64,000 nucleotides of DNA. Origin: Terriglobia bacterium. GTDB taxonomy: Bacteria; Acidobacteriota; UBA6911. The notes beneath the pieces are model-generated. The model had not been told where the DNA came from. It did not search any database and saw nothing but the letters and a program-made list of their open reading frames with translations. The stretch is from the NCBI GenBank assembly GCA_963824985.1, contig CAWGRQ010000024.1, positions 264,822 through 328,821 on the forward strand, in the 5' to 3' direction. Of this stretch, positions 1-64,000 are shown piece after piece (position 1 is the stretch's first letter; each line of letters opens with the position of its first letter). The translations under genes and the position numbers were made by a program.

Positions 1-825
1 GGCCTCGCCAACCGGGACTTCCCGGAGCCGGAAAAAGCCCACGGTCGCCCGGTCGACATCCCACTTTTGAACGATCGATGCATAGGCCTGCCGCCGGTCT
101 TCCGGCAAAGCAGCCAACCAGGCGGCATATGCCTGACTTTCTCCCTGTGCCTGCCCGTTGAGCAGAACCGTGGTTGCCGGCGCATTGACGGAAATCGGGA
201 TTTCCACCGTACGGCGGCGAAGCGTGCGGATTTCGGTCAGCGATTCCGCGGGCCGGACGGTCAATTCCAGGTCCTGATCGACATAACCCGTCAGGCGCAG
301 CTGAAATCGATATGTCCCCGCAAGAAGCGGCAGGTCCGCCGGGGTTTTGCCCAGCTCCGTTCCCAGATAGGAGATTACAGCCGCAGGGGGGGTGGTCTGC
401 AACTCGACATTTCCTGTTTCCGCCGACCGGATTTTTCCCAGCAGCAGCTTTTCGCGGGGATTGAAGATGCTCTCGTCGATTTTAGGATTGGTGTTCAGGA
501 GTTCCCGGAACAGGGCGGTAATTTCCACTTCGGGAAGCAGCAGCATGCTCTGAGTGCGCATCAGGAGCAGGAGGGAATCCTGAAGGATCCTGGCGCCATC
601 CGCGGTCAGCGTCCCGTTCTGGCGCAACGGGCGCAGGACGGCAAGGAGCGGAGCCAGCTTCTCCGCCACTGCCTGCGGCTGAGCGGATTGCAGATCTCCA
701 GCTTCCTTCAGAGTCTGTTCCATCCTGCCGATGTCGAGGATCGGCGGCGCCCCCGTCTGGGGGAGGAGCCCGGCCAGAGGCGCTGCCAGGATCAGCAGAA
801 CGAAGCCAATCAGTCTTGATCTCAT
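1..825 (-). CDS. Secreted hypothetical protein (partial, continues beyond window start)
   Basis: Reverse-strand ATG at 823-825 overlaps the stop of the upstream gene (ATGA). I translated the first ~35 codons by hand: MRSRLIGFVLLILAAPLAGLLPQTGAPPILDIGRM, a typical signal peptide. No minus-strand stop-terminated ORF is listed here, consistent with an open frame reaching the window edge. The plus ORF 67-819 is R/Q-rich wrong-frame sequence. Confidence 0.45.
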   Translation of the reverse strand, partial: MRSRLIGFVLLILAAPLAGLLPQTGAPPILDIGRMEQTLKEAGDLQSAQPQAVAEKLAPLLAVLRPLRQNGTLTADGARILQDSLLLLMRTQSMLLLPEVEITALFRELLNTNPKIDESIFNPREKLLLGKIRSAETGNVELQTTPPAAVISYLGTELGKTPADLPLLAGTYRFQLRLTGYVDQDLELTVRPAESLTEIRTLRRRTVEIPISVNAPATTVLLNGQAQGESQAYAAWLAALPEDRRQAYASIVQKWDVDRATVGFFRLREVPVGEA

Positions 826-2306
826 CGGATATAGATCCAAGTATCCTCGTTTTTCCCCGTCGTCACCATTTCGCCGGTCATGGTGATCCCCAGAACGCGC
901 AGATTCTTATAAGGCGGGCGCGGCTCCAGGGGGATCGTGCTGACCGGTTGATAGCCCGGGCCGGCGCCCTCGCTCTTAATCGCAAAGATCTGTATGGAAT
1001 TGCTGTCGAGAACGTAGAGATGGTCCAACAGGTCAAGAGCAAACGATTGAATGGTCCCCTCTTTCCCCGACACCGGCGCGGGTACCACGCCGGATATCTG
1101 GCTTCCTTCGCGGGAAAAGATCTGAATGCCTTTTCCGGCCGCATCCAGCACAAACAGATCGCCGCGCGCGCCGATCCTGACGAGGCCTCCCCGAACCGGG
1201 GACAGGACCGTCAGGGCCAGATTCCCGCCGTCGTCGGCGTGGCCCCGCAGCAAGCCGGCGTCCTGATCGAGAAGGTACACATCCCCGCGATCGTCAACCG
1301 CCAGGGATCGAAGCCTCCTGAGCGATCTGGGCTTGCCGGCGGTGCTCACTGAGAGCGGCACGAAGCTCCCGCTCCCAAGATCAATGCCATCCTCGGTGAG
1401 GGAATAGAGCCGTCCCTCCCCCGTGTTGGCCACATCGACGATCTTGCGCGCGGCCCTTGCCTCGACAACCTTTCCCGCCGGAGTTATCCGCACGATCTGC
1501 TCTTTATCGACGAGAATGAACTCCCCAGCGCTCAACGCGAGGGATTGCGGATCCTTGAGCCCCGTGAAACCTTCGAGGCGCACCGGCACAACCTCATCAA
1601 AAATCGCTCCGACAGGAGCGGGAGAAGGCAAGGAGAAACGATAAGAAGTAAATAAAAAGTTCCGGGTGTCGCCATAGATGGTCGGCAATTCCGTAACTGC
1701 AAGCGCATGCCGGAAATGCCGTGTGGCGGCGCCGGCATCTCCCTGGAACGAAGCGCCGAGCCCCAGAATCATGTGGGCGTTCGCAAGGAGCGGCGAATAC
1801 GGGTCGGCCTCGAGAACCTGGCGGGCCAGTGACTCCGCGCGCCTGTAATCCCGCGCGCGCAGGGCGGCGTCCGCCTGTGCCTGCACGCCGAGAAGAGAGC
1901 CCTCGAACACCGGATCAGAGAGGGTGGCGGCCGCGCTGTCCGCCTGGCCGTGAACCGCCGCCTGGTAATAAGCCCGCAGGATTTCAATGCGCCTGAGCAC
2001 CTTTGCCAACCCCGGATTCCCGGCCCCGCGCTCCGTGAGCGCCTTCAGCCGCGCCGGTAGATCCGGCACCGATCCCGGGTGAAGCAACCCGATTGCGTGA
2101 ATGGTTTCCAGCAGGTCAGGAAAGAACGGAGAAGAGGGTGTCTCGTTTGCGATCGCGTCCAGCCTGCGCACCAGTCCGGGAAGCCCGACGGTCGGAGCGG
2201 CCGCCAGCGCCTCGTAATAGAGCGCACGCACCCGATCCTGGACCGCCCCCTGCGGCAACAGCAACGCGAGAAACAGCGCCAGAAAGCACTTCCCGAAAAC
2301 CGCCAT
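822..2306 (-). CDS. Secreted TPR-like / NHL-repeat beta-propeller protein
   Basis: Signal peptide MAVFGKCFLALFLALLLP. N-terminal helical TPR-like region (ALYYEALAAA...). C-terminal NHL-type repeats (DLFVLDAAGKGIQIFSREG; HLYVLDSNSIQIFAIK). Alternative start at 2339. Confidence 0.6.
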   Translation of the reverse strand: MAVFGKCFLALFLALLLPQGAVQDRVRALYYEALAAAPTVGLPGLVRRLDAIANETPSSPFFPDLLETIHAIGLLHPGSVPDLPARLKALTERGAGNPGLAKVLRRIEILRAYYQAAVHGQADSAAATLSDPVFEGSLLGVQAQADAALRARDYRRAESLARQVLEADPYSPLLANAHMILGLGASFQGDAGAATRHFRHALAVTELPTIYGDTRNFLFTSYRFSLPSPAPVGAIFDEVVPVRLEGFTGLKDPQSLALSAGEFILVDKEQIVRITPAGKVVEARAARKIVDVANTGEGRLYSLTEDGIDLGSGSFVPLSVSTAGKPRSLRRLRSLAVDDRGDVYLLDQDAGLLRGHADDGGNLALTVLSPVRGGLVRIGARGDLFVLDAAGKGIQIFSREGSQISGVVPAPVSGKEGTIQSFALDLLDHLYVLDSNSIQIFAIKSEGAGPGYQPVSTIPLEPRPPYKNLRVLGITMTGEMVTTGKNEDTWIYIR

Positions 2307-2442
2307 GCGAGCCTCGCCAGCGCCCCGTGGGGCGGCCAATCACTCTACTCCAACGAAGGTCCAGATCCTGCGTGCTCGTATATGCTTATCGACAACTCGA
2401 ATTATAACAACACGGAAGAGAGAATCGGGCCGAAATTCGCGG

Positions 2443-5076
2443 CTAGCGCACCAGCGCGTTGAACAGAAATTTATAGGTGCCGTGAGTCTGCGCCCGGTTC
2501 TGGGTCCGGAACCCGATGAGAATCACTTTGCCCTCCCCAAAGGCGATCGAGGCCATGGCCGTCTTGCCGGCAATGTATTTCTCGCCGTTCAGCCAGCCGC
2601 TCCGCTCGACATTGCGATCGGTATAGCGAACGATGATCTGGTTCTTTTCGTTGTGTTCGGTCGCCGCCACATCGAAAGCCGGGCTGTAGTGGAACAGCAC
2701 CAGGGCGTCTTCAGGCATCCCGTATGCCAGGGGATTTGTGGTGTCGACCTTCACACGCAAAGTCGATCCGGGACAGAAGAACTCCTTGGTGCTCAGGCCG
2801 GCCACCACGTTGCGGACCGGCAAGCCCAGCCGGGTGATCGCGAAATCGGTGGCCCCGCCGAGCGTGATCAGGGTGCCGCCCTTGGCCACAAAGTCCCTGA
2901 TCGCGTTCACGCCATCGTTGCCGATGCCGCTCCGGTACTCCGGCGGTGTTGAGTCGGGAACGCCGGCAAATCCGCCGCGGCCCCCTCCGCCCCCTCTGCC
3001 TCCGTCGGGCTCGCCGGTAATGGTGCCGGTGCTGTCGTCCGCAAAGATGAACACATCATAATTGGCGTTGAGATTGCCCTTCCTGATCTCGGCGTCATAG
3101 ACGCTCCTGAACGGGAACATGAACTGCCCTTCAAAAAGAAAGCGCGTCCAGCCCTCGTCCATGTTGCCGCCCCGATAGCGCTGATACATGCCGATCCGCA
3201 GCCGCTTCAGATCGTGGGCCTGCTTCGGCTCCGCCTTCAGCGGGCTGAAATCGACCCCGGTCTGCCTCGCAACATCCGCGACCAACGAATCGGGCGCCGA
3301 CGCCGCCACCAGGAAATCGCCCCGCCGCACGCCGTCTCCATCCCCATCGGCGCGCCGCATCGGCACGTTCCGGTCAAAGAGCAGGTTCATCGCCTTGAAA
3401 GCGTCGTTAAGCCGCCCATCGATAACGTAACCCGCAGGACCCTTGGCCACCTTGCCGGCCGGCTCGATCCGGGTGGCGACCTTCGCAAAATCGGCCTTCA
3501 GCGCCGCGCCCAACGGGTCGGCTTTGATGCCCATGTATTCGGCCAGCACGTCCTGGCCCATGTCATAGGGCCTGATCGGCGTCCCGTCCTGCTGCCGCGT
3601 CCACTCGTTGTCCGGGTAGTGCGTCTCACCCAGCAGGTATCGGATGAGTCCCATCTTGGGCTGTGCCAGCGCCACGTAGAAGGAGCCGGCGGGATAGATC
3701 ACACCGTCCGGCGTGGTGAAGCCTTTGGCGGACTGCATCACTTCGATGCCCTGGTTGAGCATTGCGTTGATCAACTTGTTGAGCGTGAGCGGATCGTTCT
3801 GGCTTGTCGAGATCGCATACGCCGCCGGATTGCCTTTGGCGCCCCGCTCCGTCTGACGGGTCGCCTTCAGATAAGTGTCCCAGACGATGGTTTCGGAATT
3901 GCGCGCCACGCAGTCCAACAGCGCCCAGGCCGCCACCTTCTGGCGCTCGACGATGTCCCGGAGACGCCACCACCCGCCCGGCCACGGATTCGGGAAGTTC
4001 ATCTGTTCCTGTGTCGGGTGCTCGAGGTTGCGCGCCGCGCTCGCGATCTGGCTCGGATCGATGTAGAGCGGAGTGGCCAGCCGCGCGCTCGCCGATTCGG
4101 TCAGCATCCCGGCGATGTTGTGAAACGGGGTGATCCAGTGAAACCCGAAATGGCCCCACCCCGAATACTGGCCGTCATTCATCACCCCCGACAGTCCGGC
4201 CTCTTCCGCCTTGTTCGCCATCTCGGCGCCGTACCACGCCGATTCCCGCCACACCAGAGGATCGGCCAGCGGACGAATCGGCTCCGCGTAGGGCGGGTAG
4301 TAGATCCGCGCGCCATAGCTGCCCATGTGGTGGAAGTCAAAATACGCCTGGGGCTTCCACTCCGTGAACAGCACCTGGCCCGCGTACTGCGACTCCTTCA
4401 TGTTCATCGTAAGGGCATCGCGGTTGTTATCGTGGCCGATATATTTGTTGTACAGCCACGGCGGTCCCGACCCTTCGTATTCGGTCCCGAGATACTTGTT
4501 GTAGAAGTCGGTCACCATGATCTCGCCGTCCGGATTGAAGGAGGGAATGAGCAGGAAGATGACGTTGTCGAGGATCCTCTGCGCCTCGGGATCGGTTCGC
4601 GTCAGGAGGTCGTAGGCGAGCTCGGGCGACATCTGAGCCCCGCCAATCTCGGTGGCGTGCATGCTCATCGTCATCGCAACCAGCGGTCTGCTCGCCGCCG
4701 CAATCTTCCTCGCCTCGGCTTCCGGAATCCCGCGCGGATCGCTGAGCCTGAGATTGTTCTGCCGCAGCGTTTCCAGGTTCTTCAGGTTTGCCGGCGACGT
4801 GAAAATGCACAGGAGGAAGGGATTGCCCATCTCGGTCGGGCCCATGTTGATTACCTTGAGCTTGCCGCCGCTCTCCTTCTCCAGAATCTGGTAGTACTCC
4901 ACCAGCTTATCCCAGCGCGCTATCTTCCGGTCGGCGCCCATCTGGAAGCCGAAGAATTTTTCAGGAGACGTGACCTGGCTCTGCGCCTGAACGTCTTGGG
5001 TCGGGAGCCCTGAACCGGCAAAAGCCAGCGCCAAAATAATGAGAAGCGCCCAGACGACTCTCATTTCCCTGTTCAT
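2443..5076 (-). CDS. M14-family zinc carboxypeptidase, secreted
   Basis: 877-aa ORF with signal peptide (MNREMRVVWALLIILALAFAG). M14 hallmarks: HATE (HxxE zinc site), FNPDGE, GHDNNRD. GGAGGG Shine-Dalgarno sits 7 nt upstream of the ATG at 5076. Confidence 0.75.
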   Translation of the reverse strand: MNREMRVVWALLIILALAFAGSGLPTQDVQAQSQVTSPEKFFGFQMGADRKIARWDKLVEYYQILEKESGGKLKVINMGPTEMGNPFLLCIFTSPANLKNLETLRQNNLRLSDPRGIPEAEARKIAAASRPLVAMTMSMHATEIGGAQMSPELAYDLLTRTDPEAQRILDNVIFLLIPSFNPDGEIMVTDFYNKYLGTEYEGSGPPWLYNKYIGHDNNRDALTMNMKESQYAGQVLFTEWKPQAYFDFHHMGSYGARIYYPPYAEPIRPLADPLVWRESAWYGAEMANKAEEAGLSGVMNDGQYSGWGHFGFHWITPFHNIAGMLTESASARLATPLYIDPSQIASAARNLEHPTQEQMNFPNPWPGGWWRLRDIVERQKVAAWALLDCVARNSETIVWDTYLKATRQTERGAKGNPAAYAISTSQNDPLTLNKLINAMLNQGIEVMQSAKGFTTPDGVIYPAGSFYVALAQPKMGLIRYLLGETHYPDNEWTRQQDGTPIRPYDMGQDVLAEYMGIKADPLGAALKADFAKVATRIEPAGKVAKGPAGYVIDGRLNDAFKAMNLLFDRNVPMRRADGDGDGVRRGDFLVAASAPDSLVADVARQTGVDFSPLKAEPKQAHDLKRLRIGMYQRYRGGNMDEGWTRFLFEGQFMFPFRSVYDAEIRKGNLNANYDVFIFADDSTGTITGEPDGGRGGGGGRGGFAGVPDSTPPEYRSGIGNDGVNAIRDFVAKGGTLITLGGATDFAITRLGLPVRNVVAGLSTKEFFCPGSTLRVKVDTTNPLAYGMPEDALVLFHYSPAFDVAATEHNEKNQIIVRYTDRNVERSGWLNGEKYIAGKTAMASIAFGEGKVILIGFRTQNRAQTHGTYKFLFNALVR

Positions 5077-5411
5077 TGGAATCCCTCCGTGGTCAATGTG
5101 CGCGCGCAAGCGGATTGCTCACTTAATGGGTTTGCAGCTGCCTTACCGAGGCTTGCCCGACCATGTTCATCGGTGTGAGTTGTCCAACAAGCCTCAGATG
5201 GATCCCGGCAACGACCGGGAATTCCTGCTTGGCAGGAAGTTTTTCATTTCTTGAAATTCTTTTATTCGATAGGGGATACTACAGTTGTATCGCTGCGGCG
5301 GTCAACGAGAATCGTTGCCGGCGGGCTGAGTGACACTCAGAGCAACTACCCACAGCCGCGACCGTCAGGCCAAGAAATCTATGGACAGGCGCGCACGGCG
5401 CTCGATTGCCG

Positions 5412-5984
5412 TTATGGGAGCGGGTTGCCCGCCATTTGCCAGGCCTTGATGGCGGCGATGGGGTGGATGAGCATGATGATATTCAGAACCAGGTTATCGC
5501 GCACCCATAACAGCATGCCCACCTCAGCGACCACCATTAACGCGAGGCTGACCCTTACCTGAATACGCGCGGCCAGCAGGAAACCGGCAGACATCATCAT
5601 GATATCGCTCAGCGAATTGACCACGCTGTCGCCTACATAGCCGAGTGCAATGGTTACTTCGCGGTAGCGGTCGATAATAAAAGGGGAGTTTTCCAGGATT
5701 TCCCAACCGGCTTCCAGAATGACGGCGATCAAGAGCCTCTGGCGCACCGGCAGCCTGCGGGCGACTGTCCACAAGAGGGCGTAGAACAGCAGGCCGTGCA
5801 CAACGTGCGATAATGAATAAGGGTCGGCGAATCGCTGTGATTGTTCACTGCTCCAGATATCGCCTTCCCACCATCCGAATTTATCGTCGGGTCCGAACGG
5901 GAGGCGACCCATGGCCAGTTCAACCCACGCAGTAAGGATGAGCACTGCCGCAGCCGCGCCGATGATCCAGAGCCAGCGTCTCAT
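5412..5984 (-). CDS. DUF2585/UPF0314-family integral membrane protein
   Basis: Multi-TM protein carrying the family-conserved stretch SHVVHGLLFYALLW...NSPFIIDRYR...RDNLVLNIIMLIHP...IKAWQ. Start taken at MRRWLW. Confidence 0.6.
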   Translation of the reverse strand: MRRWLWIIGAAAAVLILTAWVELAMGRLPFGPDDKFGWWEGDIWSSEQSQRFADPYSLSHVVHGLLFYALLWTVARRLPVRQRLLIAVILEAGWEILENSPFIIDRYREVTIALGYVGDSVVNSLSDIMMMSAGFLLAARIQVRVSLALMVVAEVGMLLWVRDNLVLNIIMLIHPIAAIKAWQMAGNPLP

Positions 5985-6142
5985 CGGGGCAGTATATAGC
6001 ACGCCATCAGGGAAATTCGGCCCTATTGTCGATCCTCTTTGCCGGGCCATGAGATTCCGGAGACCTCACCGACTGCCTTGGACTGCGGGAATTACGCTGC
6101 GTTCTTTAAGGTCACTCTGGAAGGCTCCTTTCGGGGCGCATG

Positions 6143-6625
6143 CTAACCGGGAGCATTCTCTTTCAGCATCTTGTCCGGCATTTGAACCGCGACGACCTCC
6201 CCTCGGACACAAATAACTCCTGCCACCGCAATGGTCGCCGTCACGATGATTTTGCGTCCCTTGATCTCCAATGCTCTGCCGCGGATCTCCAGCGGCGGCC
6301 CCAAGGGGGTGGGCTTGAGGTAATCGACCTTCAGCGAGGCGGTCACGAACCGGAAGGGAGGGAGGGTAGCCGGATCCCGGTTTTCCGCGCGATAGGCCGC
6401 GGCCGCCGCGGTTCCGGTTCCGTGACAGTCGATCAACGAAGCGAGAAGACCGCCGTAAACGTATCCCGGGATGGAGATGTGATACGGTTTCGGTTGGAAA
6501 AGAGTCACAACCTCATCTCCGTCCCAGTAGCTCTTGATCTGATAACCGTGCTCGTTGAGCCTCCCGCAGCCGTAGCAATAGCTCACATCGGGAGGATAAA
6601 AATCCTGTATGGCTTTTCCGTTCAT
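6143..6625 (-). CDS. PaaI/YbgC-type hotdog-fold thioesterase
   Basis: YVYGGLLASLIDCHGTGTAAAAAY is the hotdog thioesterase signature. About 160 aa. Start likely the ATG of MNGKAIQ (6625); the track used an upstream TTG. Confidence 0.7.
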   Translation of the reverse strand: MNGKAIQDFYPPDVSYCYGCGRLNEHGYQIKSYWDGDEVVTLFQPKPYHISIPGYVYGGLLASLIDCHGTGTAAAAAYRAENRDPATLPPFRFVTASLKVDYLKPTPLGPPLEIRGRALEIKGRKIIVTATIAVAGVICVRGEVVAVQMPDKMLKENAPG

Positions 6626-6660
6626 AAGATCTTCGTCCCTCAGCAAATCTTACCAGAGTT

Positions 6661-6819
6661 CCGGTGACCGGCGCCATAACCTCGAAATTCCGTCACAGAA
6701 GCGGCGGTTTTGCGCCGCATTCCCAAGGGTGCGGCAAATCGCTTGCATCGTCATCTCCAGTCAACCGCTCCGTCATGGCTTGCCATGCCTGAATTTAGAG
6801 GTTATGGCGCCGGTCACCG
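6661..6819. repeat. 158-bp element bounded by 30-bp near-perfect inverted repeats (MITE-like or regulatory palindrome)
   Basis: Left arm ccggtgaccggcgccataacctcgaaattc (6661-6690). Right arm gaatttagaggttatggcgccggtcaccga (6791-6820) is its reverse complement with 2 mismatches. Core contains an inner hairpin gcggcg-gttttg-cgccgc. Confidence 0.6.
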
Positions 6820-6952
6820 AAATCCCTTCTTTGTCATTGACAAGTATTCTAGTATCTGCTGAATTACTAAAACATCGGGTGGCAGAAAAGCGGACTGTCA
6901 AATCGAACTGTCAGGTAATGCTGCGTGTCCGAGCCCCGCAATCACAAGAGAT

Positions 6953-7519
6953 ATGGAGATTCGATTGCCAATGCACACTCTCAGCAGGTTTGCCAAATGG
7001 GGAATCGCTTGGGCCTTCATTTTCGCCCTGGCGGCGTCGGTTGTGTGGCTCACGGGAAGTGAGCGGATAAACACTGCCTCCGAGTACTACGGGCGGGCAC
7101 TCGTCAACAGCCTGCAGCGCGAACCTGAGCCTGCCGATCCGTGGACGGCTGACCGGCTATTAGAAGCGCAGCAGCTGGCAAATAGCGTTTCCGATCCGGG
7201 CGAGAGCAAGCCGCTGGTTCTTTATTTTGGTCCCGCCGTGCTCTTTAGGAGAGAGCATGTACCGGGCGCGAAACTGATCGGGCCATTATCCGAGCCTGAC
7301 GGACCGAAAAATCTGCAAAAAGAGGTGAGGAATTTGGGGAGAGATACGGAAATTGTCCTTTATTGCGGCTGTTGCCCCTGGAATGTGTGCCCGAATGTTC
7401 GGCCCGCCTTCCAGGTGCTGCAAGACATGGGATTCAAAAAAGTAAAGGTACTGTATCTTCCAAATAACTTCAGACAGAACTGGGTCAATAAGGGATTCCC
7501 GGTCCAAAGGGAACAATGA
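6953..7519 (+). CDS. Rhodanese-domain sulfurtransferase with N-terminal TM/signal segment
   Basis: N-terminal hydrophobic helix (WGIAWAFIFALAASVVWL). Rhodanese active-site loop context IVLYCGCCPWNVCPN. 188 aa. Confidence 0.65.
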   Translation: MEIRLPMHTLSRFAKWGIAWAFIFALAASVVWLTGSERINTASEYYGRALVNSLQREPEPADPWTADRLLEAQQLANSVSDPGESKPLVLYFGPAVLFRREHVPGAKLIGPLSEPDGPKNLQKEVRNLGRDTEIVLYCGCCPWNVCPNVRPAFQVLQDMGFKKVKVLYLPNNFRQNWVNKGFPVQREQ

Positions 7520-7530
7520 CACCGGCACGC

Positions 7531-7578
7531 GATCTCATTCATTCCCTTCGTCGGTAATGAACGAATGAGAACAAGATC
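7531..7578. promoter_or_regulatory. Inverted repeat GATCTCATTC-N22-GAATGAG-N4-GATC upstream of the ArsR-family gene (candidate operator or attenuator hairpin)
   Basis: ctcattc (7534-7540) pairs with gaatgag (7563-7569). Outer gatc/gatc arms. Located 20 nt upstream of the regulator start codon. Confidence 0.3.
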
Positions 7579-7598
7579 TGATTGAGAGCCATAACTTT

Positions 7599-8277
7599 AT
7601 GTCGAGTCCAAATCGTCAGTACAAGACCTCAATTTACGAACAATTCTCCCGCATTGGCAAAGCCATCTCCAATCCCAGCCGGTTGGAGCTATTGGAGCTC
7701 CTGTGCCAGGCGCCTCGAACCGTGGAAGTCCTGGCCAGGGAAGCCAATCTTGGTGTGGCCAACACGTCACAGCACCTAAAAGCGCTCCGCGCTGCTCGCT
7801 TGATAGAGGCCGAAAAAGCAGGTCTTTTCGTGACCTACCGGCTGGCTGACGAGGCGGTCTGCCAATTCTTCCGCTCGCTGCGCATACTGGCCGAGATTCG
7901 CCTGACGGAGGTTGGGGAAATCACGCGCAACTTCCTGCAGGGCCGCGAAGGAATGGAACCTATCGATCGGAAGGCACTCCTGGCTCGGGTAAGGCGCGGC
8001 GACGTCACGGTTCTGGATGTTCGACCAGCGGGAGGAATACAAGGCTGGGCACATACCGGGGGCGCTTTCGATTCCGCTCAAAGAACTCGAGCGGCGTCTT
8101 TCGGACCTGCCGCGGGATCGCGATGTCGTCGCCTACTGCCGAGGCCCCTATTGCGTGCTGGCTGTGCAGGCAGTTGAAATCCTTCGGTCGCGCGGATTCA
8201 GCGCCTTCCGCCTGGAAGTGGGCGTCCAGGATTGGCGGGCGGAGGGCCTGCCCGTCGCCGGCGGCGAAGAGAGGTAG
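7599..8277 (+). CDS. ArsR/SmtB-family (SqrR/BigR-like) HTH regulator fused to a C-terminal rhodanese domain; one frameshift near 8025-8035
   Basis: Winged HTH (RLELLELLCQAPRTVEVLAREANLGVANTSQHLKALRAARLI) with Cys residues in LLCQ and AVCQFF, as in persulfide-sensing SqrR/BigR. The rhodanese domain continues in the +1 frame (FDQREEYKAGHIPGALSIPLKELE...VVAYCRGPYCVLA). Deleting one c in cgaccagcg yields a contiguous VLDVRQREEYKAGHIPGA. Confidence 0.6.
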
Positions 8278-8281
8278 GAGT

Positions 8282-9441
8282 ATGGGCGATCGGTTCGAAC
8301 AGCCGGTTTACCTGGACTACAACGCCACGACGCCGCATGCGCCCGAAGTTGTGGCGGCCATGAAGCCGTTTCTCGACGGTCACTTCGGGAATCCGTCCAG
8401 TGCCCACCGGTACGGCGCGACCACGCGCGCCGCGATAATCCAGGCGCGGTCCCAGGTTGCCGATCTTCTCAACTCGAAACCGGAAGAAATCGTGTTTACC
8501 AGCGGCGGGACGGAGTCCAACAATTACGCCCTTCGCGGAGCTGCCTTGGCCGGTGCGCAGCGGGGACGCCACATCATTACCAGCCTGATTGAGCATCCGG
8601 CGGTGACGGAGGTGTGCCGCCAATTAGAGGTCGAAGGCTTCGAAGTAACATGGCTTCCGGTGGATGGAGACGGGTTGGTGCGGGTTGCGGAGGCGGAGGC
8701 GGCGATGCGTCCGGACACCATCCTCATTACGCTCATGCATGCGAACAACGAAGTCGGCTCCATCCAGCCGATCCAGGCCGTGGCGGAGATCGCGCGGCGG
8801 CGCGGAATCATCTTTCACACCGACGCGGCACAGTCCATTGGCAAGATCCCCACCGACGTTCGCGAGCTTGGCGATTGATCTCCTTACTGTTGCCGGGCAC
8901 AAGCTCTACGCGCCCAAGGGAGTCGGCGCTCTCTATATCCGGGACGGGATCGCCCTTGATCCGCTTATGCGCGGGGCCGGTCAGGAGCAGGGGCGCAGAC
9001 CGGGGACCGAAAACGTTCTCGAGATTGTCGGGCTCGGCAAGGCTTGCGAAGTGGCCGGGCGTGACCTGGCAAAGAACATGGCGCGCATGCGGGAAACCCG
9101 CGATGAGTTGGAGCGGAGGGCTCCGCGAGATCATCGGGGACGTTCGAGTGAACGGGCACCCCGAGCAGCGCCTTCCCAACACTCTGAGTCTGAGCATTCG
9201 CGGCGTCAACGCCAACGAGCTTCTCACCGCCATCGAGCCCTATGTTGCCGCGTCAGCGGGAGCCGCCTGTCATTCCGGCGAGGTTCTGATCTCGCATGTT
9301 CTTTGCGCGATGGGAGTCCCAGAGGATTGGGCTCGCGGCACCCTCCGGCTCTCTACCGGGAGGCGCACGACCCGGGAGGAAGTGCGTGACGCCGTAAACG
9401 CGATCGCGGAGGCTGTACGCAGGCTTCGCCGCACGGAATAA
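8282..9441 (+). pseudogene. Cysteine desulfurase (IscS/NifS class V aminotransferase), interrupted by two frameshifts
   Basis: N-terminus MGDRFEQPVYLDYNATTP...TSGGTESNN...HANNEVGSIQP. Continues in another frame with IDLLTVAGHKLYAPKGVGALYIRDG (PLP-Lys motif), then a third frame with LREIIGDVRVNGHPEQRLPNTLSLSIRGV...SAGAACHSGE (active-site Cys). Shifts lie near 8870 and 9105. Confidence 0.65.
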
Positions 9442-9455
9442 AGGAGAGAACCAGC

Positions 9456-10697
9456 ATGACATCAAAGACGGTCGTAGTCCTTGGCGGTGGCGTCGGAGGG
9501 ATGATCGCCGCCAATCGGTTGAGGGAGCGCCTGACTGCGGATCACCGCGTGGTGCTCGTGGAACGCGACGTCGATCACGCGTTCGCGCCTTCGTTTCTCT
9601 GGTTGATGACCGGCGACCGAAAACCCCATCAGGTGCGGCGCCCCGTGGCAGATCTGCTGCGTCGAGGGGTTGAATGCATTCATGGCAACGTGGAAGCGCT
9701 CGACCTGACCAAGAGGAAAGTGTTCACGAGTGCCTGCGAAATCCCTTTCGACTACCTCATCGTGGCCGTAGGCGCGGACCTGGCGCCGGATGCCGTTCCA
9801 GGTTTGGCGGAGGCTTCAGAAACATTCTACACGTTTGAGGGTGCCTCGCGACTCCACAATGCCTTGGCGGGCTTCGCCGGCGGCAGCATCGCGGTCGTGG
9901 TAGCTGCAATGCCATACAAGTGCCCCGGCGCGCCGCACGAAGGGGCTATGCTGATCGCCGATTATTTCCGCCGAAATCAGCGCCGGACGGGCATTGACAT
10001 TCACCTCTACACCCCCGAACCGCAGCCGATGCCCGTGGCCGGGCCGCAACTGGGCGCGGCGGTTGTAGAGATGCTCGAAAGCAAGCAGGTCCGCTTCCGG
10101 CCTCTCCACACCCTGGCAGCCGTCGACCCGGCGGAGCGGGTCATGCGATTCCAACAAGGTAACACCGAGAGATACGACCTGCTCGTAGCCATTCCACCGC
10201 ATCGTGCGCCGCGCCTGGTGCGGGAGGCGGGTTTAACCAATGCCGCGGGTTGGGTGCCGGTGAATCCCCAGACGCTCGCAACGGAACATGTCGGCGTGTT
10301 TGCGCTTGGAGATGTAACCGCAATTCCTATCCCGGGGCGCTGGAAGCCGGATGTCCCCCTGATGCTGCCGAAAGCCGGCGTTTTCGCTCACGTGCAGGCT
10401 GAGGTAGTGGTGGCTCGGATTTCCGCTGAAATCGAAGGCCGGAAGCCCGATGCGACTTTCTGCGGCGACGGGTACTGCATGCTGGAAACGGGTGAGGACC
10501 TGGCAGGATTTGCCTTCGGGAACTTCTTTGCCGAGCCATCGCCTCAGGTTAAGCTGCGGCAAATCGGCAAGGCCTGGCATATCGGGAAAGTGTTGTTCGA
10601 GCGCTATTGGCTCTCGCCGCCGGGCTGGAGGCGGGCGACATACGGAGCCATGTTGAAGATGGGCGGCAGGCTATACGGCATTCCCATCGCTGTCTGA
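9456..10697 (+). CDS. sqr: Sulfide:quinone oxidoreductase (FAD-dependent, SQR family)
   Basis: N-terminal FAD fold VVVLGGGVGGMIAA. Conserved SQR cysteine motif PYKCPGAPHEGA. 413 aa. Immediately follows the desulfurase. Confidence 0.75.
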   Translation: MTSKTVVVLGGGVGGMIAANRLRERLTADHRVVLVERDVDHAFAPSFLWLMTGDRKPHQVRRPVADLLRRGVECIHGNVEALDLTKRKVFTSACEIPFDYLIVAVGADLAPDAVPGLAEASETFYTFEGASRLHNALAGFAGGSIAVVVAAMPYKCPGAPHEGAMLIADYFRRNQRRTGIDIHLYTPEPQPMPVAGPQLGAAVVEMLESKQVRFRPLHTLAAVDPAERVMRFQQGNTERYDLLVAIPPHRAPRLVREAGLTNAAGWVPVNPQTLATEHVGVFALGDVTAIPIPGRWKPDVPLMLPKAGVFAHVQAEVVVARISAEIEGRKPDATFCGDGYCMLETGEDLAGFAFGNFFAEPSPQVKLRQIGKAWHIGKVLFERYWLSPPGWRRATYGAMLKMGGRLYGIPIAV

Positions 10698-10724
10698 ATA
10701 AGCGGAGTTTCAAAGGAAACACCC

Positions 10725-11075
10725 ATGCAATATTTGATGATTTTGAACGACGCACCATACGGCTCGGAACGCAGCTACAACGGTCTCCGGTTAGCGACCT
10801 CCCTTGCCAAATCGGAGGGAACCGGCGTTTCGGTTTTCTTGATCGGAGACGCTGCCTCCTGCGCAGTCACCGGGCAGACGACTCCCAACGGCTACTACAA
10901 CATCGAACGAATGCTGAAGCTTCTGGCGGCCAAGGGAGCACAGGTTGGGGTATGCGGCTCCTGCATGGATGCTCGTGGCATCAAACCGGAGATGCTGGCC
11001 GAGGGAGCGCATCGCGGCTCGATGGACGAACTTACCGGCTGGACCGTGGCAGCCGACAAGGTCCTCGTGTTCTGA
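10725..11075 (+). CDS. DsrE/DsrF-like sulfur-relay family protein
   Basis: 116 aa. MQYLMILNDAPYGSERSYNGLRLA...VFLIGDAASCAVTGQ...VCGSCMDARGI is characteristic of DsrE-family proteins. Confidence 0.7.
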   Translation: MQYLMILNDAPYGSERSYNGLRLATSLAKSEGTGVSVFLIGDAASCAVTGQTTPNGYYNIERMLKLLAAKGAQVGVCGSCMDARGIKPEMLAEGAHRGSMDELTGWTVAADKVLVF

Positions 11076-11106
11076 CGCCGATCCCGGCTGAGTCGCCCGG
11101 AGCGCT

Positions 11107-11787
11107 ATGAACATCACCCCGCAGACCTACGCCCGATGGAGAGAAACTGCCCTCGGCACTCTCACCGAGCAACTGGAACAGAGAGCCATCTTTTCACTCG
11201 TCGGTGATCCCAGCGGATTGACAGTCCTGGACGTCGGATGCGGTGACGGAGTCTATGCCGTCGCGGTATCGCAAAGAGGCGGCAAGGTCTTTGGCCTGGA
11301 TCGGTCGTTGCCCATGTTGGAGGCAGCGCGGACGAGGACAATCTCATCGGGCGCTTGCGTCAGGTGGTGCCAGGGTGCGGCCCAATCCTTGCCCTTTCTC
11401 GACGCCTCGTTTGACCTGGTCCTCGCGGTCACGGCGCTGTGCTGGATTCCAGAACCGGTCGTGGCTCTCAAGGAGATGAACCGGGTACTTCGCCCGGGCG
11501 GAGCTGTAATCGTTGGAGAACTTGGGCGCTGGAGTCTCTGGGCCCTTGCGAGAAGATTCCGGGGCTGGCTGGGCGCCGGCACCTGGAAGAGAGCTCATTT
11601 TTGGACCGCCAGGGAACTCCGTGAGATCCTCGCAAATGCCGGACTACGAGTGAGCGACATTCGCAGCGCGGTGTATTATCCACCGTCCGAGATTCTAGCC
11701 AGGCTGATGGGTTACATCGAGAGAGCCTCTGCCCGCTTTGGTCAATACGGAGCGGCGTTCATTTCCGTGAGGGCCACAAAGAAATAG
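11107..11787 (+). CDS. Class I SAM-dependent methyltransferase
   Basis: Motif I VLDVGCGDGVYAV. Post-I and motif II LRPGGAVIVGE. 226 aa. Confidence 0.7.
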   Translation: MNITPQTYARWRETALGTLTEQLEQRAIFSLVGDPSGLTVLDVGCGDGVYAVAVSQRGGKVFGLDRSLPMLEAARTRTISSGACVRWCQGAAQSLPFLDASFDLVLAVTALCWIPEPVVALKEMNRVLRPGGAVIVGELGRWSLWALARRFRGWLGAGTWKRAHFWTARELREILANAGLRVSDIRSAVYYPPSEILARLMGYIERASARFGQYGAAFISVRATKK

Positions 11788-11858
11788 CCGCCCGCGAGGA
11801 GGCGAATTACTCTACCAATTTCCATCGCAGAATCGGCAAGAATTTCGTAGAGGGCACA

Positions 11859-12566
11859 TCAGCCCGCGCGGCCCGCGTTGCGCAATACGTCGGACATTTT
11901 CGTGGCGACGTCCTCGGAAAGGCCGCTCATGCGGAGCCGCCCGGCAGCGCGCTCGACGTCATAACGTACGCGTTTCAGCTGCACGTCACCATCCTGCCAG
12001 ACTGCATAGCACCCCCGCGGGTCACCGTCCACGGGCATGCCCAGGCTCCCCGGATTGACGATCGTGAGGCGGCCCACGCGGCGCCGGAACGGCTTGTGCG
12101 TATGCCCGAGGAAGAGCCACTCCTCTTTGTCCGCCAGGTCCCCCACCGCCGCACGCCACTCTGATTCGGCGGCTTCGCCGCTGAGGTATTCATAGAGGGG
12201 ATCGCGCGGCGTGGCGTGTACCAGGTGAAAACAGTCGCTTTCTGCCTCGAGCGTGAGATTCATCGCCAGATTGCGCAGGTAACTCACGGAATCCCGGCTG
12301 AGCATGGGGCGGAAATGAGCGCGGGTGGCGACGGAGAGTGCATAGGAAACCGGGGAACTTCGGCAATCCGCGCCAGTCGCCATCGCGAAGTCATGATTGC
12401 CGCTGACAGCGCCGGGATTGCGATCGCGCACCCAGCGAACCACCTCTTCAGGGGCGGCGCCGTAATCGACGAGATCCCCAAGCACGAGCAAGCGATCGTA
12501 GGATTCGTCCACCGCTTCGAGGGCGTCGATATTGGCATGAATATCGGTGAGGATCAGCCAGCGCAT
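11859..12566 (-). CDS. Calcineurin-like metallophosphoesterase (YfcE-like)
   Basis: MRWLILTDIHAN...LVLGDLVDYG...SGNHD...GHTHKP are the metallophosphatase motifs. Confidence 0.7.
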   Translation of the reverse strand: MRWLILTDIHANIDALEAVDESYDRLLVLGDLVDYGAAPEEVVRWVRDRNPGAVSGNHDFAMATGADCRSSPVSYALSVATRAHFRPMLSRDSVSYLRNLAMNLTLEAESDCFHLVHATPRDPLYEYLSGEAAESEWRAAVGDLADKEEWLFLGHTHKPFRRRVGRLTIVNPGSLGMPVDGDPRGCYAVWQDGDVQLKRVRYDVERAAGRLRMSGLSEDVATKMSDVLRNAGRAG

Positions 12567-12654
12567 CGGAGGCTCACCTCCTGAACGCAGAGAGCGGATG
12601 GTTGAAAGCGGCTGACGGCCGGCAAGCCATTCCTTTCTTCATGAACAAATCAGG

Positions 12655-14349
12655 CTAGCGGATCTGCTGCACCGTTACCTGCCCGCTTCCCGGGTCGCCG
12701 CGAACCCGGAAAAGATGATCCGCTTCAACCGAAAAGGCGGAGGATACTTCCTTGCCTGCATATGGGCCCGAAACCCAGCGGAAGACCACCTGGTGCTCGC
12801 CGGCGGCGATTTTCGGAATCTGCGCGGGATAAGGAGTCGGCAACTTCCTTCCGTCCAACTCGATTTCACACCCCTCGTAAGCATTGTTGGGCACTTCGAT
12901 GTAGGCGCCGCCCAGGCCTGGAATGGGAATGGAAACCGTCTCATCGGGCTTCAAACGGACGGCAGCCGGCTTCTGATCGAGATACATTTCCTCGCTGACC
13001 AGGCGGAAGCGGTGCTGACCGGCGGAAACCGGCAATGATTGCGTGGAAGTCAGATCCCGCAGCTTGCGCGTGCCGTCGTAAACCGTCACCGGATAAACAA
13101 TGCCGGAGAACTCGAAGCTCACTTCCGCCCGGGCCGGCTTCTCGATCACGGGAGCCTCTTTCACCGGAGCCTGCGCCGGTTCGGTCACGGCAGCGGCTGC
13201 TTTGGCCGGCGGCTGAGCCTGCGTCGATTCGGGGACCGGCGAGACCTGCCCCGCTTTCCGCTCCGGGGTTGAGGCGCCCGGTTGCGTGGCTGCGGGCGGT
13301 GGCCCTCCGGCAGCTGGTCTGGAAGCCGATGCCGGATCGACGGCACCCGGCTCACCCGCCACGGGGATCGGGGGTACCGGAGTCAAGTAGTGCCGATAGA
13401 CATAGTAGCCGCCGATCCCGACGGCGATCACGAGAAAGGCGGCAAGCGTCGCCAGCGCGAATCGGCGTCCGCTGCGGGGCTTTTCCGGAGCCGCTACGGG
13501 AATCGCCCGGGTCCCGGCCGCATTGGCGGGCAGCGACGTATAGTTTTTCAAATCCTCAATCAGCTCGGCACAACTCTGATACCGCTGGGCGGGATCCTTC
13601 GCCAGCATGCGGCTGACGATCTGGTCGAATGAAGGGTGAAGGGTCACATTCAGCTGCCGGGGCGGAACCGGATCTTCGTGCAGGATCTTGTACAGGATCG
13701 TCGTCGGGTTCGCCCCCGCAAACGGTTTTTCTCCGGTGAGCATTTCGTAGAAAATGACCCCCAGAGAAAAAATGTCCGACCGGCCGTCCAGGGTCTGGCC
13801 CATGGCCTGTTCCGGCGACATATATGCGGGCGTGCCCATGATGGCGCCCGTCTGGGTGAGGTTGGCCGTGGAAATCTTTGCGATGCCGAAGTCGGCGATC
13901 TTCGCCTTCATATCCGAGGTCAGGAGAATGTTCCCCGGCTTGATATCCCTGTGGATAATGCCGCGCGCGGTCGCGTATTCGAGCCCGGCGGCAATCTGCT
14001 CGATAATGGATACCGTTTCCGGCACCGGAGGCACGGGATTCCTCGCCATCCATTCCTGCAGGGTTTCGCCTTCCACAAACTCCATTGCAATATACGCGAC
14101 GTTGTCTTCCTCGCCGATATCGTAAATGGTGACGATGTTCGTGTGACTGAGGTTCCCCGCGGACTGGGCCTCCCGATACAGCCGCTGCCGGAGTTCCGTC
14201 TGCTCCAGGCCGATGCCCGAATCGAACCGAATAGTCTTGATGGCAACTACCCGCCCGATCAGAGGATCGACGGCTTTGTACACGACCGCCATCGCCCCAG
14301 CCCCAAGCTCATGTTCGACTTCATACCTGCCGATACGCTTTTTGGTCAT
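12655..14349 (-). CDS. Hanks-type Ser/Thr protein kinase with one TM helix and a periplasmic C-terminal domain
   Basis: Kinase motifs GAGAMAVVYKA, VAIK, HRDIKPGNILL, DFGIAK, GTPAYMSPEQ. TM FALATLAAFLVIAVGIGGYYVY. Pro/Ala-rich linker, then a roughly 200-aa C-terminal beta-rich (PEGA-like) domain. SD gagagg upstream of the ATG at 14349. Confidence 0.8.
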   Translation of the reverse strand: MTKKRIGRYEVEHELGAGAMAVVYKAVDPLIGRVVAIKTIRFDSGIGLEQTELRQRLYREAQSAGNLSHTNIVTIYDIGEEDNVAYIAMEFVEGETLQEWMARNPVPPVPETVSIIEQIAAGLEYATARGIIHRDIKPGNILLTSDMKAKIADFGIAKISTANLTQTGAIMGTPAYMSPEQAMGQTLDGRSDIFSLGVIFYEMLTGEKPFAGANPTTILYKILHEDPVPPRQLNVTLHPSFDQIVSRMLAKDPAQRYQSCAELIEDLKNYTSLPANAAGTRAIPVAAPEKPRSGRRFALATLAAFLVIAVGIGGYYVYRHYLTPVPPIPVAGEPGAVDPASASRPAAGGPPPAATQPGASTPERKAGQVSPVPESTQAQPPAKAAAAVTEPAQAPVKEAPVIEKPARAEVSFEFSGIVYPVTVYDGTRKLRDLTSTQSLPVSAGQHRFRLVSEEMYLDQKPAAVRLKPDETVSIPIPGLGGAYIEVPNNAYEGCEIELDGRKLPTPYPAQIPKIAAGEHQVVFRWVSGPYAGKEVSSAFSVEADHLFRVRGDPGSGQVTVQQIR

Positions 14350-14558
14350 GGGACCGGAATCCTCTCTTGATCTTCGTATGCCGCCGGGAAGGCGCCCCAT
14401 ACCCAGAAGTGCATTCTAATTCAGGAAGATGGCGTTCCACAAGCATCCGGAATTGAAATTCCACCATGAGAGCCCTAAACTTACGATATACTTTTTTCGG
14501 GTGCCATGATTGACAATCGGGTTAAACACTCTGACGCCAAAATGAATTGGAGGAAAGC

Positions 14559-15524
14559 ATGAAACTGCATCGCCTGGCGGGGTTGTTCCTTTTGCTTGTT
14601 CTCACCGGTTTCGTTTCCTCCCCGGAAGCCCAGCAAAAGAAAAGGGTAGCGCTCATGGATTTCGATTTTGGAACCGTGCAGCACTGGTGGTCCGGCAACT
14701 GGGATATCGGCAAAGGGATCGCGGACATCATCGTGACCGACCTGGTGAAAGACGGCACCTTTTCGGTGGTCGAGCGCAAGAAACTGGACGCCATTCTGCA
14801 AGAGCAGAATTTCTCAAACTCGGACCGGGCCAATCCGACCAGCGCCGCCAAGATCGGCAAGGTGCTCGGTGTGAACGCGATCATCGTCGGATCGATCACA
14901 CAGTTCGGTCTGGAGGACAAATCGCTGAATGTCGGCGGCATGCTCGGCACCCTGGGCGGATTCGGGGGCGGCAAGATCGGGACCAAGCAGGGGAAGGCCA
15001 ACGTCGTTATTGACGCTCGCCTCGTGGACGTCAACACGGGCGAAATTCTGGCCGTGGCTTCCGGCAAGGGAACATCCAAGAGATCCGGCCTCCTGTTGGG
15101 TGGGGGCGGGGGTGGCGGCGGCGGATACGGCGGCGGCGGCATTGACATGGGGAGCAGCAACTTCCAGGACACCATCCTCGGTGAAGCTACGAGAGAGGCG
15201 GTTCAGTCTCTGACGACGCAACTGATCGGGCAGGCTGGGAAAGTCGAAGCGACGACCATTTCCATCGAAGGATTGGTCGCGGACGCCACGGGTGATACCG
15301 TCATCATCAATGTCGGCAAGAGCTCCGGTGTCAGCGTGGGCATGAAGCTGTCCGTCGAGCGGGTTTCGCGCGAGGTGAAGGATCCCGCCAGCGGAAAGGT
15401 ATTGCGAAAAATAACGAGCCCGGTCGGGGAAATCCAGATTACAGAAGTCGACGAGGGTTCGGCGGTGGCCAAAGTTCTCTCCGGCCAGGGCTTCAAGGTT
15501 GGAGACATGGTCAAGAACAAGTAG
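14559..15524 (+). CDS. CsgG-family (curli secretion channel-like, COG1462) periplasmic protein with Gly-rich linker and extra C-terminal beta domain
   Basis: CsgG-like blocks RVALMDFDF, IADIIVTDLVKDGTFSVVERKKLDAILQEQ, AKIGKVLGVNAIIVGSITQFG, VVIDARLVDVNTGEILAV. Signal peptide without a lipobox Cys. Poly-Gly GGGGGGGGGYGGGG. GGAGG SD 5 nt before the ATG at 14559. Confidence 0.65.
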   Translation: MKLHRLAGLFLLLVLTGFVSSPEAQQKKRVALMDFDFGTVQHWWSGNWDIGKGIADIIVTDLVKDGTFSVVERKKLDAILQEQNFSNSDRANPTSAAKIGKVLGVNAIIVGSITQFGLEDKSLNVGGMLGTLGGFGGGKIGTKQGKANVVIDARLVDVNTGEILAVASGKGTSKRSGLLLGGGGGGGGGYGGGGIDMGSSNFQDTILGEATREAVQSLTTQLIGQAGKVEATTISIEGLVADATGDTVIINVGKSSGVSVGMKLSVERVSREVKDPASGKVLRKITSPVGEIQITEVDEGSAVAKVLSGQGFKVGDMVKNK

Positions 15525-15559
15525 GCAGCGACCTCGCTCACAACCGGAAGGGGGCACCC

Positions 15560-17482
15560 ATGATCGGCGAGCTGATCGGACACCACCGCATTCTGGCTCA
15601 AATCGGACAGGGGGGGATGGGCACCGTCTATCAGGCCGAGGACACCCGGCTGGGACGCAAGGTTGCGATCAAGATCCTGAATCCGTCCCTGCTCGTCCAG
15701 GGGGGCATTGAACTGGAGCGGTTCCAATCCGAGGCAAAGGTTCAGGCCAGCCTGAATCACGCCAACGTCGTCACTCTCTTTGCGTTCGAACCTTACCAGG
15801 ACTCCTATTGCATGATCATGGAGTACGTGGAGGGGAGGACGCTGGCGGATCTGATCCGCTCCACCGGCCCCCTTCCCTCTCATGTCGTTGTCATGATCGC
15901 CAAACAGGTGTTGGACGGGCTCGCCGCGGCACACCGGCAGGGGGTGGTTCACCGCGATCTGAAGCCCTCCAACATCATGCTGACCGCCCAAGGCACGGCG
16001 AAGGTGATGGATTTCGGCATCGCCAAGGTGGATGGCGGGAAAAGCCTGACCGCGACCGGCGCTCTGGTCGGCACCGTATCCTATATGTCACCCGAGCAGG
16101 TGCGCGGGGAGCCGCTGGACGCACGCTCGGACCTGTATTCCTTCGGGATCATTCTCTTCGAACTCCTGACCGGTCGCGTCCCCTTTAAGGAGGAGAGTGA
16201 TTTTTCCGTCATGATCCACCACGTCCAGACGCCGCCGCCGCCGCTGACGCAGCTGCTTCCGGACATCCCCTCGGAGCTGGAGGATCTGGTGCTTCGTTGC
16301 CTGCACAAACAGCCGGCGGAGCGTTTTCAGAGCGCGGCTGAGATTCGTGCGGTTCTGGAAAGTTACGAGGAGCGGGAGCGCGCCTTGGGCCGCGCCGAAC
16401 TTTACACTCGCGGTGTCCTGGCGCAATGGCTGGCCGCCCCCGCCCGGGCGCCATCGGCCGCCACGGCCTCCGCGATCCTCCCGGCACCCTCCATCGGGGC
16501 ACAGGGCGGGCCACCCCAACAGGCGGCGGCGCTGTTCGGCCCGGATCCGTCGGGGGCACGTTCGATTCCGTCCGGTCCGGCGCCCGCCACGCCGACGCCC
16601 ACCCGCGGCAAAGGGGTTCTGATAGCAGCAGTCGCCGTCATGATCCTGGCGGCAGGAACCGCGTTAACCTATTTCGTGATGAACCGGCCCGCCGCCTTTC
16701 AGTTTGCCGTGAAGTCGGGCGAACCGGCCGCGCCGCAGGCTCAGGCCTCGGCGGCGTTAACGGTTCCGGAAACGGCACCGGCGGCGACGGGGCAGCCCCC
16801 TGCGCAGTCCACCCCACAGGTGTCCGCGAACGCAATGGCCCAGGCTCCCGCCTCTCCGCCAGTCGCCGGAACCGCCAGCGCATTAACGGTGCCTGCGGTC
16901 GAAAAATATGCTGCCCCTGCTCGTAAGGTGCCGGCCCGGCCGGTGCGCGCTGATCCTCCGGCTGCCGGCGCGGCTGCTCCCAAATCAACGACCGCCGCCG
17001 GGCAGACTGCGGCCCAGGTGGATCCCGTACAGACTCAATCCGCAGGCGGTTTCCTGATTTTCGTAGATCTGGACCCTTCCAGTGAAAGACTGCCCCTGGC
17101 TGCGGCTCAATCCCGGGTAGCAGAAATCCTACGCGAGGCCGGCTGCCAGGTTGTGTCCTCCGGAATCGTGAGCACCAACGTAAGGGCGGCTCTGGATCGC
17201 AATGATCTCGCGGCAGTGCGCAGCCAGGGAGTCGGGTATGTGGTCCTGGGGACGGCGCACGCTTCCCTGGAGCCGCAGACGGCTTACGGCAGCACCTATT
17301 ATGTCGGTCAGGCCACCATGGCATTCGAACTGGTGCGCATGTCGGATGGAAAGATCGCCGCCACCGGAAGCAGCGATGCCAGGAGCAAGGGCTCGGCGAA
17401 TGCGCAGGCTTCTCTGAATAACGCCCTTATGACCGCAACCTCCGACGCCGCCCGCGAATTAATGCGCAACTTCAAGCAATAA
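15560..17482 (+). CDS. Hanks-type Ser/Thr protein kinase with TM helix and C-terminal periplasmic alpha/beta domain
   Basis: GQGGMGTVYQA, VAIK, HRDLKPSNIML, DFGIAK, TVSYMSPEQ. TM VLIAAVAVMILAAGTALTYFV. C-terminal roughly 150 aa (FLIFVDLD...GYVVLGTAHASLEPQTAYGSTYYVGQATMAFELVRMSDGKIAATG) resembles the CsgG/LpoB-type fold of the adjacent gene (weak, by eye). Confidence 0.8.
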   Translation: MIGELIGHHRILAQIGQGGMGTVYQAEDTRLGRKVAIKILNPSLLVQGGIELERFQSEAKVQASLNHANVVTLFAFEPYQDSYCMIMEYVEGRTLADLIRSTGPLPSHVVVMIAKQVLDGLAAAHRQGVVHRDLKPSNIMLTAQGTAKVMDFGIAKVDGGKSLTATGALVGTVSYMSPEQVRGEPLDARSDLYSFGIILFELLTGRVPFKEESDFSVMIHHVQTPPPPLTQLLPDIPSELEDLVLRCLHKQPAERFQSAAEIRAVLESYEERERALGRAELYTRGVLAQWLAAPARAPSAATASAILPAPSIGAQGGPPQQAAALFGPDPSGARSIPSGPAPATPTPTRGKGVLIAAVAVMILAAGTALTYFVMNRPAAFQFAVKSGEPAAPQAQASAALTVPETAPAATGQPPAQSTPQVSANAMAQAPASPPVAGTASALTVPAVEKYAAPARKVPARPVRADPPAAGAAAPKSTTAAGQTAAQVDPVQTQSAGGFLIFVDLDPSSERLPLAAAQSRVAEILREAGCQVVSSGIVSTNVRAALDRNDLAAVRSQGVGYVVLGTAHASLEPQTAYGSTYYVGQATMAFELVRMSDGKIAATGSSDARSKGSANAQASLNNALMTATSDAARELMRNFKQ

Positions 17483-17711
17483 TCCACGGGCCTTTGGCGC
17501 ACCCGCGTGCATGAAAAGGTTACGCCTCTCTGGTTGGCAATTGTCGGGATCGGAATTGCAATCGCTATCGGCTTTTTCGAACTGCGAAGGCCGATTGGGA
17601 CCGCAATTGCGATTCCGACCCCGAAGGTTGTCGCCTTTTCCGCTATTTTCGGAGCAGCTCCTCATGCGCCATGGCGCACCCTGTGACGCATGAAAATATT
17701 AAGCTCCCATC

Positions 17712-17910
17712 GCCCTTTCACTGTGCCGCCCTTTCAGGGCTCTGGCCAGGTTGATCCCCTGTCCCCAGGGCTCACGCCCTGGGCTTTGCTGCACCACCCC
17801 TTCGGGGTTTTCCCATGGGCGAGATGCTCAGCCCTGAAGGGCGTAATAGCACAGCCCAGGGCGTAAGCCCTGGGCTGAGGTGCCAAGATCTCCAGCCCTG
17901 AAGGGCGGCA
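17712..17910. repeat. Cluster of six GC-rich hairpins with UUCG/GNRA/GAA loops (REP/BIME-like or structured ncRNA)
   Basis: Hairpins: gccctttcagggc (17727-39); cccagggc-tcac-gccctggg (17763-82); cccc-ttcg-gggg (17806-16); cagccctgaagggcg (17828-42 and 17892-17907); gcccagggc-gtaa-gccctgggc (17853-74). The cluster is flanked by 13-bp direct repeats attttcggagcag (17645-57 and 17949-61). Confidence 0.45.
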
Positions 17911-17982
17911 CAGAAACAGATCGGTTGATCGGCACCGGAATTGGCTCCATTTTCGGAGCAGAGTCCGGCGGCCGGACTCGCG

Positions 17983-18801
17983 TCATTCGGATAGGAATTG
18001 GATCAGGACAGCCGTGATATTGTCCGGGCCTCCGCGATCGTTGGCGAGATCGATCAGAGACTGGCAGGCATCGCCCGGCCCCGAGGACTCGGCCGCCACG
18101 GCGAAGATCTCCTGAGTCGACATCTGCGAGTGCAGGCCATCCGAACAGAGGAGCACGACATCGCCGGCCTGCACGGTGATGCTCTTGAGAGCAAGCTCAA
18201 CGGTCGGACGCACGCCCATCGCCTGGAGAAGGATATTGCGCCCGGGATGCCTCCGGCCTTCCTCTTCCGTAAGTTCGCCGTCGCCCACTTTCTGCCCGAT
18301 CAGCGATTGATCACGAGTTAACTGGCGAATCTGCCCCTGACGCAGGAGATAAGCCCGGCTATCCCCCACCTGGCCGATCAGGAGGCGGCCGTGGAGTTCG
18401 AGCACGGTTGTCAGGGTCGTGCCCATCCCGGCAAATTCATGGTTGCGGGCCGCAAGCTCATAGATGCGGCTGTTTGCGCTTCCAACGGCCTCGATCAGGA
18501 TCTCTTCCAGCAGGCTTTCATCCGGCTGTCCGGTCTCACGGATCAACTCCTGGACCTCGCGGTACAAGGTCCGGACGCAGAGCTTGCTCGCCATCTCTCC
18601 GGCAGCCGCCCCCCCCATCCCATCGGCCACTGCAAACAGGGCGCCGAAGTGGGCGGTCCGGAAGCGAAGCACCCCATTCGCCTCGATCCGGACTCCCTCA
18701 CTGAGATTGGCAACGACAAAGGAATCTTCGTTGTCCACACGCACACGACCGGTGTGCGTGCCGGCAAAAGCCTCGATGTGGGTCGGCGTGGCGGCGAACA
18801 T
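17983..18801 (-). CDS. PP2C-family (PPM) Ser/Thr protein phosphatase
   Basis: GRVRVDNEDSF...FAVADGMGG...DGLHS...DNITAVL. 272 aa. Divergent from the large kinase gene. Confidence 0.8.
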   Translation of the reverse strand: MFAATPTHIEAFAGTHTGRVRVDNEDSFVVANLSEGVRIEANGVLRFRTAHFGALFAVADGMGGAAAGEMASKLCVRTLYREVQELIRETGQPDESLLEEILIEAVGSANSRIYELAARNHEFAGMGTTLTTVLELHGRLLIGQVGDSRAYLLRQGQIRQLTRDQSLIGQKVGDGELTEEEGRRHPGRNILLQAMGVRPTVELALKSITVQAGDVVLLCSDGLHSQMSTQEIFAVAAESSGPGDACQSLIDLANDRGGPDNITAVLIQFLSE

Positions 18802-19239
18802 GTCACCTCAAGATTGGCTGATACCTTTTTATCGTTCCGCTTCGGAAAATGTCAACTCAAAAGCCCATGTTGCTGCTATAATTTGCATGCAGTAATGGCT
18901 GATAAGGGGGTGTGGTGCGCTCCCGACCATGCGATCGGGCGCCTCAAAGTGAATCGCGTCGAGTTTGTGGCTGGCAGTTGCCTCCTGACTCCCGGTCGCC
19001 CATCCTCCCGGCACCAAATCCGGCTTCGCTAATCCGGCATGCCCGACTCTGGGCGTAAACCGGATCGGATTTCGCCGCGAGCCACTTTGCAAATTCCGGG
19101 CTGTTGCTATGAGGCACGGGTCGAAACCAACCATGCACAATGCCACCTACCAGGCATCGGGGAATCCCCGATCGCAATCCTATTCTGCCATCCAGGATGG
19201 GGGCGGACACCGCATCCGGCTCCTGAAAAGACGATCCCG

Positions 19240-22200
19240 ATGATTCAGAAACTGGGCAAATATTCAATTGTCGAAAAACTGGGCGAAGGCGCCATGGGCG
19301 CGGTTTACAAGGCCTACGATGAGATCCTCGACCGCTATGTCGCCATCAAGACCATGGCGGAGGATATCAAGTGGGATCCTGAGCTCAAACTGCGGTTCTA
19401 CCGCGAAGCACGATCGGCGGCCGGCCTGCATCACCCCAATATCGTGACGATCCACGATCTCGGCGAAGAAGGGAAGATCACCTACATCGTCATGGAGTTC
19501 CTGCAGGGGAAGGATCTGAAGGACATCATCAGGGAAAAACCCCCTCTTGCCCTCGAAAAGAAGCTCGCCATTATCGCCCAGGTTTGTGAAGGGCTGAATC
19601 ACGCTCATCTGGCAGGCATCATCCATAGAGATATCAAGCCCGGAAACATCCACTTTTCGGCGGACGGGAATGTCAAGATCGTCGACTTCGGCATCGCGCG
19701 TATTCCCGCTTCGGATCTCACGCGATCCGGAGTTCGGCTGGGAACGCCCATTTATATGTCCCCGGAGCAGATTCGGGGCGAAGCCTATGACGAGCGGTCG
19801 GACATGTTCTCCACCGGCATCGTGTTCTATGAACTGGTCACGTATGTGCACCCGTTCCGCGACAAGAATATCGCCAAGACCCTGGACAATCTGCTGTTCC
19901 AGAATCATTTCCCGTTTGCCGAGCAGTGTCCCGAAGCCCCGCCCGCGCTGTGGCCCATCATCAGCACGAGCCTGGCAAAGGAGCCGGCAAAGCGGTTCCC
20001 GAGCATGGCGGAAATGGGCCGGGCCTGTCGCGGCCTCCTGGTCGAAATGAATGCTGCCTCGCGGAAAATGATGAGCGATCTGAGCGCTGTCGCGCCCCGC
20101 TTGCTCCAGGCGGCATCGCGCCCGGGAGCCCCTCCCCGCCTGGGAAGCTTGTTGCAGGAAACGCAGACCGCTCTCGGCATGCGGGAACCCCCGGATCACG
20201 CCACGCTCAAGCGGTTGCTGGATTCGCTGGCTGAGGAGCGCGTTCCGGTACAGCAGGTTGAGGTTTCGAGCGTGAGCCGGGAGGGGAGAATTCCCGATGC
20301 TTCTCCCCTGCCGCCGGAAGCGCCTCCCCCCGCAGTCGTTGCCCCTCCGCCTGACCCTGATGATGTGCGGGGGCGTGATCTTCTGCATGCGGGTCAGGCC
20401 CTGTTGCAGGAGGAGCGCTTGGACGAAGCCCTGACCATATTGCACCAGGCGGTGCGGCTGCTTGGGGAAAACCAGGAACTGGCTCAAGCCCTGGCCGAAG
20501 CCAACCGCCGAACCGCAGAGCGGAAACAGGTTCAGATTGCCGCGCTGGTCGACCGGGCACGCCTGGCCTTGGCGTCCCGACAATATACTTCCGCAATCGA
20601 AGCCCTCAACGAGGTCCTGCAGCAGGAACCCGGTCATGCTGAAGCCGCGGAACTGCGGCATCAGGCGGTAGCCGAAGCCGAGGCCGAACGCGAGCAACAG
20701 GCGCGCCAGGCGGAAGGTGAGAGGGAAAAAGCCTCGGGACTGAAGCTGCTGAGCGAGGGGAAATTTCCCGAGAGCATAACGGCATTGCGGCGCGCGGCCG
20801 ACCTGCTGGGCAGTAATCCCGAGATCGAGCGGGCGCTCCGCGAAGCCGGTGAAAAGGACAAGGCGGAGCAGCAGCGGCGCCTGGTCCAGGCGAAGCTGGG
20901 GGAGGCGGTCGCCCAGCTGCGCTCCAAGGCATTCGATCAGGCCGAGACCTCGGCCCGGCAGGTGTTGGAGATCTTCCCCGGCAATGTTGAGGCGGAGGAT
21001 CTCCTGTCGCGCATCGACCGGGCGCGGCAACAGGAGCGCCGGGCCGCCGAAATTTCAAACCTCCTGGCGCAGAGCCGGGAACAACTCGACCATCAGGATT
21101 TCGAGGCTGCGCAAGCGCGCACCCGGGAAATCATGGCCCTCGATCCTGCGAACGCGGATGCCCAGTCCCTGCTCCAGGCCATTGCGGAGGCGCGGGAGAC
21201 GAAGCGGAAACAGGAAGCGATCGAGGCTGCCATCTCCGAGGGGCAGAAGGCTTTCCTTCGTGATGAAGTGGAAGAGGCTGAGAAGTTTGCGCGCCTGGCA
21301 CTCGATGCTGATCCGCAGCATGGTAAGGCGCTGGAACTCATGCGCCGCATAACGGAAATTCGCGACCGGAAGAAAAGGGAGGAGATCGCCGCTATCGTCG
21401 CCCGAGGCCGGCAGGCCCTGGTGCAGGGAGACCTGCAGGAGGCGGCCTCCCTGGGACAGCAGGCACTCCAGGCGGATCCCGAAAGTATCGAGGCGCGGAA
21501 TTTCCTCGCGTCTCTGCGGCAGGCTGAGGAATCCAGGCGTCAGGAAAAACTGGCCGCGTTTCTTGCCGGGAGTCGCCAGGCGCTGGAGAGTGGTGATTTT
21601 GCCGAGGCGACGCGCCAGGCGGAAGCCCTGCAACATCTGGATGCGCGCAACCGGGAGGCGGCTTCCCTGCTGAAGGATATCAATAACGCACGCCGCAAAA
21701 AGGAGAAGGCGGACGACAAGGAGAGGAAGCGCCTCGAAAAGGAGTCCCGCCGTCTGGCGCAGGCAACGGCGGATACGGCGCCTGAAACCGTCGATGGCGC
21801 GATTCCGGCGGAGACCACTCCGCGCCGCGGGCTGCCGAAAGCCGTAATCTGGGCCAGTGCCGGCGCGCTCCTGCTCATCATCGCAGCCGTTCTGGCATGG
21901 CAGCTGCCCCGGCTCCGGAGCAACCCCCCTGAACCGGCTGCTCAACTCGCCGCGGCCCAGACTCAACTCGATCGCGGCCTGTTCGATGAAGCAATTGCCG
22001 CCGCCCGGGAGGTTCTGGCCACTTCACCGAACAACGCCCAGGCCCAGACCTTGATCGAGGTGGCGCAAAAACAGAAAATCGCGAAGGAGGTTGCGATGCT
22101 CCTGATGGAAGCGCAGACTCTCCGATCCCAGGGGAGCCTCCAGGAGAGCCTGGACACCCTTGCGAAGTTGATATCCCTGGATCCCGCGAACGAGACCGCG

Positions 22201-23313
22201 CTGCTCGTTCAGGCCCAGATTGAAGGTGAAATCGCGGCCGGCAAGAGCAGCGCCGAACAGGAGGCCCTCGTCAAGGAGTGGCTGGCAAATGCCGCCCGGT
22301 TCCTGGGCGAAGGCAAGCAGGCCGAGGCGAAAAGGGCGCTGGACAACGTGGCAGGCCTCCGTCCGGACGCGCCCGAACTCAGACCCTTGCGCAACAAGCT
22401 GAAAGCGCTCACGGATGAAGCGGCCCGCGCCGAGAAAGGCAGAATCGATCTCGCCCAGAAACAGAAGCAAGTAGACGAGTGGAACAGTCAGGCCGGTGAG
22501 AAATTCAAGCAGGGAAGATATGGCGAAGCCTTGACAATCCTCGAACAGTGGCTGTCGGCAGCGCCGCAGAACGCGCAGGCGCAGGATTTGCAGCGCCAGG
22601 CATCCCTGGCGCAGCAGAGCCAGCGCGCCTATGACACTCACATGGCACAAAGGAACTATGACGAAGCCCTGAGGGCCGCGGCGCAACTGGAGAAAATCAA
22701 TCCTGCCGATCCTTCCGTTGCCGAGCTCCGCAAACGGGCGGAAGCACGCAAGGCGGCCGCCAAGGCGACCCTGTCCATTTACCGCCTGGGTGAACCGGCA
22801 AGCCTGTTTCTGGATGATGAACCGCTTGGAACCGCCGGCGAGTTGGAGGATCGCGTGGTCAGCGCCGGCCGGCATAAGGTCACGGTTCAAGTCAGCAGCG
22901 GCAAGCAGAGCACCTGGACCGCCGACCTGAGTGAAGGGCAGAAAGTGATCCTGGCCTATGATGCCGCCGCCCTGTCCTTGCGCCCCATGGTGGATGCGGA
23001 CCGTGAGTTGCTTTCCATGCGCAAAATCCGGGAAGAAGTCCACAGCTTCGAGGTGGAACACCGCCACGGGATTCTGGGCATCACCAAGTGCACCGGAATC
23101 CTGAAGATCAGCGGGCTCAGGGTCGAATTTCGGAGCCCGGATCATGCCCTGGATACGACTTTCGCCAACGTCAGGCTCAAGAACGCGAACAACGATCGGA
23201 TCGAACTGGAAACGGTCGACACCAAACAGTCATGGTCCTTTAAAATGCGGGATGCCGCCCAGGCAAAGGCAGTCAAGGAACTGTGGGACAGGTTGACCAA
23301 ACTCGGCAAATAG
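19240..23313 (+). CDS. Ser/Thr protein kinase with very long TPR/coiled-coil repeat region, single TM, periplasmic TPRs and C-terminal PEGA-like domain
   Basis: Start MIQKLGKYSIVEKLGEGAMGAVYKA at 19240; the 5' 200 nt of the track ORF look non-coding. HRDIKPGNIHF, DFGIAR. About 6 roughly 68-aa TPR-like repeats. TM AVIWASAGALLLIIAAVLAW. C-terminal TLSIYRLGEPASLFLDDEPLG...HKVTVQVSSG. Confidence 0.8.
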   Translation: MIQKLGKYSIVEKLGEGAMGAVYKAYDEILDRYVAIKTMAEDIKWDPELKLRFYREARSAAGLHHPNIVTIHDLGEEGKITYIVMEFLQGKDLKDIIREKPPLALEKKLAIIAQVCEGLNHAHLAGIIHRDIKPGNIHFSADGNVKIVDFGIARIPASDLTRSGVRLGTPIYMSPEQIRGEAYDERSDMFSTGIVFYELVTYVHPFRDKNIAKTLDNLLFQNHFPFAEQCPEAPPALWPIISTSLAKEPAKRFPSMAEMGRACRGLLVEMNAASRKMMSDLSAVAPRLLQAASRPGAPPRLGSLLQETQTALGMREPPDHATLKRLLDSLAEERVPVQQVEVSSVSREGRIPDASPLPPEAPPPAVVAPPPDPDDVRGRDLLHAGQALLQEERLDEALTILHQAVRLLGENQELAQALAEANRRTAERKQVQIAALVDRARLALASRQYTSAIEALNEVLQQEPGHAEAAELRHQAVAEAEAEREQQARQAEGEREKASGLKLLSEGKFPESITALRRAADLLGSNPEIERALREAGEKDKAEQQRRLVQAKLGEAVAQLRSKAFDQAETSARQVLEIFPGNVEAEDLLSRIDRARQQERRAAEISNLLAQSREQLDHQDFEAAQARTREIMALDPANADAQSLLQAIAEARETKRKQEAIEAAISEGQKAFLRDEVEEAEKFARLALDADPQHGKALELMRRITEIRDRKKREEIAAIVARGRQALVQGDLQEAASLGQQALQADPESIEARNFLASLRQAEESRRQEKLAAFLAGSRQALESGDFAEATRQAEALQHLDARNREAASLLKDINNARRKKEKADDKERKRLEKESRRLAQATADTAPETVDGAIPAETTPRRGLPKAVIWASAGALLLIIAAVLAWQLPRLRSNPPEPAAQLAAAQTQLDRGLFDEAIAAAREVLATSPNNAQAQTLIEVAQKQKIAKEVAMLLMEAQTLRSQGSLQESLDTLAKLISLDPANETALLVQAQIEGEIAAGKSSAEQEALVKEWLANAARFLGEGKQAEAKRALDNVAGLRPDAPELRPLRNKLKALTDEAARAEKGRIDLAQKQKQVDEWNSQAGEKFKQGRYGEALTILEQWLSAAPQNAQAQDLQRQASLAQQSQRAYDTHMAQRNYDEALRAAAQLEKINPADPSVAELRKRAEARKAAAKATLSIYRLGEPASLFLDDEPLGTAGELEDRVVSAGRHKVTVQVSSGKQSTWTADLSEGQKVILAYDAAALSLRPMVDADRELLSMRKIREEVHSFEVEHRHGILGITKCTGILKISGLRVEFRSPDHALDTTFANVRLKNANNDRIELETVDTKQSWSFKMRDAAQAKAVKELWDRLTKLGK

Positions 23314-23410
23314 TCCATGGCGCGCGGGAAAGAATTGGAAGATCGAAAGTGACTGCAGTATTCTCATGTGAGTCATGCAACACATCTGCCAGTCGGCGAG
23401 GGAGAGCACT

Positions 23411-23878
23411 ATGAAAGCAGCGCGTCACTTGCTTCTGTTGATTCCCCTGGGTCTGTCTTCTATGCTGTTGACCGGATGCCCCAAGCAGCCGGCCAAGATC
23501 AACATCGTTATGAACGCGGCCGCCAACATCAACCCGGATACGAGCGGTCAGGCCCTGTCGGTCGTGGTTCGCATCTATCAGCTCAAGGACAAGGGCCGCC
23601 TGGAATCCGCGGATTACAACGCCATCTGGAAGTCCGACAAGGAAACGCTCTCGGATGACCTGTTGGAAAGACAGGAGCGCATCGTGCAGCCGGGAACCCA
23701 GGAAATGATCGAGATCCAGACCAATCCGATGGCGAATTACCTCGCCGCGGTGGCTCTCTTCCGCAATCCTTCCGGAGACTCCTGGCGCAAGATCATCCCG
23801 ATCAACAAGGGCAAGACGCAGAAGATTGCTTTAGCCCTTCGCGAGCAGACCATCGAAATCACCTCGAGCGCCAGATAG
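23411..23878 (+). CDS. tssJ: Type VI secretion system lipoprotein TssJ (SciN/VasD family)
   Basis: Lipobox LLTGC. INIVMNAAANINPDTSGQALSVVVRIYQLKDKGRLESADYNAIW...LGVVALFRNPSGDSWRKIIPI closely follows the TssJ/SciN pattern (INPD..G.A.P.VVRLYQLK). GGGAGAG SD. Confidence 0.8.
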   Translation: MKAARHLLLLIPLGLSSMLLTGCPKQPAKINIVMNAAANINPDTSGQALSVVVRIYQLKDKGRLESADYNAIWKSDKETLSDDLLERQERIVQPGTQEMIEIQTNPMANYLAAVALFRNPSGDSWRKIIPINKGKTQKIALALREQTIEITSSAR

Positions 23879-23890
23879 GGACCACGGATC

Positions 23891-25243
23891 ATGACACCAC
23901 TGCAGAAAGTCCTGTGGAGCGAGGGGCTGTTCCTGACCCCTCACCACCTTCAACAATGGGATCGATATCACGAAGACGTGTTGAACTTCCGCATTCGCGC
24001 GCTGTCGACCTTCATGTGGGGCGCGGAAGAGCTGAAGTTCAATGAGGAGGCGCTCGAAAACGGCACCTTTGAAGTCCTGCGTTGCCGAGCCGTCCTGCCG
24101 GACGGCTCGGCGATCGACATCCCCGATGTCGATGCTCCGCCGCCGCTGCGCGACTTCACGGATTGCTTCGCCCCGACCAGCGACCGCATGGATGTCTACC
24201 TTGCCGTGCCGGTGGTGCGTTCCGGATCCGCTAATGTGGCGGGGACGGACAAGAAGGCCGCCTTCATGGCGCGCTACCTGCCGACGCAGGCTCATGTCCC
24301 GGATGAAAACACGGGCGAGAATGAGTTGCCAGTGACCTTCGCGGCCAAAAACATGCGCCTCCTGTTCGGGGAGGAGTCGCTCGACAATCATGCGGCTCTC
24401 AAGATCGCCGAGGTGCGCCGCACCCCGGAAGGCAAGACCGTTCTGGAGGAGGGGTACATCCCGCCGGCTTTGAGCCTCTCTGCGGCGCGCCCTTTAACCG
24501 ATATTGTCCGCCGCCTGCTCGAGATCCTGTCCGCCAAGAGCACAACGCTTGGAGAGCAGCGCCGGCAAAAGTCCGCCGGAGTCGCCGACTTTACCACTTC
24601 GGACGTGGCGACCTTCTGGCTGCTGCACACGGTGAACGCCTACATTCCGTCGATGATGCACTTCCACCACGTTCAGCGCGTACATCCCGAGCAGCTCTAC
24701 CTGACGATGGCGAGCCTGGCCGGCGAACTGATGACCTTCGTCACGGAAGGGCACCCGACCGAACTCCCCAAATACATCCACACCGATCTGACCAACACGT
24801 TCGCCCAGCTGGATCGCAAGCTGCGGGTCTTGCTCGAAACCGTCATCCCCACCCGCTGTGTGCCGATTCCCCTGGAGCGAACCAAGGAATCTCTCTACAT
24901 CGGCCGGATTCTGGACGAACGCCTGCCGGTCAGCGCCGAGTTTTACCTTGGTGTCTACGCCAAGCTTCCCGAAGCCCAGATATTGGAGAGGGTGCCGCGC
25001 AAGAGCAAGATCGCCTCGCTCGACACCATCAACTATCTGCTGGGCCAGGCACTCCCCGGCGTGCTGCTCCGCCCGGTGCCGGTGCCACCGGGTCCGATTC
25101 CCGTTCGAGTCGGCTTCAAGTATTTCCGGCTCGAAAAGCTGGGCACCTATTGGGACACCATCGCAGCGTCACGCAACATCTGTATATACTTCCCGGCGGA
25201 ATTTCCCGATCTCCGCCTCGAGCTGTTTGCCGTCAAAGATTGA
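23891..25243 (+). CDS. tssK: Type VI secretion system baseplate subunit TssK (ImpJ/VasE)
   Basis: 450 aa. N-terminal LWSEGLFLTPHHLQQWDRYHE matches the TssK consensus (LWSEG.FL.PQHFQQ.DRY). Lies between tssJ and tssL. Confidence 0.8.
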   Translation: MTPLQKVLWSEGLFLTPHHLQQWDRYHEDVLNFRIRALSTFMWGAEELKFNEEALENGTFEVLRCRAVLPDGSAIDIPDVDAPPPLRDFTDCFAPTSDRMDVYLAVPVVRSGSANVAGTDKKAAFMARYLPTQAHVPDENTGENELPVTFAAKNMRLLFGEESLDNHAALKIAEVRRTPEGKTVLEEGYIPPALSLSAARPLTDIVRRLLEILSAKSTTLGEQRRQKSAGVADFTTSDVATFWLLHTVNAYIPSMMHFHHVQRVHPEQLYLTMASLAGELMTFVTEGHPTELPKYIHTDLTNTFAQLDRKLRVLLETVIPTRCVPIPLERTKESLYIGRILDERLPVSAEFYLGVYAKLPEAQILERVPRKSKIASLDTINYLLGQALPGVLLRPVPVPPGPIPVRVGFKYFRLEKLGTYWDTIAASRNICIYFPAEFPDLRLELFAVKD

Positions 25244-25441
25244 CATCGGGGGGTGCGGCTTGTAGGCCGCGAAATTATTGACGTCTGGAACCTGTTGTGA
25301 CGAATCAGTTGACTGATCTGCCGGAGTTCCATGTGTCGGCCAGCGGGCTATCGCCGCTTCCCGGCCCGTGCGCCCCTCGCCGCAGGTCTGATTGGGTGTC
25401 ACAAAACTCTTCAGTCCCCTTCGGGGAAAAGGTATGAGGCC

Positions 25442-26158
25442 ATGACTCCGGCTCGCGATCCACACGAGGCGACTTCGTTTGAATCCTCCTCAGGCACCAG
25501 TCCCGGCCTGGTCGATTTGTGCACGGACGCCTTTCTGTTGATCTTTTTTATCCACCAGGGGAGGGACCCGGGCCAGCCCGACCAGCTGCGCAAGGAGATT
25601 GCGCTCCTGCTTCAGGATCTGGATAAACGGGGCAAAAGGCATGGGTACGGAGAGGAGGATCTCAAGGCGGCGCGGTATGCGTTATGTGCTCTGCTGGACG
25701 AGACCATCCTCAATTCCCGTTGGTCCTACAAGGACCAGTGGGCCGACCGCCCGCTCCAGCTCGAATATTTCGGCGAACACATGGCCGGGGAGAGGTTTTT
25801 CGATCTGCTCGACCGAGTGCGCGGGAAGGGCTCCCGCAAGGTCGATTTGCTCGAGGTTTTCTGCATGGCCCTGATTCTGGGGTTTCAGGGACGGTACAAG
25901 TTGCGCGGCAGCGATGAGCTGCCCAACCTGATCCGGGAACTGGTCGGAGAAATCAACGGACATCGGGGTTCCCCACGCGGCCTGTCTCCTCACGGACAGA
26001 TTCCGGAAGAGCCGGAAGAGGCTCCGGCCAGAGTGTTGCCCCGTTGGGTGTGGATCACGGCCCTGACTTCAGTGATCCTGGTGATTCTCGTGTTTGTCAT
26101 TTTCAAGCTTTGGCTCGGCTCGACTGCGGACCAGGCCATAGCGCGCATGGTGGTGTAA
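25442..26158 (+). CDS. tssL: Type VI secretion system membrane subunit TssL (DotU/ImpK family)
   Basis: DotU-family block YALCALLDETILNS...RKVDLLEVFCMALILGFQGRY. Single C-terminal TM VWITALTSVILVILVFVIF. Confidence 0.75.
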   Translation: MTPARDPHEATSFESSSGTSPGLVDLCTDAFLLIFFIHQGRDPGQPDQLRKEIALLLQDLDKRGKRHGYGEEDLKAARYALCALLDETILNSRWSYKDQWADRPLQLEYFGEHMAGERFFDLLDRVRGKGSRKVDLLEVFCMALILGFQGRYKLRGSDELPNLIRELVGEINGHRGSPRGLSPHGQIPEEPEEAPARVLPRWVWITALTSVILVILVFVIFKLWLGSTADQAIARMVV

Positions 26159-26261
26159 CCGACATCGGCAGGGCTCCTTTCCCGCCCGGACTTTTCCCGG
26201 ACGGGAATGATGTCGGATCGCACCTCTCCTTGAAACCGGAAGGCCGAAAAAGCGCTACCTT

Positions 26262-29200
26262 ATGAATCCCAATCCACAACAGACTCCGCCGCTACCGCCA
26301 CGGCCTGCTTCCGTGACGAAATTGTTCGCCATCGCCAGCATCTGCCTTGCGGTCGCCACCGCCGGCCTCTGGGCCGTCGACAATTTCCTGGGACGCGACA
26401 CGTTCAAAATCGTACTGATGATCCTGCTGGTCTTCCTGGGCGCCCTGATCATTTTCTGGCTGGTGCTGTGGCTGTTCCGCAAGCTCTTCTCCGCGGCCGC
26501 CGCCTCCCGTGAACGACGCCTGGAAGAACAGGCGGCGGCGCGGCGCCAGGGAGCCAGCCCTGAAGAACGGGCCGAGCTGGACGGATTACAGGAACAGTTG
26601 AACGTGGCGGTCCGTGTCCTCCGCGATTCCAAGTTGGCCAAGGGGAAGAAGGGGGATGAAGTCCTCTACACGCTCCCCTGGATCCTCATGCTCGGTCCGG
26701 ATGAATCGGGCAAGACCAGTGCTTTGCGGGAGTGCGGCGTCGATTTTCCTTACACCACCGCCGAGGGGCGGAAGCCGACCCGTGGCCCGGCCCCGGGCTG
26801 CGATTACTGGTTTTCACGCGGCGCTGTCATGCTTGACCTGGCGGGGCGCATCGGTGCCGGTGAGGAAGGGTCCGAGACGTTTCAGGGATTCCTCGACCAG
26901 CTCAAGCGCGCGCGCAAAGAGCGGCCCTTGAACGGCGTGGTCGTGACCATAAGCATCGCGGACCTGCTGCATCAACCCGCGGATGAGGTCGAACGGCTGG
27001 CCAATCGTTTGCGGCACCGCTTTGACGAAATGATCAAGCGTCTCGGCATCCGCTTTCCCATTTATGTTTTGTTCACCAAGTGCGACCAGGTTGAAGGCTT
27101 CCGGGAGTTTTTCGGCAATCTGCGCAGCCGCGACCGCTCCCAGGTGTGGGGCGCGACCATATCCCACGCTCAGCGCAAGCGGCTTTCCGCCGCCCAGATC
27201 TTTTCCCAGGAATATGACCGGCTGGTGGCGGAGCTCTCCACCTACCGGCTCCCCTTGCTGGCCAGCGAGAAGAATCCGCAGAACCAACCCTTGATTTACA
27301 CGTTCCCCACCCGGATGGCGGCATTGCGCGAGCGCTTGACCAGTTTCATGAGTGTCCTCCTGCAGCCGACCCCCTATTCCGAGCGGCCCATGTTCCGCGG
27401 TTTTTACATGGCCAGCGCGGCCGGCGGGCCGCCGGCGGAGGCTCCGGTCCGGGAAGTGCCGCAGCAGTGGGAACCCGGCCGTCGATTCGAAGCGGAAGCC
27501 GATCAGCCCAAGACGGCGGCCCGCAGTTACTTCCTCGAGACGCTGTTTCCTCAGATCTTTTTCGCCGACCGCTCGCTGGCAACCGCGTCGGTGGACACGA
27601 GGTTGCGCCGCCGGCTGTGGCTCGACATCGCGTTCATCGGAACCCTGGCCCTGTGTCTGACGCTGCTCGTCGGCATGATCTTCTCATTCATGGAAAACCG
27701 GGCGCTGATCGAACATGTGCGCCTGGCTTCCCTGCACCTGGCCGATGCGGGCTGGGATGGCAGGCGGACCACCGACCTTATGGCCATGGAGGACCTGCAC
27801 CAGAAGGTCGAGGAACTCGACCGTTACCAGACCGAAGGTCCGCGCTGGGCATTGGGCTGGGGCCTTTACAGCGGCAATGCCGTTAATCCCGCCGCCCGGC
27901 GGATCTACTTCCGGAGATTGCGGGATACCTTCGTCGCCCCGACCGCTGAAGTCCTGAGGCGCAAGCTCAACGGCTTCGCATCGGGCGCGGACAGTGCCGC
28001 GGCGTACGACGATTTCTACACGACCCTGAAAGCCTACCTGATGATGACGGAGCCGCAACGCGCGGAAGAATCCTTCCTGAATAATGCGCTGGGCGCCCCC
28101 TGGAAAGGGATCGCGGCACGGGATGCGGAAGAGGTCGCGCTGAAGCAGCTCCGCTTTTATGCCCGGCAACTCCCCAAGAACCAACCCGAACTCCAGTTGA
28201 CTCAGGACGCCGATCTCGTCGCCCGAGCCCGCCGCGCGCTCAGCCAGTTCCCGGCCCTGGTCCGTATGTACACGCGTCTCAAGAACGAGGGGAATGCCAA
28301 ACTCCCCCCTTATACGCTGGCCATCGCCACCGGGGGTAAAAGCCTCGATTACATGAATTCGAGCTTTGATGTGCCGGGAGTATTTACGGAAGCCGGCTGG
28401 CGCACCTACTTCAAGAACGCGGTCGCGCAGGCCAGCCAGGAAGTCATCAAGGATGACTGGGTGCTGGGTCCAACTTATGCCTATGCGCCCTCCGGGGGGA
28501 TTTCCGACGCCGATTACGCCAATAAAATCCTCGACATGTACTACGCGGAATACTCCGACGTCTGGTCCCGTTTCCTGGAAGGAGTTTCCGTGCGCTCGCT
28601 CGCCGACCTGACCGAGGCGCGCGGCGCGCTGGACTCCTTCTCACAACAGGATTCAGCCTTGTCACGCCTCCTGATGAACGTGGGCGCGCAAACGATGCTG
28701 CGACGCAATCCCGAGCAGGGCGGAAGCGTCACCGACATGGTTTCCGGCGCCCTGGCAACGCTGGGCTTGTCGACGAGAGTCAACCGGGAAGATCTGGTGA
28801 CGGCGATCGCCGACCAGTTCGCTCCCCTGCATGACATGATCACGTCTCCCGACGGCAAATCCCCTGCGCTGTCGGCTCAGTATGTCGAAGTGATCGGCCG
28901 GATTCACTCCAAGCTGGAAGCCCTCTTCGGCGCCGGCACTCAATGGGAACAGGTGAAGGCCTACGTGGGGATGATCGCGACCAATATTTCCGGAGACGAG
29001 TTCCACGACGGCTTCCGGGTTACCTCGCGTGTGACCCAGATGTGCCGGACCAGGAGCACCCAGCCGATCGGATCCCTGCTGGAACAGCCGCTGCGTCAGT
29101 CGTGGGCCGCGATTCTGCGCGATGTCGGATACCGCCTCGATGGGCTCTGGAAAACCCGCATTGCAGAGACCTATCGCCGCGACGTGGAAAGCCGTTTTCC

Positions 29201-29873
29201 CTTCAACCCAAACGGGCAGGACCTGCCGCTTTCGATGCTGGCTCAATATCTCAAACCCGGGGATGGCAGCCTCTGGGCTTTCTATGAAGCCGAGCTGAAA
29301 ATGTTCCTGACCCCGTCGGAGAATCAGTGGGCCGCGTCAACATTGATCGGCGCCCAGGTCGATTTCGCGCCCGGATTTCTCGAGTTTCTGGGACGGGCCA
29401 ATGCCGTGCGTCAGGCCTTGTATGGATCGGGAGGAGCGGACCCGACCATAACCTTCGACCTCACTCCGGAACCGACTCCCGGAATGACGGAAAGCCTGCT
29501 CGATATCGACGGCCAGAAACTCCTGTATCGCAATGAGCGCGCGCTGCCGCAGCCCTTCACCTGGCCGGGTAAATCCGGGTCTCCCCAGGCGAAAATCTCG
29601 ATTTCCATCACCAGCTCGGGCGAGCGCCCCGGCATTCCCACCATCGATGGGGAGTGGGCCTTTTTCCGGCTGCTGGGCCGCGCCAGCGTCGCGCCGCAGT
29701 CGCAGACCGCCTATGGCGTGACGTGGTCGCTGCCAGGCGCCGATGGCCGGAAATTCGATGTCCGTTACCGGCTGCAGGCGAGAAATGTGCAGAATCCGTT
29801 CCTGCCCCAATTCTTCAGCCGGGTCCGGTGCCCGGAGAAGGTGACCCAGTTGCCGTCTTTGTCCCGCTATTAG
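26262..29873 (+). CDS. tssM: Type VI secretion system membrane subunit TssM (IcmF family)
   Basis: 1203 aa. Three N-terminal TM segments. Walker A LGPDESGKTS after LYTLPWILM. Long IcmF-related periplasmic region. Canonical size and position after tssL. Confidence 0.85.
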   Translation: MNPNPQQTPPLPPRPASVTKLFAIASICLAVATAGLWAVDNFLGRDTFKIVLMILLVFLGALIIFWLVLWLFRKLFSAAAASRERRLEEQAAARRQGASPEERAELDGLQEQLNVAVRVLRDSKLAKGKKGDEVLYTLPWILMLGPDESGKTSALRECGVDFPYTTAEGRKPTRGPAPGCDYWFSRGAVMLDLAGRIGAGEEGSETFQGFLDQLKRARKERPLNGVVVTISIADLLHQPADEVERLANRLRHRFDEMIKRLGIRFPIYVLFTKCDQVEGFREFFGNLRSRDRSQVWGATISHAQRKRLSAAQIFSQEYDRLVAELSTYRLPLLASEKNPQNQPLIYTFPTRMAALRERLTSFMSVLLQPTPYSERPMFRGFYMASAAGGPPAEAPVREVPQQWEPGRRFEAEADQPKTAARSYFLETLFPQIFFADRSLATASVDTRLRRRLWLDIAFIGTLALCLTLLVGMIFSFMENRALIEHVRLASLHLADAGWDGRRTTDLMAMEDLHQKVEELDRYQTEGPRWALGWGLYSGNAVNPAARRIYFRRLRDTFVAPTAEVLRRKLNGFASGADSAAAYDDFYTTLKAYLMMTEPQRAEESFLNNALGAPWKGIAARDAEEVALKQLRFYARQLPKNQPELQLTQDADLVARARRALSQFPALVRMYTRLKNEGNAKLPPYTLAIATGGKSLDYMNSSFDVPGVFTEAGWRTYFKNAVAQASQEVIKDDWVLGPTYAYAPSGGISDADYANKILDMYYAEYSDVWSRFLEGVSVRSLADLTEARGALDSFSQQDSALSRLLMNVGAQTMLRRNPEQGGSVTDMVSGALATLGLSTRVNREDLVTAIADQFAPLHDMITSPDGKSPALSAQYVEVIGRIHSKLEALFGAGTQWEQVKAYVGMIATNISGDEFHDGFRVTSRVTQMCRTRSTQPIGSLLEQPLRQSWAAILRDVGYRLDGLWKTRIAETYRRDVESRFPFNPNGQDLPLSMLAQYLKPGDGSLWAFYEAELKMFLTPSENQWAASTLIGAQVDFAPGFLEFLGRANAVRQALYGSGGADPTITFDLTPEPTPGMTESLLDIDGQKLLYRNERALPQPFTWPGKSGSPQAKISISITSSGERPGIPTIDGEWAFFRLLGRASVAPQSQTAYGVTWSLPGADGRKFDVRYRLQARNVQNPFLPQFFSRVRCPEKVTQLPSLSRY

Positions 29874-30034
29874 CCTTCTCGATTCATGAAGGGAGGATTG
29901 CGCCCACCGGCTCCCGCTCCTGCTCGGTCAGGCAAAGCGATTGAATGATGGATGGGCGAAATAAACTGCCTGACTGCAGCCGCCTTCCCCGGCACGGCAA
30001 CCTGCATGCAGTCCTCTCCCCTGTTTTGGAGTGC

Positions 30035-30088
30035 GTAAATCCGTTTCTGCCTCAGTTCTTCAGCCGGGTCCGCTGCCCGGAAAAGAGA
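30035..30088 (+). other. Relic of a second tssM 3' end (48-bp paralogous patch)
   Basis: aatccgtttctgcctcagttcttcagccgggtccgctgcccggaaaag matches 29795-29842 (codons NPFLPQFFSRVRCPEK of tssM). There are 5 differences, all at synonymous third positions. Confidence 0.6.
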
Positions 30089-30096
30089 GCATGGCG

Positions 30097-30147
30097 CCTG
30101 GTTATACTGTCCACACACCACTATGGTATTGGGGCAGTATAACCAGG
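30097..30147. repeat. IR-bounded small repeat element, copy 1 (CCTGGTTATACTGTCC...GGGCAGTATAACCAGG)
   Basis: Terminal inverted repeats of 16 nt (1 mismatch). Same termini as elements at 41752-41793 and 59663-59742. Confidence 0.6.
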
Positions 30148-30242
30148 TAACCGTTCACACGCCGGAGAGTTCCTGCCTCTTCCCGCGCCCGATCCGGCAG
30201 CCGTTATGCGGGTTTTCCGCCGGCTGCTGCGTGACCGTCTAC

Positions 30243-30291
30243 GCCGGGCCAAACTCCTCTCCGAGAGCTTCATGCACAATCTTCTCTCGTG
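30243..30291 (+). repeat. 49-bp dispersed repeat, copy A (inverted partner at 63614-63662)
   Basis: ccgggccaaactcctctccgagagcttcatgcacaatcttctctcgtgg matches the reverse complement of 63614-63662 at 45 of 49 positions. Confidence 0.6.
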
Positions 30292-30459
30292 GATTGAAAC
30301 AGCGACGCTTCGCCGGTGAGGGGCAGTCCCGGGCTGATGAAGGACAGCACCTGGTTTTTACATGATTCCAGATGATTTCAACCCCACCTGGTGCTATTCT
30401 GCGCACTCCAAGAAAAGGTGATTCACAATCTATATTTCACGTGCCTCCTCGGAGACGGT

Positions 30460-33400
30460 ATGAAAATGTGTCAACGCGGGTCGCGGTGGGGCGGCTGGAA
30501 GCGGGTCGTCCGTATCGCATATGTTTCGGTTCTCTCGCTCATCCCATTCTCAATGTTGGCGTGGCAGGAAACCACGCGGCCGAGCCTGCCGCCTGGCGCG
30601 GCTGTGTCGCTGCCGTTCAGCGGACCGGGCTGGCAGGAAAAGGTTCTGACGTATGAGGGCTACGTCAGCTCCGCCGAAAGAGCTCGCCGATGCCGTGTTG
30701 GCGCCGCGGGAAGCCAACATCACACTCAGCAACCCGAGTCCCGACAAAAAGTGGTTCCTCGATGAGATCGGCGACGGTCCCACGCCGATGTCGATCTTCG
30801 GGCGACCCTTCGATGAGTTGGGCGGCGTGTTCATCGACTTCAAGGCCAACCGGCTGCGCTCGATGACGCTGCGCAATACGATAGGCATCCAGATTATCTT
30901 GGCCGCCGATGGATCAAAAAAGGTCATCGCAACGCCGCCGAATACCCGGGTGACCGGCGCGCGCTGGACGCCGGACGGCACGGGTGTCGCCTACATGTCG
31001 CTCGGCGACGACTCGACGCACGTTTGGATCACCGACATCGCGACCAACAAAGCGCGCCAGGTGACGAAGGCGTCGCTCGTGACGACCTCCGTGACGAATT
31101 TCGCTTTCGTGAACGGCGGCAAACAGATCGTCGCGACATTTGCGCCCGATGGCCGTAAGCCGCGGCCGGTGCCGCCCCCGGTGCCGCCTCGGGCCCGAGG
31201 TTCGCACGGCGCTCACCGGTGAGAAGGAGCGCGTGCGGACATTCCCGAGTCTGATGTCCACGCCCTACGACTTCCAACTGCTCGAGTGGCACGCGACGAC
31301 TCAGATCGCGATCGTCGACGTCGCCACCGGCGTCGCGACCAGGTTCGGCACGCCCGGCATGATCACGGCCGTCGACATGTCCCCGGACGGGAAATTCGCG
31401 TCGTGTGACGCGCATGACGAAGCCGTTCGCATACACGGTGCCCGCCAACAGTTTCGGATCGATCGAAGAATTGTGGGACAGCACGGGAAAGGCGCTCGCG
31501 AAGATCAATGAGCGGCCGATCAATCTTGGGGCGGTGCCCGACAACCTGGATCCGCTCGCGCCGCAGCCTGATCCCGCGGCGCAGGCGCCGGGAGGCGGCC
31601 GGGGCAACGCCGCCGCCGACAACGGCAAACGCGAGCTCGCGTGGCGGACCGACGGCCAGGGCATGAACTACCTGCAGCTTGAACCACTCCCACCTGGCGT
31701 CCGAAACGCGGCCGGGCGGGGAGGTCGCAACGCCGCTGCGCGGGACGGGGCCGGAACCGGAGGACGCGGCACAACCGCTCAGACCGGCAACCGCGGCGTA
31801 ACGGGCGCGCGCACAGCAACCCGCCGCGCCGCCGCGCAAAGACCGGCTCATGCAGTGGATGCCGCCGTTCAGCGACACCAGCATGAAGCTGCTCTACGAG
31901 AACCCGACGCGCATGACCGGCGTGCGCTTCTCGCCTGATGGACAGATTATTTTCTTCTACCGAGAACAACGCCACGGTGGCCGTGTACTCTGAGCGACAC
32001 CGGCGCAGAAGTACACGATCGTGCGCGGCGGCGGTGGAGCTCGTGGCGGCAACGCCGCTCCTGCTGATCCCGCGGTGACTCCGCCGGCCGATCCGACAGC
32101 CGCGCCACAGGGCCGAGGCGGGGCCGCTCCTAATCCGGGAGGCACGCTCGTCGGCGTCCGTGGCGCTGGCGCCGGCGGCGGTGGTGGCACCGCGGCGGTG
32201 GCGGCGGCGGCCGTGGCGGTGGCGGCGGCGCTGCGGGCCCGGTGCTGCTCTCGGACAGACGGCACGAGCGTGTTTCTGCAGGGCTCGACCGGCGGTGGCC
32301 GCGGAACGAACAATGCGCCGGCAACGCAATGCGCCGGCGAATCCGCCCGCGCGCCAATGCACCCGCGGCCAGTACGCCCGCGGCCGTCGCGTGGGTCGAC
32401 AAGGTCAATATCAAGACCGGCGAGAAAACCCGCGTCTTCCAGGGCGAGAACACGGACTTGGTCGAGCGCATCTCGATGATTCTCGATCCCGAAACCAAGC
32501 GATTCATCCTCACGAAGGAGAATGCAAAGACGCCGCCGCAGCAATTCCTGTACGAGAATGGCACGCGCAAGCAGCTCACGAACAACGAGGATCTGTTCCC
32601 GGACCTCACGAGGATGGTCGTGCAGCGTTTCACCGTGAAGCGGGCGGATGGGTTCATCTTCCGGACGACGGTCAGTTTGCCGAGCGACTACAAGCCCGGC
32701 AAGCGGCTGCCGGCGTTCTTCTGGTTCTATCCGGCGGAGTTCACTTCGCAGGAAGCTTACAACAGCGGACGCGGCGGTGACGCCGGCGCTACCGGCGGCA
32801 CCACGTTCCCGAATTTCGGGACGCTCTCGAAACAGTTCCTCGTCCGGTTGGGTTCGCGGTCGTCGAAAATGACGCACCCATCGTCGGTCCGCAGGGCCAG
32901 ATGAACAACAACTACGTGAACGATCTGCGGAATGACCTGTCGGCGACGATCGACGAGCTGGACAAGCGCGGACTGATCGACCGCGAGAAACTGGCGATTG
33001 GCGGGCACAGCTATGGCGCGTTCTCGACGGTGAATGCGATGGTCAACACGCCATTCTTCAAGGCCGGCATCGCCGGCGACGGCGCGTACAACCGGACTCT
33101 GACGCCGAATGGCTTCCAGAGCGAGCGCCGGGATCTGTGGGAAGCGCCGAACGTCTACCTCGACATGTCGCCGTTCCTCAGAGCCAACCAACTCACTGGC
33201 GCGTTGTTGATGTATCACGGCATGCACGATCAGAACGTCGGTACAGATCCGATCAACTCGCTGCGGCTGTTCCACGCGTTGAACGGCCTGGGCAAGATCA
33301 CGGCGCTCTACCGTTATCCGTTCGAGGATCACGGCCCGGCGGCGCGTGAGACCCTGCTCGACCTTTGGTCACGCTGGGCCGCGTGGCTCGACAAGTACGT

Positions 33401-33539
33401 TAAAAATCCGGAGCCGGAAGACCAAGCCCAAACCCACCTCAGGGCGCGGCGGCGGCGGACGGTAAACGGTTTTGGGCGGATCCAACTTCCGATCCGCCGC
33501 CTCCTCATGGGCGGGATCTCCACGATCCCGCCCATTTAA
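30460..33539 (+). pseudogene. S9-family (prolyl oligopeptidase/DPP-type) serine peptidase with TolB-like beta-propeller, disrupted by at least 4 frameshifts
   Basis: Pieces lie in frames of ORFs 30391, 30653, 31140, 31405, 32242 and 32901. N-terminal signal peptide, WD-like propeller (RWTPDGTGVAYMS), catalytic GGHSYGAF (GxSxG), LLMYHGMHDQNVG. Paralog of the intact gene at 49914-52097 and shares its Gly/Arg-rich insert. One shift is a G-run deletion at about 32840. Confidence 0.6.
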
Positions 33540-33551
33540 GCGAAAAGGGGG

Positions 33552-33593
33552 CAAAGCCTGGAAAGCCTGGACAAAGCCTGGAAATCCTGGACA
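33552..33593. repeat. Left terminus of IS/REPtron-like element: tandem (A)AAGCCTGGA units ending in 16-bp IR CCTGGAAATCCTGGAC (33577-33592)
   Basis: Tandem roughly 10-bp units caaagcctgg / aaagcctgga / aaatcctgga. The perfect reverse complement gtccaggatttccagg sits at 35091-35106. Confidence 0.6.
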
Positions 33594-33665
33594 CCCATTT
33601 TTTGTAATTTTTTCTTGGCACTTTCCATGAGTTCACCAGTTAGATAGTATTGAAAGAGGTGAACC

Positions 33666-34816
33666 ATGGCTTTGCCGCGCAGCAAATACGTCCAGGAAGG
33701 ACAAGAAGGGGTGTATCACTGCTTCAGCCGGTGCGTCCGCCGGGCTTTCCTGTACGGATTCGATCCGCTCACACGCCGGGACTTCTCCCACCGCAAAGCA
33801 TGGCTGGTAGACAGGTTGCGGCTATCTCGCGGCCATCTTCGCCATCGAAGTCTGTGCCTACGCCATTATGGAGAATCACTATCACACTATTCTGCGTACT
33901 CGCCCCGATATCGTCGCCCTGTGGTCCGATCGGGAAGTGGCAATCCGCTGGCTGACACTCTTCCCCCGACATCGCAACCTGAGCGGCACCCCAATTCCGC
34001 CTGCCGAGAAAGAAATCTGCGCTCTGGCGGATTGTCCGGAACGTATCGCAGAGCTGCGCCGACGCTTGTCGAGCCTGAGTTGGTTCATGGGCCGGCTGAA
34101 CGAATTCATCGCTCGGGCGGCAAACAAAGAGGATCGGGTCAAGGGCCGGTTCTGGGAATCGCGGTTCAAATGCCAGGCGCTGCTCGACGAAGCGGCCATC
34201 GCCGCATGCATGGTCTATGTGGACCTGAATCCGATCCGGGCCGGTACTGGCTGCAACTCCGGAGGAAAGCGACTTCACCAGCATCCAGGAACGGATCCGT
34301 GCCTGGCAGAAAGAGACGATGACGACAGCCTCCGCCTCCAGCGAGACGGCCCAAGACATGCAGTCTGGCTCGGTCAGTAAAGTTACGCAATACCGCGAAA
34401 TACGGCCGAAATTTCGAACCTCATTCCCGACCCCATTTCCGACTGCGGCGAATTCCCTTGATGCTACAGCCCATCCCGCCCGCTGGCTTTGTCCCATTCA
34501 ATCAGACTCCGAACGGCGCGGGATTCTGCAGATGACTGCAGCCGAGTATTTCGATCTGGTGGACAAGTCGGGACGGATGATGCGGTCGGACAAACGGGGA
34601 GCCATCGATGCCGATCTGGCGCCCATCCTGCTGCGGATCGGCGCCAATCCGGACGCGTGGCTTGATACCGTCACCCGCTTCGGTTCCAGGTTCCGTCTCG
34701 CTGCCGGGCTGCTTGCCAATCTGCGCAATTTTGCAGATCAGCTCGGCAGGCGCTGGCTCAAAGGCGCAGCAGCGGCTCGAGCCGCCTTCGCGTCATCGCC
34801 GCCGCAATTGGCCTGA
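33666..34816 (+). pseudogene. COG1943 / IS200-IS605-like Y1 (HUH) transposase-like gene (RAYT-like), two frameshifts
   Basis: HuH-type motif VCAYAIMENHYHTIL, then FWESRFKCQALLDEAAIAACMVYVDLNPIRAG. Reading shifts near 33830 and 34245 across the frames of ORFs 33666, 33868 and 34319. Low-GC promoter and gaaagaggtg SD upstream. Confidence 0.55.
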
Positions 34817-35090
34817 CCTCTTACGCGCCCAGCAGCCAATCCTCTGCAGACCCGATGCTATCTTCTGACCGCATCGATCCCTTCCAGCAGCATTTGGTAT
34901 TTTCCTACCCGTGACCGTCCTATTGCCCTGATTCCTGCCGACTTGTTTCACCCAACGGTCAGATTCGTCTCCTCCATCCCAGATCGGCGCTTCCCCACGG
35001 AAACTCAGATTCGGATTGGATACAAATGATGAATGCTGGGTGTTTAAGATTGTTGATTTATTTGAGATTTGCAAATTACGAATGGTGGGT

Positions 35091-35133
35091 GTCCAGGATT
35101 TCCAGGATTTTTCCAGGATTTTTCTTCCAGGAG
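35091..35133. repeat. Right terminus of IS/REPtron-like element: gtccaggatttccagg (35091-35106) plus tandem ttccaggattttt units
   Basis: Perfect 16-bp inverted partner of 33577-33592. The tandem copies are a mirror image of the left end. Confidence 0.6.
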
Positions 35134-35240
35134 GCTGCCCAGGATCGCCGGTCCCGGTCCGGAATGCCGATATCCATTTTAGCCAAGAGGTAAGCGCCGT
35201 CAGTCCCAATGCCCCGTTTTGGAATGAAGGGCATGCACTG

Positions 35241-36731
35241 TTACAGGATTTCGATCTGACGTTCCAATGTGCAGATACGATTGCTGATCGTGTCGGTGAT
35301 GCGCACCGCGATCCGGTATTTTCCCGGCGCCAGGCTGGAGAGCGGGATGGCTTTGCTGATGGCGATGCTGTGGCCCTCCGGGAACTGATGCTCCAATTCC
35401 GGGCCGACCGGGAACCTGGTGCCGTCCGGAGCTTCCAGCAGATAGGAAGTCTCCACATTCGGTTTGCCCGTCGTGGTGTCCAGATCGAGATCGTACACTT
35501 CCAGATAAAGTCCGAGGCTGTATTTGCGCGGATAGGCGGCCTTCAGGTTGGGAACCACCTTCAGAGGTCCAAGAACGAACTCTTCGCCACGGCTTTTTGG
35601 GGGGGCCAGCTGGATGACATCCGCGCAGATCAACGAACTAGTATTGAGCGCTCCCTCTACATAGGGTGGAATCCAAAAACTCGACTCCTGGGTGCCCATC
35701 CTTCCGGAATTCACATTCTTGACCAGCAGAACCAGCTTGTACCGCCCGGCCGGCAACGGAATGACCGTCTGGTGATACGTGCGTTGCTTCAAGAGATCCG
35801 GCAGGGTGAAATTCCCGGATGACGATTTGAAGCTGTCGTCGAGCTGATACACTATCTCCCCGCTGAGATTCGAAATAGCGGCGTATATCTGGATCTCCGA
35901 TTCGAAGAAACCATCTTTTCCCAAATACATGAGCTGGTCGTTGGGAACGGTTACGGTGAGGGGAACCGCGTACAGATCCGGGGTCATCCGGATAAAGGCA
36001 GTGCTCGATTCGAAGGAGAGAGTGCTATAGGTGACCTTTACGCGGACATCCTCTCTTAACTGCGGAAATTGGAGCACCGGCGGGGCCTGCAGCTTGGACC
36101 ACACGGTGAGGCGTTCGAATGGCATCTCCTTGGCACGGGGGGTCACGCGCTGCAGCGGCTGCTCGCCGCGAGCCCAGTAAAATACGTCCTTCTTATTGGC
36201 GTCCGTTTCGAGGACGTAGAGACCCGTTCCGGAGCGATCGACAAACTCGATCGTGATGTCCTGCCCGATACCCGGGATAGAATCGTATTCCCAGGTCTCA
36301 AAGGCATAGGTGGTGATGGTATCGCCGCCCATGTTGGCCGGCTTCGTGTAGCGGCCTCCCATGGGGCGCGCGTCGCGGCGGTTCGGCGGGCCGTAAAGGA
36401 TATAGATGCGCCCGCGATCACTTTTCCATCCCGAGATTCCGGCATGAAAGTACTCATTGGCGTAAGCCACGCGCCGCGAGACCTCTTCACGGAATGCGCC
36501 CGGCCGACCCATTCCTGCGTCTCGCCGTCTCCAGAAATCTTCCATGAAACGCTCCCGTTCCTCTTCGGTCGTGAGGCGCTGGTACACCTGGCGCTCTTGC
36601 TCGGTGATGAAGTACTGAACCTCAGTCTGAAGCCACTCCCTCGCCTTTTCGGCCGGGGCCGGCTTCTGCTGTGCGGCTGCAGAGAGAAGGAGTGAGACGA
36701 GGATGATCGCGGAAGCGGTGAATCGGAAAAA
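35241..36731 (-). CDS. GWxTD-domain secreted protein (Acidobacteria-type)
   Basis: Signal peptide MFFRFTASAIILVSLLLSAAAQQ. GWxTD motif GISGWKSDRGRIYILYGPP. Roughly 500 aa. Confidence 0.7.
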   Translation of the reverse strand, partial: FFRFTASAIILVSLLLSAAAQQKPAPAEKAREWLQTEVQYFITEQERQVYQRLTTEEERERFMEDFWRRRDAGMGRPGAFREEVSRRVAYANEYFHAGISGWKSDRGRIYILYGPPNRRDARPMGGRYTKPANMGGDTITTYAFETWEYDSIPGIGQDITIEFVDRSGTGLYVLETDANKKDVFYWARGEQPLQRVTPRAKEMPFERLTVWSKLQAPPVLQFPQLREDVRVKVTYSTLSFESSTAFIRMTPDLYAVPLTVTVPNDQLMYLGKDGFFESEIQIYAAISNLSGEIVYQLDDSFKSSSGNFTLPDLLKQRTYHQTVIPLPAGRYKLVLLVKNVNSGRMGTQESSFWIPPYVEGALNTSSLICADVIQLAPPKSRGEEFVLGPLKVVPNLKAAYPRKYSLGLYLEVYDLDLDTTTGKPNVETSYLLEAPDGTRFPVGPELEHQFPEGHSIAISKAIPLSSLAPGKYRIAVRITDTISNRICTLERQIEIL

Positions 36732-37067
36732 CATCGAAAATCTCTGCCCTGACCCGTGCTTCGGAGCACTCAATCTTGCCGGTACCGCTCTCGAGGACCG
36801 ACACATGACATCAGAGCCTGCTCCGAAAATAGGCTCTGCACTCACCGACAATCGGGGTCGGCATCGGAATCGGGGTCGCTATCGATATCGAAACCGGGAC
36901 CGACCCCGATTCCGATAGCGATCCCGACGGCATCTCCCCTGCTGCCAGTCTTTTTCATGCGTCACCGGGTGCGCCACGGCGCATGAGGAGCTGCTGCTCC
37001 AAGGAAAGTGTGGCGCGGGGGCCTGTTCCCCCGCGCCACTGCGTCTGAGCATAGTACAGCAATTCCG

Positions 37068-40000
37068 CTAGAAGATGAAGCGGATACCCAGCTGGGCCTG
37101 GAATGGAGACGAGGATTCGGTACCGTAAGTCCCACTCGCCGGTCCCAGGGTGGACATGTACTGGGTCGAAAGGACGTTTCCTGAGAAGTTCCGCCCGAAG
37201 TTAGTCCGGTTTGTGATGTTGAACGTTTCGAAGTAGAACCCCAGGCTCATCCCCTCACGGACCTTCGCCAAGCTGATGAATTTTGTGACGCGCAGATCCA
37301 TCACGAAAAACCGGCCCGACTGCCAGTTGCCGTCGAGGTCGTACCCGCCGTGCTGCCCGTTCCTGGTCACACCCTGCGGGCACGTCCGGCCATTGGGAGC
37401 AGTTGCTCCGGGAATGCAGAGATCATTGTTAGTCCCATCCTTGTTGGCATCGGCGCCGGCCGTCAGCGTATACGGCCTGGATGAGGCCAACTGCAGAATC
37501 GGGGCAACCTGGAATCCGTAAGGAATGTCAAACACACCGGACCAGACGAAGCGATGCCGCTCGTCACGGACGGTGGCCACATAGTCGTCCGGGGTCGAGG
37601 TAGTTCGTCTGGTTGTACGGGCGGTGCCGCCGAATTCGCCGGAACCACCTGCCATACCCGCGCGCCCGCGAAAGCGTGTACGAACTCTGGAAGGTGAGGT
37701 GGTGCGACAGGCGCTTGCGGACGCCTATGTTGAGTCCGTCGTAGCTCGATCGGTTGACCGATGCCGCGTTGTTACGTCGGCGAACCGGTTCGATGGCATG
37801 CCGCTGCCGCGAGAGCACGCTCGACCGGATGCGCGGGTTCGATCCATCCGCCTTCACGATCCTGTAGTTGAGCGCGGATCGTGCGGTTTTCGTGGGTGTT
37901 GAGCGACATGGGTGTAATCCGCCTTCCAGCACGAAGTCCTTGGCGAACTCCTTCGTGAATCCGATGTTGAACTGCTGGGCAATGGGCTCACATAATCGGG
38001 ATCAATCAGGCGGCCGTTGAGCCGGCCGGGAAGCTTGGTTCAGCCGGTGTCGGGATGGAGCGGGAGAGGGGTGGGTTGACCAACCCGAAAGTAGGCATGT
38101 CGCCCTTCCCGATGCGGCTGTTAGCCAAAGTCACGACATTTCCAAAGATGGTCGGGAAGCTCTGCTGCATCGCAAACAGGTTGATGTTGTTGAACAACTG
38201 ATCGTAGTACATTCCGTAGCCACCGCGGATGACCGTCTTGCCCTCCCCCGTCGGATCGAAAGCAAAGCCGATCCGTGGAGAGAAGTTGTTCAAGTCGTCA
38301 GTCGGCAGCCTTCCCTTGAAGCCGTTGGTTAGCGGATGGTTGAGCTTCTGTGATGATCGGGTATGTGCGGCCGTTATTGCAGAATCTTCCGGCCCCGACC
38401 AGGCCGAGATCGACGTCGTAGCGCACTCCCATGTTGATCGTCAGCTTTCGGCTGACTCTCCAGTCATCCTGGAAATAGCCGGCTGACGAAGTTGATCCAG
38501 TTCGGATACGTGTACCGGGAGTCACAAGCGGATGGCTCTCCGTAATGCCCGACACAATGCCCGGGGTTGTGAAGCCCTGGGGATATTTTGTCTTGTCGTT
38601 CAGGATGATCGGACGGGCTGTCGAAGAAGGAGACCAGGGGAACCGGATTGTAACCGAAGAACCCGCCCAGCCACGGCTCAGCGACCCAATCGACTCCGAA
38701 TCTGAACCCATGGCTTCCCCGATTCCAGCTTGACGGAGTCCTTGATCTGCCACTTTCTTCTGGAACGTTTGCTGCGGTACGTTGCCCGTTTGTCCCGTAG
38801 CCCACTGAGGCGAACGCTCACCGTCACCGGCGAGTAATTATCGGTGTCGATCAGGTTATTCCAGTAGGAGGATCCCCACACGAACTGGTTGACGATTTTG
38901 GGGCCCAAAGTTGAACTCAGCACCGCCGACATCAGGTAATTTCGGTTTGTGTTGTAGTTGATGCTGGTCAGGTCCGTTGGCGCCTGGTCGTTTTCGTTGC
39001 GATCCGAACTGTTGTTCCAGGTCAAGTAGGCGTTGTTATTGGTGTTGATCATCCAATCTGCCGTGCCGTCCACATGGTGCGTTTGTAGGGCTGGGGCAGT
39101 TGCTCGGCCGGACTCGGCGTGGCGCCATAGATGCTGATCTTGGCGTCCGCGAGCAGCCTGCAGCTCGGCGACGGTGTTCGGAGGGAATGATGGTGAATGT
39201 GCTTTCCTGCATGCGCTCAATGATGAAGAAGAAGAAGGCTTTCTCCTTCTTGATCGGACCGCCAATGGAACCGCCATACTGCCAGCGCCGGAAGGGCGGG
39301 CTTATCCTTGCTGCTGCTTCTTGGACCAATAGTCGTTGGCATTGAAGATCTTGTCGCGGTTGAATGTGAACCAGCTACCATGGAAGTCGTTTGATCCGGA
39401 CTTGGTCACGATCGAAAGCAGGCCGCCCTGAGAGCGGCCGTCGGCGGCGGAGAACCGCTGGGTTTTCAGCGCGAATTCCTGCACTCCATCCAGCGAGACG
39501 TTCTGCACCCAGCCGCCGACTGAGTTGTCTTTGTTTTCGATGCCGTCCACGGTGGTTTCCATGTTGCGGCCACCGGCGCCGCCTACCGAAATCGCGCCAA
39601 TGCGGGTCTTGGTCGGGTCCCAGGAAGTCACCGGCCGCGCGCCCGGAAGCAACATTGCCAGAGCGGAAAAATTCCGGGAATTGAGCGGCAAATTGACGAC
39701 TTCGCGGCTTTCAATGACGCCGCCGACGTCTGTCTTAGTAGTCTCGACGAGCGGTGCGATTTCAGAGACGATCACGGTCGTCTGAGTCCCCGCCGGCTGG
39801 AGCACCACGTTGACATCGGTCGTCCGGCCCACGTTTACGATCACGCTCTTTACTTCATAGGCGCCAAAGCCGGCCAGCTCGGCTTTGAAGGAATAGGTCC
39901 CGGGTGTCAGGCCCGGAAAGCGGAATGACCCACTGCCTTCCGAAACCACGACCGACTCGAACCCTGTCGCTGTGTTCTTGATGGTTATGGTCACACCGGG

Positions 40001-40129
40001 AACAACCGCCGCCGATTTATCGGTAACCGTTCCCTGAATCTGCCCTTTTTCGCCGCCCTGACTGAACAGCATCGGGATCGCGATCAGAAAGGCGAGCAAA
40101 ACGAAAACTACAAAACGAGGATTGAACAT
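37068..40129 (-). pseudogene. TonB-dependent receptor with N-terminal carboxypeptidase-regulatory-like domain, shattered into at least 7 frame segments
   Basis: N-terminus (39302-40129): signal peptide, CarbopepD_reg-like GTVTDKSAAVVPGVTITIKNTATGFE, plug (NLPLNSRNFSALAMLLPG). C-terminus (37068-37655) ends QAQLGIRFIF (terminal aromatic beta-strand). Internal pieces lie in ORFs 37564, 38006, 38298, 38464, 38678 and 39036. Confidence 0.6.
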
Positions 40130-40479
40130 TCAAAACCCCCTGAGAACAAATGTGCAATTCGTTGAATGCACCAGAGGCTGGGATTGGAGCGCGCCCAGCC
40201 TCCACAGCGGCCTCTGCAGCTGCAAAAGCAACCTGAGACTTGAAAAAAGCCCACGACGTTTGCTCTTTTCCCGCAGGGAACCATCCTGAAACCGGATGTT
40301 GTGTCGAACCCGCGCTCAGGGATGGCCGCGAGCGTAAACGACATTCCGATGCCGGAATACGACGGAAATCCGCATGCGCGTCGTTCTGCCTGGTGCGCCA
40401 TACACCAAGGCCCGCGACTCGGGTGATTGCCTCCGTCGGATCCTCTGATCCAAGTAATTTGGTGTTATTTCAGATTGTG

Positions 40480-40791
40480 CTATCCTAAATACAATCGGAG
40501 GTATTGGCAAGCGGATTTAATCAACTGCCCCAAAATTTTTAAACCATGGGGACAGTCACCACAATTCCCCAAATGTTGGAAATGAAACGGCCCGCGAGCT
40601 TCCACTTTGGGTGAAGTGACTGTGATTGTCGCAAGCTCCTCCAGGCTTATGGCTGAAAGCGCGGTGAGGTCCAGATCTTCGGAGAAGCGCAACTGCGGAA
40701 GGTGCGTATGGTGAAGCACCGTCCCTCCTTTGAAAACAAGGCTATCTTTAAGCGAAGATTCGTAGATTATCTTCGAGGAAAACGTGGGCAC
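40480..40791 (-). pseudogene. AbiEii/AbiGii-family nucleotidyltransferase toxin, N-terminal fragment only
   Basis: LVFKGGTVLHHTHLPQLRFSEDLDLT matches the AbiEii N-terminal motif (KGGTAL...RFSEDLDF). The ORF ends after roughly 100 aa, versus about 270 aa expected. Confidence 0.45.
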
Positions 40792-40983
40792 CCACCGTTT
40801 TGTGCATCCTTGCTGGCGTCCATATCGTTTTCACAGCAGCCTGCTTGTATCGGCCGGCCGCAATCCGTTCCTGAACCTGAATCATAAGGTCCGCCCTGAT
40901 CTTAAGGTGCTCCGCTTCTTCCACATCAAAGCCGAGGTCACAGAAGACATTGCGGCTGGATCGGGTAATCTTGAGACTCATGA
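40748..40983 (-). CDS. XRE-family HTH protein (HigA-like antitoxin-type)
   Basis: MSLKITRSSRNVFCDLGFDVEEAEHLKIRADLMIQVQ matches short antitoxin HTH proteins (NVFxDLGF...EEA.NLKIRADLM). Overlaps the AbiEii fragment. Confidence 0.45.
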
Positions 40984-41091
40984 TTTGCCTGCTTTCATCG
41001 GGCGGTGGTCGCCCGTTTTCTTGCCAGCAGCGCCGAGAGACGCTCCCTGCGTCGGTCCGAACCACGCCAATATTATAGCCAGGGCCCGGAT

Positions 41092-41490
41092 TTACCAGAG
41101 GGTTTGAACGTGGGAATAATTGCGGATGGCCTTATCCTTCGTTATCAGTAAGCCGCCATGATGCCGGACCGTGGCCACGATGATCTGGTCGGCAGGATCT
41201 CCGTGGAAGGGCCTGGGCAATTCGCAGCTTTCCAGCAAGATTTCATTGGTGATCTCGGCGATCAACAATCCTTCGACCTCCAAGGCCTGCCTCACCCATT
41301 GGCGCAACGGGCGATCAAACACCAACTGTCCCTTTTCCGCCTTTTTTGCCAGTTCCCAGATGGAAATGGCCGACAGCCAGACGGCATCTTGTTCCACGGC
41401 TTGTCGGATCGCGCTGAGGGCGCGAGACGACAGCCTGCGATCCCGTGTCACCCACCATATCCAGGCATGGGTATCAAGGAAGATCCGCAT
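41092..41490 (-). CDS. vapC: VapC-type PIN-domain toxin
   Basis: MRIFLDTHAWIWW...acidic PIN residues. 132 aa. Start overlaps the antitoxin stop by 17 nt. Confidence 0.8.
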   Translation of the reverse strand: MRIFLDTHAWIWWVTRDRRLSSRALSAIRQAVEQDAVWLSAISIWELAKKAEKGQLVFDRPLRQWVRQALEVEGLLIAEITNEILLESCELPRPFHGDPADQIIVATVRHHGGLLITKDKAIRNYSHVQTLW

Positions 41491-41701
41491 CCCATCTCTC
41501 TCCGGTCCGAAAAGGATCTCCCCGCTCTTTCAGAATGCTCCCCTCGAGGCTCGCATTGCGGTCGTCTCCGGACGCGTACGGCACCACCTTGACAATCGGC
41601 TTTTTGCGCTTGCTCACGATGATCGGGGTTTTGGTGCGTGCGACCGTGTCCATGATCTTGAGACATTGGTCTTTGAATTTGCCGGCGCTGATATCTTTCA
41701 T
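41474..41701 (-). CDS. Phd/YefM-family antitoxin
   Basis: 75 aa. Pattern SAGKFKDQCLKIMDTVARTKTPIIVSKRKKPIVKVVPY matches Phd/YefM (SATE.K..FSELLD.V..GE.VVITRRGKPVA.LVP). Confidence 0.7.
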   Translation of the reverse strand: MKDISAGKFKDQCLKIMDTVARTKTPIIVSKRKKPIVKVVPYASGDDRNASLEGSILKERGDPFRTGERWDADLP

Positions 41702-41715
41702 GTATTAAATATAGC

Positions 41716-41733
41716 CATGGCCATGTGGCCATG
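41716..41733. promoter_or_regulatory. Perfect palindrome CATGGCCA-TG-TGGCCATG in the Phd-VapC promoter (candidate autoregulatory operator)
   Basis: 8-bp arms with a 2-bp spacer, 15 nt upstream of the antitoxin start. AT-rich tattaaat adjacent. Confidence 0.4.
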
Positions 41734-41751
41734 TCAATGCAGGAAAGGGCG

Positions 41752-41793
41752 CCTGGTTATAGTGTCCCCGCGTTCAGGGACAGCATAACCAGG
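41752..41793. repeat. IR-bounded small repeat element, copy 2 (CCTGGTTATAGTGTCCCC...GGGACAGCATAACCAGG)
   Basis: Same termini as 30097-30147 and 59663-59742, with 2 mismatches. Confidence 0.55.
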
Positions 41794-41848
41794 CACGCAT
41801 CGCTACTTCAAGGTCACGTTCAGATACACCGAATATCGCCCGTACGTT

Positions 41849-44800
41849 TCATAGAACGGCTTGAAGGCAACGTCCGCCGATTTTGAAACGAAGGGTGCCG
41901 GGATCGCCCGTGATGGATTTCCCGATGTCGCCGGCGTCGAGCGTCACGGGGCGCCAGTCGGTTCGGGGCGCGGACTCTTCGGCAGCCAACAAAACCGGAC
42001 CGTAGAATATGCTGGCGACATTGGGCTGATCCATGACCGGATCCAGATAAAAGTGGAACGGCATCCGGAGTTCGATCGTATCGTTGTCCCGCCAGGTTCT
42101 GCGGAGCGTCAGATAGGTGCCCGGCACGGCTTTGACCGATTGCTCCCGGCCGTTGATCTTGACGAAGAAGCCGCGGGTCGCCCAGCGCGGCACGCGGACC
42201 TTGATGTCGAACTGGCCGCTGCCCTTGAGGACGATCTGGGTCGTATCGGCGTACGGGAAATCGGTGCGCTGCTTCACGACCAGATTGCGCTCGGTCCAGT
42301 TCAGCGTGGATGGAACGAAGAGGTTGACGTAGAGCGTTTTGTCGTCGGCGCCCTTGAAGTAAATGGAATCCTGGAGCTTGGTGCTGCTTTCGAGCGCGGT
42401 GCCGTTGCAGCAGGTGAAACCGCTCATGTTGGCGTTGCCGAAATTGTTTCTGCGAGCCGGGATTGAGCGGGATATGGTAGGTGTTTCCCGCATTGTCCTC
42501 GGCGACGGAAGCGAGAATCTGGTTGTACAGCCCCTGCTCGTAGTGGTCCATGTATTTGGCGGTCTGATCGAACATGAAGAGCTGGCGGTCCAGCTTCAGG
42601 AGATTGTAGGTGCAACAGGTTTCGCACTGCCCGCCGCTGGCGAACCCGTTCTCGAAAAGCGTGTCGGGCTCGGCGGTGAAGCATTCGGCGTTGTTCGGAA
42701 CGCGGGCGCCGGCGACGCCGCCGATGCTGTACATGTAACTGTTGGTCACGATATTCCAGAAATTGTCGGCGATCCGGTAGTAGGGGAATTCTCGCGTGTC
42801 GCGGAAGGTTTCCAGCGCTCCCGTGATCTGCGGGATGTGCATGTTGGCGTGCTTGCCGCGAATCGTATCGACATTCTTGGCCAGGCCGTGATCGTGCTCG
42901 GCGTTGCCGTAGAAGAAATTGATGTTGTCGAACAGCTTGGCGCATTCGAGGAACTGCTGATCTTTGGTGAGCCGGGAGAGGCGCGCCAGGACTTCGTTCA
43001 TGCCGCCGTACTCGCCGGCGATATAACGGTTCCACATGCTGATGCGCGTTTCCGCCGGAAGCGCCTTGAGCCGGGCATAGGCCCAGGATCCCATGTTCCT
43101 GGCGATCTCCAGGGCCTTCTGGTTGCCGCCGACCTCGTAGCAATCGAGCAGGCCGGCGAGGATCTTGTGCAGGGTGTAGTAAGGGGCCCAGATCTGGCGT
43201 GTTCTGGGCGCCGTACGTGGCGCCCTGCTCGAGCATGATGAACTGGTCGGGAGGGTAGGCGCTGATGAATCCCCTGCCCCAGTTCCAGTAATCGGTCCGG
43301 ATGGCATCGGCCCGGAGATTGGAATCGTAGCCGGTACGGCCGGGGCCGGGCGGGACGGCGGTCGGATCGGCATTGAACTCGCCGCCCTCCTTCGCGGGCC
43401 TGCCGGATTTCTGGGAGAGATCGTAAAGGGTATCGATGAGGTAGTTCATCTTCTGGAGGAAATTCGCCCGCAACGTTTCATCGTAGGTCGTGCCGGCGTA
43501 GGCCTGGGCGATGGCGGACAGATAGTGACCGGTGGCGTGGCCGCGCAAGGCGGGTCGTCTGGTTGTCCCATCCACCCAGCGGCTTGACGCCTTCGGGCTG
43601 CTTCTGGCCGAACGCGTCCCTGAAATTGTACAGGAAGTTGTCGGGATTGGTTGTCGCCAGGGTGCGGATGAACTTATCGCGGTTCTTGATGAATTGCGTG
43701 TCGCGCCGCTTGGTGTCCTGCTCCAAAACGACCTGGCCGAGCGGGAACGACTCGACCAGGCGCTCGGGAACGGGCGCGGCTTTCGCGGCCGCTTTCACGG
43801 TCACCGTGGCTTTGGGTTGGAATGGAGTGCCGGGCACCTTGCCGGTCACGGTGTAAATGCCCGGCTTCAGGACCTCGCTATTGTCTTTGGGCGACGGCCA
43901 GACCACGCGGACATCCGGGCCCTTGGCTTTGTTGCGGTACACGGCGGGGATGTTATACGGCAGCCGGGGGAGCTGGCCAATGATCGTCTCGGCCTTGACA
44001 TCGGGTACTGATTCCAATGGGATCGCGGTGGGCAGCACGATTATCCTTCGGGGCCGCAATAACCGGGGGGGCTGGTCTGTTTCCACGGCCCTGACCGCCA
44101 CCGGCACCGGCGGCCTGAGGGCCCGATAAGGCGTTGTTGCGAATCGTGGCCACCTGCTGGTCGCTCAGCGCGATGCGGTAGATGCGGACATCGCGCACTC
44201 TGGCATTGAGGGTGGCATCGGCGTCATTCTGCGAGCGGCCGATGTAGAGGCGGTTCGCATCCGTGGAGGTCTGGTTGAATACATGCGCCGCGTTCACGGT
44301 GACGTTCGTAGCCTGGCCGACCCTGGCGCCGTTGAGATAGCTGGTCAGGGTGCGATTGGGCGGATCCAGCACGACGGCGACGTGGACCCACTGATTCTGC
44401 GGGAATCGTCGCGCCCGTTTGTTCCAACACGCGCTGCAGCGCCGGAGCCGATATAAGCGCGGAAGCCCGCGTCGGGACCGGATTCAGTCAGGACGGCAGA
44501 GAGACTGTTGGAGGCGTTCTGACCGAAATCGAAGAACCGCTGTCCGGTCACATCGGAATTAAGTAAAATCCAGCCCGTGACGCTGATCGTGTCTTCGCCA
44601 GTCAGGGCCTTGCCTGGGAGTTGGACATGGCTGCCATCGCCCGGCAGGTTCAGGACGTTACCGAACCGGCTGTCCTGGACAAAAGCCGCCCCAGACCCAC
44701 GCAGCGTCGCATGCAAGGTGTTCCTCGACCTGTCCTCCGCGTTGCCGTTAAATATATAACGGGCTATGAGGGCGGTTTCGCCGATCCCATCAAGAAACTG

Positions 44801-44901
44801 GTCGCCTCCTCCGACGTTTTGAGCCATCTCTCGCTCCGTAAACGCCGGCGAAACAGTGACTATCGTCAAGACTAAAATAAGGAAGATCCGCATTTTTGTC
44901 A
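41849..44901 (-). pseudogene. Secreted LamG(concanavalin-like)-GH127 (DUF1680, beta-L-arabinofuranosidase-like) glycoside hydrolase, at least 4 frameshifts
   Basis: Signal peptide MTKMRIFLILVLTIV. LamG segment (VRDVRIYRIALSDQQV). GH127 blocks RGHATGHYLSA, HANMHIP, Cys-rich GQCETCCTYNLLKL. Pieces lie in ORFs 44345, 43953, 43478, 42424, 41820 and 41849. Confidence 0.55.
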
Positions 44902-45106
44902 TTATGATTGACCCCGTGATGCATGAAATCGTGAAACACTGAATTTCCGTTCCCAACGGTGCGGGCGGGATCGGGTTTGGAGGGCTCCGCGACGCATCGT
45001 CAGCCAAACTTCGTAACACATAGAGAAAGTAAAAACCAGTCTAAATGGAGGAGTGCGGCCTTTTCTCCATGAATAATCCAGGATCCCGGTGCCGCGCGCC
45101 GGCCAT

Positions 45107-47266
45107 TCAGCGTGATCTGGCAAGTGCATCGGCGATCTTTATCACCGGGGCGGGGTTCGGCACCACATAAGTGTACTTTTTCCCTGAAGTCAGAATGACG
45201 TCGAGGCGGTCTTTCCTGATCGTGAAGGTCCGCACCGTTTCCAGGCCGGCCCGCAGGGCATGATCCTGCTGCCTGGCGGGAGAAAAGCTGATTTCCGTAT
45301 CGGTAATGGTCAACGTGCCCTCACAGCCCGAGCCGATAAAATGATCGTGCCTGACGGGCGCGCTGTAGGGCGTGATTCCGGCCAGGCTCAAGCGTAGCTT
45401 CATTCCGGCGGCGAGAGATTTCAACGCGTCGGCACCGAATTCGCTGTTCCCGCCAAGCTCTATGGCCCTTTCCATCGACTTCATGGCTGCGGCCAGGTTG
45501 CGGCGTTTCTGCTGGGCAAATCCCAGCTGAATAAAATAGGTCGGATTTTTGGGCGCCAGTTCGCAGGCCCTGGAGAGGTTCTCTATGGCCTTGTCGAGGT
45601 TCTGCTGAGCATCATAGGAACGTCCCAGGTGGTAGAAGGCGCCGGCATTCTGTGGGTCCAGCTGCACGACCCGGCCATACTGCCGGATCGCTTCGCGGGA
45701 ATCGCCCGTTTGAAATGCTTTTTCTCCCGCCTTTTGAGCATTTACCAATTCGGCAGCCATCCTGCCTTTCGCCAACCGGGACTGCGCGGCATCCCTCCTG
45801 GCCTGAATTTCAGGGTCGCCCGGGAAATACTCCAGCAGCGTATCATAAGCATTGATAGATTCCTCGGGCCGCCCCTTTTGTGCGCTGTCATCCGCCCGCA
45901 GCATAAGCGCGGCGCGGATATCAGCCTTCAGATTGCCGGCCTCTGCGTTTGCGGGATTTTCCGCCAAAGCGGCATTTGCGAAGTGCAGGGCATCCTTCCC
46001 CTCAGCACCCACAAGCGATCCCCGGCTCATGGCTGCGCGGGCGAGGGCGAGCAGGTCAGGCCTCTGGGCAGGAGAGGGAGGCAAAGTGAGGGGCACGGCG
46101 GCCGGAGCAGCAGGTGCCTGGGATCCGCTCCGCAGCCAGTAAACTATCGCCAGCCCAAGCACGACAATGGCCCCCGCACCGATGATCCAAAGAGCTTTGC
46201 CGCGCCCGCCTGCCGCAGGCTGTCGATTGGCCGATGCCGAATGTGTTTGAATCTCGGCCTCTTCAGAGGGGGGAGCCGCAGCCGCAGGGATAATTGTCCC
46301 ATTGGCCGCGGGAGTCATCGCTGGCACACGAACAGGAGCACTGGTCGGCCACGAAGCGGCGACACCTCCGGTATTAAACAGCGTCGCGGTATCCGTCGCT
46401 GAGGAGCTCCCCTCCCCTGCCGCGCCCGCTTCACGGCCACGCAGCAGACTCTCCAAATCGCGCCCCAGTTCGGCACAGTTCTGATACCGGAGTTCCGGAT
46501 CCTTGGCCAGAGCTTTGTCCAGAACAGCGTCAAAATCGGGGAGCAGGCCGGGCTTCCGGACCAGAACGGATGCATGCCGGTCCTGGACGATCTTGAAAAT
46601 GATGGTAGTCGGATTTTCTCCGGTAAAGGGTCGTTCGCCCGTCAGGGATTCATAAAGAACCACGCCCAGCGAGAAAATGTCCGAGCGGTGATCGACGGAC
46701 TTGCCCATGATCTGTTCAGGTGACATGTAACTCGGCGTACCCAGGATCATGCCCGTCTGAGTGAGATTCGAGGCGGTCAGTTTGGCGATGCCAAAGTCCA
46801 CGACCTTGACCCGGTCGTCCCGGGTGATCATGATGTTGCCTGGTTTGATATCGCGATGCACGATGCCGCACTGGTGCGCATAGTGCAACGCGCCGCACAG
46901 CTGAATGAAGATCTTCAGAACCTGATCCTGAGGAAGAGCGGGAGGCTTCGCAATGATGCTTTCAAGATTGATCCCATCGACAAATTCCATGGCGATATAA
47001 GGATCACCCTCTTCGTCGCCTCCCACGTCGTAGATCACAGCAATGTTGGGATGCGACAGGCGCCCGGCCGCCTGAGCCTCGCGCATGAATCGGGCGAAAA
47101 ACTCTGCCCGCACCTTCTCGGGGATGTCCGGAATCGAACGGATCTTCTTGATGGCTACGATGCGATCGATCTTGGGATCGCGCGCCCTATAGGCAACACT
47201 CTGCCCACCCTGCCCGATCACTTCGAGAATCTCGTAACGACCAACCTTTTCGTCTGGCATCGGCAT
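45107..47266 (-). CDS. Ser/Thr protein kinase with TM helix and C-terminal TPR repeats
   Basis: GQGGQSVAYRA, VAIK, HRDIKPGNIMI, DFGIAK, GTPSYMSPEQ. TM ALWIIGAGAIVVLGLAIVYWL. TPR region (AYDTLLEYFPGDPEIQ...). Confidence 0.8.
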   Translation of the reverse strand: MPMPDEKVGRYEILEVIGQGGQSVAYRARDPKIDRIVAIKKIRSIPDIPEKVRAEFFARFMREAQAAGRLSHPNIAVIYDVGGDEEGDPYIAMEFVDGINLESIIAKPPALPQDQVLKIFIQLCGALHYAHQCGIVHRDIKPGNIMITRDDRVKVVDFGIAKLTASNLTQTGMILGTPSYMSPEQIMGKSVDHRSDIFSLGVVLYESLTGERPFTGENPTTIIFKIVQDRHASVLVRKPGLLPDFDAVLDKALAKDPELRYQNCAELGRDLESLLRGREAGAAGEGSSSATDTATLFNTGGVAASWPTSAPVRVPAMTPAANGTIIPAAAAPPSEEAEIQTHSASANRQPAAGGRGKALWIIGAGAIVVLGLAIVYWLRSGSQAPAAPAAVPLTLPPSPAQRPDLLALARAAMSRGSLVGAEGKDALHFANAALAENPANAEAGNLKADIRAALMLRADDSAQKGRPEESINAYDTLLEYFPGDPEIQARRDAAQSRLAKGRMAAELVNAQKAGEKAFQTGDSREAIRQYGRVVQLDPQNAGAFYHLGRSYDAQQNLDKAIENLSRACELAPKNPTYFIQLGFAQQKRRNLAAAMKSMERAIELGGNSEFGADALKSLAAGMKLRLSLAGITPYSAPVRHDHFIGSGCEGTLTITDTEISFSPARQQDHALRAGLETVRTFTIRKDRLDVILTSGKKYTYVVPNPAPVIKIADALARSR

Positions 47267-47314
47267 TCATTTTTGCACGGATTTCGCGGATGTTCATCAA
47301 CAAAGGACAGGCTC

Positions 47315-48058
47315 CTAAGTCTGATTCTTGCAGTCCAGATGTTGCTGCAGGTTTCGAAGACGCAGGCTGGTATCAGCCAGGGCCCGTTCAAGTTGCGCGA
47401 CGAGGCCGCGCAGGCGCGCGATCTCCTTTTGGTCGGGATTCTCCGCGATCTCGGCCGACGTTCCGGTAGCCGTGGCGGATCGATGCTGCTGGATTTCATG
47501 GCGCAGATGTTGATTCTCAGCCTTCAGCTGTTCGATTTTCTGGGTCAGAGCCTGAATTGCGACGCCCCCGGCCAGGGTAGCCGGTTCAACATGGCTTGCG
47601 GTCTGCTTCCCGGGCAGCCCGCCCGGCGCCGGGAAGGCTCCGTCCAATCCCCCGGTTGGCGTGCCATCCGGAACCCGCAAATCCGATCCTGCCAGGGGAT
47701 CCCGGGCCAGCCGCGCAGGTCCGGAGCTTGAGGCCTGGCTGCGGAATACCGCGGCGGCATCACCGAAGCGGATCGAGTCCTGGTTGGCCAGCATTTGCAG
47801 CGTGACCTTCTTCCCATTCACACTCGTCCCGTTGGCGCTCCCCAGATCCTTGATCCAGTAATGACCACCTTCAAAGAAGATGCGCGCGTGATGGCGGGAG
47901 ACCGACCTCAGGTTCAGGACAACGTGGCTTTCGGCCGAACGCCCGATCGTGGCCACCTGGCCGAGGACAAATTTACCCATGCCCTCAACTTCCAGTTCGG
48001 CGGAAGCCGAGAAGGCAACCCTTTTGCCCTGTCCCGGGTCGGGAAATTGAGGAACCAT
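47315..48058 (-). CDS. FHA-domain protein with C-terminal coiled coil
   Basis: FHA core GRSAESHVVLNLRSVSRHHARIFFEGGHYWIKDLGSANGTSVNGKKV. Heptad-like C-terminus (IEQLKAENQHLRHEIQQ). Immediately upstream of the kinase, same strand. Confidence 0.7.
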   Translation of the reverse strand: MVPQFPDPGQGKRVAFSASAELEVEGMGKFVLGQVATIGRSAESHVVLNLRSVSRHHARIFFEGGHYWIKDLGSANGTSVNGKKVTLQMLANQDSIRFGDAAAVFRSQASSSGPARLARDPLAGSDLRVPDGTPTGGLDGAFPAPGGLPGKQTASHVEPATLAGGVAIQALTQKIEQLKAENQHLRHEIQQHRSATATGTSAEIAENPDQKEIARLRGLVAQLERALADTSLRLRNLQQHLDCKNQT

Positions 48059-48163
48059 ATTGCTCTATTATAGCATAAAAAAGGGGTTTTGCGTCCCCAT
48101 GAGCCTGCCCCCAGATCCAAAATTGGTTTTCTTTGATCGCCGCATTCGCTATCATTCAGGCCA

Positions 48164-49879
48164 ATGTCGATTATCCTGGTGCATATTCACGGCTCCCAGA
48201 AGGGCCGCAAAGACAGATTGGGCAACGATATCATCCGGCTGGGCAGAAAAGCCGACAACCAGCTGGTCTTCACCGACAACGTCGTCTCGAGCTATCACGC
48301 GGAAATGCGCGCCGGCAGTGATGGGTATGTATTGGCCGACCTGGACAGCACCAACGGCACGTTTCTGAATGGGCGGCGGATTGAAAAGGAGACTCTGAAG
48401 GAGGGGGACCGGGTCGAACTGGGGAAAAACGGTCCGGTATTCGAAGTCCACATCGAATCAGCCGGGGCCGCCAGCGCTCCCCGGATCGTTCCGCTGTCCG
48501 GTTCCTGGGAGCAGGGTGATACCGCACTGGAACTGCGCGAGGCCAGAATCTCCATCGGCCGAGGGTCCAAAAACGACATCATCGTCGGAAGAGATCATGG
48601 ATCGCCGGTTTCCGGAAATCATGCCGAGATTCGCATTCACTCCGACCGGTGCGAATTGGAGGATCTGGGAAGCACCAACGGCACCTATGTAAACGGCCAG
48701 AAGGTTAGGGCCGTGCAGCTCCAGGACGGGGACCGTATCGAATTCGGGAAGAACGGCCCGGCATGCGAATTTCGCTGGAAGAGCGGCTCACCCTCGGCCC
48801 GGCGTGGAAGCGCCCGCGAGAGCGAGCGCCTCTTCCGCAAACTCGAACATGCGGCAAAGGGGGGGCCGGCCGGAGATCGCACAATGTTGCTGTTGCAGGC
48901 CGCCAACAAGTACTATAAGCGGCGGCGCTGGCCTATCCTTGTCCTGGCGGGCGTAGTCATCCTGGCCGCGATCGGGATTGGCATCGAGTTGTACCGGAAA
49001 AACCTCCAGCTGAAGGAACAGGGGCGACTCGCGGAGGCGGTCTTCTACCAGATGCGCTCGGTCGAGGCTCAAATCGTGCAGCAGCGCGAGTCGATGACAC
49101 AGGAGGAATTCCAGAGCCTTCGAGACAAGAGGATGCGCCTGGAGCAGGATTACGACCGCTACCTTGAAAGCTTAGGCCTTTATACCGGCAGGAGCCCGGT
49201 CGAGCAGGCCATTATGCGGCTGGCGCGCCGCCTGGGGGAGACCGACCTCGAACTGCCCCCCGATTTTCAGAAAACCGTCCTCGAGTATGTCGAGCGCTGG
49301 CGCAGCACCCCACGGCTGCGCGCCGCGCTTGACCGCGCCCGGCCGCGGAGCCTCCCGCGCAGAATCCGGCTCGCTCTCGACCAGTATGGTCTGCCGCGGG
49401 AGTTCATGTTTCTCGCCCTTCAGGAGAGCGACTTCGATACCACCCGGGTCGGCCCGCAAACCCGCTTCGGCATAGCCAAGGGAATGTGGCAGTTTATCCC
49501 CAAAACAGCCCAGGAATACGGACTGGCCCTCGGCCCGCTGAAGGATGTCGCCCAATATGACCCCTCCGATCAGCGCCAGGATGAAAATCGCGCCACGGCA
49601 GCGGCCGCCCGCTATCTCGCCTATCTCTATTCCACCAAGGCGGCAGCCTCGGGTCTGCTTGTGATCGCCTCATACAACTATGGCCAGACCCGGATCATCG
49701 AAAGACTGGATCAGCTCCCCAATGACCCGCGCCAACGCAGTTTCTGGTACTTCTATCGCAACGGCTGGATTCCGCCGGAAACGCGCGACTACGTGATGTA
49801 TATCTTCTCGGCAGCCCTGATCTGCGAAAAACCCGACCTCTTCAACATCTCCATGGCCCCCATCGACACGCAGTGGTAA
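48164..49879 (+). CDS. Tandem-FHA / TM / lytic transglycosylase (SLT-domain) fusion protein
   Basis: FHA1 LGRKADNQLVFTDNVVSSYHAEM...LDSTNGTFLNGRRI. FHA2 IGRGSKNDIIVGRDHGSPVSGNHAEI...LGSTNGTYVNGQKV. TM WPILVLAGVVILAAIGIGI. SLT-like EFMFLALQESDFD...GIAKGMWQFIP...IASYNYG. Confidence 0.7.
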   Translation: MSIILVHIHGSQKGRKDRLGNDIIRLGRKADNQLVFTDNVVSSYHAEMRAGSDGYVLADLDSTNGTFLNGRRIEKETLKEGDRVELGKNGPVFEVHIESAGAASAPRIVPLSGSWEQGDTALELREARISIGRGSKNDIIVGRDHGSPVSGNHAEIRIHSDRCELEDLGSTNGTYVNGQKVRAVQLQDGDRIEFGKNGPACEFRWKSGSPSARRGSARESERLFRKLEHAAKGGPAGDRTMLLLQAANKYYKRRRWPILVLAGVVILAAIGIGIELYRKNLQLKEQGRLAEAVFYQMRSVEAQIVQQRESMTQEEFQSLRDKRMRLEQDYDRYLESLGLYTGRSPVEQAIMRLARRLGETDLELPPDFQKTVLEYVERWRSTPRLRAALDRARPRSLPRRIRLALDQYGLPREFMFLALQESDFDTTRVGPQTRFGIAKGMWQFIPKTAQEYGLALGPLKDVAQYDPSDQRQDENRATAAAARYLAYLYSTKAAASGLLVIASYNYGQTRIIERLDQLPNDPRQRSFWYFYRNGWIPPETRDYVMYIFSAALICEKPDLFNISMAPIDTQW

Positions 49880-49913
49880 GGATTCCAAGGACAGTTCCAT
49901 CCCCCTAAAGATC

Positions 49914-52097
49914 TTACTTTGCCTTGCTCCCCTTCAGATACTCATCCAGCCACGCCCTCTCGTTCAGCATCCGGTGAATCTGGTTCCAATGTCCCGCGAT
50001 TCCGTGCGGCTGTCCCGCGTACTGGATGATCTTCGCCGGAACGCCGTTCTTTTTGAGCGCGAAGTACATCTGCTCCCCCTCCTCGAACGGCACGCGGTGA
50101 TCCACCTCGCCATGGATGAAGAGGGTTGCAGCCTTCACCCGGTCGGCATACGTGAGGGGGGATTGGCGGATCATAATTTCTCTCGCCTTCGGGTCCCAGG
50201 GCGTGCCATAGAACTCCGTTTCCTTGGTGCGGGCGATGTCGGCGAGGCCGTAGTCGCTGATCCAGTTGGAAATCCCGGCGCCCGGGCAGGCCGCCGCAAA
50301 CCGGTCGGGGTATTGCGTGATCAGCCAGTTGCTCATGAACCCCCCGTAGGAGTGCCCGATCGTTGCCACCCGGCCGGCGTTAACCGGGAAGTTCTTGATG
50401 ACATAATCCACCCCCGCCATCACGTCCTGCCCATCCTTCGTACCCCAGGCGCCCCACGTAGCCCAGAGGAACTTCTCGCCGTAGCCCGTGGAACTCCGGA
50501 AATTCACCTGGAGAACGAAGTATCCGTTGGCGGCAAAATACTGACCCTTGAAATCGAAGCCGTACCCCACCGCGCTGTGCGGTCCGCCGTGATTGCTGAC
50601 GATTAGCGGAAACGGCCCACCGCCGGGGCGATAGCCATACGGATAGAGAAGCCACCCTTCGACCGGAGTACCGTCGGCGCTCTTGAAGTTCAACCGCTCG
50701 GCGGTGCTGAGTGCAACCTCGGAACGGAAGGCATCGTAAATGTGCGTGAGTTGCCGTTCCCCGGAACCATCGATGTTGGCGAAGGAAATCTCCGAAGGCG
50801 CCTCGAAGCGACCGACGGTGAATGCCATTTTTGTCATCGCGCGATTAAAGGAAAGCCCGCCGATGCGCCGCTCCCCCCTGGTGATCTGTTCAACGGCTCC
50901 GCCCGTCGGCAAAATCCGGAAGAGATGCGTGGTGCCGCCGATGCCCCCGGTAAAATAAACATACTTGCTGTCGGGACTCCATTGGGCGCCTGCGGGCAGA
51001 TAGTCCCAGTCTGCAGTCAGATTCTTTCCCTCGCCGCCGCCCGCCGGCATCAGGATGAGATCCACCGGCCCGCCGTGATTCAGCTTTTTTGCAATGACCA
51101 TGTCGAGCGCAAAGCCGCGCGTGGCCAGAATATACCGGCCGTCGGGCGAATAGCGCGCGTTGGAATAGCTGTAATCGGGATTCGAGGTCAGGCGCCGGGC
51201 CGCGCCGTCGAGGGATACGGTCCAGATGTCGTTGCGGCCGTAAGAACGTTCCTGGCGATACGCGGAGTCGGCGGTAAACAGGATCGCCGTGCCATCATGG
51301 TTCCATTGCACGCCGCCCGGCCGAAATCCCAGCCGGGTGAGCTGCCGTTCCGCGCTGCCGTCCGCCGCGGCGATGAAAATCTCCTGCGGAGGCGTCAGCT
51401 GGGGATCCACGGGGTTGGGCACCGGCCAGGCCGCGCCATCGCGCTTGTATTCGAGCCAGTCGATCACAGATCCCTTGAATCGTTCCTCGTGGCGTTTTGC
51501 GAATTCGGATTCATAGACCCGCTCAGTCTTTGGAGGCGGCGTGTTCCGTACGGTCGCGATCCACTTGCCGTCGGGACTGGGCAGCGGCGCACCCCCCCCT
51601 CTCCCCCCCGCCCCTCTCCCCCCGCTTCTGCCTCCACCCGCGGGAGCGGCAGTGGCTTCAGGGGCCTTCCCCGGCATCCCCGGATCGTAGAGATACGTGC
51701 GATTGCCGGCGCTGAAACGGAGGAGGCCTTCGCCGGTCCATTGAGGAGCGCTCGCATCCACCCCCTCGGCACTCACGCGTCGCTCGGGCGACGAGGCATC
51801 GGCACCGACGAGCCAGACTTCACTCTGGTTCCCGTTCGTTTCCTCCACCCGTGTGCCGACCGTAAACGCGACCCAACGGCCGTCGGGGGAAAGCTCGGGA
51901 GACCCAACCGTTTTGATACGGTAATAGTCCTCGATTGAGAGCGGGCGCCCGCCCGCCCGCGCCGCCGCGGATGCCTGCCCGCGCTCCACAGGCAGGGTGG
52001 AAGAGAGCGCCAGCACAGCGCCGATCGCAGCCGGCAACAGAGCGACAAGGGTAAAATGCGTGCGCGGGACTCGAAATCTGCGGTTGATATCAGACAT
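49914..52097 (-). CDS. S9-family serine peptidase with TolB-like propeller (intact paralog)
   Basis: Start MSDINRRF with AGGAAT SD. Propeller SPDGRWVAFTV. Catalytic GHSYGGFMSNW. IHGEVDHRVP. Gly/Arg-rich insert. 727 aa. Confidence 0.75.
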   Translation of the reverse strand: MSDINRRFRVPRTHFTLVALLPAAIGAVLALSSTLPVERGQASAAARAGGRPLSIEDYYRIKTVGSPELSPDGRWVAFTVGTRVEETNGNQSEVWLVGADASSPERRVSAEGVDASAPQWTGEGLLRFSAGNRTYLYDPGMPGKAPEATAAPAGGGRSGGRGAGGRGGGAPLPSPDGKWIATVRNTPPPKTERVYESEFAKRHEERFKGSVIDWLEYKRDGAAWPVPNPVDPQLTPPQEIFIAAADGSAERQLTRLGFRPGGVQWNHDGTAILFTADSAYRQERSYGRNDIWTVSLDGAARRLTSNPDYSYSNARYSPDGRYILATRGFALDMVIAKKLNHGGPVDLILMPAGGGEGKNLTADWDYLPAGAQWSPDSKYVYFTGGIGGTTHLFRILPTGGAVEQITRGERRIGGLSFNRAMTKMAFTVGRFEAPSEISFANIDGSGERQLTHIYDAFRSEVALSTAERLNFKSADGTPVEGWLLYPYGYRPGGGPFPLIVSNHGGPHSAVGYGFDFKGQYFAANGYFVLQVNFRSSTGYGEKFLWATWGAWGTKDGQDVMAGVDYVIKNFPVNAGRVATIGHSYGGFMSNWLITQYPDRFAAACPGAGISNWISDYGLADIARTKETEFYGTPWDPKAREIMIRQSPLTYADRVKAATLFIHGEVDHRVPFEEGEQMYFALKKNGVPAKIIQYAGQPHGIAGHWNQIHRMLNERAWLDEYLKGSKAK

Positions 52098-52255
52098 GGG
52101 TCGGATTCCTTTCAGTACAAATTTTCCTTCTGCGTTCGGCGCGTTTCGCGGCCCGGCGCGCGGCCGCGATGAACGGCCGGACAAATCGTTTTCCGACAGG
52201 ATCGCGTATTCTGCCAAGGGAATCGCATTCGGCTTCAATCGAATGTGGCCCCATT

Positions 52256-52667
52256 TTACACGATCGTTCGCCTGTCCCCGCCGACAATTGTGCGCATCTC
52301 GTCTGCCTGAAGCTCGGCAACGGTGAATCCCGAGATTTTGCAATCATTGAACCGACGACAAGAGTCGGCGGATTTTTTGAGCCAGCGATCGACGGGATTC
52401 CAGCCGATTCCCTTTACTCGAGCAATTGCGGATTTGTTCAGGCCTTCGACGCTGAGGCTGGCGACCTCGTCAAAGGTTGTGCGACGATGTTGGAGCCGAT
52501 AGTAGGCCGTGCCCACATTCAAGCAGAAGGTCTTCCCGCAAATCCGGCACCCGTATCGGCGACGCTTTTCCCCAAGTGGTTTTGTAGAAGCCGTGGCGGA
52601 TGAGGTTTCCGGCACAGGCTTTCCCCGACAGTGGGCATTGCGGGTTCGTACATCTGAGACTCTTCAT
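52256..52667 (-). mobile_element. IS1595/ISXO2-like transposase N-terminal remnant (zinc ribbon plus HTH), frameshifted and truncated
   Basis: CTNPQCPLSGKACAGNLIRHGFYKTTWGK / RRRYGCRICGKTFCLNVGTAYYRLQHRRTTFDEVASLSVEGLNKSAIARVKGIGWNPVDRWLKK fits the IS1595 zinc-ribbon/HTH N-terminus. No DDE domain follows. Adjacent roughly 450-bp low-GC noncoding stretch. Confidence 0.5.
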
Positions 52668-53130
52668 GGTTCTTGGATCCTGTCGACGATAGAACTTATG
52701 GAATAAAATTGAGTCTCAAACTATACCACGCACGCAAGTTACGGTTGGGCTACCAACAATTGATGACCGGAGTACCCAATTGTCAACATCCGGGTTGCAG
52801 CCGAAGGCGAATGGATAAAGTGGGTAAATGGAAAAAAAGTCGAAACCGTGGATTGAATCAGGGATGCTGCAGCTCCGATTCGGCGGCATGCTTTTCGTGG
52901 AAAGTCCCCAATCGCGAGTTTGGAGCACCGATCCAAAAGGGCCGTGGAGCGATTACGCCGATTGGCTCCGGAACACTCGCGGACGGCATTCCCCGGAGAA
53001 TCCGTGAACCAACGGCCAGATCTGGACATCTAAATTGTTCATACGGCCATTTATAATTATAATGCCTGATGGGGATACTTGATCGACTAAACTGCTGGAA
53101 TGTGACAGACAACGGAAGCGAAAGCGAAAA

Positions 53131-55179
53131 ATGCCTCCTGGAAATGCAATCTGTCATTACTTACTCCTACGGTTGCGCCGACTGGCGCTTGTTGGCTTTG
53201 TCCTGTGCGTCTTCGGAACAGGGAGTTTTGCGTTTCAGGCGGACTCCGGCCCCAAGGAGATCGGCGCCAACATTCGAACGTACTGGCCAAGAAGCCGATT
53301 CACATTGAGAGCGGACTCCAATCTAGTAGAAGTGGGCGTGGTTGTCCGGGACAATCGTGGCCGCGCCATCGGCGGTCTCGGCAAGGACGACTTCGAGATC
53401 GAAGACGCTGGCAGGAGGCAGGACATCACGCTGTTTTCCGTCGAAACATCCACCCCAAGGCCCAAAACGGTGCCCGAGACCCTAAAGACGGTTGCAAACA
53501 GGGCGGTCGAGAGCCCGAGATACCAGCTCCGGTACGTGGCCCTGCTCTTCGACGATTACAGCATGCCTTTTGCCCACCAGTTCTATGTAAAGGAGGCGGC
53601 CAAGCGTTTCGTCAGGGGGGGCTTGTCGCAGGGCGATCGCGTCGGACTGTTTACCACATCAGGAAAACAGATTGTGCCCTTTACCGACGACGGTGCGAAA
53701 CTCGCAGCGGCTATCGACGGATACAACTCCTTCCCTCACGCTCCCGACGGCGGCATCTGCCCCAAACTGACGCCTTATGACGCTTATGTAATCGCAAATA
53801 GAATCGACTTCGAGACCCTGGCCGTCAAGTCGGAGGAACGCGCAGTTTGCTCCAGGGGAAGATCGCCACTTGCTGGTGGTCGTCGTCCTGGGCAAGTCGG
53901 CCACTGGCCTTTTCCGGGGACAGACCCGGTGATGATGCAGGCCGAGGCTATGTGGACACAGATTCGCGATACTTCTATGCGAGCGCTGGAAACGGTGGGA
54001 AGACTCGTGGACTACATGGCGCAGTTGCCAGGAGGGAGAATGGTGCTGCTGGCGTCCTCCGGTTTCCTGGTGGGAACGCTTGAACGGGAGCAACAGGATG
54101 TTATCAACCGCGCGCTCCGGGCCGAGGTAGTCATCAATGCGATCGACGCCAAAGGGCTCTACGCCGAGGATCCGCCCGAGAAGTCTATGGGCTTCAACTT
54201 AGGTTCTTTGATTCGCATGGTAAGGGCCTGTCAATGAATAACGTTTGCACTTTGGCGCGAGCGCCGGGCGGGCAGATGCAAGGCGCCGCGACGCAGGCGA
54301 TGCGGTGCCATCGTCGAGGAGCGGCAACGCAGCAGATGCCCGCCCGCCGCCGCGCCCCTTCGGGCTGCGGCCCGCAGGCCCGCTGGCTTCGTTGCTCGCT
54401 CCTTACATACAACCCGGTATGCTCGTCGCTCGCGCCTCGCCAGCGGGCCTGGGGGCCGGCAGCAAAGTGTAAACGTTATTCATTGACAGGCCCTAAGTTT
54501 GGGGACCAAGGATAAGGACCTCAGCAACGAGATCATGGCGACTCTGACGATGAGCACGGGTGGCCTGTTCTTTCGCAACAACAACGATCTCGATCTCGGC
54601 TTTCGTGAGCTGGGCATGGTTCCCGAAGTTTCGTATCTCCTGGGCTTCTCGCCCAAAGGCGATTTCAATGGAAAGTATCACCGCCTCAAAGTGCGCGTGA
54701 AATCGCGAAATTCGTATTTGATCCAGGCACGACCAGGCTACTGGGCGGTTCCTGCCGAAGCACAGGAATCGGGAGAACGGGCTGTCGACCGCGAGGTGAT
54801 GGGATCTGATACGCGGAAGGAGCTGCCCGCGTCTTTCGCGGCGGCACATTCCAAGGCGGAAAATGGAGGCCCGGCTCTTGACGTCGTGATACATCTCGAT
54901 GTCCGGGAGTTTCACTTCCTCGAAAAGGACGGCGCACGCACCCAGATGATACTTTTCATTGCGGCGTTATTTGACAGTAATGGGCAGTTTGTGGCCGGTA
55001 AGGAAGCCGAAATTCGATTTGCGCTGAAGGAGCCCACTTACAATGGCATGATCGAAACCGGGTTGGACCTGTCGCTTACCTTGCAGGCGCCTCCGGGTGC
55101 ATATCGCCTGCGCAGTGTGGCTCAGGATGCCATCGAAGGCAAGATCGTATCCTCGACACAGGCAGTCGAGATCCGGTAA
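53131..55179 (+). pseudogene. VWFA-related Acidobacterial domain protein, interrupted by a MITE insertion
   Basis: N-terminal part (53131-54237) and C-terminal part (54499-55179) belong to one family. Deleting 54224-54496 (element plus one TAA) joins them in frame: ...SLIRMVSLGTKDKDLSNEIMATLTMSTGG... Confidence 0.7.
54224..54493. mobile_element. 270-bp MITE with 31-bp terminal inverted repeats and 3-bp TAA target-site duplication
   Basis: Left TIR gggcctgtcaatgaataacgtttgcactttg. The reverse complement of the right TIR differs at 1 position. TAA at 54221-54223 and 54494-54496. GC-rich structured interior. A TAA duplication is consistent with an IS5-family-derived MITE. Confidence 0.75.
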
Positions 55180-55637
55180 ACGAACGCCACCTGGATCGAG
55201 ATGTTCGGGCCAGCCGTGGTTTGAATTGATGGCCGGCGTGTCATTCCCGGCGTCGATTTTCAGTTCCTGGACGAGGCGGCCGCCCTTGGCCTCAACGCGG
55301 AGCGTCAACGGATCCGGCTCGATGCGAACCGTCAGGCTCCCGCACCGCACTCTCCGGCTTCCTGCAAGGGTACGCAGCGCGTCGGCCCGCCTCCCCCATG
55401 TGTCCCGGACCAGGGATCCGCTTGGGGGGACCGGCAGCGCCCGCCCGTTCGCAATAGGGAGGAGGGAAATCCGGACGTTTGCGGGGCCGACCGCAGTCAG
55501 GAGGATTTCCGCCTGCCTGCCGGCGATCCGGATTGGAGTTTCCTGGGCGCGGCTGACCGGCGCCGCGAAAAGCACGCTCGAACCGACCGCGGCCGCGCCC
55601 TTCAAGACTTCCCTGCGACTAAGCGGTTTTCTCATGA
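55180..55637 (-). other. Possible gene remnant with Tat-type signal (MRKPLSRREVLKGAAAVGSSVLFAAPVSRAQ)
   Basis: The ORF continues antisense into the VWFA gene, so only about 150 aa can be genuine. Twin-arginine motif SRREVLKG. Confidence 0.3.
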
Positions 55638-55714
55638 TATCGCCCGCGTTCCTTTGAGGGCCAGCGGCCTGTGCCTCGTCAAAATTCGATAATGGGGCGA
55701 ATTGGCGCCCGGCG

Positions 55715-55807
55715 GCATCAGGATGAGATCCACCGGCCCGCCGTGATTCAGCTTTTTTGCAATGACCATGTCGAGCGCAAAGCCGCGCGTGGCCAGAATA
55801 TACCGTC
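55715..55807. repeat. Exact 93-bp duplicate of an internal coding segment of the S9 peptidase (51046-51138)
   Basis: ggcatcaggatgagatccaccggcccgccgtgattcagcttttttgcaatgaccatgtcgagcgcaaagccgcgcgtggccagaatataccg occurs identically in the coding region of the S9 gene and here in non-coding sequence. Confidence 0.7.
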
Positions 55808-55954
55808 AAGGGGGTAGTGTACGGCAAGCCGGGCAGCGGCAAGACGCTGCCATTAGGTGTTCGTGTGCTCAGATGAGTGAAAACCGGATGGGAGCGCGCC
55901 CTGGTGGTCCGAGTACGTGTTCCCCATCGATTGGAACATTGATCTGGAGCGATT

Positions 55955-58900
55955 ATGTCCGGCATTTCCCGATATTCAGCGTTTTGCGTCGCGGCAGCAA
56001 TTTCAGCCTCATTCCTTTTCCCATGGGTGCAGGAGCCACAGCCGCGGGCTTCCGGCGATCCGGTGGCCCGATTCGTTCAAACCGCGCAGGGGGTGATTGC
56101 GACTACCGGCGATCCGGGTCCAAAGCCTGAGTATCCTGCCGACCAGCTCATCATCAAAATCAGGGTCGCCAGCGTGCGCAACCGGCTCCGTGCGGGGACC
56201 CGGCCGCTTTCCCTGGGCAGCCCCTTCGATGCCCTGCTCAAGAAATATTCGGTACAGGAGGTGGCCGCCGTATTTCCGGCGCCCGAACCCATCGTATCCC
56301 GTTCGCTGACGGGCCCCAGGCTCCTGCAATCCTTCCAGTCTTTGAACCTGGCCAACGTGTACCGCCTGCAGACCGAGGCGGCAATCGACGTGATGGCCGC
56401 CGCAGCGGAGTTTCAATCCTTGCCCGAGGTGGAATATGCCGAGCCCAACTATATCTACAGAATCCAGGGCAGACAAATGACCCATTCCTGACATCCCAGG
56501 GTTCCTGGGGGCAACCTTACCCGGACCTGTGGGGCCTGCACCGGATATCCGCACCCGCCGCGTGGGACATAGGCACCGGTGCAGGGGTGGTCGTCGCCGT
56601 CATCGATACGGGTTGTGATGTCACCCACCCGGATTTGTCGGTCAACGTCTGGACCAACGCCGGGGAGATACCCGGGAATGGGATCGACGACGACCACAAT
56701 GGCTTTGTCGATGACGTGACAGGCTGGGATTTTTTCAATCACGACCCGGACGTCAGCGATACCGGCGGGCACGGAACCCATGTCGCAGGGACTATCGCCG
56801 CAGCCGGCAACAACGGCCTCGGTATCGTCGGAGTCGCCTGGGAAGCCAAGGTGATGGCGGTTAAGGGGCTGGGGGATCAGGGCAGCGGGAACAGCGATGA
56901 CTTGGCCAAAGCCGTCCTATACGCCGCCGGCAACGGCGCCAAGATCATCAATATGAGCTGGGGCGGTTCGGGTTTCTCCCAAACCATGGAAGATGCGTTC
57001 ATTTTCGCCAACTCGCTGAACGTTTCCCTGGTCGCGGCCGCGGGCAACAACAATATGGAGGCTTCCTCCTTTTTCCCCGCCAATTCAAGGCACGTCATCA
57101 CGGTGGGCTCCTCGGATCACAACGATCTCCGATCCGACTTTTCCAATTTCAGCTTTTCCGTTGACGTCGTTGCCCCGGGGGGCGACAGCAGCGACAGCTC
57201 CTCCGACCAGATCTTCAACAACATTCTCAGCCTGCTTTCATCGGCCATTACCGGGCAGTTGGCCAACCCGATGTTCCTGGTTGGGGAGAATTATCTCAGG
57301 GCGCGCGGCACGAGCATGGCAGCCCCGCATGTCGCGGGCCTGGCGGCGGGTGGCGGGTTCTCCAGCTACGCGATTCAGTACCAGGACTCGTCGTCGACCG
57401 AGTGGCGCAGCGACGGCATCACGCTTGCGGACGGCGGTGCCAGGAAGGTCAGGGACGGGATCATGGGGACCTGGAATACCGCGAACATCGACCGCGCCAG
57501 CCTGTTCAGGCTCCGGCTGGTGGTGAAGCGCGCCGGCCTGTCCGACGTCGTGAAAGAAACCCGCATTACGATCGATCCGGACCTGCACTCGGGGTGGCCA
57601 CAGCGAATTCCTCCGCTGAATTATCTCATCGGCCGGCTGGTCTACCTGGAAAACGTGACCGCGGCGGACATCGACAGGGATGGGTAGGCCGAAATCCCAG
57701 TCGGCTACGGATTTGACATCAGGGTGTACCGCAGCGACGGCACGATGGCGGCGGGCTGGCCGATTCAGATGGGCCCCTCGCAATTAACCCTCGGCGTAGG
57801 ATCCGCGGCGTTCGTGGATCTGGATGGCGACGGCCGCCGGGAGATGATCGTCGGCTCGGGGATGCCCCTATCGGGTCCCGAGGCTATGATGCCCTTCTGC
57901 CTGCACGCGTTTCGCAGCGACGGGCAGGAAGTGGCGGGTTTCCCCAAGCCGGCTACCGGCTGCGATGCATCCCTGGGCAGTACGCCCGCCGTGATGGATA
58001 TCGACGGTGACGGGCGGCTGGAGATCGCCTGGATCAACATGAGTGGGGATTTATTCCTGTGGGACACGGCAACAGCCGCGCGGATCGAAAGCACGGATTG
58101 GCCCATGTACCAGCATGATCCGGGACGAAGCGGAGCCGCCCCGCACCTGGCGCACAAGACCCTGGCAATCTCCGCTGGAGGCGCCGGAACGGCCGGGACG
58201 TTCGGCAGCATCGGGCCGGTTCAGGCAGGCTATGCGGCGGCAAGCGTCGACTCCGGGACCACACCTTACGGGACCGCAGTCTTCAGCGTGATGCAGGACA
58301 ATGTCGTGATCAGCGAGGCGGCCGTTCCCGCCAGTTTCCCCACGCGGGCGGCAGCCGTTTTTATCGAATATCGCACGGGTGTCGCCGGCATGCCCGGGCG
58401 CACCGATGCCGGTTCCCTCGACGTCTACACCGGCGTTGCCCTCGTCAACCGCGGCTTGGTCCCCGCGCGCGTGACGTACACGCTGCGCAACCAGGCCGGG
58501 GCCGTCGTCGCGGCCGGCCACGGCAGCCTTGGCGCCGGGGCTCAGTTTGCCAGGTTCATCGATCAGCTGAAAGAGGTGGCACCCGATTTCAACATGCCGG
58601 TCGACTTCCCGAGGGCAATCCAGTTCGGGTCCCTCGAAGTGGCCAGCGACCAGCTCCTGTCGGTCCTTGCGCTCCGGCTGACGGTGAACCAGCGCCGCGA
58701 GACGCTGCTCACGAGCACGCCCGTCGCTGACCTCTCGAAGCCGTCGGCTGCACTGAGGCTCTATTTCCCGCAGCTTGTGGACGGAGGCGGCTATTTGACC
58801 ACCCTTTTCCTGCTCAACACCTCGGGCACCGAGGAGACCGGCAGGTTCGAGCTGTACGACGATAACGGAGCGACGCTGCCGGTGAGCCAGGCCGGGGCGG

Positions 58901-59588
58901 GACAGGATCGGCGTTCGCATACGCCATTCCACCCGGCGGCGCGTTCGTGTTCCAGACCGACGGCTCTTCCCCGATCGCGCGCGCCGGTTCGATGATGCTG
59001 ACACCGGATGCGAACACCTCGAGCCCCGCCGGTTCTGCAATGATCGGACTCACGCAGCGCGGGATCCGGGTGACCGAATCGGGCGTGCCCGCCGCGACGC
59101 CCACGACGCACGCGCGCATTTACATCGATACGTCCGGGGGACACAACACCGGCCTGGCGCTCGCCGTTGCCGGCACCACAGGATCCATGATTGCAGTCGA
59201 GGCTTTCCAGGCCGACGGCGTCACCGCCGCAGGCGACGGCATGCATGTCCTCAGGCTCGATCCCCACGGGCACGCGGCGGCATTCGCCGACCAGCTGATC
59301 TCAGGACTGCCGCCGCGTTTCTCCGGCGTGCTGGACATCTACTCGCCGTATCTGCCGTTCGTCGCGCTGACAGTGCGCTCCATGATCAACTCGAGAAGGG
59401 ACTTCCTGCTGACGACATTCCCGGTGGCCGACCTGACCCAACCGGCGCCGGCGCCGGTCATCTTCCCGCAGATTGCCGACGGGGGCGGTTATCGGACGGA
59501 ATTCATCCTTTTAAGCGCAGGCACGGCATCGCGCACGACGATAAGGTTCCACAACCAGACGGGCGCCCCACTGGCGGTCGGCAAATAG
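55955..59588 (+). pseudogene. Large secreted S8 (subtilisin) peptidase with I9 propeptide, C-terminal FG-GAP/VCBS propeller and three beta-sandwich repeats; two frameshifts and one in-frame TAG
   Basis: Signal peptide plus I9 (55955-56491). G-run -1 shift near 56467. S8 motifs VIDTGCDVTHPDL, HGTHVAGT, GTSMAAPHVAG. In-frame TAG at 57685-57687 inside an FG-GAP repeat (DIDRDG*AEIPVG). FG-GAP VDLDGDGRREMIV, MDIDGDGRLEIAW. Shift near 58900. Confidence 0.6.
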
Positions 59589-59662
59589 CGGGGGTGCCGT
59601 ATCTGTATAATCCAGTTTTCGGATTAGAACAGCTCGCATGGACTAGCCCATTAGACTCGGCA

Positions 59663-59742
59663 CCTGGTTATACTGTCCCCTTTGCATCTCGAACAATATC
59701 AACGAGATAGAATGGGGACAGTATGGGGACAGTATAACCAGG
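59663..59742. repeat. IR-bounded small repeat element, copy 3 (perfect 18-bp TIRs CCTGGTTATACTGTCCCC / GGGGACAGTATAACCAGG)
   Basis: 80-bp element. Internal hairpin atctcg...cgagat. Tandem ggggacagtat duplication at the right end. Confidence 0.65.
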
Positions 59743-60059
59743 TACCAAGCTTTCACCATTGCTGATGAAGGCAATTGCCGGGCGGATTCGTCACGTTTTC
59801 CCCATCAGAAGGGGCCAATAATGCCAGCGAGCCTTCGTCCTTTTATCGCCGGCCGGTTATGTACGGGTAGCCGACTATTTGTCCAAGTGGATCGAATGCG
59901 TAAATGGGATTGCTGGTGACAACTTTCCTTGCAGCGCAGCAGATCGTGCCTAAAGCCTAAAACGCATGACGGCGCGCATTTATCGAGCGCATGTCCGATA
60001 AAAGCCGTTTTTATTCTTTTGCCTCAGTCGATAAATAACTTTACAATGTAAAGTCATCC

Positions 60060-62529
60060 ATGTTAAATCCCCAAGATATGTTGAGCAATATCTGGAATGA
60101 CCTGCTTCATGCCGCGCGCTCCCTGGCAAAAGCCCGAGCTTTTACATTTGTGTGCGTGGTGTCGTTGGGAATCGGCATGGCGCCCGTCATCGCGATTCCG
60201 TATGTCGCGCGAGCACTCACAATACAGCCGCCCGGCGTGAAAACCGAGGGACTGGTCGAAATCGACACGACGCGAGTGGGCCCGCGCGCGGCGACCGACA
60301 TTTGGTCTTATCCGGACTACGTCGATCTGCGCGACGCCAATACCGGAACCACGCTTGTGGGCTGGACGTACGGGCAAAGCGAAGTACAAAAAGACTCCGC
60401 GCGGGCAATGTTTGTCTCCACGAACTATTTCCAGACGATCGGCGTGACGCTGTTTCGCGGACCGGGCTTCAGCGCGACTGCCGAGCCTGCCGTGATTCTG
60501 GGATACCGGTACTGGCAGAACCATTTCGCCTCCGATCCGGACATCATCGGCAAGACGCTCACTCTGGACGACGTTCCGCATGTCGTGGCCGGCATCGCTC
60601 CGGAAGGATTTGATGGCCACGTCACTGGGAACGGAGAAGTAGCTGTCTTTCTTCCGCTCGAACGTAATCCGCGTTTTCGTACCGCCGGTGCCGACCGAAG
60701 CAAAGAGTGGGTGCTTATCCACGGACGCCTGATGCCCGGAGTCAGCGTGGCGCAGGCGAGCGCGGCCGTTTCCGCGGTCACATCGTCGTTGGCCAAACAG
60801 TATCCGTCGACGAACGAGAACAGGTCCGGCATCGCCGCCCCGTATGACGCATACGGCAATCTCGTGAAGTCGCGGCTTGCCGTCATTCAAGCGCTCGGGC
60901 TGACGCTGACCGGAATGATATTGCTGGTTGTGTGCCTGAATATCTCCGGCATGGTGCAGGTTCGCAGCGCGATGCGCGAGCGGGAACTGTCCATCCGCCA
61001 GGCGATCGGCGCCACGCGCCGGCAGCTGATCCAATATCTGTTGAGCGAAGCGATCATCATGGCCGGTCTTGGAGCGATCCTCGCGTCGCTCGTTTTGTTC
61101 AACCTTCCGTCGCTACGGTCACTGTTAACCGACGACCCGCTTCCGCCACAGGTGCAAGAGGTACTGAAAGTGAATCTGCCGACGGTCGGGTTCGCTGTGG
61201 GACTCTGCCTCCTGACCAGCCTCGTGTTCGGATTGCTGCCGGCCGTTCGCTTCAGTCGCCCGGTGATCCTCTCTGCCTTGAAAGACGATGTGGGCGTCGG
61301 GGGGCGGCGCGTAGGTCGAGTTCAGCGCGTGGCCGCGGCGTTGCAGGTTGCGATCGCGGTTCCGTTGATCGTGATGAGCGGCATCTCGCTCGATCGCGTC
61401 CGCGCCACCGCAACCGCCGACCTCGGATTCGCAGCGGACCTCTTGTACGCCGTGCCGTTGAAGGTCGACGACGCCAAGATCGCGAACGCGGATTCCCGAA
61501 TCCGCAGCGTCCGAGACGATCTCGCCAAGGCAGACGGTGTTGCCGCCGCAACTCTCGCGGACGGCCTGCCGCTGGATAACCGCGGTCACGGCGCGCGTAC
61601 CGCGCTGCAGCCGGAAGCGAACGAGGCGCCGAAGTTCGTTCATAGTTCACGTCACGCGCGTGGACAACGACTATCTGAACACGATGGGCATCCCGCTTTT
61701 GCGTGGCCGCGGTTTCGCGGCAGACGATCGAGCGGGCACGGAACTCGTCACCATCATTTCGAAGACGCTCGCCGAGAAACTCTTTCCGAATGCTGAAGCC
61801 GGCCAGGCGATCGGCAAGCGATTGATCTTCGGCAACGATGAAAAGACGACGCAGACGCTCACGGTTGTAGGTGTCAGCGGCGATTTCCCGACCGCGCAAA
61901 TGAGCTCGCCGCGAGAGCAGTTGCTGTTGCCGCTCGCGCAGCAACCGTCTCAGGAGCTGTTCCTGATTGCGCGCAGCAGGCCTGGCGAACCGCCACAGAA
62001 AATGACCGCGACGCTTGAAAAGGCGGAACGCGATTTCAATCCGGAGAACCGCGGCTTCGGATACGGCGACGACGGGGCGACTTACCCCACTGTGGTCACG
62101 GGAGTGTGGCTGCGGAAGAACAGCATGGACGACTTCCTGAGGGAGTCGGCCGTCGCGGCTGTCGCAGGCAGCGTCATCCTGACGCTGTCGGCGCTTGGAA
62201 TCTACGGCGTCGTCGGGTTGATGGTCGCGACACGTACGCGCGAGCTTGCGGTGCGCAGCGCGCTGGGCGCCTCGCGACGCCGCGTGCTTGGCATGGTCTT
62301 GTTCGACGTGGTGAAACTCGTGCTGCCCGGCGTGGTCGTCGGACTCATTCTCACGGCCGCGTTCATCCGCCTCAACGGCGAAAACATGGGCATCCCGCTC
62401 AGCAACGTGGAGTACCTGTCGTACGTCGTGGGCGCTGCGGTTGCCGTGCTCGTCGCGGTCGTCGCGAGCCTCGCTCCGGCCCGCCGCGCCGCCTCAGTCC
62501 AACCCATGGTCGCCATGCGCTCGGAATAA
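60060..62529 (+). CDS. MacB-like ABC transporter permease (two FtsX domains), one frameshift near 61644
   Basis: N-terminus MLNPQDMLSNIWNDLLHAARSLAKARAFTFVCVVSLGIGMAPVIA is typical of Acidobacterial MacB-like permeases. MacB periplasmic domain, then FtsX TM bundles. The frame switches between ORFs 60060 and 61537 at gttcatagttcac. Roughly 823 aa total. Confidence 0.65.
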
Positions 62530-62531
62530 AA

Positions 62532-62553
62532 GCGGATCGAATTACAGATCCGC
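62532..62553 (+). terminator. Hairpin gcggatc-gaattaca-gatccgc directly after the permease stop
   Basis: 7-bp perfect stem, 8-nt loop, 2 nt after the TAA. Weak downstream U-tract (aacgtttc). Confidence 0.35.
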
Positions 62554-62933
62554 AACGTTTCAAAACCTATCCAACGGCCTGCAAGCGCTGAAAAATGCCG
62601 CGTCCGCCGTCATCGATCTCTTGTCGTTTTCACGCGGCCCCATGAACTGCAGATACCCGTACTCCAGAACCAAGTCGAACTCTACAACCTCTGTTCCGGA
62701 GGCGGAGACGCTCGCGATCCGAAACACCAGTGCGGTTCCCCTGGAACCACGAAAAGCGGTTCACCCGCGAAATGTCGCCCGGCGTTTACCCACTGCGAGC
62801 GCGTCCTGCTCTCAGTTGTCGTATAACGGCCAAACCGGACAGAACCCGGCAAAGGATGCTGGGGAGGGGTTTTTGTACGGTAAGCGGACATAACCGGCCA
62901 AAATCCCGACTCTGAAAGTGCTAGAATCGATGT

Positions 62934-63512
62934 ATGACAAGAGCCATTCTTGCGTCCTGCCTTTCCTTAGCAGTACTCGGCCTGAGCTCCGCCTCACTGA
63001 AACTAACGTCAGCAGATAATGCGGGGTGGTCAAAACCCGTCAATGGTCTGCGTGCCCGTCTACTTGTCTTGGATCCACAGGAGCCGAATCCTCGATTCTG
63101 TCGCTTTTTTATCGAGTTTGAAAACGTCGCTGACGTTATGGGACAGAAGCACATCCGCTTCGCAACTCGCAAGATTAAATTGCGGGTTACCAACCAAACT
63201 GGAAAAGATTTGGCCATAGCAACTACCTCCTCTTACGATGGACTTTCTCCCGATTGGGAGGCAATCGCATTGCCGTACGCGGGGGTCGTGAAATTTCAGA
63301 TCAGTTTCCCCGGCCTCGGCTATAATCCGGCGACCGACAAGGTGATCATCGACGTTGGCGCTGGTGCGGCATGGGTCATCCCGCAAGACGACTCGATCTA
63401 TTATTTGTCGAGGACCCTCTCCATCGCACCAGAAGAGAGGGACCATCCGTACATGGATTGGAGCGGCGTTTTGGATTTGCCCAGAGTCGCCATCCCAAAG
63501 GCGAAGCAGTAG
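62934..63512 (+). CDS. Secreted hypothetical protein in a low-GC island
   Basis: Signal peptide MTRAILASCLSLAVLGLSSAS. The gene and its flanks (about 62880-63520) are visibly lower in GC than the rest of the window. No recognisable domain. Confidence 0.5.
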   Translation: MTRAILASCLSLAVLGLSSASLKLTSADNAGWSKPVNGLRARLLVLDPQEPNPRFCRFFIEFENVADVMGQKHIRFATRKIKLRVTNQTGKDLAIATTSSYDGLSPDWEAIALPYAGVVKFQISFPGLGYNPATDKVIIDVGAGAAWVIPQDDSIYYLSRTLSIAPEERDHPYMDWSGVLDLPRVAIPKAKQ

Positions 63513-63613
63513 CAGACGGTTGCCATCAAGCAGCGACTCAACGGCCGCTTTAGGAGAGATTGGCTGCCTTCCGCGGTTGCTCCGTGGGGCAGGCTCGCGA
63601 AGACTGAGAAGCC

Positions 63614-63662
63614 CGGATGTACCCACGAGAGTAGATTGTGCATGAAGCTCGCGGAGAGGCGT
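63614..63662 (-). repeat. 49-bp dispersed repeat, copy B (inverted partner of 30243-30291)
   Basis: See copy A. 45 of 49 identical in reverse-complement orientation. Confidence 0.6.
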
Positions 63663-63821
63663 TCGGCCCGGTGCAATCGTTGTCTGTCAAACATCCAGAA
63701 AATAGAAACTTCTGAACCTCACACCCCTTTTGGCCATCCAATGATATGCAATTTCCGTAGTATCCTGGTGCGCAGCCATCATGTCAGATATTGTGGCGGC
63801 TTTGCCGCCGTGGAGCCCGAT

Positions 63822-64000
63822 ATGAGAACGTTCATATTCGAAGTGAGCGCGCTGGCGGTCCTGCTCGGCACAGGGAGCGCGGCGGTTGCAACCAAGGCCG
63901 GTGTCCGGGATTCCGGCGCCTGGCTTCAGGAAGCACAGACCTCGCAGCGGCCCGGCCCCCCGGGGACCATTCGCGTACGCGTCCTTTTGATCCCTGTGGA
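63822..64000 (+). CDS. Hypothetical secreted protein (partial, runs off window end)
   Basis: ATG at 63822, signal-peptide-like MRTFIFEVSALAVLLGTGSAAVA. Open to the window end. Confidence 0.35.
   Translation, partial: MRTFIFEVSALAVLLGTGSAAVATKAGVRDSGAWLQEAQTSQRPGPPGTIRVRVLLIPV

Follow-up and report, generated by a model that had tools for sequence, protein, structure and literature searches.

An inner-membrane protein joining FHA domains to a lytic transglycosylase, probably a kinase-controlled accessory component of the T6SS

The 571-aa protein described here unites two FHA domains, one transmembrane (TM) helix and a periplasmic SLT-type domain in a single polypeptide and, on balance, is probably an inner-membrane lytic transglycosylase (LT) of a T6SS accessory family, recruited or switched by Ser/Thr phosphorylation. 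Since its relatives in many phyla are encoded within T6SS clusters, we take it to be a probable kinase-controlled cell-wall opener for this machine, and no description of a family of FHA-TM-SLT T6SS accessory genes was found in the literature. The phosphorylation-gated peptidoglycan remodelling that an earlier note on this DNA had proposed is supported both by the domains and by the co-occurrence with kinase and T6SS genes, which together suggest such a function.

The three-gene unit

Positions 45107-49879 of the window (the whole stretch of 64,000 nt that was analysed) are occupied by three intact genes, whose ORF ends coincide exactly with these limits:

45107..47266, minus strand: Hanks Ser/Thr kinase-TM-TPR protein, 719 aa (ORF, Pfam, motifs)
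47315..48058, minus strand: FHA and coiled-coil (FHA-CC) protein, 247 aa (ORF, Pfam)
47762-47950, minus strand: FHA domain within the FHA-CC gene
about 47324-47566, minus strand: coiled-coil tail within the FHA-CC gene
48164..49879, plus strand: FHA-FHA-TM-SLT fusion, 571 aa, inner-membrane-anchored LT (ORF, Pfam, AF2)

The fusion gene is transcribed divergently from the other two, which share a strand, with 48 nt between the FHA-CC gene and the kinase gene downstream of it. The architecture claimed in the earlier note is the one recovered by the analysis, in which Pfam finds two FHA domains and an SLT domain with one TM helix between them, and the divergent Ser/Thr kinase (STK) and single-FHA coiled-coil neighbours are likewise confirmed by Pfam and by the strands of the ORFs. 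One hydrophobic helix each is present in the fusion (aa 256-278) and in the kinase (aa 358-378). In the FHA-CC protein, a single FHA domain (Pfam, 8e-20, 71.5 bits) is followed by a coiled-coil-like tail; orthologues with 44-62% identity are encoded in four T6SS loci (L005, L006, L008 and L010) and also in L086. Frameshifts split several genes in the neighbourhood of the trio, which is itself unbroken.

Architecture, topology and active site of the fusion

The following parts were delineated in the fusion gene:

48164..48457, plus strand: FHA domain 1, aa 1-98 (AF2 beta-sandwich, aa 2-98)
48482..48775, plus strand: FHA domain 2, aa 107-204, the family-wide FHA (alignment of 78 sequences, Foldseek)
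48869..48892, plus strand: cytoplasmic juxtamembrane motif A-G-[ED]-x-T240-M-x-hydrophobic (78-sequence alignment)
48929..48997, plus strand: single TM helix, aa 256-278, N-in/C-out (hydropathy, charge)
48998..49372, plus strand: periplasmic helical stalk and bundle, aa 279-403, conserved and family-specific (alignment, AF2)
49373..49876, plus strand: SLT/GH23 LT domain, aa 404-571 (Pfam, HMM alignment, Foldseek)

The two FHA domains are recognised by Pfam (PF00498) at 3e-40 and 136.9 bits. Domain 1, in which the residues of a phosphothreonine (pThr) site are present (G27-R28, S42-x-x-H45 and S62-T-N-G-T), is confined to an Acidobacteriota subgroup of ~570-aa proteins, the ~480-aa homologues of other phyla being without it. 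In domain 2, G132, S170 and G173 are invariant among the 78 sequences, R133, S150, H153 and N172 are conserved in at least 90% of them, and Foldseek gives TM-scores to the target of 0.85-0.95 against the FHA domains of GarA, OdhI and FhaA; the fold matches to these proteins have an rmsd of 1.2-1.9 Å and display the eleven-stranded beta-sandwich. The pThr-contacting Arg (G-R), Ser and His (S-x-x-H) and Asn (N-G) are kept in all three FHA domains of the trio, that of the FHA-CC protein carrying them as G39-R, S54-x-x-H57 and S74-A-N-G-T, and those of the fusion are predicted from these residues to bind phosphothreonine.

The TM helix reaches a hydropathy maximum of 2.68 and is preceded by 4 K/R among 15 residues, and these positive charges on its N-terminal side predict a topology in which the FHA domains are cytoplasmic and the SLT domain periplasmic. 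In the AF2 model of the whole fusion (mean pLDDT 88.3) it is part of one continuous helix spanning aa 237-306. In the juxtamembrane motif, G237 and T240 are found in 78/78 sequences and only I, V, L, M, F or Y occur at position +3; such conservation makes the motif a candidate phospho-acceptor or FHA ligand, and Thr240, located where a predicted helix begins, could also be simply structural. On the other side of the membrane, the stalk and bundle (pLDDT >90) contain five residues invariant in the 78 sequences (F294, Y330, G358, P365 and F368), and no sequence relative of aa 279-403 was found in the PDB.

The Pfam SLT match (PF01464) covers aa 410-516 (7.5e-14; 51.7 bits vs a cut-off of 21.3) and the motifs Q420-E421-S422, G440-M-W-Q443 and S503-Y-N-Y-G507 are present. 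The earlier note had made the enzyme assignment depend on a catalytic Glu, which is present as Glu421 (codon 49424-49426) and is kept in 77 of the 78 homologues, the single exception having Asp. In the HMM alignment this residue falls on the I-E-S motif of Pseudomonas aeruginosa MltD (8rhe), to which the fusion has a profile match with an E of 7e-18. The AF2 model of the periplasmic part (pLDDT 92.9, pTM 0.90) has MltD 8rhe_B as its best Foldseek match (E 1.6e-4, 225 columns), followed by MltE, Cj0843 Slt and MltC, and the SLT domain has the goose-lysozyme-like alpha-helical fold. By its modelled fold, the domain is an MltD/MltE-like LT, presumably active as an enzyme.

Genomic context in the window and in relatives

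Kinase, phosphatase and T6SS genes are encoded elsewhere in the window, all identified by Pfam:

12655-14400, minus strand: STK
14547-15524, plus strand: CsgG-like lipoprotein
15560-17482, plus strand: STK
17983-18801, minus strand: PP2C
19039-23313, plus strand: STK-TPR
23375-23878, plus strand: tssJ (T6SS-SciN)
23891-25243, plus strand: tssK (T6SS_VasE)
25331-26158, plus strand: tssL (DotU)
26262-29873, plus strand: tssM (IcmF)

The tssJKLM block (23375..29873, plus strand) encodes the membrane complex TssJLM and the baseplate protein TssK, the remaining T6SS genes being absent from the window, and the kinase/phosphatase module (12655..23313) sits upstream of tssJ. In other phyla, too, FHA-TM-SLT genes have STK, PP2C and CsgG-like genes together as neighbours. 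Between the end of tssM and the fusion gene downstream lie 18.3 kb, in agreement with the earlier note (18 kb), and 15 kb of unrelated genes separate the block from the gene set of the fusion, a separation that looks like a secondary insertion.

The family, defined by its periplasmic module, comprises ~400 protein clusters (50% identity). An SLT match is present in all 84 full-length representatives (84/84) and an FHA domain in 74/84, while in 3/84 a kinase replaces the FHA; P0068, a case in point for the coupling to kinase signalling, has 82% identity over the region that runs from the juxtamembrane segment through to the C-terminal end. Two of the kinase-SLT fusions were examined, on short contigs, and neither adjoins T6SS genes.

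Neighbourhoods, taken as within 10 kb, were counted in 80 related loci, 39 of them with full flanks. T6SS core or VgrG-module genes were found in 21-22 of the 39 fully flanked loci (54-56%) and in 32/80 overall; by our own estimate, a random gene would be expected near a T6SS in 1-2% of cases at most. The T6SS-linked loci span Acidobacteriota, Desulfobacterota, Nitrospirota, Ignavibacteriota and Gammaproteobacteria, and such recurrent coding in or near T6SS loci of several taxa is that of a T6SS-associated gene (TAG) in the sense of PMC13584744. STK, PP2C or CsgG-like genes lie within the same distance in 27/39 fully flanked loci. The link to the T6SS, which had been called suggestive, is thus much stronger than first stated, since in close relatives the gene directly abuts tssM or tssA, and the co-occurrence with STK genes has also held up.

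In L006 the tssJKLM genes are followed after 113 bp by an FHA-CC/FHA-FHA-TM-SLT pair, and a tssG-F-E-C-B-A run leads into u255, SLT, STK-PEGA and hcp in L003 and L008 and into u255, FHA-CC, SLT and STK-PEGA in L010. The order ClpV-VgrG-DUF2169-PAAR-[FHA-TM-SLT]-PP2C-STK recurs across loci, and in Desulfobacterota, Ignavibacteriota and Chromatiales it reads in full ClpV-VgrG-DUF2169-pentapeptide-DUF3540-PAAR-SLT-PP2C-STK-PEGA-CsgG-like. The PP2C gene lies 3' of the SLT gene at an operon-like spacing of -4 to +41 nt in 9/10 cases, and the PP2C/STK-PEGA/CsgG-like module itself travels with VgrG and ClpV. Gammaproteobacterial MAGs have the order u255-SLT-x-TagH-tssJKLM, and a genuine TagH (339 bits) adjoins the SLT homologue in L032.

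Relation to known systems

Recent T6SS reviews note that loci of this system seldom encode peptidoglycan-cleaving enzymes, and they name TagX and the unlinked MltE alone. In enteroaggregative E. coli, MltE is described as a housekeeping LT recruited by TssM for insertion of the membrane complex (Santin and Cascales 2017, as reviewed in PMC13584744 and PMC10433429). The fusion shares with MltE the GH23/SLT family-1 fold and the proposed job of opening the peptidoglycan locally for TssJLM. However, MltE is an outer-membrane lipoprotein whose gene lies apart from the T6SS locus, and it has no cytoplasmic part, whereas the fusion has its gene in or beside T6SS loci, an inner-membrane anchor and FHA domains in the cytoplasm. 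TagX of Acinetobacter, Burkholderia and others, an L,D-endopeptidase thought to help the T6SS to cross the cell wall, resembles the fusion as a T6SS-locus-encoded, membrane-anchored periplasmic peptidoglycan hydrolase, but it is a peptidase of the VanY type, acting on peptide cross-links, and has neither FHA nor a known link to phosphorylation, whereas the SLT domain belongs by family to the glycan-strand cutters. The fusion is not a TagX, Pfam giving no VanY/M15 peptidase match and SLT as the sole enzymatic domain, and the analogy is a functional one.

The other T6SS precedent is the TagH/Fha1 pathway, in which docking that depends on phosphorylation is believed to set off assembly and in which an FHA protein is encoded in the T6SS locus beside a Hanks kinase, PpkA (TagE), and a PP2C, PppA (TagG). 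TagH differs in being soluble and without an enzymatic domain, and identity with TagH/Fha1 (TIGR03354) was rejected, with 71 bits for the fusion and 40.8 for the FHA-CC protein vs a cut-off of 120.25 and the FHA part alone aligned. Because of this sub-cut-off score and of the true TagH alongside it in gammaproteobacterial loci, the fusion would be an additional component rather than a TagH orthologue. The ectodomain of PpkA is a vWA domain; the partner kinases here carry PEGA or TPR.

By sequence and fold of the catalytic domain, the closest relative is MltD (P. aeruginosa 8rhe; E. coli PRK10783), with the E-S, G-x-x-Q and Y-N-x-G motifs in common. MltD is a lipoprotein ending in LysM repeats, whereas the fusion has an N-terminal FHA-TM part and the family-specific helical stalk; the NCBIfam equivalog for MltD (NF008050) is ruled out for the fusion at 45 bits vs a 508-bit cut-off, and the Pfam scan revealed neither LysM nor a lipobox, the N-terminus being FHA. 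Dedicated transglycosylases are also encoded with other envelope machines (VirB1, EtgA, IpgF and FlgJ-type enzymes), and in pneumococci MltG, a membrane-bound glycan-strand cutter, has its cytoplasmic part under the control of the Ser/Thr kinase StkP. None of these is known to fuse FHA to the enzyme or to be part of a T6SS.

Proposed mechanism and alternative explanations

In the mechanism that we propose, T6SS-associated Hanks kinases would create phosphothreonine sites, opposed by the PP2C phosphatase; these sites would lie in the kinase itself, in a membrane or baseplate protein of the T6SS and/or at the juxtamembrane Thr240 of the fusion. The FHA domains would bind these sites, so that the enzyme is recruited or activated where and when the TssJLM complex forms, and the activated transglycosylase would then cut glycan strands locally and open the peptidoglycan, possibly assisting insertion of the complex. 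Such FHA-guided cutting would combine in a single polypeptide the role of TagH/Fha1, the assembly cue, and that of MltE or TagX, the opening of the wall.

A different reading, which we judge rather unlikely, is that of a general kinase-regulated cell-wall enzyme of growth, division or peptidoglycan recycling, the T6SS proximity of which would reflect shared kinase regulation, by analogy with StkP-MltG of pneumococci and the PknB-FhaA circuit of mycobacteria. It would agree with the Chitinophagales and Ignavibacteriales loci (L015, L016, L046 and L052) in which the homologue accompanies NamZ, Amidase_3-AMIN (an AmiC-type amidase) and SpoIID, with a KSB1 locus holding SPOR-domain proteins and a SpoIIE-type phosphatase and no T6SS, with the 10/39 fully flanked loci that have no T6SS gene and no kinase gene within 10 kb, and with the 15 kb of unrelated genes in the window. 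Against it, the gene is embedded among core T6SS genes in several phyla, its proximity to the T6SS far exceeds the estimated chance, and its operon-like link is to a module that travels with VgrG and ClpV. The family is not exclusive to the T6SS, because the Bacteroidota-type loci hold housekeeping cell-wall genes, and the ancestral role may have been general cell-wall remodelling; nonetheless such homologues are a minority, and the consistent association with unrelated loci that would have spoken against the earlier proposal was not observed.

The long rigid helix from TM to stalk would fit a strut, and the fusion might serve as a peptidoglycan anchor or scaffold of the T6SS membrane complex, like TagL or an 'evolved' TssL, with catalysis secondary or absent. 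The TssL of the window (275 aa) has the DotU domain only and lacks a peptidoglycan-binding extension, and the window shows no TagL-like gene. We nevertheless regard this as improbable, since the almost perfect conservation of the catalytic Glu and of the family-1 LT motifs argues for catalysis, and gammaproteobacterial loci with the gene encode a TssL of 453 aa, a length that leaves room for a putative C-terminal extension, so that the gene is not tied to a short TssL. The position downstream of VgrG-DUF2169-PAAR cargo modules, directly 3' of PAAR-like genes in six loci (L019, L020, L027, L037, L042 and L071), might instead recall a delivered antibacterial muramidase, and transglycosylase-type T6SS effectors do exist. 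This is very hard to reconcile with a cytoplasmic N-terminal FHA and an N-in TM anchor, typical of a resident membrane protein, and with a periplasmic part having 56% mean column identity among homologues across phyla, unlike fast-evolving effectors; moreover, a PP2C gene rather than a conserved small immunity gene is found downstream, and the Acidobacteriota gene adjoins tssM or tssA, not VgrG.

The adjacent kinase

For the phosphorylation-dependent T6SS accessory favoured here, the identity of the kinase partner appears to vary. The 719-aa protein has a Pfam Pkinase domain (2e-50, 172 bits) and periplasmic TPR repeats, and its GxGxxG, VAIK, HRDIKPGN, DFG and SPE motifs are present; like PpkA/TagE, it combines a Hanks kinase domain with active-type motifs, a TM helix and a periplasmic sensor domain. 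The partnership with the neighbouring STK suggested by the earlier note stands in the nearest relative (L086), where a 69% orthologue retains the SLT/FHA-CC/STK triad, but does not extend to most loci, in which the 719-aa type is replaced by STK-PEGA as the recurrent partner. Full-length orthologues of the 719-aa kinase are few, and from these comparisons it is a lineage-specific protein, conserved as a partner in the nearest relative only; a 55% orthologue adjoins riboflavin genes.

A Divergent Kinase, FHA and Transglycosylase Locus

The locus is formed by three intact ORFs, located in the window as follows:

45107–47266 (–): 719-aa kinase, a Hanks Ser/Thr kinase (STK)-TM-TPR protein, with Pfam Pkinase (2e-50) and TPR repeats
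47315–48058 (–): FHA-CC, 247 aa, with a coiled-coil-like tail behind one Pfam FHA domain (8e-20)
48164–49879 (+): the fusion, 571 aa, with two Pfam FHA domains (3e-40) and an SLT lytic transglycosylase domain (7.5e-14, above the curated cut-off)

The FHA-CC gene lies upstream of the 719-aa kinase gene on the same strand, with 48 nt between them, and the fusion gene is divergent from both across a 105-bp spacer. The fusion (aa 256–278) and the 719-aa kinase each contain one hydrophobic helix; that of the fusion is preceded by four Lys/Arg residues, a charge pattern that predicts cytoplasmic FHA domains and a periplasmic SLT domain. The kinase carries the complete set of Hanks catalytic motifs. 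The arrangement that an earlier note had read from the sequence, namely two FHA domains, a TM helix and an SLT domain in one protein, beside an STK and FHA-CC, is thus confirmed by the ORFs, by the Pfam matches to both FHA and SLT in the fusion, and by the hydrophobic helix. A promoter and terminator scan of 44900–50100 returned nothing above the shuffled expectation. Behind its TPR repeats, the 719-aa kinase ends in a periplasmic segment of ~100 residues (aa 620–719, window 45110–45409) that has no Pfam match and is kept in the 69% identical orthologue P0122; it may constitute a small sensor domain.

Active Sites and Predicted Structure

Conservation was assessed on alignments of 15 and 78 homologues, in which the SLT motifs Q-E421-S, G440-x-W-Q and Y504-N-x-G507 vary little or not at all. 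Glu421, which aligns to the E-S motif of P. aeruginosa MltD and is the catalytic residue on which the transglycosylase assignment of the earlier note depended, is present in 77 of 78 sequences, with Asp in the one exception. All three FHA domains of the locus possess the residues contacting phosphothreonine (pThr), i.e., Arg (G-R), Ser and His (S-x-x-H) and Asn (N-G), and those of the second FHA domain of the fusion are conserved throughout the family.

The AlphaFold model of the full-length fusion (mean pLDDT 88.3) consists of two FHA beta-sandwiches, a continuous helix (aa 237–306) including the TM segment and a periplasmic stalk, and a helical domain; the modelled FHA parts gave TM-scores of 0.85–0.95 against GarA, OdhI and FhaA. 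Since the full-length fold search was swamped by FHA matches, the periplasmic part was modelled (pLDDT 92.9, pTM 0.90) and searched alone, and its best match was MltD (8rhe), with E. coli MltE, Campylobacter Slt and MltC next in rank. The conserved residues 279–403 have no sequence relative of known structure and are thus a family-specific addition. Sequence and models together indicate that the fusion is very probably a membrane-anchored and catalytically competent transglycosylase equipped with cytoplasmic pThr readers.

On the cytoplasmic side, just before the TM helix, the fusion contains the motif A-G-[E/D]-x-T240-M-x-hydrophobic (aa 236–243, window 48869–48892), in which G237 and T240 occur in 78/78 sequences and the +3 residue is always hydrophobic. 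Many FHA domains prefer pT-x-x-(I/L/V), and the motif, which fits this preference, is a candidate phospho-acceptor. It is possibly a phospho-site or an FHA ligand, and it could equally be a helix N-cap. In two relatives described below, the Thr is shifted by two residues (P0068) or kept (P0079).

A Widespread Family Wired to Ser/Thr Phosphorylation

Database relatives of the fusion number 1615 at E below 1e-10, and public databases label them no more specifically than ‘FHA domain-containing protein’ or ‘MltD’. Dozens of Acidobacteriota relatives have the full 570-aa FHA-FHA-TM-SLT architecture, and many others are shorter (~480 aa) and have only one FHA domain. With the periplasmic module alone as a profile, 402 clusters at 50% identity were recovered with an E of 1e-30 or better, giving a family of ~400 such clusters in at least six phyla. 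Among 84 full-length representatives scanned, SLT was found in all and FHA in 74, and in three a protein-kinase domain replaces FHA. P0076 was set aside, as it appears to be a truncated or chimeric gene call; two kinase-SLT relatives are listed here.

Kinase-TM-SLT relatives with a Hanks kinase domain in place of the FHA pair
P0068: locus L001, 10001–11923
P0079: locus L085, 10001–11986

P0068 is 82% identical to the fusion over aa 235–571, from the juxtamembrane segment to the C-terminus, a value exceeding that of any full-length fusion orthologue. This identity, together with the rve-type transposase gene directly upstream of the P0068 gene, suggests that the exchange of FHA for kinase was a recent module swap. 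Given the prevalence of FHA, its replacement by kinases and the closeness of P0068, the periplasmic module is nearly always coupled to cytoplasmic machinery of Ser/Thr phosphorylation. Both kinase-SLT loci lack T6SS genes and are uninformative in this respect, as the genes lie near contig ends. A 640-aa kinase of the window (15560–17482) was considered as a kinase-SLT paralogue of P0068 and rejected, having no similarity to it.

Genomic Neighbourhoods

Scanning one genome per GTDB species yielded 501 loci with relatives, of which the best 80 were analysed. These belong to Acidobacteriota, Desulfobacterota, Nitrospirota and Ignavibacteriota, and also to Gammaproteobacteria (including the cultured Thiocapsa roseopersicina DSM 217), Bacteroidota, Calditrichota and Bdellovibrionota. 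All neighbouring ORFs were clustered without bias, and recurrent clusters were annotated with Pfam and NCBIfam to obtain the counts below.

Recurrent neighbours of fusion relatives (number of loci among the best 80)
PP2C phosphatase: 20
STK-PEGA kinase: 19
VgrG: 15
u255 (unannotated, cytoplasmic): 13
u264 (unannotated, cytoplasmic): 10
TssC: 9
two-FHA protein: 9
ClpV: 8
TPR/CsgG-like lipoprotein: 7 + 7
pentapeptide, DUF3540, PAAR-like, sigma-54 activator: 6 each
DUF2169: 5

TagH is present as well in gammaproteobacterial loci. The recurrent order is ClpV-VgrG-DUF2169-pentapeptide-DUF3540-PAAR-FHA-TM-SLT-PP2C-(trypsin-like)-STK-PEGA-CsgG-like, with –4 to +41 nt between the SLT and PP2C genes in 9/10 cases.

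In the 39 loci of the 80 that are fully flanked (8 kb or more on either side), genes of the T6SS core or of the VgrG module occur at 21, or 22 with the inclusion of L006, where tssJKLM were detected by tblastn; by our estimate from typical cluster and genome sizes, T6SS genes would lie within 10 kb of a random gene in at most 1–2% of cases. STK, PP2C or CsgG-like genes are found at 27/39, these or T6SS genes at 29/39, and neither T6SS nor kinase genes at 10/39. These counts carry the T6SS link, which the earlier note had called suggestive but unproven, beyond suggestion, and its phosphorylation-gated peptidoglycan remodelling gains support from the retention of pThr-binding residues and catalytic Glu, and from STK and PP2C as recurrent neighbours. 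The whole family may be described as ‘a phospho-signal-linked transglycosylase’, a large part of which, including the clade of the window, is embedded in T6SS loci, and a functional tie of the fusion to the T6SS is probable.

The u255 and u264 genes are usually side by side and adjoin the FHA-TM-SLT gene (for example L005 16042–16872, L008 8942–9727, L010 5548–6312, L030 9110–9898 and many others); u370, found at eight loci, has a signal peptide and comes after CsgG-like genes. Pfam and NCBIfam gave no match for u255, u264, u370 and u301. The idea that the fusion gene tracks with a TssL devoid of a peptidoglycan-binding extension was rejected, TssL length differing between locus types (246–275 aa in Acidobacteriota-type vs 453 aa in gammaproteobacterial loci).

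Acidobacteriota Loci and the Layout of the Window

In L006 (64% identical protein), 113 bp separate tssJ-K-L-M from the FHA-CC gene (–), and the fusion gene (+) comes next. L005 and L002 (75% identical) have a 5.3-kb insert of four metabolic genes at the junction of tssM and FHA-CC, and in L003/L008 and L010 (56–57% identical) the fusion gene lies between tssG-F-E-C-B-A/u255 and STK-PEGA/hcp. In the window, tssJKLM (23375–29873, +) end at 29873 and the FHA-CC/fusion pair is found 15.2 kb further on, with unrelated genes, some of them frameshifted, and the additional 719-aa kinase in between. Given the order in L006 and the inserts in L005/L002, the 18-kb gap most plausibly arose secondarily, by interruption of an ancestral tssJKLM-FHA-CC-fusion cluster. 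FHA-CC orthologues (44–62% identity) occur in these Acidobacteriota T6SS loci (L005, L006, L008 and L010). The 719-aa kinase has few full-length orthologues: a 69% identical one (L086) keeps the SLT/FHA-CC/STK triad, and a 55% identical one adjoins riboflavin genes.

A dense signalling block immediately upstream of tssJ (window 12655–23313) encodes a PP2C, a CsgG-like lipoprotein whose C-terminus resembles FlgT, and three further Hanks kinases, one of which is 1424 aa long and rich in TPR repeats. The STK, PP2C and CsgG-like (often TPR-fused) trio also stands beside FHA-TM-SLT genes in Desulfobacterota, Ignavibacteriota and others, and by analogy with TagQRST-PpkA-PppA the block may represent an uncharacterised T6SS sensing module. 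A search of the window for u255, u264, u370 and PEGA kinases gave only generic kinase-domain matches and the CsgG-like gene.

Proposed Mechanism and Alternative Explanations

The analysis shows the architecture, predicted topology, conserved catalytic and pThr-binding residues, fold and synteny of the fusion; the mechanism is inferred from these. In the model we favour, T6SS-linked Hanks kinases and PP2C would set the phosphorylation of targets such as the kinase itself, TssL, FHA-CC or Thr240, and the FHA domains of the fusion would read this state; the fusion, thereby recruited or activated at the nascent membrane complex, would cut glycan strands and so allow TssJLM to span the wall. That a kinase domain occasionally takes the place of FHA argues for an enzyme working physically close to the kinase. 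As an overall statement this model is reasonably likely, and any particular phospho-target is less so. A stronger version is possible but doubtful: the family would be the T6SS peptidoglycan gate and a direct output of threonine phosphorylation, a locus-encoded and hitherto missing piece of the T6SS in many non-model phyla, in which kinase activity (e.g., through the invariant Thr240, or FHA docking on a phosphorylated kinase) would be passed along the continuous TM-stalk helix to switch on glycan cleavage exactly at the site of membrane-complex insertion. If true, this would be the first transmembrane lytic transglycosylase known to be switched by phosphorylation, and it would offer a mechanistic account of the spatial and temporal licensing of T6SS assembly by the kinase pathway.

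A general kinase-regulated wall enzyme would be at home in four exceptional loci of Chitinophagales and Ignavibacteriales (L015, L016, L046, L052), where no T6SS or kinase genes are nearby and the homologue belongs to a conserved block with the exo-muramidase NamZ, AMIN-Amidase_3, SpoIID, an MFS transporter and GT2, which is a peptidoglycan turnover context; another exception, a KSB1 locus, contains a sigma-54 activator, a Cache-SpoIIE phosphatase and SPOR proteins. Set beside the T6SS synteny of the other loci, this explanation is rather unlikely for the fusion; a mainly structural peptidoglycan anchor, to be weighed with the conserved catalytic motifs, is less likely still. The position of the gene after PAAR would suit a secreted effector, but topology, conservation and the lack of an immunity gene make this highly improbable.

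Comparison With Known Systems

The crossing of peptidoglycan by the large TssJLM complex is known in two model systems only, EAEC, which uses MltE encoded elsewhere in the genome, and Acinetobacter, which uses the endopeptidase TagX, and reviews describe wall-cutting enzymes as rare in T6SS loci. A review from August 2026 on accessory genes of the T6SS names the endopeptidase TagX, the peptidoglycan binders TagL/N/P/W, TagH, TagE and others, and places MltE outside T6SS loci. Unlike MltE, the FHA-TM-SLT family is locus-encoded in many loci and, unlike TagX, it is a transglycosylase fused to phosphothreonine readers. A full-text literature search, covering few subscription-journal papers so that an earlier mention is possible, found neither a description of an FHA-transglycosylase fusion nor a transglycosylase as a T6SS accessory gene. 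The individual parts and general concepts, such as specialised transglycosylases of envelope machines and the T6SS threonine-phosphorylation pathway, are already known, and the finding is therefore not categorically new; what is new is their combination in a widespread accessory gene fusing a phospho-reader to a wall-cutter.

The family would represent a third, widespread solution for wall crossing by TssJLM, and its physical fusion to phosphothreonine readers makes a link from the kinase/phosphatase switch of the T6SS to the opening of the cell wall concrete and testable. The gene is also a marker for an unstudied conserved T6SS accessory module (PP2C, STK-PEGA, CsgG-like lipoprotein, u255 and u264) in environmental lineages, e.g., Acidobacteriota, Desulfobacterota, Nitrospirota and Ignavibacteriota.

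Other Features of the Window

Four genes are split into two to four reading frames each:

32242–33539 (+)
37068–40129 (–)
41820–45019 (–)
60060–62529 (+)

They encode an S9 peptidase, a CarboxypepD_reg/OMP beta-barrel receptor, a LamG-Big_4-GH127 arabinofuranosidase and a MacB/FtsX-type permease. Splitting of the same kind is seen on related long-read MAG contigs (e.g., tssC in L003), and assembly indel errors are more likely than true pseudogenes. The 15-kb stretch from tssM to the kinase also includes a PIN-domain (VapC-like) toxin gene (41092–41490, –). A strong positive AT skew (0.16–0.22), unlike the remainder of the window, marks 20001–24000, which corresponds to the 3′ two-thirds of the 1424-aa STK-TPR gene and tssJ.

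Follow-up and report, generated by a model that had tools for sequence, protein, structure and literature searches.

A 270-bp MITE with a 3-bp TAA duplication interrupting a VWFA-family gene in Acidobacteriota

MITEs are present in 56.5% of prokaryotic genomes (PMC11602168). One of them, Chunjie of Geobacter uraniireducens, occurs in variants of 178-235 bp, and one of its copies is located in a phosphate-uptake operon (PMC10969869). The element described here resembles Chunjie, Correia/NEMIS, RUP and QMITE2 in being small, non-coding and multicopy and in carrying terminal inverted repeats (TIRs) and a target-site duplication (TSD). Size variants derived by internal deletion and occasional insertions into genes or operons, as known for prokaryotic MITEs such as Chunjie, are found here as well. 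Unlike the known prokaryotic MITEs, the element is unrelated in sequence to Rfam, plasmid and viral-contig entries, it is accompanied by a 3-bp TWA duplication, and its modular interior of two hairpins has a very high GC content. The host phylum, Acidobacteriota, goes unmentioned in a 2024 review on prokaryotic MITEs, and the family to which the element belongs seems to be previously undescribed.

Two further groups of elements are comparable with respect to target and termini. For PIF/Harbinger elements, 3-bp TSDs of TTA/TAA are a hallmark, and the DDE transposases that they encode are relatives of those of bacterial IS5 elements (PMC2213677). The Tourist-type MITE mPing has the terminus GGCCAGTCACAATGG, prefers TAA/TTA and is excised precisely (PMC4561436). 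Both the 3-bp TAA/TTA duplication and the strong preference for TAA/TTA are common to Tourist/mPing and the family studied here, and the mPing terminus corresponds to GGGCCTGTCAATGAA of the latter at approximately 11 of 15 positions by eye, which is a lead and not evidence of homology. Precise excision, as documented for mPing, would restore the interrupted gene in the present case. The differences from Tourist/mPing are the bacterial host, the length of the TIR (31 bp compared to 14-25 bp) and the PIF-like transposase/ORF1 partner, which was not found here. Among bacterial insertion sequences, the IS5 subgroups IS1031, IS427 and ISL2 generate duplications of 2-4 bp at T-N-A- or CTAG-like targets and have termini starting with GG. 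A short T-N-A-centred duplication and the GG start are also seen here, with a C...G context, but in the collections searched, no IS1031, IS427 or ISL2 element sharing the TIRs was encountered.

The element and the interrupted gene are listed in Table 1. A single copy was found in the window, by which the whole 64-kb stretch of DNA analysed is meant. In a previous sequence-only reading, a MITE of 270 bp had been noted, with 31-bp TIRs perfect except for one base and direct TAA flanks, and these features were confirmed. The left TIR and the reverse-complemented right TIR are identical at 30/31 positions, the sole difference being position 24 (G left, A right), and TAA adjoins both ends; the range originally noted (54221-54496) comprises the element and both TAA copies. 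No match to the TIR 31-mer at up to 3 mismatches was obtained in 100 shuffles of the window. The GC content of the MITE is about 68%, compared to about 58% in the surrounding DNA. Its 208-bp interior consists of two GC-rich hairpins and contains no ORF for a transposase, as had been stated.

Table 1. Positions of the MITE, its repeats and hairpin modules, the target duplication and the two parts of the interrupted gene in the window
Feature	Position	Strand	Remark
VWFA-related (TIGR03436) gene, 5' part, codons 1-364	53131..54223	+	ORF as called extends to 54237
Left TSD copy, TAA	54221..54223	.	overlaps host codons GTA/AGT (Val364-Ser365)
MITE	54224..54493	+	270 bp; without transposase coding capacity
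Left TIR	54224..54254	+	31 bp, G at position 24; sequence GGGCCTGTCAATGAATAACGTTTGCACTTTG
Internal hairpin module A, imperfect palindrome	54261..54350	+	missing in 207-bp and ~130-bp variants
Internal hairpin module B, imperfect palindrome	54368..54458	+	missing in 168-200-bp variants
Right TIR	54463..54493	-	31 bp, A at position 24
Right TSD copy, TAA	54494..54496	.	adjoins right TIR
VWFA-related (TIGR03436) gene, 3' part, codons 365-591	54497..55179	+	separate ORF called from TTG 54499

In the predicted single-strand fold, which has a free energy of -185.5 kcal/mol (z = -12.5 compared to shuffles), the TIRs form a stem around hairpins A and B, both of them long and imperfect. Compensatory changes were seen in 3 of the 97 predicted hairpin pairs (3 in module B), and selection on the hairpin structure is not claimed, because these pairs are too few. 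An Rfam search with the MITE returned no match, and no promoter or terminator consensus was found within it.

The gene interrupted by the MITE had been recognised as encoding a VWFA-related acidobacterial domain, which is borne out by the restored product. The upstream ORF (53131-54237) encodes 368 amino acids and ends with ...SLIRMVRACQ*, where RACQ and the stop codon are derived from the MITE, while the downstream ORF (54499-55179) encodes 226 amino acids. In-silico deletion of 54224-54496, i.e. of the MITE and one TAA, fuses both ORFs in frame, as predicted, and gives a single ORF of 591 amino acids (...SLIRMV-SLGTKDKDLSNEIMATL...), the restored junction of which reads ...SLIRMV-SLGTKDKDLS.... 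The restored protein matches the NCBIfam model TIGR03436 (acidobact_VWFA) with 195.5 bits (1.6e-57; cut-off 81.25). A single match takes in profile positions 2-323 (of 324) and residues 58-448 of the protein and extends across the junction at 364/365. A database search gave 447 TIGR03436 relatives at E<=1e-20. The full-length relatives of the restored protein have 585-625 amino acids and are 60-74% identical to it. With respect to the TIGR03436 proteins, the restored 591-aa product matches the whole model and has full-length homologues of 65-74% identity; in the source genome, the gene is broken inside the domain, at residue 364/365.

Thirteen intact full-length homologues show no gap at the junction when aligned with the restored protein, and the residues directly behind it, L366 and G367, are invariant. 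The presence of the 270 bp as coding sequence in relatives, which had been named as the refuting observation, is seen neither in these 13 homologues nor in the uninterrupted protein P0122 (591 amino acids), which is encoded on another contig (325,724 bp) and belongs to the same 90%-identity cluster. P0122 is 94% identical to the restored protein with 0 gaps and reads SLIRMVSLGT over the site, i.e. it represents an empty site at the protein level only. In the public record, the halves of the gene are annotated as two proteins on the source contig (381,554 bp), P0011 (368 amino acids), identical to the 5' product described above, and P0121 (226 amino acids). Apart from the MITE, no second lesion was detected in the gene; both halves are open, and conservation extends along the full 591 codons. 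The 270-bp segment has thus been inserted into a gene that is intact apart from it, and the VWFA gene appears to have lost its function in this way.

Searching with the TIR in relatives, as had been suggested, yielded copies in 12 metagenome-assembled genomes (MAGs) but no parent IS. In the species-representative genome collection, the outer 20-mer of the TIR was found in >112 stretches of these 12 MAGs, all of which are assigned to Acidobacteriota/Terriglobia and originate from soil, peat and groundwater; among Acidobacteriota of soil and peat, the family occurs in abundance. With a TIR end defined as a match to the 31-mer at <=5 mismatches, 144 ends were found, in which positions 1-23 and 25-31 are nearly invariant. 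In an nhmmer search, E=1.4e-94 was obtained for the window element. Complete small copies in MAGs numbered 29, with sizes from 93 to 305 bp; 12 of the 29 correspond to the window MITE over the full length, with identities of 89-95%. The copies fall into modular size classes: copies of approximately 270 bp contain A and B, those of 207 bp only B, those of 168-200 bp only A and those of 93-132 bp neither of them. Micro-remnants of 36 bp and 31 bp are also present. Position 24 is A at one end and G at the other in 29/30 complete copies, the exception being L041 with G and C. Because of this asymmetry, the mismatch between the TIRs is a family trait and not decay. Relative to the interior, both A/G polarities occur, which look like two sub-lineages.

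TTA or TAA adjoins 134 of the 144 ends (TTA 68, TAA 66), and the base beyond the triplet (position -4) is C in 74/144 ends. Together, the TWA flanks and the preferred outer C make the target look like C-TWA-G. In all 23 complete copies flanked by TWA on both sides, the middle base is identical left and right (15 TAA/TAA, 8 TTA/TTA), from which it follows that the triplet is the duplicated target, a true 3-bp TSD, and not element sequence. The intact TSD reported for the window copy (TAA/TAA) agrees with a concordance of 23/23 in the family. Of the 64 ends with a TAA flank, 14 terminate an ORF of >=150 codons; among the TAA triplets of these loci as a whole, the proportion is 4.9% (P=2e-6). The median spanning ORF has 201 codons at family copies but 375 codons at random TWA sites. 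The family is hence under-represented in the middle of genes and over-represented on TAA stop codons; there, insertion regenerates the stop codon and is presumably harmless. The window copy, located 364 codons into a gene of 591 codons and inside a conserved domain, is atypical for the family in this respect, as would be anticipated if it were young or had escaped purging.

Taken together, these data describe a genuine MITE insertion that probably inactivates the gene, a clear if commonplace case of a widespread type of mobile element. As a whole, the explanation that a MITE mobilised in trans inserted into the VWFA gene is very probably correct. It regards the element as a non-autonomous DNA transposon, the TIRs of which (~31 bp) would be recognised by a DDE transposase acting in trans. 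A cut with a 3-nt stagger at a T-A/T-A target, with C-TWA-G preferred, and repair of the stagger would have duplicated the triplet. In the window, insertion took place into the TAA spanning the Val364/Ser365 codons inside the TIGR03436 domain of the 591-codon gene. The upstream reading frame now stops four codons into the MITE, the downstream 227 codons are without a start, and the very stable 270-nt hairpin probably also stops read-through.

The mid-domain position, atypical for the family, and the undamaged gene halves together fit a comparatively young insertion, and the insertion might be regarded as evolutionarily recent; this applies only in a relative sense, because the nearest uninterrupted orthologue is merely 94% identical. 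One alternative, which we consider somewhat less likely than not, is that the window copy is a fossil, i.e. an old insertion without a working transposase in a pseudogene tolerated among many VWFA paralogues. It would account for the single copy in 64 kb, for the lack of a partner IS anywhere in the data, for the identity of just 95% to the nearest copy in another genome and of 94% to the nearest empty-site orthologue, and it is compatible with the large size of the TIGR03436 family (447 matches, see above). It is at odds with the gene halves, which are open and conserved over 591 codons with no second lesion, with the intact TIRs and TSD, and with the presence of copies elsewhere that are 98.6-99.5% identical to each other. 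The latter are 207-bp copies at four unrelated loci in MAG CAZXSV01, which contains at least 85 TIR ends in 69 loci, mostly at contig ends. Contigs ending at the repeat are an effect of a high-copy, near-identical repeat on short-read assembly. The near-identical copies in CAZXSV01 imply that the family amplified recently somewhere. The designation of the window element as 'active-looking' can accordingly be retained at the family level, owing to the near-identical copies in another MAG, while the window, with its single copy, gives no sign of activity in the source genome.

As for the enzyme mobilising the MITE in trans, an IS5/PIF-like DDE transposase would, given a MITE, probably be the likeliest agent. 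The IS5 or PIF-Harbinger type is deduced from the 3-bp TAA/TTA duplication and the mPing-like terminus. The original, putative assignment to IS5-derived MITEs is compatible with the TWA target and duplication. Mobilisation by a transposase of another family (IS30-, IS3-, IS982- or IS630-type, or an undescribed one) is considered unlikely. Several bacterial IS families can yield duplications of 2-4 bp, which would be in favour of such an enzyme, as would the outcome of the searches, in which no transposase was found. This is opposed by the sequence-specific TWA target, by the duplication of exactly 3 bp in 23/23 copies and by the similarity of the terminus GGGCCTGTCAATG to that of mPing (GGCCAGTCACAATGG). 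In particular, the TTA/TTA cases are not explicable by an IS630/Tc1-type duplication of TA, and the termini of the MITE do not begin with TG...CA as in the IS3 type. A more far-reaching version of the IS5/PIF-like reading is that the family is a bacterial counterpart of the plant Tourist/mPing system, present in high copy number and amplifying in Acidobacteriota, with TAA/TTA TSDs and an mPing-like terminus, mobilised, as no IS with the same ends was detected, by a PIF/Harbinger-like or a solo (domesticated or TIR-less) transposase, and with copies persisting preferentially on TAA stop codons together with a hairpin directly 3' of the gene; we would regard this as a long shot.

The window, 115 related loci, the filtered metagenome search and the viral and plasmid searches did not yield the cognate autonomous IS, which the sequence-only reading had expected elsewhere. 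ORFs inward of 18 unpaired internal TIRs were those of ordinary genes, with no transposase partner among them, and the sequence inward of the TIRs was a MITE-type L or R interior in 128/128 classifiable ends. No credible candidate emerged when long TIR pairs were sought with relaxed criteria in the window and the 115 related loci, TWA-flanked 16-nt TIR pairs 600-3000 bp apart were absent from the same set (0), and an all-against-all BLAST of the loci revealed no common repeat of >=450 bp. The scan of viral contigs gave 0 matches to the family, and a distant BLAST of the MITE against plasmids resulted in chance GC-rich matches only. In the metagenome scan excluding MITE-type ends, 3 matches were obtained, namely a remnant of 36 bp, a TIR on its own and a MITE of 166 bp, but no IS; the pattern excluded MITE ends by means of A/G at position 33, so that an IS sharing the subterminal sequence of the MITE would escape it, as would one confined to unbinned contigs or to the rest of the source genome. 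An IS1-like remnant in the window (52256-52667; NF033558, 2.6e-9) was dismissed as parent, since it is of another family and its ends are unrelated. The window also harbors a frameshifted gene (33666-34816) that resembles IS200/RAYT transposases by eye and is flanked by 49-nt inverted repeats (33562-35121). Neither of these two remnants is related to the MITE in ends or chemistry. As a mobiliser of the MITE, this RAYT-like pseudogene at 33.6-35.1 kb was rejected, since HUH enzymes, to our knowledge, do not produce such TSDs.

Spread of a REP/BIME-like palindrome by a RAYT (HUH, IS200-like) transposase, in place of a DDE-type MITE, would be suggested by the shape of the element, a long imperfect palindrome with a very stable fold (z = -12.5), and by the degraded RAYT-like gene and short palindromic repeats in the window. 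The repeats beside this gene are unrelated in sequence to the element. REPs are 20-40 bp long and have neither long TIRs nor a target duplication (PMC3733652). The element described here is 270 bp long, with 31-bp TIRs that are nearly invariant in 144 ends and TSDs concordant in 23/23 copies, and REP/RAYT-type spread, which is very improbable, is effectively refuted by the TIRs and the concordant duplication. That the 270 bp belong natively to the gene, arose during assembly or form an intervening sequence could be argued solely from the annotation of two ORFs in the public record; these readings are already refuted by the homologues without the 270 bp and by the recurrence of the element, TSDs included, at unrelated loci of 12 assemblies independent of one another.

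The MITE insertion offers several points of modest interest, namely the resemblance of target and terminus to those of mPing although the host is a bacterium, the lack of a detectable partner and the pattern of landing on stop codons. With regard to annotation, the 'genes' of 368 and 226 amino acids in the public record are the halves of one VWFA-family gene, and the locus forms a clean pair of filled and empty site with its 94%-identical orthologue. As a probe, the 31-bp TIR lends itself to the search for the transposase and for strain-level markers. If the family were indeed a counterpart of Tourist/mPing, the large 3' hairpin of the copies on stop codons could act as a terminator or as a stabiliser of mRNA. 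To the little-studied mobilome of Acidobacteriota, the finding adds a high-copy MITE family of soil and peat members, the amplification of which appears to be so recent that MAG assemblies break at its copies and genes are inactivated by them.

MITE-family copies that sit exactly on the in-frame TAA ending a long ORF are 4.4-fold enriched (14/64 versus 4.9%, P=2e-6). Examples among the loci fetched from other Acidobacteriota MAGs are L105, L063, L025, L100, L081 and L036. At such sites the stop codon is remade by the target-site duplication, and a large hairpin follows immediately after the gene.

The two TIRs differ at position 24, with A at one end and G at the other, in 29 of 30 complete copies, a set made up of the window copy (54247 and 54470) and all complete copies in L006 to L112. 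The lone exception, L041, carries G and C. Relative to the MITE interior, both polarities occur; A...G is the majority form and G...A is found in the window copy, L016, L032, L093 and others. These polarities could stem from two sub-lineages, or else the TIRs may have been inverted or have exchanged sequence with each other.

The size extremes of the family are listed in the table. Both micro-remnants (L113 and L012) consist of positions 1-23 of the left TIR fused to the final 8-13 nt of the right TIR and are extreme internal deletions or products of abortive excision. The hairpin A module of the L080 copy contains about 125 bp of foreign sequence with lower GC, which was either captured or brought in by a nested insertion. 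The MAG CAZXSV01 contributes 69 fetched loci, L003 and L010 among them. The majority of its contigs break off 29-50 nt inside a TIR and some have a TIR at each end; the MITE family seems to be among the chief reasons why this assembly is fragmented.

Features of the window and size extremes of the MITE family
Feature	Location	Strand	Details
MITE-like inverted repeats	6659-6822		37 nt, 89% complementary, 90 nt between
Inverted pair	17653-17696 vs 36952-36995		44 nt, 95% complementarity, 19 kb separation
Second short palindromic repeat family	30085-30150, 41748-41795, 59656-59754		GGCGCCTGGTTATACTGTCC ... GGGGACAGTATAACCAGG
Inverted pair	30244-30292 vs 63623-63671		49 nt, 92%
IS-like unit	33562-35121		about 1.56 kb, with 49-nt inverted repeats (86% complementary) at its ends
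S9-peptidase gene	49914-52343	-	repeated fragment encodes MVIAKKLNHGGPVDLILMP
Direct repeat	51038-51137 and 55706-55805		100 nt, 99% identity
IS1-family transposase remnant	52256-52667	-	NF033558, E=2.6e-9, below cut-off
MITE micro-remnant	L113 2150-2185		36 bp, TTA/TTA flanks still present
MITE micro-remnant	L012 565-595		31 bp
MITE-family copy	L080 164-468		305 bp

Between the S9-peptidase gene and the MITE-split VWFA gene, an IS1-family transposase is represented by its zinc-finger N-terminus, spread over two frameshifted and overlapping ORFs. This is a degraded IS remnant without relation to the MITE. The second copy of the S9-peptidase fragment lies directly downstream of the VWFA gene, so that IS1 remnant and VWFA gene are bracketed by the direct repeat. 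No family match was obtained for 55200-55965, a region that may be rearranged.

Further repeats are present in the window. The 164-bp structure formed by the 37-nt inverted repeats is MITE-like and differs in sequence family from the MITE at 54224-54493. The 44-nt inverted pair is a further dispersed repeat. The IS-like unit holds frameshifted ORFs (NHYHTILRT...RFWESRFKCQALLDE...YVDLNPIRAG) that, judged by eye, resemble an IS200/RAYT-type (HUH) transposase and represent a candidate pseudogene. The short palindromic repeats, present at three or more sites, and the 49-nt inverted pair resemble REP or MITE elements and may be tied to this RAYT-like gene.

Follow-up and report, generated by a model that had tools for sequence, protein, structure and literature searches.

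Three palindromic repeats and their surroundings

The window, by which we mean the whole 64,000-nucleotide stretch of Terriglobia bacterium DNA analyzed here, contains among its genes a tssM gene, a GH127 (beta-L-arabinofuranosidase-like) gene on the minus strand (41820-45054), a Phd-VapC pair, and a MacB/FtsX permease gene (60019-62560). Three copies of a small palindromic repeat, referred to as copies 1 to 3, lie close to these genes at 30097-30147, 41752-41793, and 59663-59742. A search with the 18-mer CCTGGTTATACTGTCCCC gave six matches at two or fewer mismatches, which form three inverted pairs, against an expectation of 0.02 half-sites from dinucleotide shuffles. The three arm-sharing copies described by an earlier, sequence-only reading of this DNA are thus borne out, and the arm common to all three hairpins is CCTGGTTATACTGTCCC. 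A search of the 64-kb window with R1, a covariance model of the wider family, recovered the three copies at E values of 1e-8 to 1e-15 and nothing else credible; the next-best match was an unrelated palindrome at 17.5 bits. The individual features are collected in Table 1.

Table 1. Palindromic repeats of the window and associated features (window coordinates; paired bit scores refer to the two strands).
Feature	Position	Strand	Remarks
tssM 3'-end relic (90% to 29793-29840)	30038-30085	+	Truncated at the copy 1 boundary
Copy 1, most decayed	30086-30159		One arm with 1 mismatch, the other with 2; outer stem lacking; R1 43.5/38.3 bits
Copy 2, ~66-nt CAVTZY-type subfamily unit, GGAAAGGGCG-palindrome-CACGCATCGCT	41740-41805		R1 54.7/53.6 bits
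Copy 3, whole hairpin unit with outer stem	59651-59754		R1 62.7/61.0 bits
Copy 3, left arm CCTGGTTATACTGTCCCC	59663-59680	+	Exact match
Copy 3, loop with its own small hairpin, ATCTCG-N11-CGAGAT	59681-59713		Unique; resembles no other copy
Copy 3, tandem GGGGACAGTAT x2	59714-59735	+	Partial duplication, inner end of right arm
Copy 3, right arm, reverse complement of left arm	59725-59742	-	Exact match

Copy 3 lies 74 nt past an open reading frame at 58947-59588 (+) and 317 nt ahead of the MacB/FtsX gene. Its perfect 18-nt arms and its internal tandem, both pointed out by the sequence-only reading, could be read directly from the letters. Complementarity between the arms extends to 25 nt at 92% (59656-59680 / 59725-59749), and the RNA fold has a predicted energy of -48.2 kcal/mol on the plus strand and -55.3 kcal/mol on the minus strand, with z-scores of -8 and -9. 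Partial arm duplications also occur in two loci of other genomes, L016 and L014; within the loops of all three elements, they are consistent with slippage at the hairpin tip.

The intergenic region of copy 3 also contains, at 59860-59905, a motif of ~45 nt (TGTACGGGTAGCCGACTATTTGTCCAAGTGGA...) that is shared with positions 7213-7256 of contig L142, where it sits beside a DDE_Tnp_1 transposase gene; it may be the relic of an IS end. The MacB/FtsX gene itself is 91-96% identical at the nucleotide level to genes in three unrelated contigs (L142-L144). This similarity begins ~40 nt before the start codon and stops just past the stop codon, and the flanks are unrelated. In the window, the reading frame is split into 578 and 330 aa, compared with ~816 aa in full, which suggests a frameshift or an assembly error.

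Copy 2 starts immediately at the GH127 stop codon. It is the orthologue of an element at 1095-1159 of locus L029, from the metagenome-assembled genome (MAG) CAVTZY01, and its unit was also found in L026, in L036 (twice), and in L051. The GH127 gene of the window consists of overlapping broken open reading frames; it is intact in L029 and encodes 770-1050 aa in its homologues, suggesting, as with MacB, either indel errors or pseudogenization. The sequence-only reading had placed copy 2 before the Phd-VapC promoter, and the element does lie 15 nt upstream of the -35 box; the promoter and its operator palindrome (41708-41737) are, however, separate from it. This near-consensus promoter, TTGACA-18-TATATT, is on the minus strand ahead of the Phd-VapC pair, and the palindrome between its hexamers, CATGGCCACATGGCCATG (41716-41733), is probably the antitoxin operator.

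Copy 1 starts 11 nt after the 48-nt relic of the tssM 3' end and folds with predicted energies of -38.2 (+) and -33.6 (-) kcal/mol. The relic lies 245 nt downstream of the original sequence, and its reading frame enters copy 1 and ends at a TAA in the right arm. Approximately 100 nt downstream of copy 1 is one half of a 49-nt inverted match (92%; 30244-30292 / 63623-63671), the partner of which is 33 kb away. Further along, 49-nt inverted repeats (86%) at 33562-33610 and 35073-35121, with short repeats of the CCTGGA/AAGCCTGGA type, stand 1.46 kb apart and enclose open reading frames; this pair may be an insertion sequence.

Consensus, distribution and inheritance of the family

To define the unit, all copies of the wider family were listed with their flanks. 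The full unit reads (A)n-TCGGTA-CCTGGTTATACTGTCCC-(loop of 0-57 nt)-GGGACAGTATAACCAGG-TACCGA-(T)n. The arms that the sequence-only reading described as 16-18-bp terminal inverted repeats are present, but they do not delimit the unit, which is larger: on each side, the family consensus continues outward as TAC-S-G-W-T-T and a T-rich tail. The logo of the half-site is RGGGACAGTATAACCAGG-TAC-S-G-W-T-T, also written as R-GGGACAGTATAACCAGG-TAC-S-G-W-T-T followed by the T-rich tail. Positions that the search pattern had left free are 93-99% conserved. TA adjoins the arms on both sides in ~95% of the copies, C at +3 is conserved at 0.99, and conservation reaches +8. The frequency of T at +7 to +11 runs from 0.86 through 0.69 to ~0.45, against a background of ~0.23, and copies from CAVXIH01, CAVRAD01, DATJPG01, and JBBISO01 show T enrichment from +6 to +12 on both sides.

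The stem measures ~23-28 bp overall, with a median inner stem of 18 bp, 7 bp of outer stem, and a median loop of 12 nt (range 0-57). Folding the elements as RNA, as the sequence-only reading had suggested, gave stable hairpins throughout, with ΔG values of -30 to -60 kcal/mol (median -44) and z-scores of -5 to -12. In an alignment of 39 sequences, 88.6% of the cells pair, and the outer stem and two inner positions contain compensatory pairs (e.g., AU:11/UA:9, CG:18/GC:5, and AU:32/GC:4). The covariation score of 0.083 compares with 0.056 after shuffling; it was matched by none of 500 shuffles and lies above all slid registers. Across 497 kb, 122 arms were paired and none was solo at up to three mismatches, and the arm pairs keep one polarity throughout. 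The loops, already noted to differ in length between the window copies, are unrelated between copies in both sequence and length.

To determine how widely the repeat occurs, we scanned one genome per species (185,579 species) with a two-arm pattern, CCTGGTTATNNTG-N7..67-CANNATAACCAGG, which specifies 22 bases and captures all three window copies. The scan returned 56 loci, 51 of them in five Acidobacteriota MAGs and five as singletons in unrelated phyla, the latter being about the number (~4-5) expected by chance for 22 specified bases. CAVXIH01 carries ~30 strict copies over 12 contigs (at least 3.9 Mb), DATJPG01 11, CAVRAD01 8, CAVTZY01 4, and JBBISO01 3. In the scanned loci of these five MAGs, all elements lie outside long open reading frames, and R1 adds just two decayed copies, at 3966-4034 of L036 and 3632-3696 of L053. 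Viral contigs gave no two-arm match and five 16-mer single-arm matches, each lacking the partner arm.

The closest relative of the window is CAVTZY01. Positions 1095-4382 of L029 are 88.6% identical to window positions 41742-45054, and copy 2 is therefore orthologous between the two. The sequence-only reading had taken a restriction to three copies, with no conservation in related genomes, as the mark of a coincidence or a local artifact; the 51 loci and the orthologue of copy 2 contradict this. Close protein homologues of the window genes carry Acidobacteriota or Vicinamibacterales labels, while exact-protein look-ups with the MacB and TssM of the window found no match on record. No Rfam family matched the elements, for which only sub-threshold matches to generic hairpins (miRNA precursors) were returned, and among the papers searched none had the arm sequence in a relevant context. 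The family is thus a real, lineage-restricted, REP-like palindromic repeat of uncultured soil Acidobacteriota, apparently undescribed so far.

Outside this lineage, a 46-nt perfect palindrome, TAGGTACCTGGTTATAGTGAAATTATTCACTATAACCAGGTACCTA, in the Halanaerobium MAG JBHEOV01 (L041 6786-6831) has 17 nt in common with the arm and scores 52 bits with R1. It belongs to a different phylum, has a different center, and sits in the divergent promoter between hemA and an FTCD-like gene. It may be unrelated, the resemblance being a coincidence, or may reflect a shared recognition motif.

Comparison of the copies with one another points to two modes of propagation. A unit of ~66 nt, gAAAAtCGGTA-CCTGGTTATACTGTCCCTCCGAGAAAAAGGGACAGTATAACCAGG-TACCGATTGyT, occurs in eight near-identical copies in CAVXIH01 and one in CAVRAD01. 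These copies, which read gAAAAtCGGTA-...CCGAGAAAAA...-TACCGATTGyT, occupy unrelated loci in both orientations. What they share continues, asymmetrically, for another 10-11 nt outside either arm. A second ~66-nt unit, which has a loop of its own and ends that are not symmetric, is common to CAVTZY01 and the window. From their sequences, we take the ~66-nt units to be footprints of whole-unit copy-and-paste spread. The target-site duplications for which the sequence-only reading had proposed to look were not visible at the true unit ends of the nine-copy subfamily.

On the other hand, inheritance of the element appears mostly vertical, because it is present in all members of four orthologous pairs of CAVXIH01 and CAVRAD01 (91-96% identity) and of the window/L029 pair. 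Between orthologous copies, the arms differ at 6 of 170 positions, four of these in one decaying copy, and the loops differ by indels and substitutions. A search for empty sites through the relatives of MacB, GH127, and tssM yielded no clean filled/empty pair: the MacB homologues present a 91-96% identical gene in unrelated contexts, the GH127 orthologues have unrelated DNA directly past the stop codon, and the tssM relatives have a convergent metW 8-12 nt past the stop, with no synteny beyond.

The proximity to rearrangement scars remarked on by the sequence-only reading holds more widely, as the elements often stand where homology between related genomes breaks. Homology ends at the edge of an element in the comparisons of the window with L029, of L044 with L048, and of L018 with L050, and copy 1 follows the tssM relic. 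Such breaks are partly expected in compact genomes, where breakpoints must be intergenic. In L018 (~3100-3160, reverse complement; CAVRAD01), a tandem array of ~7 units of the 7-mer TTCCAGA/TTCCGGA comes right after a stop codon, and DATJPG01 (L050) has in its place the palindromic element and an extra gene.

Gene context and comparison with known repeats

With respect to the flanking genes, crude open reading frame calls placed 20 elements between convergent genes, 21 between tandem genes, and two between divergent genes (chi-square p=5e-4). By the same calls, the elements are typically 5-16 nt past a stop codon. In the convergent cases, a stop codon is a median of 14 nt away, and 8 of the 20 elements have both stops within 20 nt; in the tandem cases, the upstream stop is the nearer one in 15 of 21. 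The T-rich tails are found on both strands. A regulatory palindrome bound by a protein, which the sequence-only reading had also considered, is unlikely given this preference for sites after stop codons, the 20 convergent versus two divergent contexts, and a placement outside promoters.

The neighbors themselves are ordinary genes, exemplified by AFOR, an aldo-keto reductase, and DinB_2 between and around the three copies of L020. All-against-all BLASTP of the open reading frames in the 51 loci revealed no recurrent neighbor family and no transposase-like family adjoining the elements, nor did a recombinase gene recur beside them in these loci. In more distant relatives, the stop codon of the GH127 orthologues is followed at once by small hairpins of unrelated sequence, and their occurrence at this same place suggests that the element occupies a terminator slot.

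The family resembles the REP/REPIN elements of Enterobacteria, Pseudomonas, and Stenotrophomonas in several respects. These are likewise short extragenic palindromes present in tens to hundreds per genome, found at gene ends and between convergent genes, forming hairpins, lacking target duplications, and inherited mostly vertically, with a population made up of a few identical "master" copies and variants (PMC3733652, PMC3116915). In REP/REPIN elements, one end of the palindrome is marked by a conserved tetranucleotide, GTAG or CGTC (PMC3733652). In contrast, our logo contains neither tag, and the ends read ...TCGGTA-CCTGG / CCAGG-TACCGA.... Moreover, a REPIN consists of two inverted REPs, each a small palindrome, whereas the acidobacterial arm has no internal palindrome beyond GGTACC and never occurs solo; the unit is one hairpin instead of a REP doublet, with a much longer stem (23-28 bp) and free loops.

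The RAYT-like TIRYT genes of Acidobacteria offer a second comparison within the same phylum. Di Nocera et al. (2013) described these genes as flanked by TIRs with the motif GGGGWSAS, which occur as singles, dimers, or clusters, and the inner end of our arm, GGGGACAG, fits this motif (PMC3733652). A tblastn search with seven RAYT/TIRYT seeds, covering the window and the 51 loci (~0.5 Mb, a part of the host genomes), gave no match. Likewise, 80 metagenomic loci of the acidobacterial TIRYT group, which is distinct from the aba1552 and aba2776 types, contained no arm and no R1 match; they carry GGGTGCCCC-type TIRs instead. In the material covered, a RAYT/TIRYT link found no support. The TIRYT genes of L062-L141 have inverted repeats based on GGGTGCCCC(A/C)GGTC... 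on either side, at distances of 13-100 nt; some of these are 40-50 nt long and hairpin-forming, and this repeat system is separate from the arm family.

Acido-Lenti-1 (Rfam RF01687) is also a small hairpin repeat of Acidobacteriota, and the window contains an inverted pair of matches to it (17764-17809 (+) and 17830-17874 (-), spanning to 17874 from 17764, within the region 17727-17909). Its sequence is unrelated, however, and R1 scores it at just 17.5 bits. GCCCTGAAGGGC-type small hairpins surround the pair, in what looks like a second, unrelated REP-like cluster. Integron attC sites were rejected as well. The element reads GTTATAC...GTATAAC, the opposite order to the core sites R'' (RYYYAAC) and R' (GTTRRRY), with one mismatch to each consensus, and the copies are dispersed over at least 12 contigs beside ordinary genes and not arrayed by intI/attI.

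Competing explanations and proposed role

The sequence-only reading had raised the possibility of a mobile, MITE-like hairpin. A dispersed family bounded by inverted repeats, with eight near-identical ~66-nt units plus one at unrelated loci, did emerge; a classical MITE did not, for want of a target duplication, of related interiors, and of a parent IS. As a full explanation, a classical MITE would make the arms the TIRs for a DDE transposase (e.g., IS630/Tc1-like), the TA a target duplication, and the loops the remnants of deleted interiors, and we regard it as improbable. The TA on both flanks in ~95% of copies, the small, dispersed, TIR-bounded form (its arms measure 17-18 nt, or as much as ~26 nt when the outer stem is counted), and the DDE transposase and IS-end-like relic near a homologous MacB locus, with the relic also at 59860-59905, all speak for it. 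However, conservation runs past the TA (C at +3, then S/G/W/T/T onward to +8), sequence common to the young subfamily extends 10-11 nt outside the arms, with no duplication at those true ends, the interiors are unrelated and as short as 0-3 nt, and no arm pair in 497 kb is spaced more than 150 nt apart, so that no parent IS is seen. In Neisseria, Correia elements (CREE) affect transcription and RNA processing. Like them and other IS630-type MITEs, the acidobacterial elements are small, TIR-bounded, and have TA at both ends, but Correia elements have interiors of 100-150 bp that are conserved, and their TA is truly duplicated, whereas the interiors here are unrelated between copies and conservation continues past the TA. 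The homology breaks and the truncation of the tssM relic at copy 1 could instead mean that the element is a place where a host protein, such as a site-specific recombinase or a factor tied to the nucleoid or to replication, binds or recombines the DNA, that is, a symmetric dimer site promoting changes in gene order, with the terminator look being secondary. An arm sequence held constant, beyond the needs of pairing, across distantly related MAGs would suit such a site, the symmetric "compensatory" changes are as compatible with a dimer site as with a hairpin, and stability shows no strand bias. Nevertheless, half-sites spaced by anything from 0 to 57 nt would not be tolerable for a fixed dimer site, intergenic breakpoints are expected anyway in compact genomes, no recombinase gene recurs next to the elements, and attC-type core sites are not in the right order; we therefore consider this reading rather unlikely.

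Two further explanations accept the placement at gene ends. Ordinary terminators that resemble one another through shared gene ancestry or local duplication, with no mobile or trans-recognized family behind them, would account for the terminator-like position and anatomy and for the vertical inheritance of orthologous copies. The flanking genes are unrelated, though, as seen for the eight CAVXIH01 copies and the one in CAVRAD01, and ordinary terminators do not have an identical stem of 17-25 nt in common over five MAGs, with 30 loci or more per genome, which makes this explanation very unlikely. Pairs of DNA-uptake sequences, such as the terminator-doubling DUS/USS inverted repeats of Neisseria and Pasteurellaceae, are also sequence-specific motifs in inverted pairs at gene ends. 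DUS/USS number ~1,000-2,000 per genome, mostly single and often inside genes. Here, by contrast, no solo half-site was found at up to three mismatches in 497 kb, and just ~30 copies are present in at least 3.9 Mb of CAVXIH01 contigs, leaving this possibility extremely slight.

Taken with these considerations, the reading that we prefer, and hold to be reasonably likely, is that the palindromic repeat is REP-like and passed on mostly by vertical descent, and that it serves as a (bidirectional) terminator or as a hairpin at 3' ends. Transcription of the unit from either side would yield a highly stable RNA hairpin with U-rich sequence behind it. Its anatomy and position suggest that the hairpin would serve the flanking genes both as a bidirectional intrinsic terminator and as a hairpin protecting their 3' ends, since it is located after stop codons, is symmetric in its A-tract, stem, and T-tract, and is highly stable. 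Bidirectional intrinsic (Rho-independent) terminators are similarly composed of an A-tract, a GC-containing stem, and a T-tract and lie between convergent stops. In contrast to them, the stem sequence here is common to all copies and two to three times the usual length, and no good U-tract follows the window copies. Stems of 23-28 bp far exceed the length that an ordinary terminator requires, and a simple terminator scan called none of the three window copies, as the threshold of at least five T in 8 nt was not reached; both points argue against the terminator role. With U-tracts that are weak or missing, the window copies are older, degraded members of the family and probably weak terminators or relics. 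A test for selection at the RNA level likewise lends the terminator role no support: the sense strand is more stable in 16 cases and the antisense strand in 10, a difference that is not significant (p=0.33).

The arms may additionally be recognized by a sequence-specific protein, because their sequence is identical across MAGs whose genes are just ~76-78% identical or not alignable at the DNA level. The most plausible recognizer would be an enzyme copying the element in the form of a single-stranded hairpin. Such an HUH/RAYT-like single-strand mechanism is favored because target duplications are absent. Slippage or template switching at the hairpin tip could then generate the variability of the loops.

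A bolder version, which we offer as speculative and unlikely, is that the arms are the site of a non-RAYT protein occurring in several Acidobacteriota genera. This protein would copy the element as a "portable two-way terminator" or would process or cleave the hairpin, and the elements would be preferred junctions for gene gain, loss, and reshuffling. If so, a protein-processed hairpin would also explain the hypervariable loop, and the family would be more than another REP: a novel type of module, mobile and domesticated, for termination and recombination.

For the terminator or 3'-end hairpin that we prefer, the significance depends on the partner. If a cognate protein exists, the design of constant arms and variable loops would allow the recognition and maintenance of palindromic repeats to be studied in a clean system; without one, the family would be one more lineage-specific REP-like family. 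Acidobacteriota are abundant in soil and have almost no genetics, and the repeat would be useful in them as an annotation marker of operon boundaries and terminators, for strain typing, for marking assembly breakpoints, and, as a portable hairpin, as a candidate terminator part.
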